Source of the DNA: Candidatus Latescibacterota bacterium
GTDB lineage: Bacteria > Latescibacterota > UBA2968 > UBA8231
Length of the DNA stretch: 64,000 nt
Reading direction: 5' to 3'
Assembly: GCA_965200315.1 (NCBI GenBank)
Contig: OZ241362.1
Coordinates: 1-64,000 of the forward strand
Shown: in pieces, positions 1 to 64,000 of the stretch
Layout: each line of letters opens with the position of its first letter
How positions within the stretch are numbered: position 1 is the stretch's first letter
Notes under the pieces: generated by a model
Database searches by the model: none
What the model saw: the letters and a program-made list of their open reading frames with translations, nothing else
Told to the model about the DNA's origin: nothing
Position numbers and translations under genes: made by a program

Positions 1-838
1 CCGGGGTGGAAACGCCCCGGCCTCATTGAAGCTCGATCTCGCTTTGGATATGGGCCCGTATGGCCGACCCATTTCCGGGGTGGAAACGCCCCGGCCTCAT
101 TGAAGCCATGCCGCGCTGTTCGGGGATCGTTAGGACACCTGCAATTTCCGGGGTGGAAACGCCCCGGCCTCATTGAAGCAATCTCCACTGTTACGGGTTT
201 CATTAGCGCCCCTCCGATTTCCGGGGTGGAAACGCCCCGGCCTCATTGAAGCACTTGTTGCTCAAGGTGCTCAATCCTCAATTCCTGCATTTCCGGGGTG
301 GAAACGCCCCGGCCTCATTGAAGCGGGGTGCCTATACCGCATGCCCGTGCCCGTGCAGGCATATTTCCGGGGTGGAAACGCCCCGGCCTCATTGAAGCTC
401 CAGTTCTGCGACTTCCTTCTCCAGTTGGGCTAGAGATTTCCGGGGTGGAAACGCCCCGGCCTCATTGAAGCGGGGTGCCTATACCGCATGCCCGTGCCCG
501 TGCAGGCATATTTCCGGGGTGGAAACGCCCCGGCCTCATTGAAGCGCTCGATGTTGTCGAAATTCAGCATGATTCAATCCTCCATTTCCGGGGTGGAAAC
601 GCCCCGGCCTCATTGAAGCCTTCTGCCTATGCGAGTCATTCATGCCTCAATCATCATTTCCGGGGTGGAAACGCCCCGGCCTCATTGAAGCGACGGCGGC
701 GCGGCGCTATGGAAGCAGACATAGACGCATTTCCGGGGTGGAAACGCCCCGGCCTCATTGAAGCAAGTTACGCAGGTCGGGGGCATGATCGGTATGGTGG
801 CGATTTCCGGGGTGGAAACGCCCCGGCCTCATTGAAGC
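1..838 (+). CRISPR. CRISPR array 1, type I-G (I-U)-like; 12 repeats (first truncated by the window edge), 11 spacers
   Basis: 36-bp repeat ATTTCCGGGGTGGAAACGCCCCGGCCTCATTGAAGC at 1 (partial), 71, 144, 217, 289, 363, 436, 510, 584, 656, 729, 803; spacers 36-38 bp. The CCGGGG/CCCCGG hairpin and ATTGAAGC 3' end are typical of I-G repeats. Confidence 0.97.
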
Positions 839-867
839 CTAGCGCGATGTTTGCCCGCACCGGCATC

Positions 868-1021
868 CGGGAGACGATATCGTCTTGGGGCGTACGGGCG
901 AAATCCTGAGTTGCCCGTGGCACGGCTGGGAATACGACGTGCGCACGGGCCGCTCGCTGTGCAGCCGAACAAGGTGTGGGTGTAGGAAGAGTGGGTATGG
1001 GTCGAAATCGCGGACGAGTGA
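868..1021 (+). pseudogene. Rieske [2Fe-2S] ferredoxin 3' remnant
   Basis: GEILSCPWHGWEYDVRTG (second Rieske motif CPxHG). The first CxH motif is absent; the tail EEWVWVEIADE* is in another frame. Confidence 0.7.
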
Positions 1022-1057
1022 TTGCGGATGGACGCTTGGGCTCGGCAAAATGAGATA

Positions 1058-1348
1058 CTATTCGGCGGGTTCCAATTCCTTTGACTCCTCCAGTTCCAGC
1101 TTCAAGCCCAGTGCTTTACACACTTTGAGGAGAGTAGTAACATTGCAGCTTGCACCGTTTTCTAACTTGGACAATTGCTGCTGAGTTACTTGGGCTTGTT
1201 GGGCGACCTCTTTTTGAGATTTGCCTGATTTGTCTCGGGCAGCCACAAGTTGCAGGGACAGCTCAGCCAACTGCCTTTCCTCCTCATGCATTTTGCGAAA
1301 CCGCTCGTCTTGGAGCTTCTCTCTGAGATGGGCTGCAAAGGTCTGCAT
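1058..1348 (-). CDS. XRE-family HTH protein (HigA-like antitoxin, no adjacent toxin)
   Basis: SQKEVAQQAQVTQQQLSKLENG...TLLKVCKALG, an HTH_3 pattern. Confidence 0.85.
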   Translation of the reverse strand: MQTFAAHLREKLQDERFRKMHEEERQLAELSLQLVAARDKSGKSQKEVAQQAQVTQQQLSKLENGASCNVTTLLKVCKALGLKLELEESKELEPAE

Positions 1349-1395
1349 CAGAACAGTTGGCGTTCGTCAAACCGATCCGGTGGATCGGATGGGTA

Positions 1396-2382
1396 TTACC
1401 TCGGCACTGGGATGGGCACCGGCGCGTTTCCTCGTTTTTGCGATGTTAAAAACCCGATAATCAGCTCTACTACGAGGTGGCCGGCCCGCCCCGGCGAAAT
1501 CGATTCGACGCCTTGGTCGATGGATGCGATAAGCTCGTGGATGCCGGCCGGAATGCCCTCGACCGGCCAAGAAGGCGGCGCGAGGGGTTCGGGTGCTTCG
1601 CCGCGATACAGGGTGCCGCCATCGCTGACGAGCACTAGTCGTCCGGTAGTGCCGACCACTTCGAGTTGCTGCTTGGGTGCTGGCGTGGTCTTGGAGCCGC
1701 CGATGTAGAAGCCTCGCACCCCCCCAGCAAAGTGAATGTACCCGTTGGCGCCCGGCTCGGTGGCTGGCACGTGGCCGCCGTCGCCGCGGTACTCGGCGTA
1801 GTCCTCGTACCCTTCTTCCAGCTCGGCGACGACCCACTGAGGCTGCTCACCTGCGTAGTAGCATATAGCGTCGAGCGTGTGGGTGCCGTTGCGGAAGAGC
1901 ATGGCGCGCGGGCCGGAGAGCGTGCCGATGACGTATTGCACCGGGCCGATGACGCCTTGATCGACGATCGCTTCTTTGGCGTACCGCCACAGGGGGATGA
2001 AGCGCCGGGTGTGATCGACCGACAGGGTGGTGTTGTTGGCGTCGCAAGCGGCGATCATGCGGTCGGCGTCTGCGAGGCTGGTAGCCAGCGGCTTTTCGCA
2101 GAAGATGCCCTTGGCCCCGGCATTGGCCGCATCGACGACGAGGTCGGCGTGGCGGTGGTCCGAGGTGGCGACAGTGACGATGTCGAGCGACTCGCGGGCC
2201 AGCATCTCGCGGTGATCGCGGTATAGGGTAAGCTCTTCGTCTGGCCAGCGTTGCGCGAATTCAGCGAGGGTCGCTTCGTCGAGGTCGCAAGCCGCCGCGA
2301 GGCGGGCGCGGTTTGAACTGACAATTCCGGTGGCATGGGCCACGCCAATGCCGCGGCAGCCAATAACTCCAGCTTTATACAT
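1396..2382 (-). CDS. Gfo/Idh/MocA family oxidoreductase
   Basis: GVIGCRGIG Rossmann motif, IFCEKPLA motif; ATG at 2382 with AAGGAG RBS. Confidence 0.92.
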   Translation of the reverse strand: MYKAGVIGCRGIGVAHATGIVSSNRARLAAACDLDEATLAEFAQRWPDEELTLYRDHREMLARESLDIVTVATSDHRHADLVVDAANAGAKGIFCEKPLATSLADADRMIAACDANNTTLSVDHTRRFIPLWRYAKEAIVDQGVIGPVQYVIGTLSGPRAMLFRNGTHTLDAICYYAGEQPQWVVAELEEGYEDYAEYRGDGGHVPATEPGANGYIHFAGGVRGFYIGGSKTTPAPKQQLEVVGTTGRLVLVSDGGTLYRGEAPEPLAPPSWPVEGIPAGIHELIASIDQGVESISPGRAGHLVVELIIGFLTSQKRGNAPVPIPVPR

Positions 2383-2396
2383 AAGTAATTCTCCTT

Positions 2397-3416
2397 TTAT
2401 GGACGCCACTGTCGGGCGTGCTGCATGAAAATGGTTGGATCAGCGAGCCACTCGCCGTAGCCAATGCGCCGGCTGTCCGTAAGGTAGTTAATTTTGTCGT
2501 CGATGCAGGCCATCAGGTCGGCATCCGCCACAGAGAGCGTGAACCCGCCGTGTTCGACGGCCGCGTCGAGGGCTGTGACCACAAACGCGCCCTCGGAAGC
2601 GTGGCTCGCGTCGCGGTTGCCGATTTCGCCGCGGGCGACGGCGTCGATGGTGCCGTTGCCGAGGGCGTCTAGCAAATCCACTTCGCCGGTCTCCTGCCCT
2701 AGGTACATCACTTGCGGCATGTCGTCAGCGGACGGCTCCAGCCGCCGCCGGTCCGCGAGATTGGACGACGAGCCGACCGCGGTGATGGTGTAATCAGCCG
2801 TGCCGTCGGCCACGAGCTCGCCGTCGGTCGTCTCAATGCGTGTGCCAGCGGTGAGTACGCCGTTTGTATTGACGAGGCCCGTCAGTTCCAGCAGGCGGGC
2901 CTCGCCCGTAGTGCCGCTTAGTACACCCACCCGATGTTCACTGGTCAGGTCGCTGTGGGTGACAAGGCGCTCGGCGTCTTCGGCCCGGACCAGCAGCGAT
3001 TGGCGAAAGGCGATGTGGCCGGACGTAAAGTTTACGACGTGTTTGCCGGCCGCATCGCGGGTGCGGGTGTCGAGGATGGTGATGCCGCCGCCGACCAAGT
3101 CGTAGTCCGGCCCGGCCGATTGGAGCCATATATCGGGCCACTCGGCAATGCCGCTGCGTTCAAAGGACAGGCCCGCGCCGTCCATGGCCTCTAGAGCGGT
3201 CAGCAAGTCCGCCTCGTACCCGCGATGTTCGTTGAATCCGCCCGTGCCCGGATCTGAGTCTGCGCTGTAACTGACCGGCGCGAAAAAGGCGTAGAACCCG
3301 AGTTGCAGCATCTGTCCGTCGCTACAAGCTGCTGAGGTTGCGTCGTTGGGCGAGGCCGACGAGCAGGCGGCGAGAAAGAGAGCCAAGGATGCGGGAAAGA
3401 ATGAGGGCATATCCAT
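2397..3416 (-). CDS. ABC transporter substrate-binding lipoprotein (SBP family 3-like)
   Basis: Lipobox LFLAAC; GYEADLL, GGITILDTR, VGVLSGTTGE, DAVARGE motifs; AAGGAG RBS. Confidence 0.75.
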   Translation of the reverse strand: MDMPSFFPASLALFLAACSSASPNDATSAACSDGQMLQLGFYAFFAPVSYSADSDPGTGGFNEHRGYEADLLTALEAMDGAGLSFERSGIAEWPDIWLQSAGPDYDLVGGGITILDTRTRDAAGKHVVNFTSGHIAFRQSLLVRAEDAERLVTHSDLTSEHRVGVLSGTTGEARLLELTGLVNTNGVLTAGTRIETTDGELVADGTADYTITAVGSSSNLADRRRLEPSADDMPQVMYLGQETGEVDLLDALGNGTIDAVARGEIGNRDASHASEGAFVVTALDAAVEHGGFTLSVADADLMACIDDKINYLTDSRRIGYGEWLADPTIFMQHARQWRP

Positions 3417-3499
3417 GTATCTCCTTTGGCAGTCGGTTGGGATGGGGAATATGACGAGGAGGAGGGCATGGGGCAAACTTTGGGAGGCGATAGGACACT

Positions 3500-4837
3500 T
3501 CACACTGCATAGGGCACAGTGCCGCGGGCATCTACTTGGTAGCCCCAGCGTTTGAGGTAGGCCGGGCCGGGTAAGAAGCGGTCGTCGGCTGCGGCGAGGC
3601 GGCGCGTTAGGGCCGCGTCTAATTCGTCGAGCAAGTCCTGCTGGCCGGGCTGGCCTACGAGGTTGTCCTGCTGGAAGGGGTCGGCCTCGTTGTCGTAGAG
3701 CAGCCACGGGCCTTCTAAGGTGCGCACGTATGTGTGGCGGCGGGTGCGCAAGCCCCGATACGACCGGCCACCGACGCCGGTCCACCACTGCCCAAAGGGA
3801 TGGGGGCACTGCAAGAGTGCGTTGCCGTCCGACGGGTCGGGGCCGCCTCGCAGGTACGCGGAAAAGTCGATTCCTTCTACGGAGGAAGGAATCGGCAGGC
3901 CGCACAGGCCCAGCAGGGTCGGCATGATGTCGGGCAGGTCAATGGGCGCGTCGAGTTCGGCGGCGTCCATTCCCGGATAGCGCAGCAGGAACGGTACGCG
4001 GATGGATTCTTCAAAGGGCTTTTGCTTTTTGTCCATGCCCTGCGAGCCGAGCATGTCGCCGTGATCCGAGAAGAATAGAAAGATGGTGTCTTGCGCCAAT
4101 TTTTCCTCCTGCAAGGTCTGGAGCAACAGGCCAGCGCAGTCGTCCAAGGCCGTGCAATGGGCATAGTACCCGGCGAGCCACTGCTGTGCGCTCTCGGCCC
4201 AGTCGGCTGGTATATTGGGCCGCAGGGCGATAGCGGCTGGATCGTACCGGGCTTGGTACGCTGCCGGGGCCGTGTGATAGGGGGCGTGCGGTGGCCCCCA
4301 CGATAGGACCAGTAAAAAGGGTTTGTCGCCGCGATTGCGCAGGTACGCTTGGGCGTCGCGGGTTTGGGCCAAGGCGTCGTAGCCTTCCCACACGAGCTGC
4401 TCGTCCGAGTGGCCGGCATAATACGCGGAATGGTTGTAGTTGTGGGTGCATTCAAGCACCTTCCAGTACTCGAAACCCTGCCGCCGCTCGGGCGGGATAT
4501 AGCGGGAGCGGCCCTCGCCATTGACGTGCCACTTGCCGATGTAGGCTGTGTCGTAGCCGCCCGTGCTGAAAGCCTGCGCGAGGCTGGTGGCGTTTTGGCC
4601 CAGCTCTACGTCGTTGACAAAGACGCCGTGCGTGAGGGGGTATTGGCCGGTCAGGAGCGAGGCCCGCGCTGGCGAGCATACCGAGCAGCCCGACACTGCA
4701 TGAGTGCAGTTGACGCTGCGGCTGGCTAGTGCGTCTAAATTAGGGGTTTGCACGTTGGGGTCGCCGGCGTACCCAAAGGCTTGGGCGCGCCATTGGTCGG
4801 CGAAGACGAGAACGACATTCGGCTGTTTGGTGGGCAC
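3500..4837 (-). CDS. Sulfatase (formylglycine-dependent)
   Basis: PNVVLVFADQ, CSPARASLLTG (CxPxR), GKWH, SDHGDMLG; GTG start with AGGAG RBS. Confidence 0.95.
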   Translation of the reverse strand: MPTKQPNVVLVFADQWRAQAFGYAGDPNVQTPNLDALASRSVNCTHAVSGCSVCSPARASLLTGQYPLTHGVFVNDVELGQNATSLAQAFSTGGYDTAYIGKWHVNGEGRSRYIPPERRQGFEYWKVLECTHNYNHSAYYAGHSDEQLVWEGYDALAQTRDAQAYLRNRGDKPFLLVLSWGPPHAPYHTAPAAYQARYDPAAIALRPNIPADWAESAQQWLAGYYAHCTALDDCAGLLLQTLQEEKLAQDTIFLFFSDHGDMLGSQGMDKKQKPFEESIRVPFLLRYPGMDAAELDAPIDLPDIMPTLLGLCGLPIPSSVEGIDFSAYLRGGPDPSDGNALLQCPHPFGQWWTGVGGRSYRGLRTRRHTYVRTLEGPWLLYDNEADPFQQDNLVGQPGQQDLLDELDAALTRRLAAADDRFLPGPAYLKRWGYQVDARGTVPYAV

Positions 4838-4967
4838 GGCGCGTCTCCTGAGTTGGGATGAACAGCCCCCAATATCTTCGCGTCGGGGGGTGGCTGTCAA
4901 CATTGACCGGGTTCGGTGTGCGCGGTACTTTGGCCGGCCGGTGACGCCTTGTCTGGAGGATCCACCC

Positions 4968-6515
4968 ATGAGCAAACGCAGATTACCCATCGGCATTCAG
5001 ACTTTTCGCAAAATTCGACAAGAGGACTGCTACTATGTCGATAAGACCGCTTACATCCGGCGGCTGCTCGACGAAGGTACTCATTACTTCCTGTCGCGTC
5101 CCCGGCGCTTTGGCAAGAGCCTGTTTTTGGACACGCTCAAGGAGGTGTTCGAGGGCAATGAGCCGCTGTTTGCCGGGCTAGACATCCACGACCGTTGGGA
5201 CTGGTTGGTGCGCCATCCTGTCCTGCGGCTCGACTTTGGCAGCGGCAACTTCAAGGAGGCAGGCTACCTGCATACGAGTGTGATGGCGCAACTGGACGCC
5301 GTGGCCGAAGAAGCGGGTATTGCGGCCCGCTACGACGCGGCCCCAGAGCGCTTTCGCGACCTGATTCGAGCGTTGCATCGGCAGGTTGGGCAGCGCGTTG
5401 TCGTGCTGGTCGATGAGTACGACAAGCCGATTCTGGACGCGCTAGAGGTGCCGGACATCGCCCGTGCCAACCGCGACTTTCTGCGCGGTCTGTATTCGAC
5501 GATCAAGGCCAGCGACGCGCACGTCCGCTTCACGTTCATCACCGGGGTGAGCAAATTCTCCAAGGTTAGCTTGTTTTCCGGCCTCAATAATCTGAAGGAC
5601 ATCACCTTGGACCCGCGCTATGCGGCTCTGTGCGGCTACACCGAGGCCGATCTGGACGCAGTATTCGCGCCGGAGTTGCCGGGCCTCGACCGAGAGCAAA
5701 TCCGCGATTGGTACAACGGCTATAGCTGGCGGGGCGACGAGAAGGTGTACAACCCCTTTGACATCCTGCTTTTGTTCGACAGCCGCGAGTTCAAAGCGCA
5801 TTGGTTTGAGACGGGTACGCCGACGTTTCTGGTCGAAACGCTGTGCAATCGACACGTCAGTTCGTTGGAGTTGGGACAGATGATCGGCAGCGACGAGTTG
5901 CTCTCGACCTTTGACGTGGATGCCATAGCGACCGAGGCGCTGCTATTCCAGACTGGCTACCTGACGATAACCGACGTCGAGGACTTGGGCGGTGAACTCG
6001 TCTATCAGTTGGGCTATCCCAACCGCGAGGTGCGGCAGAGCCTCAACCGCAGCCTGCTGCGTTATTTGGTAAAAGACGCTACGCGGCAGATGGCCAACAG
6101 CGTGCGGCTGTATCGGCTATTAGAAGCTAATGACTGCACCGGGCTGGAGACGCTGTTTCACGCCTTCTTCGCCAGCATTCCCTACGAGTGGTACACCAAC
6201 AATGACATTGCGAATTACGAGGGGTACTACGCGAGCGTGTTTTACTCCTATTTCGCGGGGCTAGGGCTGGACATCAAGGTGGAGGACAGCAGTAGCCACG
6301 GCCGCTTGGACATGGCGGTTTTGTTCAACGGCCGCGTCTATCTATTTGAGTTTAAGGTGGTCGAGATAGCGTCCGAGGGTGCCGCGATGGCGCAGTTGCA
6401 GGAGCGGCGGTATGCGGATAAGTACCGCGCCTTGGGGCAGCCGATATACCTGATTGGCGTGGAGTTCAGCAAGGACGAGCGCAATGTCGCGGCCTTTGAC
6501 GTCGAGCGGGCATGA
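4968..6515 (+). CDS. AAA-ATPase-like protein with C-terminal PD-(D/E)XK nuclease (PF09820 + PDDEXK_9 type)
   Basis: LPIGIQTF, YYVDKT, RPRRFGKS Walker A, LVDEYDKP Walker B, GRLD...FEFK nuclease motif. Confidence 0.93.
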   Translation: MSKRRLPIGIQTFRKIRQEDCYYVDKTAYIRRLLDEGTHYFLSRPRRFGKSLFLDTLKEVFEGNEPLFAGLDIHDRWDWLVRHPVLRLDFGSGNFKEAGYLHTSVMAQLDAVAEEAGIAARYDAAPERFRDLIRALHRQVGQRVVVLVDEYDKPILDALEVPDIARANRDFLRGLYSTIKASDAHVRFTFITGVSKFSKVSLFSGLNNLKDITLDPRYAALCGYTEADLDAVFAPELPGLDREQIRDWYNGYSWRGDEKVYNPFDILLLFDSREFKAHWFETGTPTFLVETLCNRHVSSLELGQMIGSDELLSTFDVDAIATEALLFQTGYLTITDVEDLGGELVYQLGYPNREVRQSLNRSLLRYLVKDATRQMANSVRLYRLLEANDCTGLETLFHAFFASIPYEWYTNNDIANYEGYYASVFYSYFAGLGLDIKVEDSSSHGRLDMAVLFNGRVYLFEFKVVEIASEGAAMAQLQERRYADKYRALGQPIYLIGVEFSKDERNVAAFDVERA

Positions 6516-6638
6516 AGCGGAGGCTGGCTAGTTCTGAGCCGACGGCTGAACAGCCGCCAACAGGGGGCATCGATCGGGTTCAATGTACGCGGTTCAATCG
6601 AATTCTACCGAATTGAACTCACCCACGAGAGGAAAACC

Positions 6639-7117
6639 ATGAGAGGTCGCAACATTGCCGCAGCAGTAGTAATTGCAGGAATCGCCGTTGGCTCGATCGC
6701 CGTCGCCCACGAGGACCACGACAAGGCTCCCGAATCCACGGCGTTCACCGCGATGACGCCGATTCTGAACGTCGCAAGCGTCGAGGCGAGCATTGAGCAC
6801 TACACCTTGGTGCTCGGTTTCAACAAGGACTGGGACTGGCCAGCCGAGGAGGAGGACAAGACCTTTGCCTCCATATCCAATGGCGAGGTACACGTCTTTC
6901 TCGCCGAGAATTCGCAGGGTGCCCGGCCGGTGTGGATCTACTACAACGTCGGGGATGTTGACAAGCTGCTCGAGGAGTATGTGGCGGCGGGGGCGACCAT
7001 AAAGAAGGAGCCTGTTGACGAGCCTTGGGGGCGCGGGAAATGCTAGTGGAGGATTTGGATGGGCATGTTCTGCGGATTGGCGGGCCTAGCAAGGAGGGGG
7101 ATGGTGAAAGTGAGTGA
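6639..7117 (+). pseudogene. VOC/glyoxalase-bleomycin resistance family protein with signal peptide; frameshifted near the 3' end
   Basis: TPILNVASVEASIEHY...LGF, PVDEPWG; continuation (A)REMLVEDLDGHVLRIG needs one extra G in the G-run at 7027-7031. This may be a sequencing error. Confidence 0.8.
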
Positions 7118-7159
7118 GGCACAAAGCAGCCTTCAGGAAAATTTGTGTACCAACGCCCT

Positions 7160-7480
7160 ATGAATCCGACATTGGATATTCTGTTTCGCGTCACTGGCAA
7201 GGAAGTACCCAGCGACCATGGATACGCGCTGTATAGTGCGCTTTCCCGCATTCTGGAGACCGAGAAAGTCGTGAACGGTTATGGGGAACGATTGCAGTAT
7301 TCCCTATTCCGGTACCACTTGACGCGAGTGCAGATGGAACAGGCGCGGCACGAGCTGGAGAAGGTGATGGGGGAAGAGGATGACTTGCTCGTGATCCGAC
7401 TCTCACCGCGCTGCAAAATCGTAGAGCGCACTGAAAGAAGAACGTGGACCGAGCCGCCACCTCGGTTTGATATCGTTTAG
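7160..7480 (+). pseudogene. In-frame chimera of Cas6 (MYXAN/I-B type) N-terminus and Cas2 C-terminus; scar of a deleted cas operon
   Basis: LDILFRVTGKEVPSDHGYALYSALSRIL matches a Cas6-MYXAN N-terminus; KVVNGYGERLQYSLF...DDLLVIRL matches the Cas2 core lacking its N-terminal YD motif. It lies directly upstream of the leader and array. Confidence 0.88.
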
Positions 7481-7731
7481 TGTGCTTGCTGGACGGCAAG
7501 CACTGCCAGATGGACAAAAGCCGCATGAGGGAAGATGTAAGTGTCACACGTAATTTCAATGCTTTAGGTAGGTACAGGCTGCTGTGAGATACTTGTCGCT
7601 TATAAATACCGGAAATATCAGTACTTTTCGCGCCGAGAAGCGTAGTGAAATGGGGATGTGCAGCAGATTCAGGATAGTACATGACATTCTGGTATATTCG
7701 TCCTACAAAAACAAACACTTATACACATACT
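7481..7731 (+). promoter_or_regulatory. CRISPR leader of array 2
   Basis: AT-rich non-coding stretch between the cas2 stop and the first repeat. Confidence 0.7.
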
Positions 7732-8188
7732 GTGCAGCAACCTTTGATGCCGAAAGGCGTTGAGCACTACGCGATTCAGTATCCCTATGACATTGTGGGC
7801 TTGGTGCAGCAACCTTTGATGCCGAAAGGCGTTGAGCACTAACACTCGCTCAGCCACCACCGCCGCGTGGCCCGGTGCAGCAACCTTTGATGCCGAAAGG
7901 CGTTGAGCACAATATGTCTTTGACCTATGGTACAAGGCGCGAGTGTGCAGCAACCTTTGATGCCGAAAGGCGTTGAGCACTAGGCGAGGGCCATAGCTTT
8001 GGTTTTTTCGCGGTTGGTGCAGCAACCTTTGATGCCGAAAGGCGTTGAGCACTTCTGAACAGTTGCCATCTATTAACCCCTTTGGTGTGCAGCAACCTTT
8101 GATGCCGAAAGGCGTTGAGCACTGGTTCAATGCGGTACATGCCCTCGAAGCGAAGTTAGTGCAGCAACCTTTGATGCCGAAAGGCGTT
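7732..8188 (+). CRISPR. CRISPR array 2, type I-B/MYXAN-like; 6 full repeats plus 1 truncated, 6 spacers
   Basis: 36-bp repeat GTGCAGCAACCTTTGATGCCGAAAGGCGTTGAGCAC at 7732, 7804, 7875, 7945, 8017, 8087, partial at 8159; spacers 34-36 bp; GATGCCG..AGGCGTTGAGCAC is the MYXAN-type repeat core. Confidence 0.96.
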
Positions 8189-8388
8189 TCCACCCCGGCC
8201 TCATTGAAGCAGTGGTGGAGAAGGAGTATTTTAGTCAATGGAACAGATTTCCGGGGCGTCTCCGCCTTGGCCTCATTGAATTAGGCATGTGGTAGATTTG
8301 GCTATATTGGAGGCCGCTTTTGCAATTCCCGGGAAGGCAGGTCGCGTAGGCAGCCTCCGGGATAGAGACGGCCCGGCCTGATTGAAGA
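8183..8388 (+). CRISPR. Degenerate trailer of a type I-G-like array fused to array 2
   Basis: GGCGTTTCCACCCCGGCCTCATTGAAGC (8183-8210), a 36-bp spacer, ATTTCCGGGGCGTCTCCGCCTTGGCCTCATTGAATT (8247-8282), and a weaker copy GCCTCCGGGATAGAGACGGCCCGGCCTGATTGAAGA (8353-8388). Confidence 0.8.
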
Positions 8389-8399
8389 AAGCAAGCACC

Positions 8400-9179
8400 A
8401 TGAGCAACCTCGAAACGCTGCAATACCTATTCGACGTGCAGGGCTATTTGGTGCTCGAAAACGTCCTCAGCGCCGAGGAAGTGGCCGCCCTCAACCGCTT
8501 GCTCGACGCGCACCTGCTGCCGGCACAGGGCAACCGCTTTGGTGCCGCCCCCGCTGGCTCGGGCTTTTTGGCGTGGGGCCAGCCCTTTATCGACCTGCTC
8601 GACCACCCCCAGATCATGCCCGTGCTGCGCTTCCGCTTGGGCGACTGCTTCCGCCTCGACCGAATTTACGGCTTGTGTCTGCGCCACGGCATGGCCAGAG
8701 GCGTCTTGCACAGCGACTACGGCCCCACGTCGCCCACCTCCGGGGCGCAGCCGGGCCAGTACCATCCTCTGCGCGACAACCAAATCCTCAACGGCTTTGT
8801 CGTGGCGACTTGGAACTTGACCGACGCCGGGCCAAGCGGCGGCGGCTTTTGCTGCATTCCCGGCAGCCACAAGAGCCATTTCAAACTGCCGCAACCGATT
8901 GCCGACGCGCCCGAACAGGCCCCCTGCGTGATCATCCCTTCGGCTCCGGCCGGCTCGGTCACCTTATTCACCGAGGCCCTGACGCACGGGACGGCCGCTT
9001 GGCACGGGCACCACCAGCGGCGCGCCTTGCTCTACAAATACTGCGTCTCGCAAATGGCCTGGACTAACAGGCGTGTACAACCGCCGGCCGGGCTGACCCG
9101 GCGGCAGCAAATCCTCTTTGGCGAGCCGGCCGATCCGCACCGCTTTTTCCCCTCGCTTTTTGAGGTGACGAGTTCGTGA
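8400..9179 (+). CDS. Phytanoyl-CoA dioxygenase (PhyH) family protein
   Basis: FDVQGYLVLENVL, LHSD (HxD), IPGSHK, distal HGT. Confidence 0.9.
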   Translation: MSNLETLQYLFDVQGYLVLENVLSAEEVAALNRLLDAHLLPAQGNRFGAAPAGSGFLAWGQPFIDLLDHPQIMPVLRFRLGDCFRLDRIYGLCLRHGMARGVLHSDYGPTSPTSGAQPGQYHPLRDNQILNGFVVATWNLTDAGPSGGGFCCIPGSHKSHFKLPQPIADAPEQAPCVIIPSAPAGSVTLFTEALTHGTAAWHGHHQRRALLYKYCVSQMAWTNRRVQPPAGLTRRQQILFGEPADPHRFFPSLFEVTSS

Positions 9180-10375
9180 TGTCAATGCCTCCCAATCCCT
9201 TGCTCGAAGGCCAACTGGCCGATCCGCTGTGGGAGTGCTTCCTGCACAGTTCCACCAGCGCTGTGGCTCGGGCGAGTCGGCCGGACTTCCTAGGCGACGA
9301 GCCAACGCCTCTACAATGGGTGGGAGAAGACTGGGGCCGCTTGGAGGCTGAGCGTCGCGATATTTTTGACTTGGACCAGTTGGAAGCCCAATTCGACCGC
9401 GACGTCTATTTGCGCGATGGGTACGCCGTGCTGCGGGGCATCGTGCCCCCGTCCGTCATTGAGGCTTGGACTGAGGCACTGCAGTACGGCCAACAGCGCA
9501 ACGACGCCCTTTTGCAGGCGGACTGGAGCCAAATAGATTGGCTCACCTTGGGCCGCCGCCCACCCGAGTGCCAACTGAGCGTCGAGGCCCTCGCCGGTGC
9601 CTTGGGCGGCAGCCAGCAAGCTCCGCAAAAAACCGACGCGGCCGGTGTGCTGACCCTGCGGCGGCACAGCGTTTTTACCGAGTACTTTCCATCTGGCCAC
9701 ATCCCGTTCCTCATGGACGTGCTGACTCATCCGCAGATGTTGCACCTACAGAAGCTGTGCTTGGGCACAGAGGCTGTGTATTTCGATCACAATCAGCTCC
9801 TCACCCGGCCGCCGGGGTATGCTGGCGGCGGCTGGCACAGCCACAAGATAGGTGCTGGCTACGACTGCGGTCTCGTCCGCGATTTGGCCGAGTATCAGGC
9901 CCAGCCCAATACCAACCTCACCTTGTGCTATCCCGAGGGATTTAGCGCGGCCGCCGATGGCGGCCTCAAGCTCATCCGCGGCAGTCATCTGTTCCGCGAC
10001 CCGGACAACTGCCGTGGGGCCACTGACGCTGCGATCGAAGCCGGTTGGCTCAAGGGGCGCGTCCATCCCATCACTGGGAAGCCGCTGGCCATCGAACATC
10101 TCGAACTGCCCCCCGGCTCGGTCGTCTGCTGCCTGTCGCACGGAGCACACGGCGTGGCGCCGAAGGGAGCGGATAAAGAGACCCGTTGGTGTACCCTGTA
10201 TGCGTACAAAAAAGCCGACGATCTCACCGGCTTGGTGCAGCCGCCCCACGCCGTGCCGCCGCTGTGGGCACTCAAAGCGCAGCGGGGTGAGTTGCCGCCC
10301 GTTTTAACCGAACTGATGCGCCCGAGCTTTGACCGCACCTTGACCGGAGGCCGCACCGAGCCTTATCAGAATTGA
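9176..10375 (+). CDS. PhyH-like Fe(II)/2OG dioxygenase with atypical HxH motif
   Basis: YLRDGYAVLRG, WHSH, LIRGSH, PPGSVV, distal His (HGAHG). Confidence 0.8.
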   Translation: MMSMPPNPLLEGQLADPLWECFLHSSTSAVARASRPDFLGDEPTPLQWVGEDWGRLEAERRDIFDLDQLEAQFDRDVYLRDGYAVLRGIVPPSVIEAWTEALQYGQQRNDALLQADWSQIDWLTLGRRPPECQLSVEALAGALGGSQQAPQKTDAAGVLTLRRHSVFTEYFPSGHIPFLMDVLTHPQMLHLQKLCLGTEAVYFDHNQLLTRPPGYAGGGWHSHKIGAGYDCGLVRDLAEYQAQPNTNLTLCYPEGFSAAADGGLKLIRGSHLFRDPDNCRGATDAAIEAGWLKGRVHPITGKPLAIEHLELPPGSVVCCLSHGAHGVAPKGADKETRWCTLYAYKKADDLTGLVQPPHAVPPLWALKAQRGELPPVLTELMRPSFDRTLTGGRTEPYQN

Positions 10376-10409
10376 AGCACTAATCCCACCCTTTTCGCCG
10401 AGGTTTTCG

Positions 10410-11195
10410 ATGACTCCCGAACAAGCCGTAGAAAAACGCCAACAGTTATTGCGCGATGGATTCTGCGTGGTCGATAACATTCTCAGCGACGAATTCCTAC
10501 GGGAATTGCGCGACGAGACCGAGCGCATGATGGAGGACTGGGTGCCGCCGCCCGACTTTAAGTACCAAGGCCAGCACGTCACCGCGCGCGGGGAGGACAA
10601 CGCGACCGTCCAAAAGCTGCTCGACTGGCCTCCCACGCGCCGTGCCCTCGAACAAATGGGCCTAGGCGACTTTGCCAGCACCGGCGGCATCATCCTCTTG
10701 ACCAAAGACCCCGGCGAACCGGCCCTGTATTGGCACCAAGATTGGATGCAGTGGAACGATCCCTTGAGTTGTTCGCCGTGGCCGCAGATCATTTTCGTGT
10801 CCTACTACTTGAGCGATACCGAGCCGGAAAACGGCTGTCTCAAAGTCATCCCCGGCACCCACCACAAGCGCATCCCCCTACACGACGAAATGGTGCCGGC
10901 GCACGAGCAAGGGGCGCGTTTCATAGAAGAAGACCACCCGACCATGTTCAGCGACCACCCCGAGCAAGTCGATGTCTGCGTCAAGGCTGGCGACTTGGTG
11001 TTGGCCGATGCCCGCGTACTGCACTCGGCGTACCGCAATCAGACCGACGAACGCCGCACGTTGGTGTTGGCTTGGCACCGCCGTCCAGAGACTGTTCCCG
11101 CCTATTGGACCGACGCAGTGCCAGCCATCATTGCCGAGCGCGACTCGGCAAAGGAATACCCCGGCTCGCGCATCCCGGGCGCGTTGCTTCAATAG
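10410..11195 (+). CDS. PhyH family dioxygenase
   Basis: RDGFCVV, WHQD, ENGCLKVIPGTH, KAGD, VLHSA, RR motif. Confidence 0.92.
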   Translation: MTPEQAVEKRQQLLRDGFCVVDNILSDEFLRELRDETERMMEDWVPPPDFKYQGQHVTARGEDNATVQKLLDWPPTRRALEQMGLGDFASTGGIILLTKDPGEPALYWHQDWMQWNDPLSCSPWPQIIFVSYYLSDTEPENGCLKVIPGTHHKRIPLHDEMVPAHEQGARFIEEDHPTMFSDHPEQVDVCVKAGDLVLADARVLHSAYRNQTDERRTLVLAWHRRPETVPAYWTDAVPAIIAERDSAKEYPGSRIPGALLQ

Positions 11196-11202
11196 AAATT
11201 CC

Positions 11203-11664
11203 ATGAGCGAATCCGTTAAAAGTTTTTACGACGATCTAGCTGCTGATTACCATCACATTTCTTTGCCGCATCTTTTGACGGACGAAGATTTAGCTCTTGC
11301 TCTGCGAAACATCCGGCACGTATTGACCGACAAAGGAATGTTTGTCGCCAGTATTCGAGACTACGATCGGTTGCTCGCGGAAAAACCATCGTTTATGGCT
11401 ATGAATCCCGGCGGTACAGATGAAGAAGTAATAGTGTTTCAGATTTGGGACTGGTCCAAGGAATCATATACCTATCTATTGCGGCTTTTTATAATGAATC
11501 GGGCGGCGAGTGAATGGCGCGTGAAGGAGATTAGGACTCGCTATAGGGCAATAAGACGCAATGAGCTTACTGCGGCCTTGGAGTCAGCCGGATTTGCAAA
11601 AGTTGCTTGGCATAATCCTGAGCAATCTGGCTATTTTCAACCCATTGTGACGGCACAGGCCTAA
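11203..11664 (+). pseudogene. Class I SAM methyltransferase with in-frame internal deletion (SAM-binding motif lost)
   Basis: N-terminus FYDDLAADYHHI is joined directly to SLPHLL...L..KGMFVASIRDYD; no xCGxG motif. Confidence 0.75.
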
Positions 11665-11708
11665 CAGCGAAAGCTCTCCAACTTCGACAAAGAGTTGGGA
11701 GGCGAACT

Positions 11709-12401
11709 ATGGTTGACAGATCAATTTTGCAAGAGCAAGTCGCCTATTACCGGGCGCGAGCGGCCGAGTATGACGAGTGGCATTCGCGCCAAGGGCGATA
11801 CGACCGGGGCGAAGAGCACAAATTCCAGTGGCATGCAGAATTGGATGCTGTGCGAGCGGCACTGGAGCGGGAGCGGCCGTTTGGCAAGTGTCTTGAGCTT
11901 GCTTGCGGCACGGGATTGTGGACCGCATGTCTGGCACAGGGTGCCGCTGACCTGACGGCCATAGATGCTTCTCCCGAGACGATTGCGATCAATCGCACCA
12001 AAATTGGTAGTGCTCCGGTGCAGTATGTGGTGGCGGATCTTTTCGAGTGGTGGCCGACCGAAACGTATGATTTTGTCTTTTTTGGGTTCTGGCTGTCGCA
12101 CGTTCCGACACAGCAATTCAATCGGTTATGGGAGATGATTCGCGCCGCCCTAAAGCCGGGGGGTAGCGCTTTTTTTGTCGATGGTTTGGCAACTCAAGAG
12201 GCAACCGCACGGGATCACGCTGCAATCGACGATTCTGGCGTAATGGAACGGAAGCTGAACGATGGTCGGACGTTTAACATCGTAAAAGTATTCCACGATC
12301 CGGCTCAGTTGGAACGGCAATTGCGCGATCTTGGCTGGAGCGGCTCAGTTGAGACAACCGGAGAGTTCTTTTACTACGGCTGCATGGTGCCGAACAGATG
12401 A
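11709..12401 (+). CDS. Class I SAM-dependent methyltransferase
   Basis: YYRARAAEYD, LELACGTG, FFGFWLSHVP, LKPGG. Confidence 0.92.
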   Translation: MVDRSILQEQVAYYRARAAEYDEWHSRQGRYDRGEEHKFQWHAELDAVRAALERERPFGKCLELACGTGLWTACLAQGAADLTAIDASPETIAINRTKIGSAPVQYVVADLFEWWPTETYDFVFFGFWLSHVPTQQFNRLWEMIRAALKPGGSAFFVDGLATQEATARDHAAIDDSGVMERKLNDGRTFNIVKVFHDPAQLERQLRDLGWSGSVETTGEFFYYGCMVPNR

Positions 12402-12493
12402 ATCGGTATTCTGTTGGCTACGATGCCAGAGGCGTTTGCAGCCGAAGCGTGGGGCGAGATCGTCGCTAGAAAAGCGATGCGATGTGAGTGTTT

Positions 12494-12910
12494 ATGACTA
12501 GCGAAACGATTTCCTATAGCGACACGCGAAACATTCCGCTGGAAGCCATACGGAAACTGTATGAAGCGAATGATTGGTCCGCGGCTCAAAAGCCGACTGA
12601 ACTTCGCAACGGCCTACTAAACTCACATTCGCTATGGACTGCTTGGGCTGGAGATCGCTTGATCGGATTAGGCAATGCGATCTCTGATGGTCATTTAGTC
12701 GTGTACTATTCCCATTTGCTGGTCCATCCCGACTATCAACGACTGGGAATTGGCTCGGCATTGATGAGAAGGCTCATGTCGATATATGAAGGCTTTCATC
12801 AGCATGTACTGGTTGCGGATGGCGAGGCGATCAACTTCTACAACAAGCTCGGTTTTGAACGGGCTGGTAAGACGCAGTCCATGTGGATTTACTCGGGCGA
12901 CGATCACTAA
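12494..12910 (+). CDS. GNAT family N-acetyltransferase
   Basis: LLVHPDYQRLGIGSALM, FYNKLGF. Confidence 0.92.
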   Translation: MTSETISYSDTRNIPLEAIRKLYEANDWSAAQKPTELRNGLLNSHSLWTAWAGDRLIGLGNAISDGHLVVYYSHLLVHPDYQRLGIGSALMRRLMSIYEGFHQHVLVADGEAINFYNKLGFERAGKTQSMWIYSGDDH

Positions 12911-12932
12911 TTTTCGATTCTATTGTCGCGCA

Positions 12933-13805
12933 CTATATCAGATTGCCTTCGACGTGGACGGGCCGGAAGAGCGTACGGCGCTTGGGCGGCATGGCTTCGA
13001 GTGCCTCGGGGTGGGGTTGCCACTTGTGCCATTTGCTATCGACGTAATTGTAGCGGCTGAAGATGGCGCAACGCTCGTGATGGGTGCTGCCCCACGGAGA
13101 AGCGGTGTGAGTGGTGCTCTCGGCGAAAATGAGCAGGGAGCCGGCCGGACACGTGTAGCGAGTCCAAAGGTCCGAATCGAGGCTCTGGGCTCCGGCGGGC
13201 AAAGGGAAGGCAGCCTTGTGGCTGCCATTGATGAACAGAGTGCCGCCGCCGCTGGTATCGACCTCGTTCAATTCCCACACCACACAAGTCAAGCTGCTGC
13301 GCGCCTTGCCGGGCACGCAGTGGTAGTTGTGCCCGTCGCCGGGCAGACGCCACAGGCCATTGCCGTTGTGAGGCCCAAAGCCCCCTTCGCCGGTCCGGCG
13401 CATAGCTAGGCTGGTCGATTCCATGCGAAAACCATAGCAGTCTTGGCTCGACAGGTCGGGATTGGCGAGGAATTCGTTCATAAAGCCGACGATAAAGGGG
13501 TGGTCGGTCAACTCTTCCAAGGGGCCGCCAATAGGGCTGCGCTGCGGCTCCGGCAGCGATTCAGGCTCTTGGTGCAAGCGGTGGCAAAAGGCCCGCATCT
13601 CCTCCACTTCGCCGTCGCTGAGCAGACCGGGTATCAATAGCCAACCCTGAGTGTCAAACAAGTACCTCTGTTCCGGCGTTGGATCAATTACGGGCTTGCC
13701 GGCGGCGTTGGTGCGGGGTAGGTCAACCGCGTCTATATCGACGTAGCCGACGCGGCTCTGTTGAAAGAGGAGGGGCTTGGCGGTGCTGGGATCAGGTGCG
13801 GACAT
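12933..13805 (-). CDS. PhyH family dioxygenase (HxG variant)
   Basis: FDTQGWLLIPG, PHNG, INGSHK, PAGSLLIF, distal TH. Confidence 0.85.
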   Translation of the reverse strand: MSAPDPSTAKPLLFQQSRVGYVDIDAVDLPRTNAAGKPVIDPTPEQRYLFDTQGWLLIPGLLSDGEVEEMRAFCHRLHQEPESLPEPQRSPIGGPLEELTDHPFIVGFMNEFLANPDLSSQDCYGFRMESTSLAMRRTGEGGFGPHNGNGLWRLPGDGHNYHCVPGKARSSLTCVVWELNEVDTSGGGTLFINGSHKAAFPLPAGAQSLDSDLWTRYTCPAGSLLIFAESTTHTASPWGSTHHERCAIFSRYNYVDSKWHKWQPHPEALEAMPPKRRTLFRPVHVEGNLI

Positions 13806-13956
13806 GGCTATTTCTTTCTCGCTGGTTGGTCGTAGATCTATAAGATCAGGTAGCAACATCGCTTTTCTGATCCATCAGAGCGATGAGTTGGCGCACGATA
13901 GATCACCAGTTTACGGGGAACCTGCATCGCGGTGTAACCCGCTCCAGATGGTTTTA

Positions 13957-14775
13957 TCAGCCTGCGGCAATTACTTGGCGCAAATGGGCTACGGCTAGGC
14001 GCATGCATTCCTCGTGGCTGCAACGGTTGAACTCGCCTAGTTCAAAGACTAGGCCAATCGTGCCGTTGAAATCCACCCCGCGCAGAATTTCCAACACGCG
14101 CCGGTAGTCGATAAATTCCTCAACGCCGCTGTCGATTTTGTAGATTTTGGCCCGCACGTACGTGGCAAAAGGCGCGGTTGGCTCCAGATAATCTTTGTAC
14201 AGATCGACATTCGGATCGAACTCGCCGCGCGGATGCGAGCCAATGGCCCCCAGCCACTGCCCGGTATCCAACAGGAAACTGAAATTGTCGCGCTCGCTCT
14301 CGCGCAGGATGCGCAACACTTGATCTGCGGTCATGGCGAAACTGCCGTTGTCGTGGTTTTGCAAGGCGACCATGACCCCGCGTTGGGCTGCGTAGTCGGC
14401 AAGCGCTTGGAAATCCTCGATCATCGGACTCCACAGGGCTTCTTGTTCTTCGACGGTGTCCGGCCACTTGTGGCGTGCGAAAACGCGCAGCACTTGCGCT
14501 CCTAGCAAAGCTGCGGCATCGACGTCGGCGCGGCCCTGCTCTATCCGCTTGGCCCGCTCCGCGGGCGGCCCCACAAAGCTGCCGGCTCCGGCATAGCCAA
14601 TGTTTAAGCCGCGTTTGAGGCAGAGGCTCTTGATGTGGTTGATATACTCGACGCTGCGGTCCATGCCCGACAGATGGAAATCGACGCCGTCTAGCTGCAA
14701 CTGGCGGGCCTGTTCGACGACCTGTTCAATGGTGGCAGTGGGCGTCTGGCGGGCCATTGTGCTCAATTTGATCAC
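13957..14775 (-). CDS. Sugar phosphate isomerase/epimerase (TIM barrel)
   Basis: LRVF, ALQNH, LDTG, IDY..VLEILRGVDFNGTIGLVFE. Confidence 0.88.
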   Translation of the reverse strand: MIKLSTMARQTPTATIEQVVEQARQLQLDGVDFHLSGMDRSVEYINHIKSLCLKRGLNIGYAGAGSFVGPPAERAKRIEQGRADVDAAALLGAQVLRVFARHKWPDTVEEQEALWSPMIEDFQALADYAAQRGVMVALQNHDNGSFAMTADQVLRILRESERDNFSFLLDTGQWLGAIGSHPRGEFDPNVDLYKDYLEPTAPFATYVRAKIYKIDSGVEEFIDYRRVLEILRGVDFNGTIGLVFELGEFNRCSHEECMRLAVAHLRQVIAAG

Positions 14776-14778
14776 AGC

Positions 14779-15465
14779 TTATTCCTCCTCGGGACACCAG
14801 TCCGATTTATCCTGCGGATAGTAGCCAATGGCGCGTCGTCCGTGGTCGAGATCGTAGCGCGGCCAAGTGCTGTCCGACACTCCGTACACGATCTCGTAAC
14901 GCACCCCGGGGTGTACCACGGCTTGCTCAAAAACCCGCACGGCATCGCCGTGGCTGAGATGGTGCGGGTGCTCGGGCTGATCGCGCTTGCGGTTGAAATT
15001 GCCTATGCGCACTGCGACGAACTCCAGGTCGTGCCTATGGGCATAGGAATAGCCCATGTGCTCGCCGAACAGCTTGCTGACCGTATAGTAGCCGAGTGGC
15101 TGGGGACGCAGATCAATGTGGCGCATAACGTCTTCGGGCAGGGGGCCGTGTACCCCGGCGCGACTGGCGTACGCCACCCGGCGCACTCCTTGGATGCGAG
15201 CTGCCTCCAGCATATTGTACGTGCCGATGAAATTGCTGGACAGGGCCTTTTCCCACTCGCTATCGACGCCCGTCAAATGGATGATGGCCTCCATGCCCTC
15301 GGCGGCGGCCAACAAAGCATCGCAATCGGCGACATCGCCCACCCGGTTGTCTGCTAGGTCGGGCATTTCCACGCGGTCAAAACCGCGCAATTGGTGGCGC
15401 TGCCTCATTCCCTTGACGAGCGTGGAACCGATCTGTCCGGCGGCACCGGTAATGAGTATTTTCAT
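14779..15465 (-). CDS. NAD-dependent epimerase/dehydratase (uronate dehydrogenase-like)
   Basis: ITGAAGQIG, YxxSK (YTVSKLFGE), VRIG. Confidence 0.9.
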   Translation of the reverse strand: MKILITGAAGQIGSTLVKGMRQRHQLRGFDRVEMPDLADNRVGDVADCDALLAAAEGMEAIIHLTGVDSEWEKALSSNFIGTYNMLEAARIQGVRRVAYASRAGVHGPLPEDVMRHIDLRPQPLGYYTVSKLFGEHMGYSYAHRHDLEFVAVRIGNFNRKRDQPEHPHHLSHGDAVRVFEQAVVHPGVRYEIVYGVSDSTWPRYDLDHGRRAIGYYPQDKSDWCPEEE

Positions 15466-15572
15466 GGCTTCCTCTTCTGTTGTTGCGCTATTTGACGAGC
15501 AGGCGGAGCGGGCATTTCATACACTCAAGCCCAAGCCCTTTAAACGTAAAAAAGAAGACTTTGAGACTTCTT

Positions 15573-16553
15573 ATGCAACCCATTATTCCCGAAGACATCC
15601 GTCCGGCCTATCCCGCTGTGATCTCCGCTGCGGCTGTGCGCTCGAAGCTTTTGGAATTGCTCGGCCTAGAAGAGATTCCCGCCGCGATTGACTACGCTAC
15701 AGAGCGTCAGCAAGAAGAGGATGGCCTTTGCACTATGCGAGTGAGGTACGAGAATTCGCTGGGCGAGACTGTGCCGGGAATTCTCATGGTGCCGCAGGAA
15801 GAATCGGCGCACAAACGGCCCGGTATCGTCTGCGTTCCCGGTACTGGGGGGACGGCCGACGAGATTGCTCACCCGCGCTTTTTTATGAAACAGAAGCTGA
15901 TGGGCTGGGCGCGCGAATTGGCGCGTCGGGGCTTTGCAACGCTGGCCATTTCTCCCAAAGGATGCACGACGCGGCGCAGCAGCCTCGAAGAATGGGCCAC
16001 CGAAAACAAGCTGCTAGCGCCGTACGGCCGCACGCAAATGGGCGTACTGGTCGAGGAGGCCCTCAAAGGAGCGCGGCTTTTGGCTACCACGCCGGGGGTG
16101 GATGCCAACCGGATCGGGCTGACCGGGATGTCGCTAGGCGGCAATGCAACTTGGTATGCGATGGCGTGCGCTCCGTGGATTTGGGCTGGGGTGCCTGTCT
16201 GCGGCGGGGTGGGCAGCATGGCGCGAGTAATCCACCACACTACCACCGACCGCCACAGTGCCTATTACTTTATCCCCCATCTACTGCGTCATTTCGACCA
16301 CGCCGCCATAGTCGCGGCCTGTATGCCTCCGCGTCCCTTTATGATGATTGCCCCGACCGAGGACGAAGATATGCCCCGCGAGGGCGTTGACGAGCTAATC
16401 CCGGTCGTTTCTCAGGCATACGCATACGCGAGCTGTCCAGAGCGCTTCCGGGTCCGCCAGCCAGAGGGGAACCACGCCTTCCTCGTCGAGTACTTTGAAT
16501 GGATGGCCGCCTGGTTCCGCGCTTACTCGGCGTTGGCCTCGATCAATACCTGA
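15573..16553 (+). CDS. Alpha/beta hydrolase (dienelactone hydrolase / acetyl xylan esterase-like)
   Basis: GMSLGG nucleophile elbow, DANRIG, PRP, catalytic Asp/His (DED, GNH). Confidence 0.85.
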   Translation: MQPIIPEDIRPAYPAVISAAAVRSKLLELLGLEEIPAAIDYATERQQEEDGLCTMRVRYENSLGETVPGILMVPQEESAHKRPGIVCVPGTGGTADEIAHPRFFMKQKLMGWARELARRGFATLAISPKGCTTRRSSLEEWATENKLLAPYGRTQMGVLVEEALKGARLLATTPGVDANRIGLTGMSLGGNATWYAMACAPWIWAGVPVCGGVGSMARVIHHTTTDRHSAYYFIPHLLRHFDHAAIVAACMPPRPFMMIAPTEDEDMPREGVDELIPVVSQAYAYASCPERFRVRQPEGNHAFLVEYFEWMAAWFRAYSALASINT

Positions 16554-17113
16554 ATTTTTACTTCGTCTCCGAGCACGGCGCTAAAGCGTTCCCAGCTATT
16601 GACTCCGTAATCCGAGCAGAGGATGGAAAAATTCGTTTCTAGGCCGATCTGCGCCTTGCCACTCCGCGGATTGGTGCCGGTGCCGAGGATCTCGACGGAC
16701 AGGATAGCCTCTTTGGTGGTGCCGTGCATGGTCAGCTTGCCCTTGACGCTAAGGGTGTTTTCACCCGCGCTGGTCACCTCAGTAGATTCGAAGGTGATGG
16801 TGGGGTAGGTCTCAGCTCCGAAAAAGTCGTCACTTTGCAGGTGCCCATCGCGGCGTTCGTTGCCGGTGTCGATGCTCTTGACCTGAATGGTGCCGGAGAA
16901 GCTGGAGGCTTCGGGCTTGGCGGCGTCGTAGCTGATGGTGCCGCTAAAATCCCCGAAACGGCCTTTCGTGCGGCCGACGAGGTGGCGAATGCTGAAATCG
17001 ACCGAAGAGTGCGAAGTATCGACCACATAGGTTTCCGCCAAAGTCGCCTCGGCAGTGAGAGCGAAGGTCAGGGCGGCAACCCAGGCGAAATGGAGCACGT
17101 TGGGGCGGGGCAT
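16523..17113 (-). CDS. YceI family polyisoprenoid-binding protein
   Basis: Signal peptide, DTSHSSVDF, SIDTGNERRDGHL..DFF, GKLTMHG. Confidence 0.93.
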   Translation of the reverse strand: MPRPNVLHFAWVAALTFALTAEATLAETYVVDTSHSSVDFSIRHLVGRTKGRFGDFSGTISYDAAKPEASSFSGTIQVKSIDTGNERRDGHLQSDDFFGAETYPTITFESTEVTSAGENTLSVKGKLTMHGTTKEAILSVEILGTGTNPRSGKAQIGLETNFSILCSDYGVNSWERFSAVLGDEVKIQVLIEANAE

Positions 17114-17249
17114 GGAATTCTCCTTGGCTATGGATGTGAGAATGGATCAGGCATTTTTATCTAAAGATGCCTTTAGCTATACTAAAAATCTGGTGCTGTA
17201 AAATGTGAACCCATAGCGGCCGGGGCAAGTTTCCCGGCAGGAGACGGCG

Positions 17250-18098
17250 ATGATCAATTTTTTCCGTTCATCCTTTACTTGGAAGGCCCATCCTGCAAAG
17301 CCGGACCCGTATTACAAGTGGCCCGGCGGTTTCGTCGGCGAGCACGGCGAGGTCTATCACGTGCGCTTTACCCTCGAAGCCCGTTGCGTGTTGCGCGACA
17401 GCGACGGGTCCGAGTTGGCCGAACTCTTTTTGGGCGCGCCCTGCCGCAGCGAATACACCATTGCCAGCGAAAACCTGTTCCAGCTCCCCAGCGGCGAGTG
17501 GCGGATGCCCTTCAGCCGCTCCTCGATTCCGGCGATTGCCCAGCGGCCGAGTACGGAATCTGAGGCAGTCAGCGCACGTTCGCTGGCGGATGCGTATCAG
17601 GATTACACCATAGACATTCGCTCCTATCCCGCATCCGAGGAGCTAGAGGAAGCCGACGCCATTGTGGCCTCGACCTTGGCCGGGGACGCGCAAAACGCCC
17701 GCTCGGTGTACCAAGACGCGGCGAGTGGCATTGAGGTTGAGCTCGAATATCCGATCAACATCATGAACCTCAACGCGGCCGATAGCCAATATCAGGTCTG
17801 TACCGGCCCGGTACTGCTGCCAGATCTGGCGACTTGGGATGGACGCGATGTGCAGCGGGTGTTCGTCGCCCATGCGGCCTTCTCGCGCCGCGACCGGGTG
17901 GAGTTTATTTTGCGGCGTCCGGTGCAAGCAGCACCCGAGGAACGGGCGTGGCTTGACGCGCCGCGGGGCCGCGATCGGCTGGAGTTGCTCGATACCAATA
18001 ATCCACCGCCCGGCTATCCGCCCGCCCGGCTCCAGCCGCTAGTGTACAACGAGACTTGGGATTTGACCGCGCACAACGCGGTATTGCGGGCCGATTGA
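17250..18098 (+). CDS. Hypothetical protein
   Basis: 282-aa ORF with AGGAG RBS and native codon bias; no recognised motif. Confidence 0.75.
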   Translation: MINFFRSSFTWKAHPAKPDPYYKWPGGFVGEHGEVYHVRFTLEARCVLRDSDGSELAELFLGAPCRSEYTIASENLFQLPSGEWRMPFSRSSIPAIAQRPSTESEAVSARSLADAYQDYTIDIRSYPASEELEEADAIVASTLAGDAQNARSVYQDAASGIEVELEYPINIMNLNAADSQYQVCTGPVLLPDLATWDGRDVQRVFVAHAAFSRRDRVEFILRRPVQAAPEERAWLDAPRGRDRLELLDTNNPPPGYPPARLQPLVYNETWDLTAHNAVLRAD

Positions 18099-18122
18099 TT
18101 TCGACCACAAAGGAGATTGCTC

Positions 18123-18698
18123 ATGTATCGCGCCGCAGTTATCGGCCTAGGCTGGATGGGCCTGCTCTACGATTTAGCTAGCCGGATCGGAGATCGCTTT
18201 GCAATCGACGATATCGACCGGCCCACGCCGCCGTTGGATATCCACCGCAAATTCCACCACTACGACCACCCCGGCAACGAGGGCAACCCCACCTCGTATG
18301 CCGAGGCGCTGTGGGATCGGCCCGAGGTGGAGACGGTCATCGCTGCCGACCGCGATCCCAAGCGGCTGAAAGCTTATGGCGAGCGCTATGGGATTGAGTC
18401 GCTCTACGAAGACGCCGAGGCCATGTTGCGAAAGGAGCGGCCAGATATCGTCGCGGTTTGTACCAATACCAAATATCGAGCGCATTTTACCTGTCTGGCC
18501 GTTGAGTGCGGGGCCAAGGGCATTGTCACGGAAAAGCCGATGGTACATACGCTAGAAGAAGTGGACCGGATGGTTGGGACTTGCGCCTTGGCGGGGGTGC
18601 CCCTGTGTTGCGGGGCGATTACCACGACGCATCCTTCGTTTGCGCGGGCATTACGACTGGTTTCGCTAGCAGGTGCGGGCATTAGCCTAGTCGCTTGA
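18123..18698 (+). pseudogene. Gfo/Idh/MocA oxidoreductase, N-terminal domain only (3' truncated)
   Basis: AVIGLGWMG, TEKPM; ends after HPSFARA and runs into the convergent gene. Confidence 0.75.
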
Positions 18699-19245
18699 TC
18701 TGAAAGTCCTGAAAGCGGATCCAGTGCTCGGCGTTTTCGGGGCCGTTGTAGCACTGGATGCTGACTTGATCGTCGCCGGGCGGGGGCAGCTCGCCCCGGT
18801 CTGCGGTGTGGAATTGGTCGGTGCCTTCGGGCCGGTACTGGGCTTCCCAAGAGTCGGCGGTGACAATGAGGCGCAGGCGTACGCTCTGGGTGGGCATGGG
18901 CTTGCGGCCGGGAATGATGTAGAGATCGCCGTCGATCAGTTCCTTGACTTGTTTGAAGACAGGCTCGCCGTTTTGGTACCAAGTGATGCCGGCCTGCTCG
19001 TATTGCTGGATGGGGTGGGTGTGGTTGTGCATCGTCACTTCTATGGACCAGGTCCCTTCGTTGCGATCTGGGGCCGGACGCAAAAGCGCGTTTTGCACGG
19101 TAGGAGCTACGCCCGGTTCGACGCGAATTTCCAGGCCGTCCTGCAAACGCCAAAAGCCGGGGTGTTCGCGCAGCCAGCTCCACTCGGGATCAAGGGCACC
19201 GTCGAACGTATCGGAAAAGACGAGTTCTTCGTGCGCGGTAGTCAT
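18682..19245 (-). CDS. ConA-like / DUF1349-type beta-sandwich protein
   Basis: DTFDGALDPEWSWLRE, YEQAGI, F.DFQI pattern. Confidence 0.65.
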   Translation of the reverse strand: MTTAHEELVFSDTFDGALDPEWSWLREHPGFWRLQDGLEIRVEPGVAPTVQNALLRPAPDRNEGTWSIEVTMHNHTHPIQQYEQAGITWYQNGEPVFKQVKELIDGDLYIIPGRKPMPTQSVRLRLIVTADSWEAQYRPEGTDQFHTADRGELPPPGDDQVSIQCYNGPENAEHWIRFQDFQIKRLG

Positions 19246-19554
19246 GTTTACTCCTTCGGTTTTCGTCAGTGCAGTTTAGGAAATTGAGGGCCTTAACGGG
19301 TTTATTATTTAGGGGGCCTGACGTGCGCTGTCAATAAGGTGTTATACCGATTTGCTTTTTTGGTATCCTCCTACCTGCTTGCCTGCAAGGCCGCACAGCA
19401 ACAGACCTAACAAGAGAACATCACGGCGGCAAAGGGGTGTTAGGCAATCCTTGCCCTATCTTCATGGGCGGGATACAGTATGGGGCGCAGCTTTTCCCCT
19501 AAACCTCACCACGAGGTGTCCCGCAGCAAACACGTCCCCACCAAGGAGTGGCCC

Positions 19555-21015
19555 ATGTTGGATATAGGCGACAGGAAGCAGCTTTTTATCGACGAGCGAT
19601 TTTTTGCCGAGCGCGAAGGGATCGCGTTGCAAATGGGAACGCCGGTGCAGCATTTAGAGCCGGTGTTGCGGCCAGATCGGGCGTGGGAGGAGTGGGGGAT
19701 TGGGGCGTACAATACGGTGTGGCGGGAGGCGGATGGTCAGTGGCGGATGTGGTACGACGCGACCATGAAGACGGGGTTGCCGATGGAGGGGGCGCGGCGG
19801 TTGGGCTACGCAGAGTCCGCGGATGGATTGCACTGGGAAAAGCCAGTGCTGGGCTTGGTGGAATTTCGCGGCAGCCGGGCCAACAATATCGTCGCGCCGT
19901 TGGTCGAGCAGCAGAGCATGCAAGGGGCGACCGTCTTGCGCGACGAGCGGGCGACAGCCGAGGAACGCTACAAGTTGTGGACCAAGTTCCAGCCGACCGA
20001 TGAGGAGCGGGAGCAGGGCAGCGAGCCGGGGCTGTGGGCGATGCACTCGGCCGACGGGCTGCACTGGCAGTACTACCCAAACCAGCCGAATCCGCCGCGG
20101 ACGATGTGCGACACGCAGAATATGTTTTTCTGGGACGACCGGCTTGGCCTATACGTGGGCTATGCGCGAGTTAGGGAGACCCAGCACTTGTCTGAAGCAG
20201 CCGCGGGCAAGGGCTCGTACCGCTGCGTTGGGCGGATGACCTCGCCTGATTTTAGGGATTGGTCCGCCCAAGAGATCGTCTTTGAAGCGGATGAGGAAGA
20301 TTTGCAGATCCCGGTGCCGTTCCAGCGCGACGACCCCCGGCCCAACATCGACTTTTACACCAGTTGCGCGACCAAGTACGACGCGGCGCAGGACGCCTAT
20401 TTCATGCTGCCGGCCGCGTACTATCACTGGGGTGAGGGCGACTTCCCGGCGACCATGGATGTGCAGTTGCTCAGTAGCCGCGACGGGATTAGCTGGCGGC
20501 GGCAGGGGGAACGCCGGGCCTTTTTGCGCCAAGGTTGGGACGGTGGCCTGCTGAGCGGGATGCTGTTTGCCAATCCGTGGTTTATCCCGGTGGGTAACGA
20601 GCTGTGGCTCTATTACAGCGGCACGGCGCGGCGGCACGGTGGCAGAGAGGACCAACGGCCGGCGCGAGCGAGCGGGATATTTCGCGCCTCGTTGCGGCTA
20701 GATGGCTTTGTGGCGGCGGTGGCGGGCTATGGAGGTGGGTCTTTCACGACGCCGCTGTTGCAGTTTGCCGGCGAGCGGTTGGTGCTGAACTTCGATGGCG
20801 GGGCCGGAGGCTGGCTGCGGGTGGAAGTGCTCGATGAGAGCGGTCAAGCGGTGCAAGCGTCTGAGGCGGTGATGGGCAATGGGGTGTGCAAGGAGGTGAG
20901 CTGGCGGCAACCCATTGGGAAGCTGGCGGGTACGCCGGTGCGGCTGCGCTTTGAGATGCGGGACGCGCGGCTCTACGCCTTGCAGATACCGACTGGCGCA
21001 GCTAATCGTCGGTAG
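19555..21015 (+). CDS. Putative five-bladed beta-propeller glycoside hydrolase-like protein
   Basis: QLFID, repeated Asp-box-like S.DGLHW, WEKP.LG, ELWLYYSG, LRLDGF. Confidence 0.75.
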   Translation: MLDIGDRKQLFIDERFFAEREGIALQMGTPVQHLEPVLRPDRAWEEWGIGAYNTVWREADGQWRMWYDATMKTGLPMEGARRLGYAESADGLHWEKPVLGLVEFRGSRANNIVAPLVEQQSMQGATVLRDERATAEERYKLWTKFQPTDEEREQGSEPGLWAMHSADGLHWQYYPNQPNPPRTMCDTQNMFFWDDRLGLYVGYARVRETQHLSEAAAGKGSYRCVGRMTSPDFRDWSAQEIVFEADEEDLQIPVPFQRDDPRPNIDFYTSCATKYDAAQDAYFMLPAAYYHWGEGDFPATMDVQLLSSRDGISWRRQGERRAFLRQGWDGGLLSGMLFANPWFIPVGNELWLYYSGTARRHGGREDQRPARASGIFRASLRLDGFVAAVAGYGGGSFTTPLLQFAGERLVLNFDGGAGGWLRVEVLDESGQAVQASEAVMGNGVCKEVSWRQPIGKLAGTPVRLRFEMRDARLYALQIPTGAANRR

Positions 21016-21429
21016 TCTGGTGATCGTACCGGTTCTATTGCTGAGCATGGTCTTTTATGGAAGCGAGGCCCAAGCCGGCAATGCGATGAAAATACTGACC
21101 GAGGGTGCTAAAGCACTCGGCGGTGCTGGTGCTGTATTCCTTATATATAGCGGCCTAAAACGCCTCATTAATCGCTAATTTCTGAAAAATTTTATTCCCC
21201 CATTGGCGTCCGTCCGCGTTTTCTCCAAACGGAATTATCTAGATGGTTGACGAGACAAAGCAGTGTGTCCGCATACCGTGATTCCCGATGTACCGCGAAG
21301 TTCGCCACCTCCTTCAGGTCTGGTCTGGACGGCCCAAAAGCAGATCGCCGGATTGCAGACTACATTTATTGAACTCGGGATTACTTCAGTGCGTGAGGTC
21401 GTCCAAGCTAAACACCACCGACGGACAAA

Positions 21430-22254
21430 ATGAAGCTAGGGATTTTCCACAAGGTTTTTGCGCGGCCGACGCTGGAGGAGAGCCTCAACGGGGTGCAGGC
21501 CGCTGGCTTGGAGGCCGTGCAGCTCGATTTGCCGGCTGCGGGCATGGAGCCAGCGGAGCTAACAGACGCCGATTGCGTACGCATTCGTGCGGCACATGCA
21601 ACGCGGGGCATTGAGATCGCCGCGCTGTCAGGGACCTTCAACATCATCGACCCCGACTTGGAAAAGCGCCGCGCTGGGATGCAGTGGCTCGCCGCGCTGG
21701 CCGCCGCAAGCGGCAAGTTGGGGACGGAACTGATCACTTCCTGCACGGGCACGCGCAATCCCGACTCGCTGTGGGGCGGCCATCCCGACAACAGCACGCC
21801 GGCCGCATGGGCCGAGATGGTCGCGGCTATGGAGGAAGCTGTGGGAATCGCCGAGGCGCAGGGCGCGACTCTCGTGTTCGAGCCGGAGGTCAACAATGTG
21901 GTAGATTCGGCTCAGAAGGCGCGGCGCTTGCTCGACGAGGTGCAGTCCGCGCATTTGCAGGTGGTTATCGACGGAGCCAACCTGTTCCACGCTGGCCAGC
22001 TACCGAGGATGCGCGAGGTCTTGGACGAGGCGTTCGACTTGCTCGGAGATGCGATTCGGCTGGCCCACGCCAAGGACTTGGAGCGGGACGGCGACGCCGG
22101 GCACCAAGCCGCGGGCACGGGTTTGCTCGACTACGATCACTACTTGGTACGCTTGCGGCAGATCGGCTTTGACGGGTCGTTGATATTGCACAGCCTCGAA
22201 GAGGAGCAGGTGACAGCGTCAGCGGCTTTTGTGCGCGAGCGCATGAAAATTTGA
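21430..22254 (+). CDS. Sugar phosphate isomerase/epimerase
   Basis: SGTFN, CTGTR, FEPE, DGANL, AHAKD, GLLDY. Confidence 0.9.
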   Translation: MKLGIFHKVFARPTLEESLNGVQAAGLEAVQLDLPAAGMEPAELTDADCVRIRAAHATRGIEIAALSGTFNIIDPDLEKRRAGMQWLAALAAASGKLGTELITSCTGTRNPDSLWGGHPDNSTPAAWAEMVAAMEEAVGIAEAQGATLVFEPEVNNVVDSAQKARRLLDEVQSAHLQVVIDGANLFHAGQLPRMREVLDEAFDLLGDAIRLAHAKDLERDGDAGHQAAGTGLLDYDHYLVRLRQIGFDGSLILHSLEEEQVTASAAFVRERMKI

Positions 22255-22268
22255 GAAAGGGACGAGCG

Positions 22269-23315
22269 ATGTCTGAAGGCAAGTTGCGTGCGGCCGTTAT
22301 TGGCGCTGGCGTGGGTGGGGGGCACGGATACGCTTATGCCCGCGCCCCGGAATACGAATTCGCGGCGGTCTGCGACATAAACCCGGAGGTGTTGGCACGT
22401 TTTTACGAGCGGTCTGAGATTGAGCGAGGCTCCATCGCCGAATACGCGGATTACCGTGCGATGTTAGAACGGGAACGCCTCGATGTGGTGAGTGTGGCCA
22501 CCCCGGATCACCTCCACGCCGGCCCGGTCTGCGATGCGGTGGCCGCGGGCGTGCGCGGCATTTTCTGCGAGAAGCCGCTGGCGACCACTGCGGAGGACGC
22601 CGACCGCATCATCGACGCGCTCACCCGCCACAACGCGGTGTTGTCGGTGGATCACACGCGCAGTTGGCTGCCTTCCTATCAGGCCGTGCGCACGGCCATC
22701 CGCAGCGGCGAGATCGGCAGCCTGACGAGGATTGTAGCGCACCTCGGAGGCCGGCGCGCCATGCTCTTTCGCAATGGGACGCACTTGGTGGATGCGATGT
22801 GCTTTTTTGCGGACGCCGAGCCGGTGTGGGTAATTGCTGCACACGAGCGCGGGTTTGAAGACTACGGCTTGGTGTACGACGGCCGGGGCGGCAGAGACCC
22901 GCAATTCGATCCCGGATCGACGATCATTGTGGAGTTTGCCAATGGGGTGCGCGGGCTGATCAATTGCGCCAAGCGGACGCCGCAGATGTTCGAGCTGGAC
23001 CTACAGGGCACGGACGGTCGCTTCTATATGACCGATCAGCAGTGCATGGCTTGGAAGACCGACACCTCGGAAGGGACGCCCGAGGCGGTCCCGCCACCGC
23101 CGGGCCGTGGATATACCAGTCCGTTTGGTGCGAACCTGATTCCGGCCGTGCAGGAGCTGGCGCAGGCGATTCAGGGCGAGGCCCTCAGCTCGTCGCCGGC
23201 TGAGCGCGGCCGGCACGTGTTGGAGATCATGGTAGCCGCGCTATGGTCGCAGGCTGCGGGGAGTGCGAAGGTGGAACTGCCGCTGCCGAGGGATAACCGG
23301 GATGGGCAGGATTAG
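22269..23315 (+). CDS. Gfo/Idh/MocA family oxidoreductase (paralog of 1396-2382)
   Basis: AVIGAGVGG, IFCEKPLA; shares RAMLFRNGTH with the 1396 gene. Confidence 0.9.
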   Translation: MSEGKLRAAVIGAGVGGGHGYAYARAPEYEFAAVCDINPEVLARFYERSEIERGSIAEYADYRAMLERERLDVVSVATPDHLHAGPVCDAVAAGVRGIFCEKPLATTAEDADRIIDALTRHNAVLSVDHTRSWLPSYQAVRTAIRSGEIGSLTRIVAHLGGRRAMLFRNGTHLVDAMCFFADAEPVWVIAAHERGFEDYGLVYDGRGGRDPQFDPGSTIIVEFANGVRGLINCAKRTPQMFELDLQGTDGRFYMTDQQCMAWKTDTSEGTPEAVPPPPGRGYTSPFGANLIPAVQELAQAIQGEALSSSPAERGRHVLEIMVAALWSQAAGSAKVELPLPRDNRDGQD

Positions 23316-23375
23316 GACTGGGATGGACAGGATGGGGCTTTGTGTTGTAAAACCCGCCTTCGCCTGACAAGACAG

Positions 23376-23505
23376 CTATAGCAATCCTACATGCGTTGCA
23401 AGCATGGAACGTTCATCGGCTCCGTCTTCGCTGGGGGCGAGCGGGGCCGACATCCGCGTACCCCGCCATGCTTCGCATCGTATGAATAACGTAGGATTGC
23501 CATAG
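23376..23505. other. 130-nt imperfect long hairpin (candidate structured RNA or palindromic element)
   Basis: CTATAGCAATCCTAC/GTAGGATTGCCATAG outer stem, ATGCGTTGCAAGCATGG/CCATGCTTCGCATCGTAT second stem, TCGGCTCCG/CGGGGCCGA inner stem. Confidence 0.6.
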
Positions 23506-23577
23506 TACTTCATCGTCTCCTTGACACGCTGCGATAGTACCTTCCGTTTTTTTCTCATCTTACAGGAGTATCATATC

Positions 23578-24468
23578 ATGTCGCAGGCAATGGATGATTT
23601 GAGTGGGAGCTTGGTCGCCTTGGTGACGCCGATGACGGCATCGGGTGCCGTCGATTGGGCGGTGCTGGACCGCTTGGTGGATTGGCACTTGGAGTCCGGG
23701 ACGCATGGCATTGTACCGGTGGGCACCACCGGCGAATCGGCCACGCTGACTCACGCCGAACAAAAACAGGTGATCGCAGCCGTGGTGCGTCGGGTGGATA
23801 GTCGCGTACCGGTGGTCGCAGGCACCGGTGCCAACGCGACGGCCGAGGCCATTGAGCTCACCCGGGCGGCGCAGGGCGACGGTGCCGACTATTGCCTGTC
23901 GGTGACGCCTTACTACAACAAACCAACTCAGGAGGGCCTTTACCGACACTATTGCGCCATCGCCGAGGCTGTAGACCTACCAATGGTTCTCTACAATGTG
24001 CCACCGCGCACGGCGTGCGACATGCAGGCCGCGACCGTAGCTCGATTGGCTGCTGTCGACTCTATCGTCGGCATCAAGGAGGCGTGTGGAGACCCCAACC
24101 GCGTCACCGAGCTCAAGGCGCTAGTGCCCGACAATTTCGTCCTGCTGTCCGGCGAGGACGCGCAGACGCTCACTATGGCGGGTTACGGTGTCGTCGGGGC
24201 GATTTCGGTGACCGCCAATGTCTTGCCGGCGGCCATGGCCAAGTTCTGTCAAGCGTTCATCGACAGCGACGACAAGGCCCGCGAGTTAGATGCCAAGTTG
24301 CAGCCGATTCACGAAGTCCTGTTCATGGAGACGAGCCCCATTCCAACCAAGTGGGCGCTCAACGCCATGGGCAGGATTGATAGCGGCATTCGTCTGCCAC
24401 TGGTGGAACTAACGGCACCTGTGCAGGCTGAGGTACGCAAACGACTGGAGACCTTGGGAGTACTTTAA
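23578..24468 (+). CDS. dapA: 4-hydroxy-tetrahydrodipicolinate synthase
   Basis: VALVTP, GTTGESATL, PYYNKPTQEGLY, LYNVP.RT, IVGIKEA, SPIPTKWAL. Confidence 0.96.
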   Translation: MSQAMDDLSGSLVALVTPMTASGAVDWAVLDRLVDWHLESGTHGIVPVGTTGESATLTHAEQKQVIAAVVRRVDSRVPVVAGTGANATAEAIELTRAAQGDGADYCLSVTPYYNKPTQEGLYRHYCAIAEAVDLPMVLYNVPPRTACDMQAATVARLAAVDSIVGIKEACGDPNRVTELKALVPDNFVLLSGEDAQTLTMAGYGVVGAISVTANVLPAAMAKFCQAFIDSDDKARELDAKLQPIHEVLFMETSPIPTKWALNAMGRIDSGIRLPLVELTAPVQAEVRKRLETLGVL

Positions 24469-24753
24469 CGACTTTTCTCGACCGAATCTGAAGGGTTCCT
24501 TACAGCAAGTTTTGCCTGGCGCGCAAAGGAGTCTTAAAAACATTTTTAATTCGTTTGATCACGCTTATCCGCGGGAAAAATGGACTTACATAACGGGAGC
24601 GACTCTTATTACCAACTATGGAAAATCAGCGTTGGTGCTGAATCCCAAGATGTACTGGCTTGTGCCCTTGAACACTGGCTCCGAGATTCAACAAATGATG
24701 TCAGAAGCAGGCTTTCAAGACACATAGATCCGCTCTATAGATCCTGATTTCCT

Positions 24754-26019
24754 CTACGGCTTGCCGAGCAGGACGATTCGATTGGTGTTGGTGCCTTTTT
24801 TTTGGTTGTCCACGCCCCAGCAGTTTGCGGTTTTGGTGAATAGCTGATCGTTGACCAACACCATCAGCGGCTCAAAGCCAGCCTCTTGGGCCGCGGGCAC
24901 GACGAGGGTTTCTAGTAGGACTTTGCCATTGCGGACCTCGCCCACCTCAAAGGCGACAAAGCCCCCGCTTGCGAGGACCCGGTGCAATTCTCGGAAGGTA
25001 CGAGTCATCGCCGCTTGCCAGTCTGCTGGTCTTTTCAGTTGCCATATAGCCACCTCCTTAGCGTCGATGCCGTTAAACCAGCAGCGCAGCCAGTTGTCTG
25101 CTTGGTAGTTGACAACGTCCAAAAAGGGCGGCGAGGTAACGGCGAGTTGGATGGATTCACGGGCGATGGCGGGGGTGTTGTCGGACGAGCCGGTTACGAG
25201 CAGGGGGCTACTCGCCGCCAGCGTTTTCAGATCGCCTGCTTGCAGCTTGCTCAGTAGGGAGCGCGTCTTGCGGAGCATGATGGTCTTTATGTCGCGTTCA
25301 GGCGGCACTTGAGCGCGTTTTTGGTTGATGCGTTTTTGCGACTTGATGGACACCGCCTGATTCGGCGGCAGCGTATATACGGAGAAAAACCCCGGCGAGT
25401 GTCCGGTCAGGCGGTTGGTCGCCACCATCTGAATCCACGCATCGACGCGATCGAGTGGCCCTTCTTGGCGGCGTGTGAGGAGGTAGGAGCGCAGATTGAC
25501 GATTTGGCGGAGCGTGTTGGGGTGGTAAAAAACAAGGAGATCGTCCCATACTTCGCTCGATTTGTCGAGGTCCAGTGCCGTCAAGCGCGTTTCTACCTCG
25601 GGCCATGTGGGAGGACCCAAGCGAGGGCCGACTAGGCGTTCGCTGAGGGGGTTTATGTCGCAGCCGATAGGGCGGCGGCCCAACAGCGCCGCTTCGAGCA
25701 CGGTGGTGCCGCGCCCCATGAACGGATCGTACACTGCGTGGCCGGGTTGCGTCAGGCGGCTAATGAAAAACCTCGGCAATTGCGGCTTGAAACAGGCGCG
25801 ATAGGATACCTCGTGGAGCGAGTGGGCGGCGCGTTGCTTGGCGGTCCAAAACTCGTTGACGTACACCGGAATGGAAATGGCCGGATCGGGAAAGTCGAGG
25901 ACGTGCGTCTCTTTGCCAAAATCAGCAAAGGCCTGGATTGCGGCGGCGAATTCCTCGGCGTTTAGAGGCCGCGAGCGAGGAGGTGCCGGGAGGAATAATT
26001 CGAGTTGGGGTGTAGTCAC
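24754..26019 (-). CDS. Site-specific DNA methyltransferase (N4C/N6A type, motif I before SPPF)
   Basis: YDPFMGRGTT motif I, VTSPPF motif IV; GTG start with AGGAG RBS. Confidence 0.88.
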   Translation of the reverse strand: MTTPQLELFLPAPPRSRPLNAEEFAAAIQAFADFGKETHVLDFPDPAISIPVYVNEFWTAKQRAAHSLHEVSYRACFKPQLPRFFISRLTQPGHAVYDPFMGRGTTVLEAALLGRRPIGCDINPLSERLVGPRLGPPTWPEVETRLTALDLDKSSEVWDDLLVFYHPNTLRQIVNLRSYLLTRRQEGPLDRVDAWIQMVATNRLTGHSPGFFSVYTLPPNQAVSIKSQKRINQKRAQVPPERDIKTIMLRKTRSLLSKLQAGDLKTLAASSPLLVTGSSDNTPAIARESIQLAVTSPPFLDVVNYQADNWLRCWFNGIDAKEVAIWQLKRPADWQAAMTRTFRELHRVLASGGFVAFEVGEVRNGKVLLETLVVPAAQEAGFEPLMVLVNDQLFTKTANCWGVDNQKKGTNTNRIVLLGKP

Positions 26020-26200
26020 GCTATGCTCCTGAGCAAGGCGAGAGCCTTGACACAGCTTATCTTCGCTATCGTGCCAAGCTGCCCCTGAAGCCACCAAGCG
26101 CGCACCGTGTCGGCCGGAATTTGCCAGTACGGTACGGAGGGGAAACATTCGATGTCAGAGACGATATAGCCGGCGATCTCGTCTAATTTCTGTAGAAAAC
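26016..26200 (-). pseudogene. 3' remnant of the gene coupled to the methyltransferase (possible endonuclease partner)
   Basis: FLQKLDEIAGYIVSDIECFPSVPYWQIP...; its TGA overlaps the MTase GTG (GTGA); no plausible 5' end. Confidence 0.45.
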
Positions 26201-26349
26201 TATTTATAGCAGCCTGAATGACTTGAACGATCTCGCAGCGGATCGTCTCGTGCCTACTGTATCTGCGTCTGTCTGAGAAAAATCTCGTGAGTGATGTAGG
26301 ATTGCAATTTAAGCAAGCACCTATGCTTCTTAAAGCACACTGACGTCCG

Positions 26350-27345
26350 CTACGCACCCTGCCCGCGCATCAGCGCCAAAAACCGCTGGGCGTTCCCGGC
26401 AAAGTGATCTTCGATTTCTGCGGGCGTTAGTTGCAGCATCTCGGCCACTTGCCGCTCTTGGCGCAGTTGCTCGTAGATGACGAGCGTGGCCCGCGAGTCG
26501 CAGTGCGGCGTGCCGGCCTCGTCTCCCGGGTAGAATAGCCAAGCGCGGCCATAGGTGATGTACTTGCCACGCGCACAGCCGGCGACCACGTTGTCCGACC
26601 CGAACATCACCCGCTTGCGGTCTTCGTGTTTCATCAGCAAATAATGAGCATACAGGTCGTTCACCGCCGAGGTGTCGTACCATATATTGGGCAGATCGCA
26701 CAGGAAGTGGACGGCTTCTTCCATCATAAAGGAATTGAACGAGCGGGCGCAGTGGGCCAAAATCCACTGCGCGTTGGGGTATTCACGGGTGTAGTGCGCT
26801 AAGTCGCGCTGGTTGTCTGAGTCGGCTGGGCCGGTGGGTTTGGCGAGGTGCATGGTGATGGCCAGCTTCTTGTGGTGGGCGACTTCGATGAGGGATTCCG
26901 GGAGGAAGTCGCAGATGCGGGCACCGACCGGGTCTGGGGCAAAGGTGCGGTAGGGTTTGAGCCCGAGGAAGCCGTATTCATCGACTTGGGCCGCTACGTA
27001 TTCGGGCGTCATGTCCGGGGTGACCATCATGTTGACCGCAGATTCGGGGTCGGCGGCAAGTTGGGCCGCCATCCAAGCGTTGTGCCCGGCCGCGTCCATG
27101 CCCGGCATGGGGGTGCCCAAGGCCAGCAGGTGGAAGGCCCGGCCCGGGTAGAGTTTGGCCGCCCAGTCGAGGTGATCTCGATAGTCGATCTCCATGCGCA
27201 GGCCGGTAGGCCCGCCCGTGAGAGAGCCTCGGTGGTCTTCAGACCACAGGTGCGTGTGCATGTCGTAAACTGTGGCAGGGACGAAGTCTTCAAGCTCTCG
27301 TTCCCACAGCTCGCGGTCGAAGTCTTGATAGGTAAAAGCAGGCAT
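26350..27345 (-). CDS. Amidohydrolase family protein (amidohydro_2)
   Basis: DMHTH, GFLGLKPY, ILAH, YDTS, MFGSD, GNA. Confidence 0.9.
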   Translation of the reverse strand: MPAFTYQDFDRELWERELEDFVPATVYDMHTHLWSEDHRGSLTGGPTGLRMEIDYRDHLDWAAKLYPGRAFHLLALGTPMPGMDAAGHNAWMAAQLAADPESAVNMMVTPDMTPEYVAAQVDEYGFLGLKPYRTFAPDPVGARICDFLPESLIEVAHHKKLAITMHLAKPTGPADSDNQRDLAHYTREYPNAQWILAHCARSFNSFMMEEAVHFLCDLPNIWYDTSAVNDLYAHYLLMKHEDRKRVMFGSDNVVAGCARGKYITYGRAWLFYPGDEAGTPHCDSRATLVIYEQLRQERQVAEMLQLTPAEIEDHFAGNAQRFLALMRGQGA

Positions 27346-27422
27346 GGCGTGGTGCTCCCGAGTGGCGCGTTTGACAGAGAATGGCAGGCAACCTACTGTT
27401 GCCCCAAAGGAGGAAATTCGAG

Positions 27423-28310
27423 ATGAACAAGGAAAAGATAGCACCCGAACTAGTAGTGGAAAAGGACGCGCTCATCGGCGAAGGGGCCGTTTGGGACGCG
27501 GATGACGAATTGTTGTACTGGGTCGATATCCTCGGCCACGAGGTCTATGTGTACGATCCAGTGAGCGGAATCAACCGCACCATCCCCACGTGCCAAGCCG
27601 TAGGCACGGTGGTTAAGCGGCACAGCGGCGGCCTCGTCGTGGCCTTGCACAATGGCTTTGCCCACATCGACTTGCGGACGGAGCGCATGGTGCCGCTCGG
27701 GGAGGACCCCGAGCGCACGATCCCCGCCAATCGCTTCAACGACGGCAAGTGCGATCCGGCTGGGCGGTTGTGGGCCGGAACGATGGAGTTTGGCGGTGCG
27801 ACCGATCGCGGTGCGCTCTACTGCCTCGACGTAGATCACTCAGTGAGCCAGAAGGTTGCGCCGGTCAGCGTGTCCAACGGCATCGTCTGGAGTGCCGACC
27901 AGCAGACCATGTACTTCATTGACTCCGGCTTGAACAATGTGCGCGCATACGACTACTGCCGCGACAGCGGGGCCATCAGCAACGAGCGCGTGGTGGTGGA
28001 GTACGGAGGGCCGGGGGTGTTAGACGGCATGGCCATTGACGAGGCGGATGCCTTGTGGATCGCCGTGTACGGGGGCTGGTGCGTCTTGTGCTACGATCCC
28101 CGCTCGGGGGAGTTGCTGCGCCATTTAGAGCTGCCCATGTCCAATGTGACGTCCTGCGCCTTTGGCGGCGCGGCGCTGGGCCAGCTCTACATCACCTCGG
28201 CTTGCCAAGGCTTGGATGCCGAGGCGCGGCAGGCCCAGCCTTTGGCCGGGTCGCTAGTGAGGGTCGATCCGGGCGTGCGCGGTGTGCCCTCGGATGCGTT
28301 TGCTGGCTAA
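27423..28310 (+). CDS. SMP-30/gluconolactonase/LRE family protein
   Basis: GEGAVWD, LYWVDI, RFNDGKCDPAGR, SNGIVWS, DGMAID, TSCAFGG. Confidence 0.95.
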   Translation: MNKEKIAPELVVEKDALIGEGAVWDADDELLYWVDILGHEVYVYDPVSGINRTIPTCQAVGTVVKRHSGGLVVALHNGFAHIDLRTERMVPLGEDPERTIPANRFNDGKCDPAGRLWAGTMEFGGATDRGALYCLDVDHSVSQKVAPVSVSNGIVWSADQQTMYFIDSGLNNVRAYDYCRDSGAISNERVVVEYGGPGVLDGMAIDEADALWIAVYGGWCVLCYDPRSGELLRHLELPMSNVTSCAFGGAALGQLYITSACQGLDAEARQAQPLAGSLVRVDPGVRGVPSDAFAG

Positions 28311-29095
28311 ATGGCGATGGTGCGCATCTCGTCCGACCAGTCGCGCCACATGTCCTTTTGCGGCGGCTCCTGTTGGGTTTGTTCGATGTCCTTCTTGAGA
28401 AAATCGTAGAGCACGGCTTGGCGCAGTTGGCGCGAGGTGTTCGGACTGGCCATGTGGCCGAGGCGATGGTGCCAGAAGACGATGTCGCCGGCCTGTCCAT
28501 GGGTATCGACGGGCGTGCGCTGATTGAATGCACTGCGCACTTTTTCGTAGGCGGCTTCGTTTTGGTCGCGGAGGTACTGAGAGGTGAAGGTCGGGTAGAA
28601 GGCGCGATGGCTTTCGGGCCAGACCATGAAGCTGCCGCCGTTGGGCGGTACGTCGTCGATGTAGCCAACCACGCCGAGGTGGAAAGGGTGGCCGTCGGTG
28701 TGGCAGCCTAGGGCTTGGGGCGGGTGATCGCCGTAGGGCAGGGTGCAGTAGATGCCGCGGATGCGCTCGGGCTGGACGAGCTGTCCCTTGCCGAGCATTT
28801 GTTCGGCCATGGCCCACACCTTGGGCTCGGTAGCCAGCAGGCGCACCATCCACTCCTCGCCACCCGGCTCGCGGAAGTTCCAGCGGAAGCCGCGGCGGTG
28901 GTTGGCACCGTCGGGGTTTTCTTCGTCTGCGCGGAACGGGCCAACCCAAGTGTCGGGGGCGTCGCGGCGGCGGCCCGGGGGGGCGCCGTCCCACAGCCGG
29001 GTGCGGGCGCGCTCCATGAGCGCGGAGTCGAGTACGCCGCGCTTGATGAGGTAGCCATTGCGCTTGAAGAAGCGCATTTCGTCGGTCGTCAGCAT
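28307..29095 (-). CDS. PhyH family dioxygenase
   Basis: FFKRNGYL, CHTD, VWPESH, AGDIVFWH..LGH. Confidence 0.9.
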   Translation of the reverse strand: MLTTDEMRFFKRNGYLIKRGVLDSALMERARTRLWDGAPPGRRRDAPDTWVGPFRADEENPDGANHRRGFRWNFREPGGEEWMVRLLATEPKVWAMAEQMLGKGQLVQPERIRGIYCTLPYGDHPPQALGCHTDGHPFHLGVVGYIDDVPPNGGSFMVWPESHRAFYPTFTSQYLRDQNEAAYEKVRSAFNQRTPVDTHGQAGDIVFWHHRLGHMASPNTSRQLRQAVLYDFLKKDIEQTQQEPPQKDMWRDWSDEMRTIAI

Positions 29096-29235
29096 GTTTA
29101 CCTGTTAAAGTTTGCCTGAAAAGGATAGGCAAAGAGCGTACGCTTGGAAAGCTGCTTAGGATTTAGCTTTAGGGCTGTGGCGGTCGTATATTAGAGTGGC
29201 TTACTTGATAGAGATGTACCCCCAAGGAGATCGCG

Positions 29236-29521
29236 ATGCGCTTTTTCAACACGGCAGGCGCCAGCCGGCCCGACGACCACTACTGCATCCCACCGTTGGA
29301 GCGCTTGGCTCTGGATGGGGTGCGGACGCTCATCCAACAAAAAAGTACTTCGTGCTACACGCGCCGCGTCAGACTGGCAAGCCGGCGCTACGCTATTTGT
29401 TCAACGCCGAAGTACATGGATCGCTGAGCGGCCGAGTCGGGTCCTCTGGTGATTTTTGACCGCCGCGCGGGTCGGCGTTGGGACGACAAGGTGTTTCACG
29501 GTCGCCGGACGTCGGCCAGTA
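29236..29521 (+). pseudogene. AAA-ATPase/PD-(D/E)XK gene reduced to its two ends
   Basis: MRFFNTAG...HYCIPPLER...KYFVLHAPRQTGK (Walker A, frameshift in an A-run) joined to C-terminal-type KYMDR...LVIFDRR..RWDDKVF. Confidence 0.75.
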
Positions 29522-29576
29522 GGGTGGCGATTGAGGTGGGGGGGGTAGGACCAACTTTCTAACAAACGTCGAAAGT

Positions 29577-30410
29577 ATGAGGATGAGCGACCTATCCTTT
29601 GAGCACGTGTTGAGTCGCCAGTACACGGTCTTTGATGGGCTGGCTGGGATGCACATCGAAGACCTCTACCAAGACCGCGAGGACTTTCTCTGGACCGCCA
29701 CAGCCGACGGCGGCGTCAGCCGGTTCGACAGCGTCCACTTTGATAACTTTGGCCTCAAGGACGGTCTGCCTAATCTCACCGTTATGGCCATTGCCGAAGA
29801 CGCAGACGGACGGCTTTTGTTTGGCACGTTTGGCGGGGGGCTTGCCGCGTACGACGGGCGCGGCTTTCAGGTGTACACCACTGAGCACGGCTTGCCTTCC
29901 AACGAGATCGTGGGCCTGCAAGCCCAGTCGGATGGTTCGGTGTTGGTGCTGACCGGCGCTTGGACACCGGTGACAAGGTCCAATGGCCGTGGAAATTCGC
30001 GCAAGACGCCTCCGGCTGTCTGTGGATCGCCTTTCACTATACGGGCCGGGCCGCCTTCATCGGCTGCTACGATGCGCCGGCCGAGCGACGCGGATAATAG
30101 TTTTGAGCGCTACTACATGGCGCGGCGCGGCAAAGGCGGCAACGAAGACTATTACTATCAGGAACGCATGGGCTTGGTGCGGAAGGCGTTGTTCCGGCGG
30201 CACCCCTTTGTGTTTAAGGGGGACTCCTATACCGGCAAGGTGGTCTTTGCGCCGCTGTACGCTGAGGTGCGAGCGATCACTGTTGAGGTGGAGGATATGG
30301 TTTTGCGGGTCGATGCCTTTGACCGCCCCAAAGAGGTGACGAGCGCCTCGTTTGCGTTTGCGGTGGCGCATGAGATCGCCCCGGTGCCGCCCGTGCAGGA
30401 GGCGCACTGA
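29577..30410 (+). pseudogene. Chimeric ORF: two-component regulator propeller (Reg_prop) N-terminus fused to an unrelated C-terminus
   Basis: DGL..YQDREDFLW.T..GGVSRFD and KDGLPNLTVMAIAEDADGRLLFGT repeats, then an implausible linker, then a different domain (FERYY...YTGKVVFAPL). Confidence 0.6.
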
Positions 30411-30496
30411 GTATCTACATCGGTCCAGAGTGCCTTGAGCGCGGGTGCGTGTGAGTGCGTATATTTTGTTGCCCAATTGAGGAGAATACGCCACCC

Positions 30497-31378
30497 GTGA
30501 TCCCAACCCTGTCAACAGATAAGCTGACGCCGCGCACAGCCGACGAATTCCTCGCAGCGTTTCTCGACTACGCGCATGGAGCTGTGCCCGGGCAGCCCCT
30601 AGAAGTTGATCTGCGCCCCCTGCACTTTATCGACCCCTATGGCTTGGTGACCTTGTGCTTGATGGCGCGCTACGGGGACTCGCTCTCGTCGCGGGTCGTC
30701 TTTCACCTGCCCTGCGCCTTTGCATTGCGCACCTATTTGGGCCGGGTGCGGTTTGCCGCAGCCGTGGATGGGGTTGAGCTCGCGGGGCCGACGCTCATCG
30801 TGGATCAGGAGCGGGAAAAGGAAGAGAGCGAGGCCCTGCTGGAAATCACGCGGATTGAGGAGCGGGCGGATATCGAGACCGTGTTGGGCAAGATCGGCCA
30901 GCGCGTCGAGGCGATTTTGGCCGAGGAATTGCGCTATACCGAGGTGGAGATAAACCAGTTCAAAAACGTCGTCGCCGAGCTGTGCCACAACATTCTCGAC
31001 CACAGCGAGAATTGGGGCTACCTCACGGCCCAGCGCTACTTGAACTCGCGGGTGGGGAAAAAATACGTGGTCATCGGAGTGGGAGACCTCGGGATCGGGA
31101 TCAAGCAGAGTCTATCGGTGCGCTACGACGCGGCGGATTGGTCGCACGGCACGGCGATCCTCAACTCTTTGCAGAAGCACTTTTCCCGCGACGCGACGCG
31201 CGGCCTCGGGCTGTATATCGTCAACCAGATTTGCAATCGCTACAACGGCTCGTTGCACATCCGCTCGGGGGATACGCGGGTCTATATTCGCGGCCAGCGG
31301 CACTGGGAACACGCTTCGGTCCACTTTCCCGGCACCCAAATTGCCATTGCGCTCTATCAGCGCGAGGGAGGCGAGTAG
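30497..31378 (+). CDS. STAS-like + GHKL/HATPase_c protein (anti-sigma kinase-like)
   Basis: VDLRPLHFIDP STAS-like segment; N-box ELCHNILDHS, G1 GDLGIGI, G2 RGLGL, FPGTQI. Confidence 0.85.
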   Translation: MIPTLSTDKLTPRTADEFLAAFLDYAHGAVPGQPLEVDLRPLHFIDPYGLVTLCLMARYGDSLSSRVVFHLPCAFALRTYLGRVRFAAAVDGVELAGPTLIVDQEREKEESEALLEITRIEERADIETVLGKIGQRVEAILAEELRYTEVEINQFKNVVAELCHNILDHSENWGYLTAQRYLNSRVGKKYVVIGVGDLGIGIKQSLSVRYDAADWSHGTAILNSLQKHFSRDATRGLGLYIVNQICNRYNGSLHIRSGDTRVYIRGQRHWEHASVHFPGTQIAIALYQREGGE

Positions 31379-31381
31379 GCG

Positions 31382-31516
31382 ATGTTCGGCCAGCATCACA
31401 AGCCCCCCAAACCGCCCCGCTACGAGCCTTGGCTGCTGTTGCTGCTGGCGGTGGTCATCGCCGGCCTCGGCGTGGCCGCCTACGTGGCCGTGAGCATTTT
31501 ATTTCCCAGCTTCTAG
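31382..31516 (+). CDS. 44-aa single-pass membrane micro-protein (not in ORF track)
   Basis: ATG 3 nt after the upstream stop with GGAGG upstream; MFGQHHKPPKPPRYEPWLLLLLAVVIAGLGVAAYVAVSILFPSF; GC3-rich codons. Confidence 0.65.
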   Translation: MFGQHHKPPKPPRYEPWLLLLLAVVIAGLGVAAYVAVSILFPSF

Positions 31517-31573
31517 CCCCATCATATTGGTATTCGTCTAATTCCGCATCGCTTATTTTGTGGTAGAAATTGC

Positions 31574-31602
31574 TTGACAGCCGAGAAATATCCGCGTAAG
31601 TT
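31574..31602 (+). promoter_or_regulatory. Sigma70-type promoter
   Basis: TTGACA-N17-TAAGTT in an AT-rich gap upstream of 31656. Confidence 0.55.
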
Positions 31603-31655
31603 TCCTTAATTGAATACAGTTAAGCTGTTTTTTAACTACAGGAAAGGCGCGGCTC

Positions 31656-32246
31656 ATGGATTCAGCCGTTGAAGAGCGCGTACAGCAGCAGGCCATACAC
31701 CAAGCTCCCGCATACCTGTTTTCCGGCGAACAGGGCATCCTCAGCGGGCGGCCCCGAGGGGCTGCGTTGCTCGAAGAATTGATGCAGCACCTGCTCAGCG
31801 GTCCCGCCGCCGCCGCCACGCCGCTCGACTTCTCCCGCGTTTCGTTCATGGATGTCTCGTGCGCCGACGAGATGCTCAACAAGCTGCTCTTGCGCCTGAC
31901 CAGCGGCGAGATGGGGCACCGCTACGTCTATATCGCCGAGGCCAATATCTCGGTGCGCGAGACTATCGCGGCCGTGCTGCAACTTCGCGAGTTGGCCGCA
32001 CTGTACAAAGACGGCGGGCAAGTCGAGGTGCTCGGGGTACTCAAGACGCCGATGCGCGAGGTGCTCGACGTGCTGCTGGCTTATAAGTGCGCTACCTCGG
32101 CCGAGATCTCCGACGCGCTCGGCAAAAACATCAACATCGTCTGCAATCGCCTCAACGCCCTGCAACGCCTCGGGTTGGTGTGCCGCCTGCGCGATGGGTC
32201 GGTCGCCGGCGGCGGGCGGCAATTTTACTATGTCTCGATTGTCTAA
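31656..32246 (+). CDS. STAS-like (DUF4325-like) + winged-HTH protein
   Basis: LDFSRVSFMDVSCADEML; TSAEISDALGKNINIVCNRLNALQRLGLV.R wHTH. Confidence 0.8.
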   Translation: MDSAVEERVQQQAIHQAPAYLFSGEQGILSGRPRGAALLEELMQHLLSGPAAAATPLDFSRVSFMDVSCADEMLNKLLLRLTSGEMGHRYVYIAEANISVRETIAAVLQLRELAALYKDGGQVEVLGVLKTPMREVLDVLLAYKCATSAEISDALGKNINIVCNRLNALQRLGLVCRLRDGSVAGGGRQFYYVSIV

Positions 32247-32901
32247 GTACTCCCTAAGAGCGGCCTTAGTCGTGGCCTTGGTTTTAGGAGCCGTGGCGGC
32301 CAAGCTGCGCAGCGCCCCCACCTTCGTCGTCGAGCCCAGTGTAGAGAACTTTCGCGACGCGCCCAACGGCACCAAGCTGGGCACGTTGCTGGCTGGCACG
32401 GAAATCGAGTCCATCGGCGAGGAAGGCCGCTGGGTGCGCTTCCGAGTCGAAGGCTGGGTGTGGGGGCCTTCCCTCGAAGGCTATGTCTCCGAGGAGGAGC
32501 GCGACGAGTTAGAGGAAGAGCCGATCCCACCACTCCAAGACGAACGCCCCCGGATCAAGGAGTTGGTCAACGACCGCTATGGGGTGTTCTACGGGGTGGG
32601 GCTAGACGAGGATATGGGCCGGCTGTGGCTGCGGTTTCGCGTCCGCGACCTCGAGCGCGAGGCGTGGGAGCGGCGCGCCTTTGCCGTGCAGCGCGGCGCG
32701 GTTGAGTTGCTGCAGGGCCGCGTCAAGTTCAGCGAAATCCGCATCGAGACCAACCGGCCCGACGGCAGCGGCGAGGTGGGCCAGTACATCGCCGCGACTG
32801 CGGCTGCCGACTTGGCTGGTGCCGGTGAGGATTGGGCGGCGTGGCGGCAGCACACGCGCTTTTCGATTGATGGGGGCGAAACGTGGGAAGAGGCCGAATA
32901 A
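32230..32901 (+). CDS. Secreted protein with bacterial SH3-like domain
   Basis: Signal peptide; ENFRDAPNGTKLGTL..G...GRWVRFRVEGWVW. Confidence 0.75.
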   Translation: MSRLSKYSLRAALVVALVLGAVAAKLRSAPTFVVEPSVENFRDAPNGTKLGTLLAGTEIESIGEEGRWVRFRVEGWVWGPSLEGYVSEEERDELEEEPIPPLQDERPRIKELVNDRYGVFYGVGLDEDMGRLWLRFRVRDLEREAWERRAFAVQRGAVELLQGRVKFSEIRIETNRPDGSGEVGQYIAATAAADLAGAGEDWAAWRQHTRFSIDGGETWEEAE

Positions 32902-32952
32902 ATGCGCACATCGCGACGGGGCCGATCCAGAGCGGCCCGCAAGGCTAATGCC

Positions 32953-34188
32953 ATGTTGGATCTATATGCGGTAAAGACCCAAATAGACAGCATGGTGGCC
33001 GACGAGCGCCGCGTCCAAGAGGACTTTCGCGCCAAGCTCGAATTGGCTTTGGCCGAGTACCAACGCTGGCTGCCCGAGTGGGAGCACTTAGCCCGCAAGA
33101 TCGACGCAAGCCGCACCTCTTGGCTGTTGCCCGGCTTGGCCGAGGGCCTCGGCAGCGGAATCAACGCGCCCGACCGCCCGGACACCATCAGCATCGCCGC
33201 CACGGACGGCTCGCAAATTTTTCCCGACCGCCACGAGATATCAGCCTGTTTTCTGATCAATATCGGCTACATCCTGCTGCACTACGGCACGGGCGAGAAG
33301 CCGCTGATGAGCAGCAAGCCGCGGCTCTATTACCGCGAGGAGGAAATCTACGAGGAATGGGGCGGGGCCCGGGTCTTTATCAATCGCGAGCTCGTCGGCT
33401 TCAAGCGCGGCCTGATGGAGTTCACCGAGTTGGCCGATTTGGCGTTGGCAGCCCACGCCGAGGGGCATCGGACGCTCGCTCTTTCTGACGGTACGCTGAT
33501 TTTGTGGAACTTGGAGGGCAAGCCGCAAGACTTCCGCGCCGCGCACCTAGAGGCCACCCTAGCGGCGATGGACGAGTTGCGCGAGGCACGGGTGCCGGTG
33601 GCTGGGTACATCAGCCAGCCGGGGAGCCAAGAATTGATCAACGCCCTCAAGCTGGGTCTGTGCCCGCTGGCGGCGGCCGACTGCGACCGCTGCCCCTATC
33701 GGGAAGAGAACCAACTCCACTTCAGCCGCGAAGAAATCGACGCGCTGAATGGGGATTTGTGGCAGGGTCGCGGCTTACCGTGCAGTCCCATTGAAGGGCT
33801 GAGCGACGCGGTCTTGGTACGGCGCGTACTGCGCCCCGGGCAGCGTACGCCGCTCTACCGCAGCGCGTCCAAAATCCTCGCCGAGTACGGGCCGCATTAC
33901 ATCTACTACTTCTACCTGCACGTAGGAAATGAGATTGGTCGGGTCGAAGTGCCGGAATGGGTGGCGGCCGACCGCGAGTTGCTCGACTTGGTCCACGCCT
34001 GTTTGTACGACCAAGCCGAAAAGGGCCAAGGCTATCCGGTCGCCTTGGCCGAGGCGCACGAGCGCGCGGTGGTGCGCAGTGCAGACCGCGAGGCATTCTA
34101 TCGCTTTTTGCGCGACACCTTTGTCAAAAACGACCTGCAAACTCGCTTGTCAACCAAGAGCTTCAAGAAACGCTACACTGGTATTTAG
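32953..34188 (+). CDS. nurA: NurA family 5'-3' nuclease
   Basis: AATDGSQ, LSDGTL, GYISQP, RVEVPEWV, GYPVALAEAHERAVV (alternative start 32902). Confidence 0.92.
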   Translation: MLDLYAVKTQIDSMVADERRVQEDFRAKLELALAEYQRWLPEWEHLARKIDASRTSWLLPGLAEGLGSGINAPDRPDTISIAATDGSQIFPDRHEISACFLINIGYILLHYGTGEKPLMSSKPRLYYREEEIYEEWGGARVFINRELVGFKRGLMEFTELADLALAAHAEGHRTLALSDGTLILWNLEGKPQDFRAAHLEATLAAMDELREARVPVAGYISQPGSQELINALKLGLCPLAAADCDRCPYREENQLHFSREEIDALNGDLWQGRGLPCSPIEGLSDAVLVRRVLRPGQRTPLYRSASKILAEYGPHYIYYFYLHVGNEIGRVEVPEWVAADRELLDLVHACLYDQAEKGQGYPVALAEAHERAVVRSADREAFYRFLRDTFVKNDLQTRLSTKSFKKRYTGI

Positions 34189-34200
34189 GGGAGGCCCACT

Positions 34201-34857
34201 GTGGAGACTATCAAAGAGCGCGAGCGTAGCCCGCTGAGCCGCTTTCAGCCCGAGTCGCTGCCGCTGCCCGGCGACGCCGAGTTAGAGCGGACTCACGTGG
34301 GCGAAGTGGTCGAGAGCAGCACTACCGAATTAATCGCCCAAGCGCGTGAACTGCACGGTGCGCCCTCCTTTGGGCAGTTCATCCGCGTGGAAGCCGAGAT
34401 GCCAGTAGTCGGCATTGTGTTCAACGTCTTCACGCACTCCATCGAGCCGAACCGCCGGCCCACGGCCTACGGCAAAACCGAAGAGGAGTTGCGCCTAGAG
34501 CAGCCACAAATTTTCGAGTTGTTGCGCACGGAGTTCCAAGCCCTCGTCATCGGCTACTTAGAAGGCGATGAGGCCGTGCAAATCCTGCCGCCGCAGCCAG
34601 CGCGCATCCACAGCTTTGTGTACTTGTGCTCGGACGAGCAAGTGCGGTCCTTCACCCGCAGCGACGACTATCTTCGCAGCATCCTCAACACCTCCAAAAT
34701 ACCCACTGACGAGCTGGTGATCGCGGTGTTGCGCCACACGGTGCGCGCCCACGCGCACGCGCCGTCCTATCTGGTGCAGATGGGCAAGGAGCTGTCGCGG
34801 CTCCTCAGCGACGATTACGACCGGCTCAGCGCGATTATCCGCCGGGTGGTCAACTAA
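34201..34857 (+). CDS. HAS-barrel domain protein (HerA/NurA-associated)
   Basis: VGEVVESSTTE, PSFGQF, QPQIFELLRTEF, LPPQPARIHSFV; lies between nurA and herA. Confidence 0.85.
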   Translation: METIKERERSPLSRFQPESLPLPGDAELERTHVGEVVESSTTELIAQARELHGAPSFGQFIRVEAEMPVVGIVFNVFTHSIEPNRRPTAYGKTEEELRLEQPQIFELLRTEFQALVIGYLEGDEAVQILPPQPARIHSFVYLCSDEQVRSFTRSDDYLRSILNTSKIPTDELVIAVLRHTVRAHAHAPSYLVQMGKELSRLLSDDYDRLSAIIRRVVN

Positions 34858-34859
34858 CG

Positions 34860-36542
34860 ATGGCAAAATACGCGCACAACGGAGCGCCAGCCGCGGCCGG
34901 TCGCGGAAAGCAGATTGGGGTAATTACCAAAGGCTCGCTAGTTGAGGGGCTGGAGATGAAGCTGGACCCCGAGCAGAATGTCGAGGACATGAAGGCCGGC
35001 AAATTCGTGGTCATCGAAGGCGACAAAAACGATTTCTTCTCTATGGTCACCGACATGCGCCTCGACGCCAACAACCAAGAGATTCTCCTGCATCCGCCGG
35101 GCCAAGAAGACGCGCTCCTACGCGAGGTGCTCGCCGGCACCAGCACGTACAACATCGTCTCGTTGCGGCCCATGTTGATGATGCCCAAGGATGCGGCCGC
35201 CGACGAAGGCCCGCGGCCGGTCAAGGCCATTCCGAGCCACTTCTCCGAGGTCCAAGAGGCCATGGCCGACGACGTGGCCAAGATCTTCGGCTGCGAAGGC
35301 GACGCCGAGGGCCGCTACTTCAGCATCGGCAACCCGCTCGACATGGACACGCAGGTCTGCCTCGACATGATTCGCTTTGCCGAGCGCTCCAACGGCATAT
35401 TCGGCAAGACCGGCACCGGCAAGTCCTTCCTCACGCGGCTGGCGCTGTGCGGGTTGATTTACTACGACAAGGCCGTCAACCTAATTTTCGACATGCACAA
35501 CGAGTACGGGTTCAAGGCCATGAAGGAAAGCGGATCCACTACGACGTTCGTCAAGGGCCTCAAGCAGCTTTTCGGCGGGCGGGTGGCGATCTTTTCCTTA
35601 GACCCGCAATCGACCCGCGCCCGCGGTGTGCCGCCAGACCACGAGGTCTATATCTCCTACGATCAGATCACCGTCGAAGACATTGCCCCGTTGCAAGACG
35701 AGCTCAAGCTCAACCCCACGGCCGTGGAGTCGGCCTACTTGGTGTACGCGATTTACAAGGAGCGCTGGCTGAGCACCCTCTTGAAGTTGGAAGGGCCGGA
35801 TGTGGAGGAATTTGCCCGCGAGATCGGCGCACACGCCGGGTCTTTAGTGGCCCTGCACCGCAAGCTCAAGCGGCTGGAAAACTTCCCCTTTATGGTCTCC
35901 AAGCTCCGCGGTGGCGACGTGGTGGACCGCATCATGGAATACCTCGACAAGGGGATCAACGTGGTGCTGGAGTTCGGGCAGCAGACGAGTATGCTGTGCT
36001 ACTTGCTGGTGGCCAACATCATCGCACGGCGCATCCACGAGATGTACGTCAAAAAGAGCGAACGCTTCTACGCCACCCAGCGCCCGGAAGATCAGCCGCG
36101 TCAGCTCATGATCACCATTGAGGAGGCGCACAAATTCCTCAACCCCATGGCGGCTAAGCAGACCATCTTCGGCACCATTGCCCGCGAGATGCGCAAGTAC
36201 TATGTCTCGCTGTTGGTCGTCGATCAGCGGCCGTCGAGCATTGACGACGAGGTGCTCTCGCAGATCGGTACGCGCATCACGGCCCTGCTTAACGACGAAA
36301 AAGACATCCAAGCGGTGCTCACCGGCGTCAGCGGCACCGACGGGCTGCGCAGTGTGCTGGCCAGCCTCGATTCCAAGCAGCAGGCCCTGATCATCGGCCA
36401 CGCCGTGCCCATGCCGGTGGTGATCAAGACCCGCGACTACGACGTGCAGTTTTACCGCGACATGGGCTGCATGGACTACTTGCCGGCCGCGGAGCGGCGG
36501 GAGAAGACGGAGCGGGGGTCGGCGGCGTTGTTTGGGGAGTAG
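34860..36542 (+). CDS. herA: HerA family DNA translocase/helicase ATPase
   Basis: GKTGTGKS Walker A, IFDMHNEY, IEEAHKFL Walker B, IAREMRKY, DQRPS. Confidence 0.93.
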   Translation: MAKYAHNGAPAAAGRGKQIGVITKGSLVEGLEMKLDPEQNVEDMKAGKFVVIEGDKNDFFSMVTDMRLDANNQEILLHPPGQEDALLREVLAGTSTYNIVSLRPMLMMPKDAAADEGPRPVKAIPSHFSEVQEAMADDVAKIFGCEGDAEGRYFSIGNPLDMDTQVCLDMIRFAERSNGIFGKTGTGKSFLTRLALCGLIYYDKAVNLIFDMHNEYGFKAMKESGSTTTFVKGLKQLFGGRVAIFSLDPQSTRARGVPPDHEVYISYDQITVEDIAPLQDELKLNPTAVESAYLVYAIYKERWLSTLLKLEGPDVEEFAREIGAHAGSLVALHRKLKRLENFPFMVSKLRGGDVVDRIMEYLDKGINVVLEFGQQTSMLCYLLVANIIARRIHEMYVKKSERFYATQRPEDQPRQLMITIEEAHKFLNPMAAKQTIFGTIAREMRKYYVSLLVVDQRPSSIDDEVLSQIGTRITALLNDEKDIQAVLTGVSGTDGLRSVLASLDSKQQALIIGHAVPMPVVIKTRDYDVQFYRDMGCMDYLPAAERREKTERGSAALFGE

Positions 36543-36551
36543 GGGTGGGCG

Positions 36552-37265
36552 ATGGAAACTTTCTCGGACGGACAGCACACCATCTACCAAGGCGATGCGG
36601 TCTGTATTTTGGAATCGGATCGGATTCCAGAGGCCAGCATCGACCTGATATTCGCCGATCCACCGTACAACATAGGCAAGGACTTCAACGGGCGGCGCGA
36701 CAAATGGCCCAGCGAAGAGGCGTACTGCGCGTGGGTATCCCACTGGCTCGATTTGTGCGTCCGCAAGCTCAAGCCGACTGGCAGCCTGTATTTAATGTGT
36801 GCCACACAGTGTTTTGCGCCGTTTGATTTGCTCTTGCGCCAACGCCTGACCATTCTCTCGCGGATTGTCTGGCACTACGACAGCTCTGGGGTTCAAGCTA
36901 CCTTCAATGCAGACGACATCCTCGTCGAGGCCAAAACTGGGGCGCAGCGCAAACTAATCGACTATCGCAAACCGGTTCCCACCCAATACAATAGGAAGAA
37001 AGTGCCCGGCAATGCTTGGTACTTTCCACGAGTCCGCTATCGGATGCCTGAGTACGAGGAACATCCGGCGCAAAAGCCGATTGCGTTACTAGAGAGGATT
37101 ATTGCCGCTAGTTCAAATCCTGGAGAAGTCGTCCTCGATCCATTCGCCGGAACATTTACTTCGGCTCGCGCTGCTGCCAATCTCAACCGTAGAAGCATGA
37201 GTATTGAGATTGACGAGGAGTATGTGAAAATTGGACTTAGACGGCTCGAATTGGCTACCGAATAG
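36552..37265 (+). pseudogene. yhdJ: YhdJ-like beta-class N6-adenine DNA methyltransferase with probable in-frame deletion of about 20 aa
   Basis: ADPPYN, YDSSGVQA joined directly to TFNADDILVEAKTG (YhdJ has a KKHYGSMYEPIL...NY segment here), HPAQKP, LDPFAG. Confidence 0.75.
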
Positions 37266-37789
37266 CGAGTTACGCGATCCTCAAAGTTCATTTTTCGGCA
37301 GAAATCATCTTTATTGGAAGGACCCGCGATACTATCGAAGAAGGAGCATTGGAGTTGTTCAAGACAGGACGAACTAATGCCAATGACGGAGGTATTGATT
37401 TCGTCATGAGGCCGTTGGGTAGATTTTTTCAAGTTACGGAAACTCTCGATATAAAAAAATACTTTTTGGACATAGACAAAATCGAGAGGTATCCAATCTC
37501 GTTTGTGATCAAGACTACGCTTGAGATCGATGAAATTCGTTCACGCTTAGAAGATGGTGCTAAAGAGCAATATGGGGTGCGTGAGATTGTGCGGCGGTAT
37601 ATGGCTGCTATAGAAGACATTTTCAATATTACCAAATTGATCGGGATTTTTAATGTCTTAGCGGATCAAGGTCGAGTCTCTGAGGTGCTAGACGAAATAA
37701 TTCGCTGGAGCAAAGTGGAATTCAATATTGAAGACGATCTAGATTCTTCTGAAAGTGTCGCTGACGAAGACGAGGATACCGACGATTGA
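37265..37789 (+). pseudogene. 3' half of the cognate type II restriction endonuclease (probable)
   Basis: AT-richer; frame open from the MTase stop without a start (SYAILK...KTGRTNANDGGIDF...FFQVTE, a PD-(D/E)XK-like D-x-G-x-D). Confidence 0.6.
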
Positions 37790-37810
37790 AAGGCTGGGGA
37801 GTAGGGGAGC

Positions 37811-38395
37811 TTACTTGAGCAACAGCGTCCCGATGGTGGAAATCCAACTGGCCAAGACGACGCCGAGCGTCCAGTGAAATTTGGTGTTCATTTCCTTGCG
37901 CAGTTCCGCAAACCCGACGTTCATTTCTTGGCGCAGTTGGTTGGTTCGGGCGTCGATTTTTTGGTCTAAGGCTTTGAATCCGACGTTCATTTCTTGGCGT
38001 AGTTGGTTGGTCTGGGCGTCGATTTTTTGGTCTGCGGCTTCGAATCCGGCGTTCATTTCTTGGCGCAGTTGGTTGGTTCGGGCGTCGATTTTTTGGTCTA
38101 AGGCTTTGAATCCGGCGTTCGTTTCTTGGCGTAGTTGATTGGTCTGGGCGTCGGTCTTTTGGTCTGCGGCTTCGAATCCGGCGTTCATTTCTTGGCGTAG
38201 TTCCGCAAATCCGGTGTTCGTTTCTTGGCGCAGTTGATTGGTTTGGGCGTCGGTCTTTTGGTCTGCGGCTTCGAATCGCTGGTCCCATTTTTGATCTAGG
38301 ATGCGTAGGTCGTCTTCGATGAGGGTCAGGCGGCGATCTACTTGGAGTAAGACGTCGCGCGTCGTCAACTCAGTGAGGGGTTGTTCGGTAGGCAT
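37811..38395 (-). CDS. Hendecad coiled-coil repeat protein with C-terminal membrane anchor (DUF1640/CCDC90-like)
   Basis: 11/22-aa repeats FEAADQKxDAQTNQLRQExNxG and FAELRQEMNxG; hydrophobic C-terminal helix. Confidence 0.8.
   Translation of the reverse strand: MPTEQPLTELTTRDVLLQVDRRLTLIEDDLRILDQKWDQRFEAADQKTDAQTNQLRQETNTGFAELRQEMNAGFEAADQKTDAQTNQLRQETNAGFKALDQKIDARTNQLRQEMNAGFEAADQKIDAQTNQLRQEMNVGFKALDQKIDARTNQLRQEMNVGFAELRKEMNTKFHWTLGVVLASWISTIGTLLLK
37880..38275. repeat. Coding tandem repeat (33/66-bp units)
   Basis: Near-identical DNA units, e.g. TTTCTTGGCGYAGTTGRTTGGT recurring. Confidence 0.9.
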
Positions 38396-38607
38396 GAGAT
38401 CGGAACCTTACTTCTGGTTAAAAATTAAGATACGCTCAAAAATTGAGTATGCAAAACTTGGGCCAATGGCGTTTCACAGAGGAAGCCGGCGGGCCGCATA
38501 GTCGGCGTATGTAGCGTTTCTAAGACGCCGTGTTTCCTTTTGGTCCCATTCTCCCACGCTAAGCTGAGCGCATTCCAGTTTGGGTTCTCAATCCATGCCT
38601 CCCGAAT

Positions 38608-38890
38608 CTAGGCCGCTGGCTGGATGGGTCGCTCTACGTATTCGACGTAGATGCGCTCCAAGTCGGCTTCTTGGAATTCGTCGCGGGTGAGCGTCTTGAC
38701 GAGGTGGCCCTCGACCATGATGCCGAGCCGGTCGGCGATCACGCGGGCGCGGAACACATCGTGGGTGGTCATCCAGATGGCCTTGCCCTCGTTGCGTAGC
38801 TCGTCCAACAGCTCCAAGAACTCGGCCCCGGACTTGGGATCGAGGCCCGGTGTCGGCTCGTCGAGCAGCACGATCTGGGCGTCTTTGGTT
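38608..38890 (-). pseudogene. ABC transporter ATP-binding protein, C-terminal remnant
   Basis: LLDEPTPGLDP Walker B/D-loop and TTHD H-loop; no Walker A or signature motif. Confidence 0.8.
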
Positions 38891-38990
38891 TGAGCTTCAC
38901 GGCCCAAGTCTTCAGGCTTGAGATCATACGTCGCATGTGCCGCGCAACCACGAAAAAGCTGCTTTCTCCGTTTCTCGCTTCCCAAGCCCT

Positions 38991-39761
38991 TCAGCGGCCG
39001 ACGATGGCCGACGAAAAGGTGAGAATCCCGAACCGGGTGGCGCGGTGGAAGTCGGCTACGGGCGTGCCGGTATCGGACCACAGCCCAAATTGGCCTTGGT
39101 AGCCCTTGGTGCGGTTGAGTCCGGCGCGCCATTGGTCGCCGTCTTGGGGCGGGATCTGCCCACCCAAGTGGCGGAAGTTGTCGTGCGGGATGGAGATTTC
39201 GAGGATCCAGCTTTGGTCGGTGTCCGCGTGGTCGTTGAGGGTGCCGTCGTAGGTTGTGGCAATGACCACGCCTTCGCTCTGCCAAGACGGGTGAATGGCC
39301 TTGGTGCGCTCCTTGCCGCCGCGGAAGGCGATGTAGTCGAGCAGCGTGCCGTTGATGTTCATCTCATAGCCATAGTAGTTGCCGGGGACTTCCATGTTGG
39401 GGGAGGCGAAAATTTCGACGGCGTCCTCTTGGTACACCGCTCCGTCGTGCTCGGTTACTTCTGAGTGCAGATACGGATCGACGCACTCGTAGATGATGTA
39501 GAGGTTGTCGTCGTCCCAGAGCAAGCGTGCCGTTGTGGATTGTGGTTGCTCTTTTTCGAGGTCGCTCCAAGGCATTACAAAGGCAATGGGCGCGGCGTGT
39601 TGCCAGTCGGATTCGTCTAAGCGACCATCGACTTGAATCCCTTGGTCGGTGCGGAGGACCTCGTAGGTGGGTAGCTCGTCAGGCGGGGCTTGGAAGCGGG
39701 TGTTCTCTTGGGCGCTGGCAGAGCCAGCAAAGGCGAGGGCGAAGAGCAGGCTGTAGAGCAT
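38991..39761 (-). CDS. Secreted carbohydrate-binding family 9-like (DOMON) protein
   Basis: Signal peptide; VDGRLDESDW, LLWDDDNLY, EDAVEIF, WILEISIP. Confidence 0.85.
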   Translation of the reverse strand: MLYSLLFALAFAGSASAQENTRFQAPPDELPTYEVLRTDQGIQVDGRLDESDWQHAAPIAFVMPWSDLEKEQPQSTTARLLWDDDNLYIIYECVDPYLHSEVTEHDGAVYQEDAVEIFASPNMEVPGNYYGYEMNINGTLLDYIAFRGGKERTKAIHPSWQSEGVVIATTYDGTLNDHADTDQSWILEISIPHDNFRHLGGQIPPQDGDQWRAGLNRTKGYQGQFGLWSDTGTPVADFHRATRFGILTFSSAIVGR

Positions 39762-39772
39762 GGTCAATCCTT

Positions 39773-40243
39773 TCACTGAAGGCAGGGTGTTTCCCCGCGT
39801 GAAAATGCTTGGGCGATCTGGTCGCAGCGTTCGTTGTCTGGGTCGCCGGCGTGGCCTTGGGTGTACTGCCACTCGATGGTGGGTGTATTGAGTTGGTCCA
39901 GGGTGCGCCACAGGTCTTGGTTGAGCACGGGCTTTTGCGCGGCCGTGCGCCAGCCGCGCCGCTTCCAGCCGTGAATCCACTCGGTAATGCCCTTGCGCAG
40001 GTACTCGCTGTCTGTAACGAGCGTGATAGCGATGGCGGATGGGACGGCGCGGAGACCTTCGATGGCCGCTTGTAATTCCATGCGGTTGTTTGTGGTGTCC
40101 GGCGCAAAGCCGCCCAATTCCACGACGCGGCCATCGCCGTAGAGCAGCCGCGCTGCCCAGCCGCCTGGCCCCGGGTTGAACGAACAGGCGCCGTCGGTGA
40201 AAATGGTCACTGTTTGTGCGGGATTGGATTGCTGTTGTATCAC
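39773..40243 (-). CDS. rnhA: Ribonuclease HI
   Basis: FTDGACSFNPGPGGW, TTNNRMEL, TDSEY, NQDLW, GHAG..NERCD. Confidence 0.96.
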   Translation of the reverse strand: MIQQQSNPAQTVTIFTDGACSFNPGPGGWAARLLYGDGRVVELGGFAPDTTNNRMELQAAIEGLRAVPSAIAITLVTDSEYLRKGITEWIHGWKRRGWRTAAQKPVLNQDLWRTLDQLNTPTIEWQYTQGHAGDPDNERCDQIAQAFSRGETPCLQ

Positions 40244-40395
40244 AGGATTTGCCTTTATTTTCGATGAGCCGCTAGTTTGGCTACAATAAAACATGGCGCG
40301 AATAAGGGCAATCGAGGCGGGTATTCGCGGTTATTTGTGCCCAAGGTGATTGCTTTTACATTAGGGGATTCTTTTGAATGGAGGCTGCTAGGTAG

Positions 40396-40492
40396 GAGAT
40401 GCTTCGCCTCCACTACGTTGCGGCTCAGCATGATAGACCGGGAGGTCCGCTCCTGTCATGCTGAGCGGAGCGCAGCGAAGTCGAAGCATCTC
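40396..40492. repeat. REP-like inverted pair (palindromic intergenic element)
   Basis: GAGATGCTTCG...GCTCAGCATGA / TCATGCTGAGC...CGAAGCATCTC inverted arms. Confidence 0.75.
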
Positions 40493-40539
40493 ATGCCTAG
40501 GGGGCCGATGAGTAACGTCAATTAGAAAGAAAATGCAAT

Positions 40540-41934
40540 ATGGCAACGTATGATGTGGTAGTTATCGGCGGTGGCCCCGGCGGGTATTCAGCCGCCATTC
40601 GGGCGCGGCAGTTGGGGTTAAAAACCGCGCTGATCGAAGATGCCGAGTTGGGCGGCACCTGTCTCAATTGGGGCTGCATTCCCACTAAGGCTCTGCTCAA
40701 GCAAGCCGAAGTGTATCAGCTTTTCTCGCGCGCCGACGAGTTCGGCTTGCGCGTTGATAAGCCGGCCGTGGATTGGGATGCGGTCATTAGCCGCAGCCGC
40801 GAGGTAGCAGCGCAGTTGTCCAAAGGCGTGGCGTATTTGATGCAGAAGAATCAAGTCGAGGTGTTCGCCGGCCGGGGCCGGTTGACGCCCAACCGCCAAG
40901 TTGCGGTCGAGGGTGCCGAAAGCGAGGTCGTGGCCGAGTTGGACGCCGCGCACGTGGTGCTGGCCACTGGTGCCCGCCCCAAATCCATTCGAGGCGTGGA
41001 ATTCGACGGCGAGCGGATCATCGCCAGCCGCGAGGCCATGATCGTCGCCGAACAGCCCGCTTCTCTCGCCATCATCGGGGCCGGGGCCATTGGCGTAGAA
41101 TTTGCCTATTTCTACCGCGCCTTTGGCAGCCGCGTCTTGCTGTTGGAAGCCCTGCCCCAGGTCTTGCCGCGCGAAGACGAAGAGATCGCCGCGGGGCTAG
41201 CCGAGAGTTTGACACGGCAGGGTATTGAAGTGGTGACCCAAGCCCGGGTCGAGGAGGTCAAAAGACAAAAGCGCGGGGTTGCGTTGCGCTACCGGGTTGG
41301 CGAAGAGCAAAAGACGCGGCGAGTGGAGCGAGTACTGGTTGCCACTGGCGTCCAAGGCAATATCGAGGGGCTGGGGTTAGAAGCGCTGGGCATCCGCACC
41401 CGCGACGGCGCGATTGTGGTTGATGAGCGGATGCAGACCAGTGCCAAGGGCATCTACGCGATTGGCGATGTGGCCGGCCCGCCGCTGTTGGCGCATGCGG
41501 CCGCGCAGGAAGGGATCGCGGCCGTCGAGTTTATAGCTGGCCGCGACCGGCCCACTTTGGACCCGCGCCAAGTGCCCAACTGCATCTATTGCCAGCCGCA
41601 AGTAGCCAGCGTCGGCCTGAGCGAAAGCCAAGCGCGCGAAGCTGGGTACGACGTCAAGGTGGGGCGCTTTCCGTTTGCCGCCAGTGGTAAGGCGCAAGCG
41701 GCCGGGGAGACTGAAGGACTGGTCAAGCTGGTTTTTGATGTGCGTTACGGTGAGTTGTTGGGTGGGGCTATTTTAGGGGCCGAGGCCACGGAATTGATCG
41801 CCGAGCTGACGCTGGCCCTCCGGCTCGAAGCCACATACGAAGAGCTGTTGCTGACCTCTCATGCCCATCCGACGCTGTCCGAGGCCGTGATGGAAGCGGC
41901 CGGGCAGGCGTTTGGTGAGGCTATTAACTATTAA
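40540..41934 (+). CDS. lpdA: Dihydrolipoyl dehydrogenase
   Basis: GGGPGGY, GGTCLNWGCIPTK, GAGAIG, HAHPTLSE. Confidence 0.96.
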   Translation: MATYDVVVIGGGPGGYSAAIRARQLGLKTALIEDAELGGTCLNWGCIPTKALLKQAEVYQLFSRADEFGLRVDKPAVDWDAVISRSREVAAQLSKGVAYLMQKNQVEVFAGRGRLTPNRQVAVEGAESEVVAELDAAHVVLATGARPKSIRGVEFDGERIIASREAMIVAEQPASLAIIGAGAIGVEFAYFYRAFGSRVLLLEALPQVLPREDEEIAAGLAESLTRQGIEVVTQARVEEVKRQKRGVALRYRVGEEQKTRRVERVLVATGVQGNIEGLGLEALGIRTRDGAIVVDERMQTSAKGIYAIGDVAGPPLLAHAAAQEGIAAVEFIAGRDRPTLDPRQVPNCIYCQPQVASVGLSESQAREAGYDVKVGRFPFAASGKAQAAGETEGLVKLVFDVRYGELLGGAILGAEATELIAELTLALRLEATYEELLLTSHAHPTLSEAVMEAAGQAFGEAINY

Positions 41935-41945
41935 GAATTAGGAAT

Positions 41946-43175
41946 TTGGTAGTGGGGAATGTAGAGTCGCATGGCATAGAGCCCCCTGAGTTGCCACCGT
42001 TGGACCAGCTCCTGCCAGCCGAGCCGCTGCTGCTGATGGGGGCTGGGCCGGTGCCGGTGGCGACGGAGATCGCGCGGGCCGGCGGCATGGTCATCAACCA
42101 CTTGGGGCCGACGATGGATCGGCTGGTCGAGCACATCAAGCAACTGGCCGGTTATGCTTTTCAGACGGCCGACAAACACATCTTGGGGATTGGAGGACCG
42201 GCGTCGGCAGCCATGGAGATGGCGATGGGCAATCTGCTTTGGCCGGGCCGTCGCGCCTTGGTGCTGCAAAACGGTTGGTTTAGCGGGCGCTTTGCCGAAA
42301 TGGCGGCTGGTGTGGGGGCGGAGGTTGAGGTGCTGGCCGTGCCGGAAGGGCAAGCGGTCTGCGCCGAGCGCGTGGCCGAGCGCCTCAAGAGTCGGTGCTA
42401 CGACGTGGTGACGATGGTGCAGGGCGAGACCTCGAGCGGCGTCTGCACCGTTGAGCTGCCGGCGATTGCCCGCTTGTGCCGCGAGCACGGGGCGCTGGCA
42501 GTCGTCGATGCGGTCTGCACCTTGAGCACCATGCCGTTAGAAAAGGATGCTTGGGGCGTTGACGTGGTTTTCACCGGCAGCCAGAAGGGCCTGTCGTCGC
42601 TGCCGGGCGTGGCGCTGATTGCCTTTTCCGACGCGGCTTGGGAGCAGGTGCAACAGCATTCCGGCCCTAGGCCGCACTGGTGTTTGGACGCTTTGCGGGC
42701 AGAAAACTTTTGGCAGCACCACCAGTACCACTACACGGCCCCGGTCTCGGGGCTGTTGGCCCTGCACGAGGCCCTGCGGCTGGTCTGCGAGGAGACGCTG
42801 GAGCGCCGCTTTGCGCGGCACCGGCACTCGTCGCTGGCCCTGCAAGCTGGCATTGAGCAGATGGGACTGGTGCTGGCCGCGTCGCGTCGCATTCGCCTCA
42901 ACTCGGTGGTGGCAATCCAAGTACCCGCTGGGGTAGATAACGCTCGGGTGCGCGCCGATATGTCGAGCCGCTTCCACGTCGAAATTTCCGGGGCCTTTGG
43001 CCTCGACATTGTGCGCATTGGCCAGATGGGCGAGCAGTGCCGAGCACCCCATCTATTCCGCGTGTTGCACGCTTTGGGCGGTGCCCTAGCGCACGAAGGG
43101 GCCTGTGTGGATACTAGCGCGGGTATGGCGGCGTTGGAAAGCTATTTGGCGGGCTATGCGGACGATTTGATGTGA
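41946..43175 (+). CDS. Class V PLP aminotransferase (alanine-glyoxylate/serine-pyruvate type)
   Basis: LLMGAGP, VQGETSSGV, VVDAVCT, GSQKGL, RIGQMG. Confidence 0.92.
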   Translation: MVVGNVESHGIEPPELPPLDQLLPAEPLLLMGAGPVPVATEIARAGGMVINHLGPTMDRLVEHIKQLAGYAFQTADKHILGIGGPASAAMEMAMGNLLWPGRRALVLQNGWFSGRFAEMAAGVGAEVEVLAVPEGQAVCAERVAERLKSRCYDVVTMVQGETSSGVCTVELPAIARLCREHGALAVVDAVCTLSTMPLEKDAWGVDVVFTGSQKGLSSLPGVALIAFSDAAWEQVQQHSGPRPHWCLDALRAENFWQHHQYHYTAPVSGLLALHEALRLVCEETLERRFARHRHSSLALQAGIEQMGLVLAASRRIRLNSVVAIQVPAGVDNARVRADMSSRFHVEISGAFGLDIVRIGQMGEQCRAPHLFRVLHALGGALAHEGACVDTSAGMAALESYLAGYADDLM

Positions 43176-43280
43176 GTTTATAGATTCTTGCTCGCCGCTA
43201 TCCGTTTGCGTATTTTTTTAAGTATCTTTGCACTCAAAAGGATATCGTCGTATACAACAGAGAGAACGGAGAGATAAAGC

Positions 43281-46200
43281 ATGAATGCACGGTTGATTCA
43301 GGAGCAAATTCCGCTTGACAGTCAGGTCAAATTTGTTCTACAAGGTGGCGAAGACATATCGGGCAAGTTGGTAGAAATCGGGCGGGAGCATCTCAAAATT
43401 GAAGTCGGAGAAAACCAATCCCCAGTCACGATTCCCATTGATCGGGTTAGCTATTGGCAGCCCCTGACAGATACCTCGCAAAATGGACAAAATGGCAAGC
43501 CAGTTCTGTCTCCTAAAGCCAGCGTCAATTCTCAGCCCAGCAAGCCTTCGGATGAGGTACTTTCCGATGGATTAGCTACTGAGGAAAAGCCCGAGACTAC
43601 TGATCGAGTTGAAAATCTGGGAGACAGTGCGTTATCGGGTGCCAAAATTGAGCTCGAAAAAAAGCTGGTCGAAATTGAAACGCGATTTCAGGCCAAATGC
43701 CAGAGTGCGAAAATCGAGCTTAAAGAACCAGATTTCAAGTTTCCAGAAAAGGAACTAGGTAACAAGTCAAAGAGAGACGCTAGCAAGATATGGAATCGAA
43801 TCCAAAACACGTACCAAAATGCCAAAAGAATTAATGAGTTAAGTAAAAAATTTGGTCGAATTCAGCCGATTATTATCGATCTCAAGAATTTGGCAAATAG
43901 TTTTAGGAGTTCGGCAAGCATAAAACGGCACCTCGCATACTTATATACAGTTTCTGGAAACCAGCAGGACGCGCTCAGGTGGTATCGAGAAACAGCAATC
44001 TATTCACGACATGAGACCGATTGGTATAATCTTGCTGTAGTCGCTCGTGAAGCCGCAAACGAGGAGCTTGCTTGCTATAGTTTGGGTCAGGTTTTCCAGC
44101 GATTGCCGCTTACCAATGAACAGGAGGCTTGGTATTTGTATGTACATCTATTGCTCAAATTCAATGGTCATAAAGAGTTGGACTTGCTCTATCAAGCTGA
44201 AATTTCGCTCCTGTCGGAAACGGCGGTTTATCTTCTCAAAATGGCTGGCCAAGAAACGACTGCAAGAGAAATCTTGAGAAAATCCATAACTGGTGAGATT
44301 TCAATTTCTTCTATTCAGAAGACTCTGAACGCTCTTGACTGGCAGCCGACAGAAGGTTATCAGAGGGTTGCCAAAAAGATTGAAGATTTGATGAAGGCAC
44401 CGCAGGATACTGAAGACCAACCACAACAAGATCATAGCCCTAAAGACAAATCCTATAGACGCTCTAGTTTTATACATCGTCAAAAGAAAACGGGATATTT
44501 TGAAGAATCTCAAGATACAAATAAGACGATTCAGGACTGGTACGAACTTGCTGAAAGAGCGGCGAACGATGGAGATTATGGAAAAGCGATTTCGCACATA
44601 AGACAGGTTCTTGGCATTAATAAGAACTACCCAAATGCACTGGAAAACTACGAGAAATGGCGCGAATACGAACGAGTAAGAGGTGTTCCAAAGGGAGCAA
44701 ACCCCTTCGCTCGTGCCAAACGTGCTCAGTTAGTTGAGAAGGATTTGGAAAAGGCTGAGAATTTCTTTCGCCAAGCTATCACACAAAATGACAATTTGGA
44801 ATCCGCCGTAAACGATTTAGCAGCACTTCTTTCGCAACTTGACCGCTGCCAAGATGCTGTTAAAGTTATTGAACAGAATCGTTCGCGAATTCAAAATAAG
44901 AAATCATTAGAAAACGTGCTGACTAATATTTACATAAAAGCTGATATGCATGTCGAGGCGATTGCACTTTTAAAAAAACAACTCAAACTTGCGTCATCAA
45001 AAGAAAAAAAGGATCAAATTAAGTGGCAGATTGCGATTTCTTATGTGAAAAAAGAAGAGTATGTAAAACCTGAGGAACTATTCAGAGATATTCTTAAAAG
45101 TCAACCAGATCGTGTTTCTGCTAAACACAACCTTGCTTTATGTCTGTCAAGGCAGGGACGCTATGGCGAAGCTGAAGTACTACTCAATCAAATTTCAGCC
45201 ATTTCATCAGATGAGAAAACCGCCGAACTGCTTGCTGCCGTTCTGCGAGCTAAACAGACTGGCGGAAGAGAACTTCTTGATGAGGTTGTGATTGAGACAG
45301 AGCTTTCAGATTATTCAAGTGGTCAAATCAGTGCATTTACTCAGTTTTTTTTAGATCGCTGTGATTTCACAGGTGTACCACCCGAGCGAGTTCAATCAGA
45401 GAGATTCTGGCGTTCGGATATAGTTACCTTGGAACACCGAGCAACACAGTCGAAATCATATAGACCATCTGAGCGTGCAAGGTATTACCTTTCTGCTGCC
45501 AAAATCATCTCAATTTTGGAAGATGAAGCCCCCGACAGATTTTATAGAGATCTATGTAGAAGTTTCGCCTCCAGAGGAGACGATACAATAATTAATAATG
45601 GACACTTGGACACAGCTCGAGAATGGTATGCCGAAGCACTTAAAGTTTATGATGGAGATAGAGAGCGAAATAATAATATTAGAGACGAACTGGATGCCGT
45701 TAATGCTCTCGTCAGATTTCTTTATGCACGGTTGGGACGTACTCATATACCAATGCCGCCTCATACCCCTTCTATTGATAATACAATAAACGAGGTTATA
45801 TCCCTTGCTGATTCCCAAGGGATATTTGATGACATCAGGTATCTCGTTTTCCGTAGCAAATATGCGGCAAATCGTCTGTTAATACGTCTATACGACCAGC
45901 AGGATTTACGGAAAAAGGCTCTACAGTACCTCAGAGACAAAGATGTTTATAAGACTGATTCCGATCTTTCAAGGGGTAATTTTATATCCCTGTGGGATCA
46001 ATTGATCGATAGACTTGCCAGTGACACACGAAATCTTAACAACGATTTACGTCACTTCAATAACTTTCAATTGACAACAGCTTGGCTAGAACATGCTATT
46101 GAGCAGTCCAAGAGTATCGTCGATAAACTAAGATTTGACCTCGATCAAGAACGAATTCGACATCTACAGGAAATGTTGGAACAAGTCGTAGAATTGTGTA

Positions 46201-47936
46201 AACAAAACCAATTTGAAGTGCAAGAACGTCTGTGTCAGCGGATTGACCATTCTTGTCGTGACTTGCTATCAGAGGTTGAAAAGAGTCCCACCCGAATATC
46301 TGTGGAGATGCTTTATCCAGTTGTTGAGAACATCCAGACAGAAATCAGTAAATATCTCAAAGAACTTTATGCGAAGGCAAAGCCCGAACTCACTTTGAGC
46401 ATGCCTGTCGAAGATTACTCTGCTCACCAAGCAGATATTGAGATAGAGATTGTTATCGAAAATAAATTAGGGTGCAGTCCTGCCGAAGGGCTCGAACTTA
46501 TTATCGAACCAGATAATGCATTATTTACTCTTGTCCAGTCCAAAATAGAATTGAACGAATCTCTGTTAGGTGGGAGACCGAGCAATTTTACAGTTAAACT
46601 ACAACTAACAAACCAAGCGTTACAGTCGGAAACTTTTTCGTTGTCAGCTCATGTAAGGTATCGAACTTCGGCCAAAGCAACGGAGAGAACGGATACCACG
46701 AACTTCACAATACGGCTTTATTCAGTAGATGCTTTTGAGACGATTATCAATCCGTATAATGAAGGTCCTGTTGTTAGTGATCCAAAGATGTTTTATGGAC
46801 GCGATCGAATGATTGAAAATATAGCAAATTCTCTGAGAGAATCTCATACGCAAAATAAATGTGTTGTAATATATGGTCAGAAGCGAGCAGGCAAATCTTC
46901 AATAATGTATCACTTAGAAAGGAAGTTGAATGAACGAAATATCTTGATTTTGGACTTGGGCAATATTGGAGGACACCTAGATGAAAATTCTGATGTACCG
47001 TTTTCGTATCGAATTTTTTGGTCTATTTTGAGTTTACTAGAAGGAGCTATAGAAGATAGAGTAGATACCGGTGCCAGTTCGTTGGGGATTTCTTTTCCAA
47101 GTGAAACAGATTTCTATAAACATCCAACCCCCTTGATCTTATTCAAAGAGGTGTTCGCTAAATATCAATATCTTGCATCCAAGCAGGCAGATTGGCGAGA
47201 TATACAATTGGTACTTTTCATTGACGAATTTTCTTATATCTACGGACAAATCCTCTCGGGTCACATCTCCGAATCATTCATGAAAAATTGGAAGGCTTTG
47301 ATGCAAGCCAACTATTTTAATGCCGTACTTGTCGGTCAAGATGTGATGGAGCGATTTATAGAGAACTTTCAGAACGAATTCGGAATCGCTCAGACGGAGA
47401 GAGTCACATATCTCGACAAGGAAGACGCGGAAAAGCTAATTGATGAACCCATTCGCATTGGTGGATTGCAAGGCGAAAGCCGTTACCGTGAACGGCATGC
47501 TATTGATAGAATTATTGAACTCACCGCCGGCAGTCCATTTTACATTCAGATGCTCTGCAACCGCTTAGTTGAACATCTAAACCTAAAGCGAGCAGTTTAC
47601 ATCACGTATTCTTACGTCGAGCAGGTAAAGAACGAACTTATGAGCGGGCGGAATGCTCTGGGAAAGAGCAATTTTGAGAACTTGTATAATTCGGGAGAAA
47701 ACAACCAAAGCAAAGATGACGATGTGCTAAACATCTTACAGGCCATTGCAGTGCATAGCCAAACGGGACCATGCAATCGGAGCCACATTGATTGCAAAAC
47801 ACAGTTACCAGTTGACCACCTGCTCAATGAATTGGTTACGCGAGATGTCATAGATCGGAAGGGAAGTTATTACACCATCAAGGTTGGTCTTTTCAAAGAA
47901 TGGCTTCTCATTCATAGGGCAGGAGAAACTCGATGA
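43281..47936 (+). CDS. Large Sm/Hfq-like + TPR + STAND-type AAA NTPase protein
   Basis: N-terminal VKFVLQGGEDISGKLVEIGREHLKIE..VTIPIDRV; multiple TPR-like helices; FYGR, GQKRAGKS (46875), FIDEF, TAGSPF (GxP); AT-rich. Confidence 0.85.
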   Translation: MNARLIQEQIPLDSQVKFVLQGGEDISGKLVEIGREHLKIEVGENQSPVTIPIDRVSYWQPLTDTSQNGQNGKPVLSPKASVNSQPSKPSDEVLSDGLATEEKPETTDRVENLGDSALSGAKIELEKKLVEIETRFQAKCQSAKIELKEPDFKFPEKELGNKSKRDASKIWNRIQNTYQNAKRINELSKKFGRIQPIIIDLKNLANSFRSSASIKRHLAYLYTVSGNQQDALRWYRETAIYSRHETDWYNLAVVAREAANEELACYSLGQVFQRLPLTNEQEAWYLYVHLLLKFNGHKELDLLYQAEISLLSETAVYLLKMAGQETTAREILRKSITGEISISSIQKTLNALDWQPTEGYQRVAKKIEDLMKAPQDTEDQPQQDHSPKDKSYRRSSFIHRQKKTGYFEESQDTNKTIQDWYELAERAANDGDYGKAISHIRQVLGINKNYPNALENYEKWREYERVRGVPKGANPFARAKRAQLVEKDLEKAENFFRQAITQNDNLESAVNDLAALLSQLDRCQDAVKVIEQNRSRIQNKKSLENVLTNIYIKADMHVEAIALLKKQLKLASSKEKKDQIKWQIAISYVKKEEYVKPEELFRDILKSQPDRVSAKHNLALCLSRQGRYGEAEVLLNQISAISSDEKTAELLAAVLRAKQTGGRELLDEVVIETELSDYSSGQISAFTQFFLDRCDFTGVPPERVQSERFWRSDIVTLEHRATQSKSYRPSERARYYLSAAKIISILEDEAPDRFYRDLCRSFASRGDDTIINNGHLDTAREWYAEALKVYDGDRERNNNIRDELDAVNALVRFLYARLGRTHIPMPPHTPSIDNTINEVISLADSQGIFDDIRYLVFRSKYAANRLLIRLYDQQDLRKKALQYLRDKDVYKTDSDLSRGNFISLWDQLIDRLASDTRNLNNDLRHFNNFQLTTAWLEHAIEQSKSIVDKLRFDLDQERIRHLQEMLEQVVELCKQNQFEVQERLCQRIDHSCRDLLSEVEKSPTRISVEMLYPVVENIQTEISKYLKELYAKAKPELTLSMPVEDYSAHQADIEIEIVIENKLGCSPAEGLELIIEPDNALFTLVQSKIELNESLLGGRPSNFTVKLQLTNQALQSETFSLSAHVRYRTSAKATERTDTTNFTIRLYSVDAFETIINPYNEGPVVSDPKMFYGRDRMIENIANSLRESHTQNKCVVIYGQKRAGKSSIMYHLERKLNERNILILDLGNIGGHLDENSDVPFSYRIFWSILSLLEGAIEDRVDTGASSLGISFPSETDFYKHPTPLILFKEVFAKYQYLASKQADWRDIQLVLFIDEFSYIYGQILSGHISESFMKNWKALMQANYFNAVLVGQDVMERFIENFQNEFGIAQTERVTYLDKEDAEKLIDEPIRIGGLQGESRYRERHAIDRIIELTAGSPFYIQMLCNRLVEHLNLKRAVYITYSYVEQVKNELMSGRNALGKSNFENLYNSGENNQSKDDDVLNILQAIAVHSQTGPCNRSHIDCKTQLPVDHLLNELVTRDVIDRKGSYYTIKVGLFKEWLLIHRAGETR

Positions 47937-49477
47937 CGCCATTTGAAAATCCGTTTGCAGATTACGGCGGGATTGTTCACGGCGACCGTTTCATCGGGCG
48001 GCAAGAGAGCTTGAAGGTTATCGACAGTCGGCTCATCCAGCCGAAAGAGCCGGCCAATCTGGCAATTATCGGTCAGCCACGCAGCGGGAAAAGCAGCCTT
48101 GTTTATCAAGCACTCATTGAGCGTAAAGATCAACTCATAAAGGATCGTTTCATTCCAATATGGGTCAATCTTTCGACGTATGAAGAGTCGAGAGCCTTCT
48201 TTCAGTCCTTGGTCCCTGTGTGTCTAGAGGAGCTTGAGGACTTAGATCTGCTCGATACGGGAATTCAGCGAGCAGCAGACCGAGCCGGCGACAGCCAACT
48301 GTCATGGAATGAAAGGTATCGCAAGATTCAACGGTTCTTCAAGAAAGTCCGGGAGACCGGATATCGCATACTCCTCATATTAGATGAATTTGATAGTGCG
48401 CGGTATCTTTTTAAGAACAGCGTTTCCGACTTTCAAAAATTGCGGGAACTATCTTATGCACCAGAATTGGGCATTACCTTGATTACAACTTCTCGGCGGA
48501 GCATTAAGGCAATTGAATTACAGGCGGGTGATATTTCTACGCTGAGTGAGACTTTTCGGAGGCACTATTTAGCGATGTTTGATGCTCAAGAGCTACAAGT
48601 ATTTTTTGATCGGCTTGCCGCGGCAGGTGTAAACGCCTGCGAGACATTGAAGAGCGATATACTGTCCTATTGCGGCGGCTATCCTTTTCTACTGGATATG
48701 CTCGGCTGTGAGATTATTGAAATGTGTCAAAAGGAGCAGGAGATTGACGTCGAAAAGGCTGTTACCCAAATTGATCAATCCTTATTTGGTCACTACGATC
48801 ATATTGTCGATCTCTCAAAAGAAGATGGAAACTTAGATGGATTAATCCAAATTCTTTTTGGCCCCGTTATTGACGTCAAGCAAGAAACCGTCAATGAATT
48901 TCTTGGCTACGGACTAATTCGAGAATCCGATGATGGAACGTACGTAGGATTTTCCAAACACTTCCATGACTTTCTCCGACTAATTGAGCGCAAAAGTAGT
49001 GGTGGCGACCTATGGCCGATATGGAGGGATACTGAGCGAGTGCTGCGACAGTTTATTTCGGCCACCATGTTAGAGAAGTATGGTGAGCGGTGGGTGGAAC
49101 AGCTTGAAAAGCAGCATAAGGGAATCCGAGCCATTTTTGAGGAATGCCGAAACTCACAAAAAACAGACGAACGCAAATTTGGCAACCGCGCCTCTCAAAA
49201 TCTGATTGATTTCACTTATCCCGCTGATCTGTTTAGCATTATCTCCTCAGAGTGGATTACTTTTAAGGATACCTTCGGTAAGGACAAACGCTACTGGAAT
49301 GAACGCTCAGAGTTGTTATCTAAAGTTAGAACTCCATTAGCCCACAACCGCGACGAAGTTCTCCAAGAATATGAACGGCAAATCGCCGAAGGGTACTGTA
49401 ATGAAATCCTGACGACGCTTGAAGAAAAAATTCCGCTGGCGACTCGTGCGCCTACCAAAAATGAGGAGAACCAGTGA
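47933..49477 (+). CDS. STAND-type AAA NTPase with C-terminal Swt1-like HEPN domain
   Basis: FIGRQE, GQPRSGKS (48071), ILDEFD, CGGYPF; TERVLRQFI...YG..W...RTPLAH (RxxxxH at 49328-49345); ATGA overlap with the upstream gene. Confidence 0.85.
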   Translation: MTPFENPFADYGGIVHGDRFIGRQESLKVIDSRLIQPKEPANLAIIGQPRSGKSSLVYQALIERKDQLIKDRFIPIWVNLSTYEESRAFFQSLVPVCLEELEDLDLLDTGIQRAADRAGDSQLSWNERYRKIQRFFKKVRETGYRILLILDEFDSARYLFKNSVSDFQKLRELSYAPELGITLITTSRRSIKAIELQAGDISTLSETFRRHYLAMFDAQELQVFFDRLAAAGVNACETLKSDILSYCGGYPFLLDMLGCEIIEMCQKEQEIDVEKAVTQIDQSLFGHYDHIVDLSKEDGNLDGLIQILFGPVIDVKQETVNEFLGYGLIRESDDGTYVGFSKHFHDFLRLIERKSSGGDLWPIWRDTERVLRQFISATMLEKYGERWVEQLEKQHKGIRAIFEECRNSQKTDERKFGNRASQNLIDFTYPADLFSIISSEWITFKDTFGKDKRYWNERSELLSKVRTPLAHNRDEVLQEYERQIAEGYCNEILTTLEEKIPLATRAPTKNEENQ

Positions 49478-50577
49478 GCGGCCCACTAGCGTATCCCACG
49501 TATAAGAGCCTCGGCGTACGCCCCCTGATCAACTGCCAAGGGACCTACACCATCATCAGCGGCTCGTTGATTTTGCCCGCAGTGCGGCAGGCCATGGTCG
49601 AAGCCTCCAAACAATACGTCCACCTCGACGAGCTGATGGAGGCCGTTGGAGCGCGCATCGGCGAGCTGATGCAGTGCGAGTGGGGGCTTGTTACCAATGG
49701 CTGCGCTGCGGCGTTGTGCCAAGTTACGGCTGCTTGCGTGGCGGGCACCGATCCCGAGAAAATGGCGCGATTGCCCGACACTACGGACATGAAAAACCAA
49801 GTCATCGTCCAGCCTAGCCACCGCCACGGGTACGATCACGCCGTGCGCATGGTCGGCGTCGAAATGGTCGAGGTCGCCACGCGCACCGAACTCGATGCGG
49901 CCTTGTCGGATCGTACGGCCATGCTGTTGGTGTTTGGCGATGCGGCCGAGCGTGGCCAGATCTCGGTGGCGGATATGGCGGCGGCTGGGCGGCGACGCGG
50001 TGTACCGACGTTGGTCGATGCCGCGGCCGAGCGGCCGGATGTGCCCAACTGGTATTTGGAGCAAGGAGCCGATGCAGTGGCCTATTCGGGCGGCAAGTGC
50101 CTGCGCGGGCCGCAGGCATCGGGCTTGGTCTTGGGCCGCAAGGACTTGTTGCAGGCAGCTTTCCTCAACGGGGCACCGCACCATGCGCTGGGGAGGCCGA
50201 TGAAAGCGGGCAAGGAAGAAATCATGGGGCTGCTGGCAGCAGTGGAGCAGTGGATAAGGCGCGACCACGCGGCCGAATGGCGGGAGTGGGAGCAGCGGCT
50301 CGCGGTCATCGCCGATGCAGTGGAAAAGTTCCCCTCGGTGGCGACGCAGGTTAGCCAGCCCGGGCGCTCGAATGTTGCGCCGAACTTGGCGGTGCGTTGG
50401 GATCGGGATCGGCTGGCAATCAGCGGCCACGAGCTAGCGCGTCAGCTATCGGTTGGCCAACCGCGCATCGAAGTGCCAGCACACGACAGCGGCTTTGCAA
50501 TCAATCCCTATATGATGGAGCCGGGCGAGGAAGACATTGTGGCGCGGCGGGTGAGCGAGGTTTTAGCTGCGGTGTAA
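49474..50577 (+). CDS. SelA-like / DgaE-family PLP-dependent enzyme
   Basis: LGVRPLINCQGT, VTNGCAAAL, VDAAAE, YSGGKCLRGPQASG, RPMKAGKEE. Confidence 0.9.
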   Translation: MSGPLAYPTYKSLGVRPLINCQGTYTIISGSLILPAVRQAMVEASKQYVHLDELMEAVGARIGELMQCEWGLVTNGCAAALCQVTAACVAGTDPEKMARLPDTTDMKNQVIVQPSHRHGYDHAVRMVGVEMVEVATRTELDAALSDRTAMLLVFGDAAERGQISVADMAAAGRRRGVPTLVDAAAERPDVPNWYLEQGADAVAYSGGKCLRGPQASGLVLGRKDLLQAAFLNGAPHHALGRPMKAGKEEIMGLLAAVEQWIRRDHAAEWREWEQRLAVIADAVEKFPSVATQVSQPGRSNVAPNLAVRWDRDRLAISGHELARQLSVGQPRIEVPAHDSGFAINPYMMEPGEEDIVARRVSEVLAAV

Positions 50578-50736
50578 GCGCCCAATCGCCAGACTCAATC
50601 AAGGCACAAACACTTTCAGGACGATATTAAGTAAAGCCAAAATCGCCGTCAGGTCTTAAAACTACCCTTGACTTCAGCTACATCTGCCTTCGTAGCCAAG
50701 TGCTCATAGGCTCCTTCAAGCCGAGGTTGCGCTACT

Positions 50737-52782
50737 TCAGTTGGGCCGCTCGCCTCGGCGCAAGGCTACGGACAGCGGCTGGGTCCCGGCCTTGTTGGGC
50801 TTTGACACCTTGCCAGTGCGAGGATCCACACTGTAGATCTGCACATCCTCAGGCACGTCAAAATCCTTTTCCGCCCGCTCCTCGTTTACCGCAATCATAA
50901 AATCCGTCCATATAGGCGCGGCACCGTTGCCGCCGGCAATCTGCTCCCCAAGCGTATCCACCAGCTTGTGGGTGCGGCGGTCGTCGAATCCCACCCAGAC
51001 GCTGGTGATTAAGTCCGGTGTGAAGCCAGTAAACCAAGCGTCGGTATTGTCGTTGGTCGTGCCGGTCTTGCCGGCGGCCGGCCGCGTAAAGCCGAGCTTG
51101 CGCACTTGGCGGCCGGTGCCGCGGTCCACGTCCACGGTCTGGCGCAAGAGGTGGACCATCTGCGCGGCGAGGTCGGGCGCGATAGCTTGGCGGATCTGCG
51201 GCTGGTGGGTAAAAATCTGCTGGCCGTCGGCATCGACGATCCGCTCTATCAAGGTCGGCTCAACCTGCAAGCCATAGTTGGCGAAAGTGCCGTACGCCGC
51301 CGCCATTTCCAATACCGAGACTTCGGCGACGCCCAAGGCAATGCTCCTATAGGCCTGTATGGGCCCCGCAAAACCCAAGCGGTGGGCCATCTCGACAACG
51401 CGCTTCGGACCAACGCGCTCGGAGATTTGTACGGTCGTGGAGTTGGCCGAGCGGACCAAGGCCCACGCCGCAGTCGTCCGCCCCAAGTAGCGGCCGCCGT
51501 AGTTGCGCGGTTGCCACTTTTTCCCGTTGACGATATAGGTGCGCCGCTGGTCGTCAAAGATGGTTACGGGGCTTATTTTGCCGGCTTCCAAAGCGGCTAG
51601 GTAAGCGATCGGCTTAAAGCCCGAGCCGGGCTGGCGACGGGCGGTGAGGGCCCGGTTGTAGTAGCTGATGAAAATATCCCGGCCGCCAACCATGGCCAGC
51701 ACGTTCCCGGTAGTGGACAGGCACACCAACGCGCCTTGGACGTAGGCCGGGCGCTCTTCCATCCCGGCTTCCGAATAGGGCTTAAACCCTAGCCGCTCGT
51801 CCAATTCGGCCATCCCCTTAGCCACGGCCGCTTCGGCCGCTTCTTGCATTGCAACGTCCAAGGTGGTATAGACCTTCAAGCTCCCGTGGTGCAGGGCCGA
51901 AGGCCCCCACCGGCGGACGACTTCCTCGTTGACGGCTGCGGCCCAATAGGGCATGGGGTTACGGGGTGGATAGACGGGATTGACGAGGTCGTCGGTGTGG
52001 AGGGCGGCGTATTCGCGGCGCGTTTCTCGGTCGAGAAAGCCGCTGGCGACCATGCGGTCGAGTACGTGTTGCAACCGCTCGGTGGCCTGTTGGGGATACC
52101 GCAGGGGATTGTACGCGGTCGGAGCGTTGATTTGGCCGATGAGCATGGCAGCGCGAGGCAGGCTCAGCGAGTCTGGAGTTGTGTTGAAGAAGGTGGCCGC
52201 GGCGGCGTGAATGCCATAGGCATTGGTGCCGTAGAAAACCTCGTTGAGGTACAGCTCTAAGAGGCGACCTTTGTACGCCGGGTAGCCGGCGGCATGGGTG
52301 CCGGGGTACGAGGTGGCAAAAGACCGCTCTAGCTGCACGGCGAGAAGTGCTTCTGAAAGCTTGCGCGTAAAGGTCTTTTGCGGCGAAAAAAACAGGCGCT
52401 TGACGAGCTGTTGGGTCAAGGTACTGCCGCCGCGAATGATGCTGCCGGCTAGCAGGTTGTCGCGCACCGCGCCGACAATGGACAGCAGGTCAAGGCCGCG
52501 GTGGTGGTAAAAGTGCGCGTCCTCAGTGGCGATGAGCGCGTTGGGCACATGGGGGCTGATATGTTCGAGGGGCACCCATTGGCGACTCTGATTGAAGGTG
52601 TAGAAGAGCTCGCCCGAGGCCGCGTAGATTTCCGTGCCAGGGCGAATGCCCAAGTCGTGAGGATCGGTGGGCAGGCTGGGTAAGTTGGGGGTCATGCGCC
52701 AGACGACGTACCCTACGCCTAGCCCGGTTGCCAAGATGAGGAACAGGGCCAAGACCGCGCCGATAAGCAGCGAGCGTCTCAT
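50737..52782 (-). CDS. Class A penicillin-binding protein (PBP1A family)
   Basis: ATEDAHFYHHRG, GGSTLTQQLVK, ELYLN, RQPGSGFKP (SxxK), SAN, GKTGTT. Confidence 0.95.
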   Translation of the reverse strand: MRRSLLIGAVLALFLILATGLGVGYVVWRMTPNLPSLPTDPHDLGIRPGTEIYAASGELFYTFNQSRQWVPLEHISPHVPNALIATEDAHFYHHRGLDLLSIVGAVRDNLLAGSIIRGGSTLTQQLVKRLFFSPQKTFTRKLSEALLAVQLERSFATSYPGTHAAGYPAYKGRLLELYLNEVFYGTNAYGIHAAAATFFNTTPDSLSLPRAAMLIGQINAPTAYNPLRYPQQATERLQHVLDRMVASGFLDRETRREYAALHTDDLVNPVYPPRNPMPYWAAAVNEEVVRRWGPSALHHGSLKVYTTLDVAMQEAAEAAVAKGMAELDERLGFKPYSEAGMEERPAYVQGALVCLSTTGNVLAMVGGRDIFISYYNRALTARRQPGSGFKPIAYLAALEAGKISPVTIFDDQRRTYIVNGKKWQPRNYGGRYLGRTTAAWALVRSANSTTVQISERVGPKRVVEMAHRLGFAGPIQAYRSIALGVAEVSVLEMAAAYGTFANYGLQVEPTLIERIVDADGQQIFTHQPQIRQAIAPDLAAQMVHLLRQTVDVDRGTGRQVRKLGFTRPAAGKTGTTNDNTDAWFTGFTPDLITSVWVGFDDRRTHKLVDTLGEQIAGGNGAAPIWTDFMIAVNEERAEKDFDVPEDVQIYSVDPRTGKVSKPNKAGTQPLSVALRRGERPN

Positions 52783-53663
52783 CGCGCCAGCCCAAGGCGT
52801 TGTTGCACGGTCTTGGCCGCCAGCACGAGCGTGGTGGCCTGGTCGCCCGGCACGAGCGCGTACGCGGCGAATTGGTCCCCACTGCGGGTCAGGCGCAGCT
52901 CAAAGCCGTCGGCGCTGTCCCAGGCCTCGAGTAATCGCTCGGTCTCGCTCTGGCGCAGCGAATCGGCCCGGGCTTGTACGATCTGGTCTAAAGCCGCTTT
53001 GATGATCGGCCCGGCATCGCTTTGCGTGGAATCGGGTTCGGCGTACAAAAGTGGTGCTAGGTGCTCGCGCCAGTAAGCCATGTCTTCCTCTTTCATCTTC
53101 AGAAAAGTCCAAGCCTCAGACTCGTCTTTTGCCAGCAGCCGCTTGTGGAGCTGGTGGAAGAGTGCGCCGTCCTCTAAGGCCACTTGCGTCTTGACGAGAG
53201 CGTGGAGATACGAGTGGTCGTCGGGTATGATGGCTTGGGTTAGCAAGTAGCGGCCCTGCTCGTAGATCTGTAGGGAATAGGCCAGCTCGCGCCGGGTCTC
53301 TGGATTGAGGGGATCGGGTTGGAGGGCCGTGTCGCGCCGTGTGACCGCAAAGAATACCGCGTGCGCGCCGTGGTACTGGAGCTGGTAGTGGTTTTGCAAA
53401 ATCGGCAGCGGGGCTTGACTCGGCTCTAGGGGCGCTTCGGCCAGCGAGTCGGATAGGGCCCTGCGGCTCTGCCGACTGGCGAGAATGCCCTCCCACAGCG
53501 CACCTCTTGGCTCGCGCTGTGAGTTTTGCTGCATCAGGTATTGACCGATGTAGCCCGCCACCAATTGGGTTTGATATTCGAGCAAGAACAGCAGGCAAGC
53601 CGCGCCGAAGGGCACCGACGCACACAGGGCAATGCGACCGAGAATACGAAAAAAAGAACGCAT
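52779..53663 (-). CDS. Hypothetical membrane-anchored protein
   Basis: N-terminal hydrophobic helix; ATGA overlap with the PBP gene. Confidence 0.75.
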   Translation of the reverse strand: MRSFFRILGRIALCASVPFGAACLLFLLEYQTQLVAGYIGQYLMQQNSQREPRGALWEGILASRQSRRALSDSLAEAPLEPSQAPLPILQNHYQLQYHGAHAVFFAVTRRDTALQPDPLNPETRRELAYSLQIYEQGRYLLTQAIIPDDHSYLHALVKTQVALEDGALFHQLHKRLLAKDESEAWTFLKMKEEDMAYWREHLAPLLYAEPDSTQSDAGPIIKAALDQIVQARADSLRQSETERLLEAWDSADGFELRLTRSGDQFAAYALVPGDQATTLVLAAKTVQQRLGLAR

Positions 53664-53776
53664 AGCGACACAATAACTTCGGGGCGGCTGCTTGTCAAAA
53701 GTGCTTGCCCATTTTGGGCGGCTAATGGTACTTTTGACAGAGAGGCGATTAATCTATCTGGGGAGGTAGAAATACT

Positions 53777-54760
53777 ATGAAACGCCTAAAATTTGCATGG
53801 ATTGCCGTCGTTGGGTTGTGGCACTGCGGTGGCGATGGCGAAAAGGGCACCAGTCCCGTCGCGACCGTTGATCCTCCGCAGGGGCCGCATGCGCTAAGCG
53901 TGGAGCGCATCGGCGACGGCGAGGTATGGCTCAATTGGCAGGCTGCCGAGGGTGCAGGCGAGGTGCTCTACGTCGTCTATCGCTCGGTAGGAGACGATGC
54001 GGCCGTGGCCATTGACTCCACGTTCCAGACCCGATTCAAGGATCAGGGGCTAGCATACGAGCTGGAGTACACCTATCGAGTAACCGCGCTAAACGGCGGC
54101 GGCGAGAGCGACCCCTCGAATGCCATCAGCGGACAGCCCCTCAACAGCTTGACCCCGCAGATGCCGACTGCGGTGAGCGCCACAGCGCACCACCTCGAAG
54201 TGTTCGGCCAGCTCGACATCGCACTTACTTGGAATGAAAACGCGGAGACCGATCTGATTGGCTACCGGGTCTATCGCTCGATTGAGCAGGGTTTCACCCC
54301 GGCCCTTGAGCATTTGCTCATGCAGGTGTCGGGGCCGGGTTTTACCGACGAGGATGTCGAGGTCGGCACGGTGTACTACTATCGGATTACGGCGATAGAT
54401 CGCGGCGTCAAGGAAAGCAATCCCTCCGCGGAAGTCAGCGATGTCGCGCTGCCCTCGCCGGTGCTGGTGGCCCCGGTTGCCGGGGAAGAGACCGCCGCCC
54501 CGTTGACCTTTACTTGGAGCCGCTTGCCCGAGGCGCGCACATTTCGGGTGATCGTCACCACCTCGCTGACCAGCGGCGAAGTGTCGGACATGCCGCTGAC
54601 TAGCGATACCACGGCCGTATTTACCGGTCGCATTAAGGATGGGCGCTTGGTCGCGCTCGAACCCGGGCAAATGTACTACTGGAAGGTCGTGGCCAGTACG
54701 CACGATGGGGGGATTGAGAATTCGGTGAGTCAGGTTGAGAGTTTTAAAGTGGCTGAGTAG
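53777..54760 (+). CDS. Fibronectin type III domain lipoprotein
   Basis: Signal peptide with Cys; YTYRVTAL..GESDPSN, DLIGYRVYRS, YYYRITAID..ESNPS. Confidence 0.85.
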   Translation: MKRLKFAWIAVVGLWHCGGDGEKGTSPVATVDPPQGPHALSVERIGDGEVWLNWQAAEGAGEVLYVVYRSVGDDAAVAIDSTFQTRFKDQGLAYELEYTYRVTALNGGGESDPSNAISGQPLNSLTPQMPTAVSATAHHLEVFGQLDIALTWNENAETDLIGYRVYRSIEQGFTPALEHLLMQVSGPGFTDEDVEVGTVYYYRITAIDRGVKESNPSAEVSDVALPSPVLVAPVAGEETAAPLTFTWSRLPEARTFRVIVTTSLTSGEVSDMPLTSDTTAVFTGRIKDGRLVALEPGQMYYWKVVASTHDGGIENSVSQVESFKVAE

Positions 54761-54766
54761 CTAGTG

Positions 54767-56089
54767 ATGGACGCGGATATAGACGCCGGGGCCCGGCGCG
54801 TCGTCGCGACCTTGCGCCGGGCCGGCTTCCAAGCCCTGCTAGCCGGTGGTTGTGTGCGCGACTTGGCGCTGGGGCGCGTGCCCAAGGACTGGGATGTAGC
54901 TACGGATGCCGGGCCAGAAGAGGTGGCTGTGCTCTTTGCACACACGGTGCCGGTAGGCGCGCAATTTGGCATCTCGGTAGTGATGCTCGACGAGGGCGAC
55001 TACGAGGTAGCGCGCTTTCGCCGCGACGGCCCATACCGCGATAGCCGCCATCCCGCATCCATTGCGCCGGCCGACGCCCGCGTCGATGCCGAGCGCCGCG
55101 ACTTTACCATCAACGGCCTGTTCTACGACCCAGAGGGCGGTAAACTGCTCGATTACGTCGGTGGACAGCGCGATCTCCACGACAAGGTCATCCGCGCCAT
55201 TGGCGACCCGGCCGCGCGCTTTGCCGAAGACCATCTGCGCCTGTTGCGGGCCGTGCGCTTTGCGGCCCGGCTCGACTTTGCCATTGAACCCGCGACGTGG
55301 GCCGCGCTCTGCGCCCAGATCGAGTTCATTGCCAGCGTCAGTGCCGAGCGCCTCCGCGACGAGCTAACCCTGCTGTTGACCGATGGTGGGTCTAGGTGCG
55401 GCTTGCGCCTTTTGGACCAGTCGGGCCTGCTGCAAGCCGTGCTGCCGGAAGTCGCGGCCATGCAGGGCGTACCGCAAGACGCTGAATTCCATCCCGAAGG
55501 CGACGTGTGGACCCACGTCCAGCTTCTCTTTGACTATCTCGACGAGCCGTCGGCTGAGCTGGCTTGGAGCGCATTGCTCCACGACATTGGCAAGCCGTCA
55601 ACGATGGTGCGAGCCGAGCGCCTCCGCTTCCACGGCCACGACGCGGTCGGGGCCAAAATGGCGGATGCCATCTGCGGGCGGCTGCGGATGTCCAATGAAG
55701 CGCGGCGGCGCATCTGTGCGCTTGTGGCCGACCACATGCGGATCGGTGACGTGCGCCAGATGCGCCCGAGTACGCTTATGCGCCTGTTGCGCGAGCCGCA
55801 CTTTTCCGAACTGCTCGAATTGCACCGCGCCGATTGCTTGGCCAGCCACGGCAAGCTCGACCTGTACGAGTTTTGCCAAGAGCAGTTGGCCGCTTTGGGT
55901 CAAGAGCAGCTACGTCCACCGGCTTTGCTTACGGGCGACGACTTAATCGCCTTGGGCTTTGCCCCTGGGCCTCTGTTTAGGGAAATTCTCACCGCTGTCG
56001 AGGATGCCCAGTTGGACGGGCGACTCGACAACTACCAATCCGCGCTGCGTTTTGTGCAGCGCAAATTCTGCGCTGAGCCTGCTACTTAG
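54767..56089 (+). CDS. cca: CCA tRNA nucleotidyltransferase / poly(A) polymerase family with HD domain
   Basis: GGCVRD..G..PKDWDVAT, RRDFTING, EDHLRLLRAVRF, LLHDIGK. Confidence 0.9.
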   Translation: MDADIDAGARRVVATLRRAGFQALLAGGCVRDLALGRVPKDWDVATDAGPEEVAVLFAHTVPVGAQFGISVVMLDEGDYEVARFRRDGPYRDSRHPASIAPADARVDAERRDFTINGLFYDPEGGKLLDYVGGQRDLHDKVIRAIGDPAARFAEDHLRLLRAVRFAARLDFAIEPATWAALCAQIEFIASVSAERLRDELTLLLTDGGSRCGLRLLDQSGLLQAVLPEVAAMQGVPQDAEFHPEGDVWTHVQLLFDYLDEPSAELAWSALLHDIGKPSTMVRAERLRFHGHDAVGAKMADAICGRLRMSNEARRRICALVADHMRIGDVRQMRPSTLMRLLREPHFSELLELHRADCLASHGKLDLYEFCQEQLAALGQEQLRPPALLTGDDLIALGFAPGPLFREILTAVEDAQLDGRLDNYQSALRFVQRKFCAEPAT

Positions 56090-56146
56090 TTGGCGGGCTG
56101 TTGGGTTGGATGGGCGGCTAGACCGAGCGGTTTGTGCAATGTGCGT

Positions 56147-58048
56147 TCAGTCCCGCCCCCGCTTGAGCACCTCTAGTACCGGCTGGTGCCCAGCCGGCGA
56201 CATCAGATACAGCCCGCTCCAGCCGTCGGCGCGGGCTTGACGCACTTGCTTGGCAGCCAATTCGACGCCCGCTTTAGCTTGGTCGGCCGGGTCCGCATAC
56301 GCGGCCAGCTTGGCAAAAACCTCTTGCGGCACCACCACTCCAGGCACCTCGGCAATGCGCCGAGCGTGTTCCAACCCCCGCAGCACCATGACTCCTACAA
56401 TGATCGGCACCTGATCTCGATAAGTGGTCAGGGCCGCTAGGGCCTTGTAGTCAAAGGTCGGCTGGGTCATTACGTAATCGGCACCCGCGTCGATTTTGTG
56501 CGCCAGCCGCTCCCACTCGCGCTGGAGATCGAGGGCTTCTGGCTCGCAGCCTGTGCCAATAGTAAAGTGGGTGCGGGGGTCGCGGTGCGAGCCGAGCGGT
56601 TGGCCGCCAAAGTCCAGTCCTGCATTGAGGAAGGCGTGGGTATAGCCAATGAGGGCGGTGGAGTCGAGATCGAAAACAGCGGTGGAGCGCGGATAGGTCG
56701 GTGCCATTTTTGGGGGATCGCCGGTGATGAAAAGGACGTTGTGAATGCGGTTGGCCCAATAGCCGATGAGCCGGCTTTGCAGCCCCATGGTGTTGAGGTC
56801 GCGGCCGGTGCAATGGGGAATGAGCTCAAGGAGATCGTGCGACCAGTGCAAGCGGCGGCGGATGAGCTGAACGAAGTCGCCCGGCGGCATTAGGGGGATA
56901 CCGCGCGAGCCATCGGTTAAGTCTAGGGCATCGGCCAAGCCCGAGGCGGCCAATTCGGCGACAAAAGCGAGCCGGGCTTTCAGGCCGCCGGTGCCACGCG
57001 GGGGCAGCAACTCGACGCTGACTGCGAATTGGCCGTTGACGATCTTACGCGAGAACGGGCCATTGCGGCGCTTGGCGGCTGCGTCGATTGGTTGCTGGCT
57101 TGGCGTCTTGGCCAAGGGGACGATGCGCTCCCCGGCCGCAAGGCCGTGGAGGTAGTTGTGCATCTCGTGGATGTGGGGGGGATGGACCTCGCAACAGCCG
57201 CCGATGAGGCGCACGCCCTTGTGCGCCATTTCGCGGGCAAAGCGCCCCATGCACTCGGGGTTGACGCCCGTCAGGTAGCGATGGCCCACGCGCCGGAACT
57301 CGCCGCCGTTGGGCATGACCGCGAGTTGGACTTGGCCGTCGCGCACGGATGCACATTCTTGCGCCGCGTCGAGGAAGGCTCGCGCTTCTGCGAGCGCACA
57401 GCAGTTGATGCCAACGACATCTGCGCCCGAAGACGCGGCGGTTTGGACGTATGTTTGGGGGGCTTGCTCCCAAGTGCCATCGCGCTGGTGCAAGGCCATC
57501 TGGACGATGACTGGCGAGGGGTTGTCGAGGTCCTTTAGCAGCTCTAAGAGGGCGGCGACCTGATTGAGGCAAGTAAAAGTCTCCAACAACAGGGCATCGA
57601 CACCGCCCTCGACGAGGGCCTCAATTTGGGCGCGGTACAGGTCGCTGGCCGTGCGCGGGAGTTGGGCCGCAGACAGGGGAGGGCCTAGGGAGCCGAGGAC
57701 GAACAAAGGATCGCTGCACTGGGCTTGGTGGCGGTATTGGTCAATGGCCTCGCGTGCCAAGCGCACGGCCGTCGCGTTGATCTTGGCGATGGACTCAGCG
57801 GAGGGATAGGTCGCGTTGGCGGCAAAGGAATTGCTGGTCAGGCATTGGGCGCCGGCTTGCAGATATTCGAGGTGGATTTGGCGGACGAGTCCTGGGCGGG
57901 CGAGGTTGAAGGCTTCGTAGAGGTGATTTTGCTCGGAGACGCGGCCGGTAAGCGCGAACAGGTAAGAACCTAGGGCACCATCGGCTAGCCAGGGGCGGTG
58001 GTGGAGGGCGGCGAGGAATGGGTGCATGGGGACAGCGGGGTTGTCCAC
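56147..58048 (-). CDS. yitJ: Bifunctional homocysteine S-methyltransferase / 5,10-methylene-THF reductase
   Basis: DGALGS, GINC, IGGCC, SVELLPPRG, ITGDPP, GADYVMTQP. Confidence 0.88.
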   Translation of the reverse strand: MDNPAVPMHPFLAALHHRPWLADGALGSYLFALTGRVSEQNHLYEAFNLARPGLVRQIHLEYLQAGAQCLTSNSFAANATYPSAESIAKINATAVRLAREAIDQYRHQAQCSDPLFVLGSLGPPLSAAQLPRTASDLYRAQIEALVEGGVDALLLETFTCLNQVAALLELLKDLDNPSPVIVQMALHQRDGTWEQAPQTYVQTAASSGADVVGINCCALAEARAFLDAAQECASVRDGQVQLAVMPNGGEFRRVGHRYLTGVNPECMGRFAREMAHKGVRLIGGCCEVHPPHIHEMHNYLHGLAAGERIVPLAKTPSQQPIDAAAKRRNGPFSRKIVNGQFAVSVELLPPRGTGGLKARLAFVAELAASGLADALDLTDGSRGIPLMPPGDFVQLIRRRLHWSHDLLELIPHCTGRDLNTMGLQSRLIGYWANRIHNVLFITGDPPKMAPTYPRSTAVFDLDSTALIGYTHAFLNAGLDFGGQPLGSHRDPRTHFTIGTGCEPEALDLQREWERLAHKIDAGADYVMTQPTFDYKALAALTTYRDQVPIIVGVMVLRGLEHARRIAEVPGVVVPQEVFAKLAAYADPADQAKAGVELAAKQVRQARADGWSGLYLMSPAGHQPVLEVLKRGRD

Positions 58049-58389
58049 TAATGCCCGTGCTCGTCGTCAATGCCAGCGGCGTATTCCGCAGTTTTGGCGT
58101 ATAGTTGCTCCCGGCTGAGCAAGCCCTTGGCAATGATCAACTCTTCAAGCGAAGCGACCCAGCGAGCATAATAGCTCGAGGAGTCGTTATTTTGATCGGC
58201 CGCCGCGATTGTCGCTGCTAATTCCGCTCTGAACTCGCGCCATTCGTAGAGGTCTTTCTGGTTAAGTGCAACCGCAAGGCCCAAGGCGCGTGCTTCCCAG
58301 GGGGCCTGAAAAACCAGCGCGCCATTTTCTCTGGGCAGGGCGATTTGTGCTTCCATTGCGGAGATTGGTCCGTCGGCTTTTTGCGTCAT
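58048..58389 (-). CDS. Nitrile hydratase accessory protein
   Basis: LPRENGALVFQAPWEARALGLAVAL, YYARWVASLE. Confidence 0.92.
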   Translation of the reverse strand: MTQKADGPISAMEAQIALPRENGALVFQAPWEARALGLAVALNQKDLYEWREFRAELAATIAAADQNNDSSSYYARWVASLEELIIAKGLLSREQLYAKTAEYAAGIDDEHGH

Positions 58390-58396
58390 CGCGGCC

Positions 58397-59005
58397 TCAC
58401 TTGGCAGGAGGTTCAATTTTAGCCACGCCGATCATTGAGTCGCGCGTGACAAGCGACACGAGTTGTTCTTCGGTATGGTCTTCCGTGTTAGCAGGGCGTT
58501 CGGGCAGCACCATGTAGCGGAGATCCGAGTTGCTGTCCCAGACGCGGATTTCGACCGAATCGGGTAGCTCGAGGTCAAATTCCCGCAAGACCGCTCTCGG
58601 CTCCCGCACCACCCAAGAGCGATAGGCGTAGGATTTGTACCAACTCGGCGGCAAGCCGAGTACGGACCAGGGATAACAGGAACAGAGGGTGCAAACGACG
58701 ACGTGGTGGACGCTTGGTGTGTTTTTTAGGACGACGATTTTGCTACCGTGCGCGTCGCCAAAACCGAGTTCGGCAATAGCCGCGGTGCCGTCTTTGAGCA
58801 GCCGTCGCTTATAGTCAGGGTCGCGCCAGGCGCGGGCAACTACTTTGGCACCATTGAGCGGGCCTACGTCTTGTTCGTACTGCTGCACGACTTCGTCTAT
58901 AATCTCGGTTGTCAGCAAGCCCTTTTCGATCAGGAGCGATTCGAGTGCTTTGGTGCGCAGGGCGGCATCTGTCTCGGTTTGGACCGCTTGGCGAAAAGTA
59001 TTCAT
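58397..59005 (-). CDS. nthA: Nitrile hydratase alpha subunit (Co-type)
   Basis: [10 protein letters not shown] (Thr marks the Co-type), [18 protein letters not shown]. Confidence 0.97.
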
Positions 59006-59035
59006 AACAAAAATCCTTTTGCGATTGGGGATTGG

Positions 59036-59707
59036 TTACGCCGGTTCTAGGTAGCTTTCCCACATATCCAAATAGACGGCACTTTTTGTTTCCGCGGTGC
59101 TACCCCATAGCTCCGCGGCGTCAAAGCGCACGGCATATAGGGGTTGTTGGCGAGTTGCACACCCCGCGGGCAGTTCGGCATCTTGGAGGTTGTAGATGTC
59201 GTAGAAATTGGTGACCGTGCCGTATTTGCCCCGTGCGTAGCGGGGAAGTCGGGTGTGACCTCTGGGGTGGATATTGCGCGACCGCACGCGGTCGCCGGTG
59301 GAAAATTGCGGCTGGATGTCCATTGGCTGCGGAGGTGGATTCGCCGGGCGCGAGCGCTTGAGTTCCGCGCGGACGGAGTCGGGGTCGGGATGCACCGGGG
59401 TTTCGGCGTTGGGATGAGCCCGGAAAAGCGCCATCCGCGTCTCTAACTCTTCTTGGGTTAGCACACCGGCGTCAATCAGCCCTTTGATGCGGGAGTACAG
59501 CCATTTCTCGTAATAGCTGGACGACAGGTAGTGGGCTGGGTCCATGTTTTCGATGTTGTTGCGGGCACCTCCGGGAACCGCTACCGGAGTCGCTACCGCT
59601 ATGGCAAGCACTCGGCCCTCCCAAGGATGGTGGAATAGAGGTTCGTTTTCCTCGCGTATAATGGGGCCAAATCCGTGCATCCCGCCCATGTCGTGAATGC
59701 CGTCCAT
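59036..59707 (-). CDS. nthB: Nitrile hydratase beta subunit
   Basis: MDGIHDMGGMHGFG, YYEKW, HTRLPRYARGK, DMWESYLEPA. Confidence 0.97.
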   Translation of the reverse strand: MDGIHDMGGMHGFGPIIREENEPLFHHPWEGRVLAIAVATPVAVPGGARNNIENMDPAHYLSSSYYEKWLYSRIKGLIDAGVLTQEELETRMALFRAHPNAETPVHPDPDSVRAELKRSRPANPPPQPMDIQPQFSTGDRVRSRNIHPRGHTRLPRYARGKYGTVTNFYDIYNLQDAELPAGCATRQQPLYAVRFDAAELWGSTAETKSAVYLDMWESYLEPA

Positions 59708-59773
59708 AGTTGCTCCTAGGGTTTTTGCACGACCGGTTCGCTGTCGTGGATGGTTGAATTCCGCATGTAATGC

Positions 59774-61012
59774 TCACTTGATCGTTTGCTCAGCCGCGGG
59801 CGGTTCGATCTGGTCCAATAACTGTATGACGTCTTTGGGCTGGACCTTGTTGCGAAAAAAGAAGACCCCGCCGGGCACGTTTTTAAAATCGCCCTCGCTG
59901 ACATTGAGGTTGGACGAGACGGCCACGATCAAATCCCGGCGTTGAGCTTGGCGCAACTTTTCCAGCTTGCGCCGCAGATACTCCGGCCGCCAGTAGCCCA
60001 TGATTTCCAAAAGCGCCGTGCGGCCGTCGGGATGGCGGAAGGTGAAGTCCGGGATCATTACAGTCTCTTTGAGATTGACGACTTCGCTCTCGCGTTCGAG
60101 TTGCCAGGCGGTTTTGGCCTTGGCAAAGCGCGCGGCAAACGTCTCCTCCAATAGCGAGTCGTACAGGGTCTGATCCTTGTAATGCGACACGAGCCCCGAT
60201 TGATCGTCGAGGACGAACTGCTGGCGGCGACCGTCTTTGCGCAAAATGTCGGCCTGCATCGACCAGCGGGTACAAAGCAGCAGAGCCGGGAGGAAAACCG
60301 CCATTTGCAGGCCGTATTTCTGCGAGTGGCGGAACATGCTCACCGGGCCGTCGAGCCCGATCTCGTAGCCGGCATCCACATCGCCTTCGATGGTGTGAAT
60401 TAGTCGATAGAACTTGATGAATTTGAAAAGCTGCTTGTAGCGCACGGGCAGGTTGCGATACACGCTCAGGCGCAAAACCTCGCAGCGGTAGAGCATGGCT
60501 TGGGCTAGTGCCACGTTGTAACGCAGGAGCAACTCGTTGGGCGAGGGCGCGGCAAAGGTCGCAAGCTGGTGGTTTTCGGGCAGGTCGGCGTACAGCCCGG
60601 CGAGCACATCTTCGCGGCTGATTTGGTGTTTGAGGGCGACCTGCTCCAGCACATCCTCGCGTTTGACCGGGTAGATGAGGCTGGTCTCGCGGACGACTGG
60701 ATGATGGGCGCGGGCCAGCGTAAAAACGGCGTGGCGCAATTCTTCGGGGGGCTGGGGACTGGCAACGTGGAATTCGCAGTAGTGGTCGCACAGCAGCTTG
60801 GTTAGGCCGCGCTGGATGCGGTAGTCGGTGCGATCCCCGGCGAGCAAATCGAGGGCTTGCCGTAGTTCCCGCCGGGTTTTGCCCTCGTGTTCGGTGTGGA
60901 CTTCGATGAGTGCTTGGGCTAGGTCGATGAGGGCCGCATCCTCAACGGCGACATAGCGCGGTTCGATATAGGGGCCGTGCGAGCGGGTCAGCAGGAGGTC
61001 CGAGGTCAGCAC
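59774..61012 (-). CDS. DUF790 family (Bax1-like) endonuclease
   Basis: MLTSDLL, RYNVALAQAML, LDGP.S.F, MIPDF, LEIMGYWRPEYL..KL. Confidence 0.9.
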   Translation of the reverse strand: MLTSDLLLTRSHGPYIEPRYVAVEDAALIDLAQALIEVHTEHEGKTRRELRQALDLLAGDRTDYRIQRGLTKLLCDHYCEFHVASPQPPEELRHAVFTLARAHHPVVRETSLIYPVKREDVLEQVALKHQISREDVLAGLYADLPENHQLATFAAPSPNELLLRYNVALAQAMLYRCEVLRLSVYRNLPVRYKQLFKFIKFYRLIHTIEGDVDAGYEIGLDGPVSMFRHSQKYGLQMAVFLPALLLCTRWSMQADILRKDGRRQQFVLDDQSGLVSHYKDQTLYDSLLEETFAARFAKAKTAWQLERESEVVNLKETVMIPDFTFRHPDGRTALLEIMGYWRPEYLRRKLEKLRQAQRRDLIVAVSSNLNVSEGDFKNVPGGVFFFRNKVQPKDVIQLLDQIEPPAAEQTIK

Positions 61013-61017
61013 GGTGC

Positions 61018-62373
61018 TTACTCGTAGGCTTCGTGGCGGCGGCGGCGGTCGCTGATGCGGTCTTCGACCGTGTCCTTGGAGACCACTTCGTAGAGCACGG
61101 CTTCCTTGCCTTGGCGGCGGCGGAGGATGCGTCCGAGGCGCTGGACGTGCTCGCGGATGGTCCCCGAGCCGGAGAGGACTACCGCGACGTTGGCTTCGGG
61201 AATGTTGACGCCCTCGTTGAGCACTTTTGAGGCGACGAGGGCGAGGTACTCCCCTTTGTTGAAGGCCTCGAGGATGTCTTTGCGCTCGCGCGTGCGGGTG
61301 CGGTGGGTAATGGCCGGGACCAAGAAGGTGCGGGATATCTGATGGACGGTCTCGTTGTCGTTGGTAAAAATCAACACGCGGTCGCGCGGGTGGGCCTTGA
61401 GGATGTCTTCGAGGACGCGGAGCTTGGCGGTCGCGCCGAGGGCGATCTGGCGGTGGCGGCGGTAGGCGTGCATGGCCCGTCGGCCGCTGGTGCTTTTGGC
61501 CGAGAGCATGATGAAGTGCCGCCAGCCGTCTTTGGTGCCGAGGCGGATGTTCTTATCGGCGAGAAAGGCCCGGTACTCGTCGCGGGCGGTCTCGTATTGG
61601 GCGCGCTCCTCAGCGACCATATCCACTTGGCGGCGCTCGACGCGATACGCGGCTAAGTACTCGCCGGACAAGGCGCGGATGCCGCGCTCATAAGCTATAG
61701 GACCGACGAGGGTGTCGAGGAGCACGTGGCGACCATCGGCGCGTTCCGGCGTGGCCGTCAGACCTAGGCGGTAGGGCGCTAGGCACATTTCAGCGGCATG
61801 GCTGTACATTTCGCCGGGCAGATGATGGGCCTCGTCGAAGACGATGAGGCCGAAGCGGTTGCCGTAACGGTCCATCTGCATATAGGCGCTGTCGTAGGTG
61901 GCGACGGTCAGGTCGGCTAGCTCGTGGTAGCCGCCGCCGAGCAAGCCAACCTCGACGGCAAACGAGCGGGTGAGCAGGTCGTACCACTGGTTCATCAGGT
62001 CGATGGTCGGAGCGACGACGAGGGTACTGCGCTGGACTTCTACCATAGCCATGAGCGCGACCTGTGACTTGCCCGCGCCCGTGGGCAAGACGACCACGCC
62101 GCGGCAGCCGTGCTGTTGCCAAGCGGCGATGCTTTCGGCTTGGTGCGGGTGCGGTTCTGGTGCGGTTGGCGGTTGCAGGGCAAGGGTGTTGTAGCGCGGA
62201 GCTGTATTCTTGAACGCGGCTCCGTGCCGGTTGAGGTATTCGATGCTTTCGCGGTAGAAGTGGGCTTGAGCGCGCCAGTGATCGACACGTGCGTCCCAGA
62301 CAAAGGCCGGAGGCGCGTCTGGGCCGACGTAGTCGCGCAGGAGCAGGGTGCCTTCTTCAAAGGTCAGACGCAT
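61018..62373 (-). CDS. XPB/Rad25-like superfamily II DEAH helicase
   Basis: LPTGAGKS, FDEAHH, LGLTATPER, EGVNIP, QRLGRILR. Confidence 0.93.
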   Translation of the reverse strand: MRLTFEEGTLLLRDYVGPDAPPAFVWDARVDHWRAQAHFYRESIEYLNRHGAAFKNTAPRYNTLALQPPTAPEPHPHQAESIAAWQQHGCRGVVVLPTGAGKSQVALMAMVEVQRSTLVVAPTIDLMNQWYDLLTRSFAVEVGLLGGGYHELADLTVATYDSAYMQMDRYGNRFGLIVFDEAHHLPGEMYSHAAEMCLAPYRLGLTATPERADGRHVLLDTLVGPIAYERGIRALSGEYLAAYRVERRQVDMVAEERAQYETARDEYRAFLADKNIRLGTKDGWRHFIMLSAKSTSGRRAMHAYRRHRQIALGATAKLRVLEDILKAHPRDRVLIFTNDNETVHQISRTFLVPAITHRTRTRERKDILEAFNKGEYLALVASKVLNEGVNIPEANVAVVLSGSGTIREHVQRLGRILRRRQGKEAVLYEVVSKDTVEDRISDRRRRHEAYE

Positions 62374-62458
62374 AGACGCAGATTGATTAGGGGGAAGAGA
62401 AATGATACATTGGGGCCAGAAAGCGGGCAAGGCATCATCAACCAAGGAGACATGCGAT

Positions 62459-63406
62459 ATGGACACAGCCCGAGTGGGTATGGCCCGCGCCGGTGCGCGG
62501 CAAGCTAATGTATATCAAGCACTAAATTTGGTGCGCGAGGACGTTGAGCCGAAACTGGCCGCCCAAGTGATGCTCAAGCCGAACTTCCTGTCCAGCGAAA
62601 ATCCCCTCGCCTCAACCCACGCCGACGCCATGCGCGGTGCCATCGATTTCCTACTGAGTACGCCGCAGCCGCCCGAGGAGATCGTCATTGCCGAAGGCGG
62701 CAACGAGAAGTATTCGGGCGAGGCGTTTGCCAACTTCGGCTATGGTGCATTGGTCGAAGAGTACCCGGTGCCGATTCGCTTGGTCGATCTCCATCAGGAG
62801 ACGCGGTGGGAAGAGACGGCGATTTACATGGCTGGCGGCGTCGAGGCGACTGTGCGGATGCCGAGCGTGGTCCTCGAATGCCCCTGTACCATTTCGGTGG
62901 CCGTGGCCAAAACTCACGACGTGTGCGTGGTTACGTTGGCGCAGAAGAACATGATCATGGGGACCCTGCACAAAGAGGATCGCATCAAGATGCACGGCTA
63001 TCCCTCGCATGCCGAGCGCGTGTTGCCCAGCGAAGCGCAGGTGCTCAACGTGAATTTGATCCGCTTGGCTGAGTATCTCCAGCCGGATATCGGGATCGTC
63101 GATGGCACGGTGGGTTTGCAGGGCAATGGCCCTGGGGGAACGGATGCGGTTCAGATGGGCGCGGCTGCCGCCTCAGCCGATGTGTTTGCCGTGGATGCGG
63201 TCATGGCCAAGGCCATGGGCTTTGAGCCGATGGAACTGGGCCTTTTGCACTACGCCGACACCTTGGGCTACGGCGTGGCCGACTTGGAGCGGATTACAGT
63301 GCGGGGCGCGTCCATTGCCGAGGTCGTCTGCGCCTTTAAGCCGCACGAGACGACCGCCCAGCAGATGCAGTGGCGGGAGGATGCAGTGGCGCAGTTTTTG
63401 CCGTAG
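62459..63406 (+). CDS. DUF362 domain protein
   Basis: VMLKPN, STH, IAEG, KTHD..VTL..KN, IVDG..G.QGNGP. Confidence 0.88.
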   Translation: MDTARVGMARAGARQANVYQALNLVREDVEPKLAAQVMLKPNFLSSENPLASTHADAMRGAIDFLLSTPQPPEEIVIAEGGNEKYSGEAFANFGYGALVEEYPVPIRLVDLHQETRWEETAIYMAGGVEATVRMPSVVLECPCTISVAVAKTHDVCVVTLAQKNMIMGTLHKEDRIKMHGYPSHAERVLPSEAQVLNVNLIRLAEYLQPDIGIVDGTVGLQGNGPGGTDAVQMGAAAASADVFAVDAVMAKAMGFEPMELGLLHYADTLGYGVADLERITVRGASIAEVVCAFKPHETTAQQMQWREDAVAQFLP

Positions 63407-63569
63407 GGGGTGTTGGAGTTACCTAAAGCTAATTGCGCTTGAGGCCCTTTTTACCGCGGCTGAGAAGGATTTCCTGCCAGAATTTCTCGCGGTCACTAAT
63501 TACCTTACTAGGTGTGTGTATCGAGCGTGCGCCCAGAGTAAGGCTCTCGCAGCATTTCCACGACTGCAA

Positions 63570-63704
63570 AAGTGGTTCATCGGTGGTCCGGGCCGGAATT
63601 TCGAGCAGCGCGGAGTCGCCCCACAACATCTGAGCTGCGACGAAATCAATGCCGTGTTTTGACTTATTGGCATGGCTTTTCTCCGGGTCGAACTCGAATT
63701 CCAT
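63570..63704 (-). pseudogene. BrnT family toxin, 5' half only
   Basis: MEFEFDPEKSHANKSKHGIDF...TDEP, then diverges; the RIIS.R C-terminus and the antitoxin are absent. Confidence 0.8.
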
Positions 63705-63874
63705 AGATAAATGATAAAATCATAGGTAATTCGTCTAAATGGTCCTATGCCTGATGGCCCAAATCGGCGTTTGTTATGGCAGTAGCAATGGCCGCTAAGC
63801 GCTCGTTGTGCCCTGTTGCTCTGCGGCCTAACTTAGCAAAAAACGAGACTTATCTTAGAAAGGACTCTTCTACC

Positions 63875-64000
63875 ATGACGCCTCCCAACATCCTCTGGAT
63901 TTGCACGGATCAGCAGCGCTACGACACGATTGGTGCGCTCGGTTATCCCCACGTCGATACGCCGCACATCGATCGGCTGGTCGCCGAGGGCGTGGCCTTT
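63875..64000 (+). CDS. Sulfatase-like hydrolase, N-terminus (runs off the window)
   Basis: MTPPNILWICTDQQRYDTIGALG...TPHIDRLVAEGVAF. Confidence 0.88.
   Translation, partial: MTPPNILWICTDQQRYDTIGALGYPHVDTPHIDRLVAEGVAF

Follow-up and report, generated by a model that had tools for sequence, protein, structure and literature searches.

The island and its flanks

The analysed stretch of DNA (64,000 nt of a Candidatus Latescibacterota contig; hereafter, the window) contains a 6.2-kb island composed of two genes, both with intact reading frames on the forward strand. ORF1 (43281..47936) encodes a putative sensor STAND protein of 1551 aa, and ORF2 (47933..49477) encodes a putative executor of 514 aa, in which a STAND NTPase is joined to a Swt1-like HEPN domain. 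The two frames overlap in an ATGA at 47933–47936, and an AGGAG lies 7 nt 5′ of the overlap. The GC content of the pair is 0.427 versus 0.600 in the remainder of the window; when computed over 500-nt segments, it ranges within 0.38–0.48 in the island and 0.60–0.67 in the adjoining DNA. According to Pfam, both flanks are housekeeping genes of the class-V aminotransferase type. On the left, a 105-nt AT-rich spacer (43176..43280) extends from the stop codon of the upstream aminotransferase-like gene to the start of ORF1. On the right, the stop codon of ORF2 and the GTG start codon of the next aminotransferase-like gene downstream overlap in a GTGA (49474..49477, forward strand), and orthologues of that gene align from residue 1–2 of the GTG-start reading. 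ORF1, ORF2 and the neighboring genes of the window are all on the same strand in an overlapping arrangement.

An earlier sequence-only reading had described an AT-rich island of two intact, ATGA-coupled genes set between GC-rich housekeeping genes, and both the coordinates and the base composition bear this out. All the motifs it quoted, FYGR, GQKRAGKS, FIDEF and TAGSPF for ORF1 and FIGR, GQPRSGKS, ILDEFD, CGGYPF and RTPLAH for ORF2, are found in the translations. In contigs of three RNA libraries, the depth over the island is similar to that over the flanks; however, these contigs also bridge convergent genes, so that such coverage is no proof of transcription.

Domain architecture of the two proteins

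ORF1 begins with a small β-barrel (residues 1–62; 43281..43466). The C-terminal SH3 domain of RimP is matched in this region by 10 of 17 homologues (best E-value 4.3e-5) and LSM by 3 of 17, while the best PDB match for the barrel profile is an Lsm protein (E = 0.017), which weakly suggests an Sm/SH3-like fold. The barrel is present in all ORF1 deletion variants, and four in-frame short forms retain it together with the NTPase. It is followed by a helical, TPR-like block of conserved alignment columns (residues 118–360; 43632..44360), which includes a weak Pfam match to BTAD at residues 186–241. Next comes what the alignment identifies as a remnant of a cold-shock domain (residues ~385–410; 44433..44510), some 40 residues of which have been lost in-frame. 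Of the 17 long homologues aligned, the remaining 16 carry this stretch of the domain; in one of them (L002), the domain is recognized both by Pfam (1.6e-5) and by the PADLOC model CSD_V (2.6e-9). Of 10 close relatives, 3 share this loss. Judging from these alignments, the cold-shock domain is found in most ORF1 relatives and has been lost in the sublineage of the window.

The central part of ORF1 is a TPR array (residues 415–660; 44523..45260) matched by Pfam TPR_2, TPR_19 and TPR_14, with scores over residues 420–656 of 34.3 bits for TPR_2 and 33.7 bits for TPR_19. The all-helical region next to it (residues 662–1033; 45264..46379) yielded an AF2 model with pLDDT of 88.2 and pTM of 0.82. Structure comparison gave generic helical matches without any specific structural relative, and a profile search of PDB produced no match below E = 0.078. 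A confidently modeled Ig/macroglobulin-like β-sandwich (residues ~1037–1147; 46389..46721) resembles HAP2 domain 3, complement MG domains and transglutaminase barrels (VIA-align Z 10–11, rmsd 2.3–2.8 across ~100 residues). The C-terminus (residues 1166–1551; 46776..47933) comprises a STAND-type NTPase and a putative helical/winged-helix part. Walker A (1199–1206), Walker B (D1315/E1316) and the GxP motif (1415–1420) are invariant columns, and residues 1166–1423 score above the cut-offs of both AAA_16 (33.6 bits, cut-off 32.6) and nSTAND1 (28.2 bits, cut-off 27.1). The short ORF1 form of locus L021 scores even 38.2 bits with nSTAND1. Among the candidates scored, 186 matches at E ≤ 0.001 are ORF1 homologues of ~1500–1680 aa with a like architecture. 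The TPR-like repeats, the β-rich segment and the C-terminal STAND NTPase of the earlier description are all recovered by Pfam and by the β-sandwich model. What that description overlooked is the Sm/SH3-like N-terminal domain and the cold-shock domain of the family. If correctly assigned, these domains point to RNA as a ligand as much as to phage proteins.

The ORF2 NTPase (residues 17–260; 47981..48712) belongs to Pfam ATPase_2, with 35.6 bits (cut-off 33.2) over residues 20–256; nSTAND1 (23.5 bits) and NB-ARC (20.9 bits) are both under their cut-offs. Walker A, Walker B and GxP are at residues 47–54, 151–154 and 247–252. In STAND proteins, the P-loop core with Walker A and B is followed by a helical domain bearing GxP and by a winged-helix domain. 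A structural model of ORF2, mediocre in quality (pLDDT 68.5, below 50 for residues 1–56), matched Orc1/Cdc6, 2qen, NRC2 and Apaf-1 in Foldseek at E-values of 1.6e-3 to 5e-2 and a TM-score of ~0.2. The Swt1-like HEPN domain (residues 368–482; 49034..49378) scores 34.8 bits against the 27.5-bit cut-off of HEPN_Swt1 (PF18731) over residues 370–479. ORF2 is a STAND-type NTPase fused to a Swt1-like HEPN domain, as had been proposed from its motifs. The RxxxxH motif (R466–H471; 49328–49345) is conserved: R466 and H471 are invariant in all 27 homologues of one set and all 17 of another alignment, and N472 is conserved along with them. Members of the HEPN superfamily share an Rx4-6H catalytic motif and metal-independent endoribonuclease activity, and ORF2 is a candidate RNase. 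Its family is large, with 544 clusters at 50% identity reaching E ≤ 1e-30.

The two NTPases appear to be related to each other. An hhalign comparison aligned them over 255 columns with a probability of 92.7% and an E-value of 4.2e-7. Walker A, Walker B and GxP motifs are kept in both ATPases, Walker A/B being invariant among homologues, and the GxP-like TAGSPF of ORF1 and CGGYPF of ORF2 are conserved and mutually aligned. Together with a common 'NP[FY]..Y' lead-in, this identifies the two, at the level of sequence, as distant paralogues.

Linkage, module exchange and decay of the pair

In 27 of 28 assessable genome loci, the gene immediately preceding the ORF2 homologue is a homologue of ORF1, and the same arrangement recurs in 13 metagenome loci. 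The linked pair spans Latescibacterota, Chloroflexota, cyanobacteria, Bacillota, Spirochaeta and others. In all-against-all clustering of 310 ORFs from 30 loci, only the ORF1 and ORF2 families occurred in more than four loci, and no third gene common to the pair loci emerged from this clustering. The two genes thus constitute a conserved, self-contained pair. ORF2-like genes without an upstream ORF1 homologue were seen in three loci; one of them (L028) has a different partner ATPase, and the other two (L049 and L051) encode distant ORF2 relatives at 32–35% identity.

The linkage also has a modular side. Locus L019 resembles the window at 56–73% over ORF1 residues 1–1050, but beyond a point near residue 1050, and over the whole of ORF2, the likeness drops to 36–71% (mostly 49–62%), about the level of distant homologues. 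In P0289, an ORF2-like N-terminus is fused to the equivalent of ORF1 residues 927–1545 (40% identity, E = 1e-148). P0289 is a single cluster representative with T at the position of the HEPN histidine, and the fusion could be an assembly artefact. Taken with the short forms, these sequences suggest that the C-terminal module of ORF1 is coupled to ORF2 and co-inherited with it. The effector of ORF2 relatives, as seen from their domain content, is exchanged: among 10 long representatives of the ORF2-type NTPase, four carry a Ser/Thr kinase and one an AAA_21/AAA_15 ATPase. In a kinase-bearing locus (L048), the ORF1 C-terminus is still directly upstream.

These data bear on the simplest alternative, namely that two independent single-gene STAND proteins merely happen to be neighbors within a variable region. 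Each protein does have a complete NTPase, and the three loci lacking an upstream ORF1 homologue would fit. However, the order is the same across phyla, amid otherwise unrelated neighbors, in all but one of the 28 genome loci and in the 13 metagenome loci. There are also start/stop overlaps, the P0289 fusion and the co-inheritance of the ORF1 C-terminal module with ORF2. The exceptions involve a different partner ATPase or distant relatives, and we regard independence of the two genes as highly improbable.

Structure prediction for a complex of the barrel, the ORF1 NTPase and ORF2 gave a score of 0.53 versus 0.25 for the best control ('weak support'), and the score fell to 0.00 when the ORF1 NTPase chain was replaced. 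Of 80 solved complexes, 58 attained the mark used, as did 2 of 110 mismatched pairs; scores up to 0.60, the range into which 0.53 falls, are more often wrong than right. Hetero-oligomerization of the two chains, proposed by the sequence-only reading, may draw on this weakly predicted contact and, indirectly, on the P0289 fusion and the L019 recombination pattern.

The pair behaves as an accessory element. Its GC content is at least 0.05 below that of the flanks in 24 of 27 loci. ORF2 was found in only 3 of 24 other genomes of the same genus, and in four same-genus genomes the site is empty, with the flanking genes ~25–95 nt apart and no island. Sister-genome copies at the same site as the island have suffered deletions and frameshifts. 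One (L001) has an ORF1 remnant of 105 aa beside an intact 508-aa ORF2, and G007 is similar. ORF2 is split in L007/G008, and L023 has a broken copy. G019 retains no more than a 66-aa remnant. Such decay at the same site suggests that selection in this lineage is weak or episodic. The earlier claim that the island shows no decay holds for the reading frames and catalytic motifs, both intact, but not for the cold-shock domain of ORF1 or for the sister copies.

Could ORF1 restrain ORF2 instead of activating it? In a guard or antitoxin-like arrangement, ORF2 would be an autonomous STAND-HEPN toxin, inhibited by ORF1 until infection lifts this block through titration, degradation or modification of ORF1. 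The ATGA translational coupling, the strict co-occurrence and the weak predicted contact, dependent on the ORF1 NTPase, fit inhibition as well as activation. On the other hand, L001 and G007, with an intact ORF2 beside an ORF1 remnant, are difficult to square with an antitoxin that is essential. Moreover, a passive inhibitor would not need the invariant Walker A/B motifs of ORF1, and a 1551-aa inhibitor with large ligand-binding arrays would be atypical. We consider this arrangement unlikely.

The genomic neighborhoods are mixed. For 22 loci, the matches of 100 flanking ORFs included mad2/3/8, Cas1, AriA-like, PLD-helicase, NERD+UvrD and MTase, and 7 of the 10 largest neighbors had PADLOC matches at E ≤ 1e-5, both observations being raw counts. 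Some loci have further defence neighbors (TIR-HEAT, LmuA-like, BrxH-like), and the PLD-helicase match reaches 781 bits. Many loci have no recognizable defence neighbor, and several, including the window, have housekeeping flanks. Searches of viral contigs and of PLSDB plasmids revealed no relative, so carriage by mobile elements does not back a defence role.

Such neighborhoods also suit a host system for RNA surveillance, stress or regulation, in which the Sm-like and cold-shock domains of ORF1 would select RNAs for processing by ORF2. The RNA-binding-type domains, the housekeeping flanks with the same-strand, overlapping arrangement in the window and the many loci without recognizable defence neighbors agree with it; so does the statement of Lee et al. 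2026 (PMC13581612), whose analysis comprises 589 clades, that STAND clades with and without a defence role are intermingled. Yet the patchy occurrence within the genus (3 of 24 other genomes), the empty sites, the consistently foreign GC content, the frequent decay and the swapping of HEPN, kinase and ATPase effectors are features of accessory conflict genes and not of a core RNA pathway. A host RNA system thus seems improbable to us.

Relation to known systems and a possible mechanism

One of the ORF1 homologues (P0209, 1568 aa, UniRef name 'Cold-shock protein DNA-binding') is from Desulfobacca acetoxidans, which we take to be the source of the Desac_ locus tags in a 2013 survey of HEPN proteins. 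The survey lists an association of Swt1-HEPN with STAND ATPase, TPR and S1 (PMC3710099). The likeness is clear: the same HEPN family, a STAND ATPase, TPRs and an S1/cold-shock-type OB fold. However, the relevant passages of the survey amount to one table line, with nothing on two NTPase-bearing chains, a conserved order or a mechanism, and the Sm/SH3-like and Ig-like domains, the short forms and the kinase variants are absent from them. No system of PADLOC v2.0.0 matches the pair, and the domain association had been recorded before, in this survey.

The closest single-gene counterparts are Avs/AVAST and other single-chain STAND proteins of prokaryotic defence, which share the STAND NTPase, a TPR-type sensor and a nucleic-acid-degrading effector, and for which the expected logic is pattern recognition followed by oligomerization (PMC13581612). 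In the papers cited here, the characterised bacterial STAND/NLR-like proteins have effector, NTPase and sensor on a single chain. Avs is one polypeptide with an N-terminal effector, a central NTPase and a C-terminal sensor, whereas the pair consists of two chains, each with an NTPase. The domain order is inverted, as had been noted before: the sensor of ORF1 is N-terminal to its NTPase, and the HEPN effector of ORF2 is C-terminal to its own. There were no Avs models among the PADLOC matches of either protein at E ≤ 0.1.

Three other assignments were rejected. For bNACHT/NACHT, PF05729 is absent from the Pfam matches of ORF1 and ORF2 at E ≤ 0.1. For HEPN-MNT toxin–antitoxin systems, a nucleotidyltransferase domain was found neither in ORF1 nor in the flanks. 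Component B of the PADLOC candidate system PDC-M34 matches residues 368–482 of ORF2 (E = 1e-10), and homologues likewise, but the likeness is confined to the Swt1-type HEPN domain and leaves the NTPase outside; for ORF1, none of the PDC-M34 models gave a match at E ≤ 0.1.

The division of labor between the chains recalls eukaryotic NLR pairs and networks such as NAIP/NLRC4 and plant sensor NLRs with their NRC helpers (PMC9975940 and others). There too, an NLR that binds the ligand but has no executing domain cooperates with another that bears the executor, and their NTPase modules are paralogous. The analogy is one of logic only. The NTPases of the pair are of a different clade, ATPase_2/nSTAND1-like, with neither NACHT nor NB-ARC above cut-off.

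In our assessment it is somewhat more probable than not that the island was acquired horizontally and constitutes a self-contained conflict module of two genes, of the STAND (NLR-like) kind and most likely an anti-phage one of the abortive-infection type, and the two proteins can credibly be viewed as an NLR-like sensor/executor pair. In the mechanism that we infer, the long N-terminal region of ORF1 (barrel, TPR arrays and helical region, with the cold-shock domain adding to it in most relatives) would bind the trigger. The latter may be a phage protein; in view of the RNA-binding-type domains, it may also be RNA or a ribonucleoprotein. Binding would free the C-terminal Ig-like, NTPase and winged-helix module, which would contact the paralogous ORF2 NTPase and initiate ATP-dependent oligomerization of ORF2. 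Oligomers of ORF2 would gather the Swt1-like HEPN domains into active RNase sites, and cleavage of cellular or phage RNA would then stop growth.

We advance more tentatively, as a possibility on the doubtful side, that the island encodes the first sensor/helper NLR pair of prokaryotes, in which an RNA/RNP-sensing STAND protein, equipped with the Sm-like barrel, the cold-shock domain and the TPRs, nucleates, through its Ig–NTPase module, a paralogous executor with an interchangeable effector (HEPN RNase, Ser/Thr kinase or OLD-like ATPase). If true, bacteria would have arrived at paired-NLR logic separately from animals and plants, and in them it would be coupled to the recognition of RNA rather than protein patterns. 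STAND/NLR-like proteins are a central theme in bacterial immunity, and a widespread module with sensing and execution split over two paralogous NTPases could provide a simple bacterial model of communication between sensor and helper NLRs, a matter of continuing study in plants and animals. Given the Sm-like and cold-shock domains, an RNA-reading STAND receptor is a possibility amenable to testing, and the natural short forms and HEPN/kinase swaps are ready-made variants for its dissection.

The gene pair and its genomic setting

The sequence-only reading had placed two coupled ORFs in this part of the window, and both were recovered exactly there: ORF1 (43281..47936, + strand, 1551 aa), which encodes a putative sensor STAND protein, and ORF2 (47933..49477, + strand, 514 aa), which encodes a putative executor. 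On direct reading, the two overlap by ATGA at 47933-47936, with AGGAG 7 nt upstream, and their translations contain all eight cited NTPase motifs as well as RTPLAH. The description of the locus as an AT-rich island also holds, since GC content is 0.38-0.48 within it versus 0.60-0.67 beside it (500-nt windows), and 0.427 for the entire pair versus 0.600 for the rest of the window. According to Pfam, class-V aminotransferase-like genes flank the island upstream (41946-43175) and downstream (49474-50577). The downstream gene begins at a GTG that the ORF2 stop overlaps, and its orthologues align from residue 1-2; each of the five same-genus genomes searched contains 3-5 paralogous matches to it. 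Beyond the flanks lie genes for a pyridine-nucleotide disulphide oxidoreductase, a class-A penicillin-binding protein and a CCA-adding-type enzyme.

A promoter/terminator consensus scan performed no better than on shuffled sequence (12 vs 9.7±3.0; 11 vs 10.2±3.5). Three metatranscriptome libraries of one study yielded contigs that span the whole island at depths similar to those of the flanks, and contigs of the three runs contain 88-99% of the sampled words from 40500-52800, a region likewise almost fully represented in a run labelled sponge metagenome, from which the assembly may derive. We did not accept these contigs as proof of island transcription, because convergent genes are bridged by them as well, and carry-over of DNA into the libraries could lie behind the coverage.

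How typical is the pairing of the two genes? A one-genome-per-species scan returned 30 loci with ORF2 homologues, of which a distant one (L030, 28%) was set aside and another (L004) lacked space on its upstream side. Among the 28 remaining loci, tblastn detected ORF1-homologous sequence directly upstream of ORF2 in 27. These comprise 22 long or contig-cut forms (including L027, split into two ORFs), four short in-frame forms (L005, 503 aa; L021, 523 aa; L022, 656 aa; L023, 546 aa) and one 105-aa remnant (L001). At L028 (L028:2230-11277), a 530-aa AAA_35-type ATPase precedes the ORF2 homologue (52% identity) in place of an ORF1; two genes downstream, the same locus encodes a 1380-aa protein for which Pycsar-cyclase-like and TPR matches were obtained. 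In the metagenome sample, ORF1 lies upstream in 13 of 17 loci, one of which (L043) is apparently the same contig as the genome locus L015; the other four comprise two distant ORF2 relatives (L049, 35%; L051, 32% identity), one locus without room and one kinase-only match. The two genes thus form a conserved module, and set beside these counts the mere adjacency of ORF1 and ORF2 seems to us extremely improbable. When the 310 ORFs of the 30 genome loci were clustered, only the ORF1 and ORF2 families recurred in more than four loci, and therefore the module has no third component. A third conserved gene had been considered, such as the downstream PhyH-like ORF, and was rejected, as that ORF recurs in just four syntenic Latescibacterota loci. 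As a candidate system, the ORF1/ORF2 pair is well supported.

The pair behaves as an accessory element. Its GC content was measured in 27 loci and is lower than that of the flanks in every one; in 24 the difference is 0.05 or more. ORF2 is present in nine of 41 related genomes, the window's own included, and among 24 other genomes of the same genus it was found in three, once intact, once split and once as a 66-aa remnant. In four same-genus genomes the site is empty, with the aminotransferase-like genes ~25-95 nt apart and nothing between them. The surroundings of the island show neither repeats nor an integrase nor any further mobility signature, and since it has no meaningful direct or inverted repeats beside or inside it, we propose no mobility mechanism. 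Searches for the family in viral contigs and PLSDB plasmids did not find it. At the very same site, sister genomes (L001, L007, L023 and G019) carry large deletions or a broken ORF2. The earlier impression of an island free of decay stands for the two ORFs, which are intact, with the qualification that ORF1 has lost a cold-shock domain; the sister copies are decaying.

Domain architecture of ORF1 and ORF2

The domain map of ORF1 derives from an alignment of 17 long homologues together with segment analyses. Residues 1-62 were matched by the RimP C-terminal SH3 family in 10 of the 17 homologues (best E 4.3e-5), by DUF2642 in eight and by LSM in three. Against PDB, the profile of this region ranked an Lsm protein first (E 0.017), with BirA SH3 and Hfq next. 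These matches hint at a small β-barrel of the Sm/SH3-like type; the ESM Atlas adds a lead only, with unnamed clusters at scores of at most 0.88 for the N-terminal 64 residues. In the alignment, the putative barrel is followed by a variable linker, a conserved helical block and, in 16 of 17 homologues, a cold-shock domain (in the L002 homologue, Pfam CSD 1.6e-5 and PADLOC CSD_V 2.6e-9). In the window's ORF1, ~40 residues are gone in frame at this position. The same loss is seen in three of ten close relatives (P0001, P0124 and P0137), which are otherwise full-length and just 67-76% identical over the region searched, and therefore the domain was lost in a sublineage that persists.

Further along ORF1, the TPRs and C-terminal STAND-type NTPase previously noted by eye were both recovered: Pfam places TPRs at residues 420-656, within an array spanning 415-660 in our map, and AAA_16/nSTAND1 at 1166-1423, above curated cut-offs. 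Residues 662-1166 were confidently modeled (pLDDT 88.2, pTM 0.82) as an all-helical part followed by a β-sandwich. The latter corresponds to the β-rich segment of the first reading and resembles Ig/macroglobulin-type domains (VIA-align Z 10-11 over ~100 residues). For the helical part, Foldseek and VIA-align searches with the model, sandwich included, returned just generic helical-repeat matches, and we claim no novel fold for it; searching PDB sequences with a profile of the middle region brought no useful match (best E 0.078). ORF1 ends with the NTPase and a C-terminal helical part; since nothing lies beyond these, the sensor-like region precedes the NTPase on its N-terminal side.

In ORF2, in line with its initial description, an NTPase and a Swt1-like HEPN domain are present, with a putative helical/winged-helix part between them. 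Both named domains exceed curated Pfam cut-offs (ATPase_2 at 20-256, HEPN_Swt1 at 370-479). An AF2 model of the protein was mediocre (pLDDT 68.5); its best Foldseek matches, Orc1/Cdc6, 2qen (the PF01637 representative), NRC2 and Apaf-1 (E 1.6e-3 to 5e-2), are consistent with an ORC-like/STAND ATPase without being decisive, and among PDB sequences no useful profile match emerged (best E 0.56). Across 27 homologues from several phyla, G47, R50, G52-S55, D151-D154, R466 and H471 are invariant, so that the RxxxxH motif is indeed conserved. As a rule, HEPN domains must pair to make an active site. The NTPase modules of ORF1 and ORF2 are distant paralogues, and their alignment (hhalign probability 92.7%, E 4.2e-7, 255 columns, 20% identity) takes in Walker A, Walker B and GxP together with a common 'NP[FY]' lead-in.

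Sequence searches show that the ORF2 family is large, and its conservation is unusually high. Among 8000 candidates, no fewer than 620 proteins scored at E<=0.001, and in the best 120 of these, the relatives beyond the close ones retain 52-59% identity over 95-99% of the query, a range that leaves out one 349-aa fragment. An exhaustive profile search gave 3137, 1153 and 544 representatives at E<=1e-3, 1e-10 and 1e-30, respectively.

Proposed coupling of the ORF1 C-terminal module to ORF2

Several observations suggest that the C-terminal module of ORF1 acts together with ORF2. In L019, ORF1 residues 1-1050 are as near to the window's as those of L002 (56-73%), whereas from about residue 1050 through the end of ORF2 the resemblance drops to 36-71%, mostly 49-62%, roughly the level of distant homologues. 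L019, L020 and L021 share this recombination break near residue 1050 with a window-like sensor part, and their Ig-NTPase part and ORF2 are as distant from the window as homologues from other phyla. The L019 pattern therefore suggests that the Ig-like and NTPase domains of ORF1 and all of ORF2 were inherited as one block apart from the sensor region, in what is a single lineage. When longer, fused forms of ORF2 were sought by a word-based search, none reached E<=1e-10. The exhaustive search revealed P0289 (1108 aa), a single cluster representative with T at the HEPN histidine position, in which an ORF2-like N-terminus is joined to ORF1 residues 927-1545 (40% identity, E 1e-148).

The short ORF1 forms are also informative. 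Their deletions run from residues ~72/87/89/92 to ~1026/1123/1138/1151 with differing end points, and all four retain the barrel and NTPase in frame, where the neutral expectation is about one third. They amount to four independent in-frame losses of the entire TPR/helical region that fuse the Sm/SH3-like barrel to the NTPase, possibly a natural minimal form of the system. A three-chain prediction of the barrel, the ORF1 NTPase and its ORF2 partner scored 0.44, 0.53 and 0.55, versus 0.25 for the best control and 0.00 once the ORF1 NTPase chain was replaced; 58 of 80 solved complexes attain the mark applied, as do 2 of 110 mismatches, passes at or below 0.60 are more often wrong than right, and our alignments and three-chain layout differ from the calibration. 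The prediction thus gives a faint indication of an ORF1–ORF2 complex.

The effector is variable among ten long representatives with the ORF2-type NTPase. Four (P0264, P0294, P0387 and P0388) carry a Ser/Thr protein kinase after or instead of HEPN; of the other six, two have Swt1-HEPN in a longer protein, one has an AAA_21/AAA_15 ATPase, one is the P0289 fusion and two show no recognised extra domain. A first metagenome scan with the kinase variant as query found nothing, and a second, with an alignment as query, found one kinase-bearing locus (L048), where the sequence directly upstream of the kinase variant encodes an ORF1 homologue's C-terminus (residues 1381-1548, 52% identity).

Proposed mechanism and relation to known defence systems

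We somewhat favor a sensor/executor STAND pair that would act by HEPN-mediated RNA cutting. The N-terminal arrays of ORF1 would bind a trigger, which might be a protein (via the TPRs) or an RNA or RNP (via the Sm-like barrel and cold-shock domain); its Ig-NTPase module would then engage ORF2, which would oligomerise so that its HEPN domains could cut RNA. An inhibitor/toxin arrangement of the two proteins appears unlikely, and L001, which retains ORF2 without ORF1, speaks against it. The outline drawn from sequence alone was largely right but incomplete: it did not include the RNA-binding-type domains, the loss of the cold-shock domain, the decay among sister genomes or a listing in 2013.

Among 100 flanking ORFs from 22 loci, PADLOC matches at E<=1e-5 include mad2/mad3/mad8, Cas1, AriA-like, NsnB-like, PLD-helicase, NERD+UvrD and a type II methyltransferase. 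Seven of the ten largest neighbours have matches, among them a mad3/mad8 protein, PLD-helicase (781 bits), TIR-HEAT and LmuA-like. At L006, the gene directly upstream of the pair (L006:1942-5169, − strand) encodes a 1076-aa protein with matches to mad3 (E 1.8e-91) and mad8, both from the methylation-associated defence system. Several loci, the window's included, are set among housekeeping genes, and the neighbour counts are raw, uncorrected for background; for these two reasons we regard the defence association as suggestive only. A role in a non-immune RNA pathway, which such surroundings and the RNA-binding-type domains bring to mind, is about as improbable in our estimate as the inhibitor/toxin arrangement. 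One flanking ORF matches the PADLOC entry 'TPR repeats containing protein fused to cold shock-like domain (OB-fold)' (E 6.3e-87), which ORF1 homologues themselves do not match.

PADLOC v2.0.0 has a model for neither ORF1 nor ORF2, and the pair matches none of its systems. Likeness is confined to single domains: PDC-M34B resembles ORF2 in the HEPN domain only (E 1e-10), and CSD_V resembles ORF1 homologues in the cold-shock domain. The 2013 HEPN survey by Anantharaman et al. (PMC3710099) lists Swt1-HEPN with STAND ATPase, TPR and S1. A Desulfobacca acetoxidans ORF1 homologue is among our search matches, so that the family was very probably seen in 2013, in one line. In Lee et al. 2026 (PMC13581612), 589 STAND clades are reported, 198 of them defence-associated, and the ORF1/ORF2 family may be among these clades. 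Full-text literature searches found no description of the pair or of paired prokaryotic STANDs; in the available portion of Kaur et al. 2020 (PMC7159879), HEPN occurs in the reference list alone, and the CRISPR-linked genes preprint, the Adt1 preprint and the CoCoNuT paper concern other proteins. Going by the abstracts, NAIP/NLRC4 and plant sensor/helper NLRs offer an analogy to the ORF1/ORF2 pair.

Elsewhere in the window, adjacent genes at 32902-36542 (+ strand) encode NurA (137 bits) and a HerA-type protein (DUF87 and HAS barrel), a nuclease/ATPase pair with a possible role in repair or defence. At 59774-61012 lies a gene for a DUF790 protein (415 bits), adjoined on the same strand by a 482-aa ORF (61018-62466).
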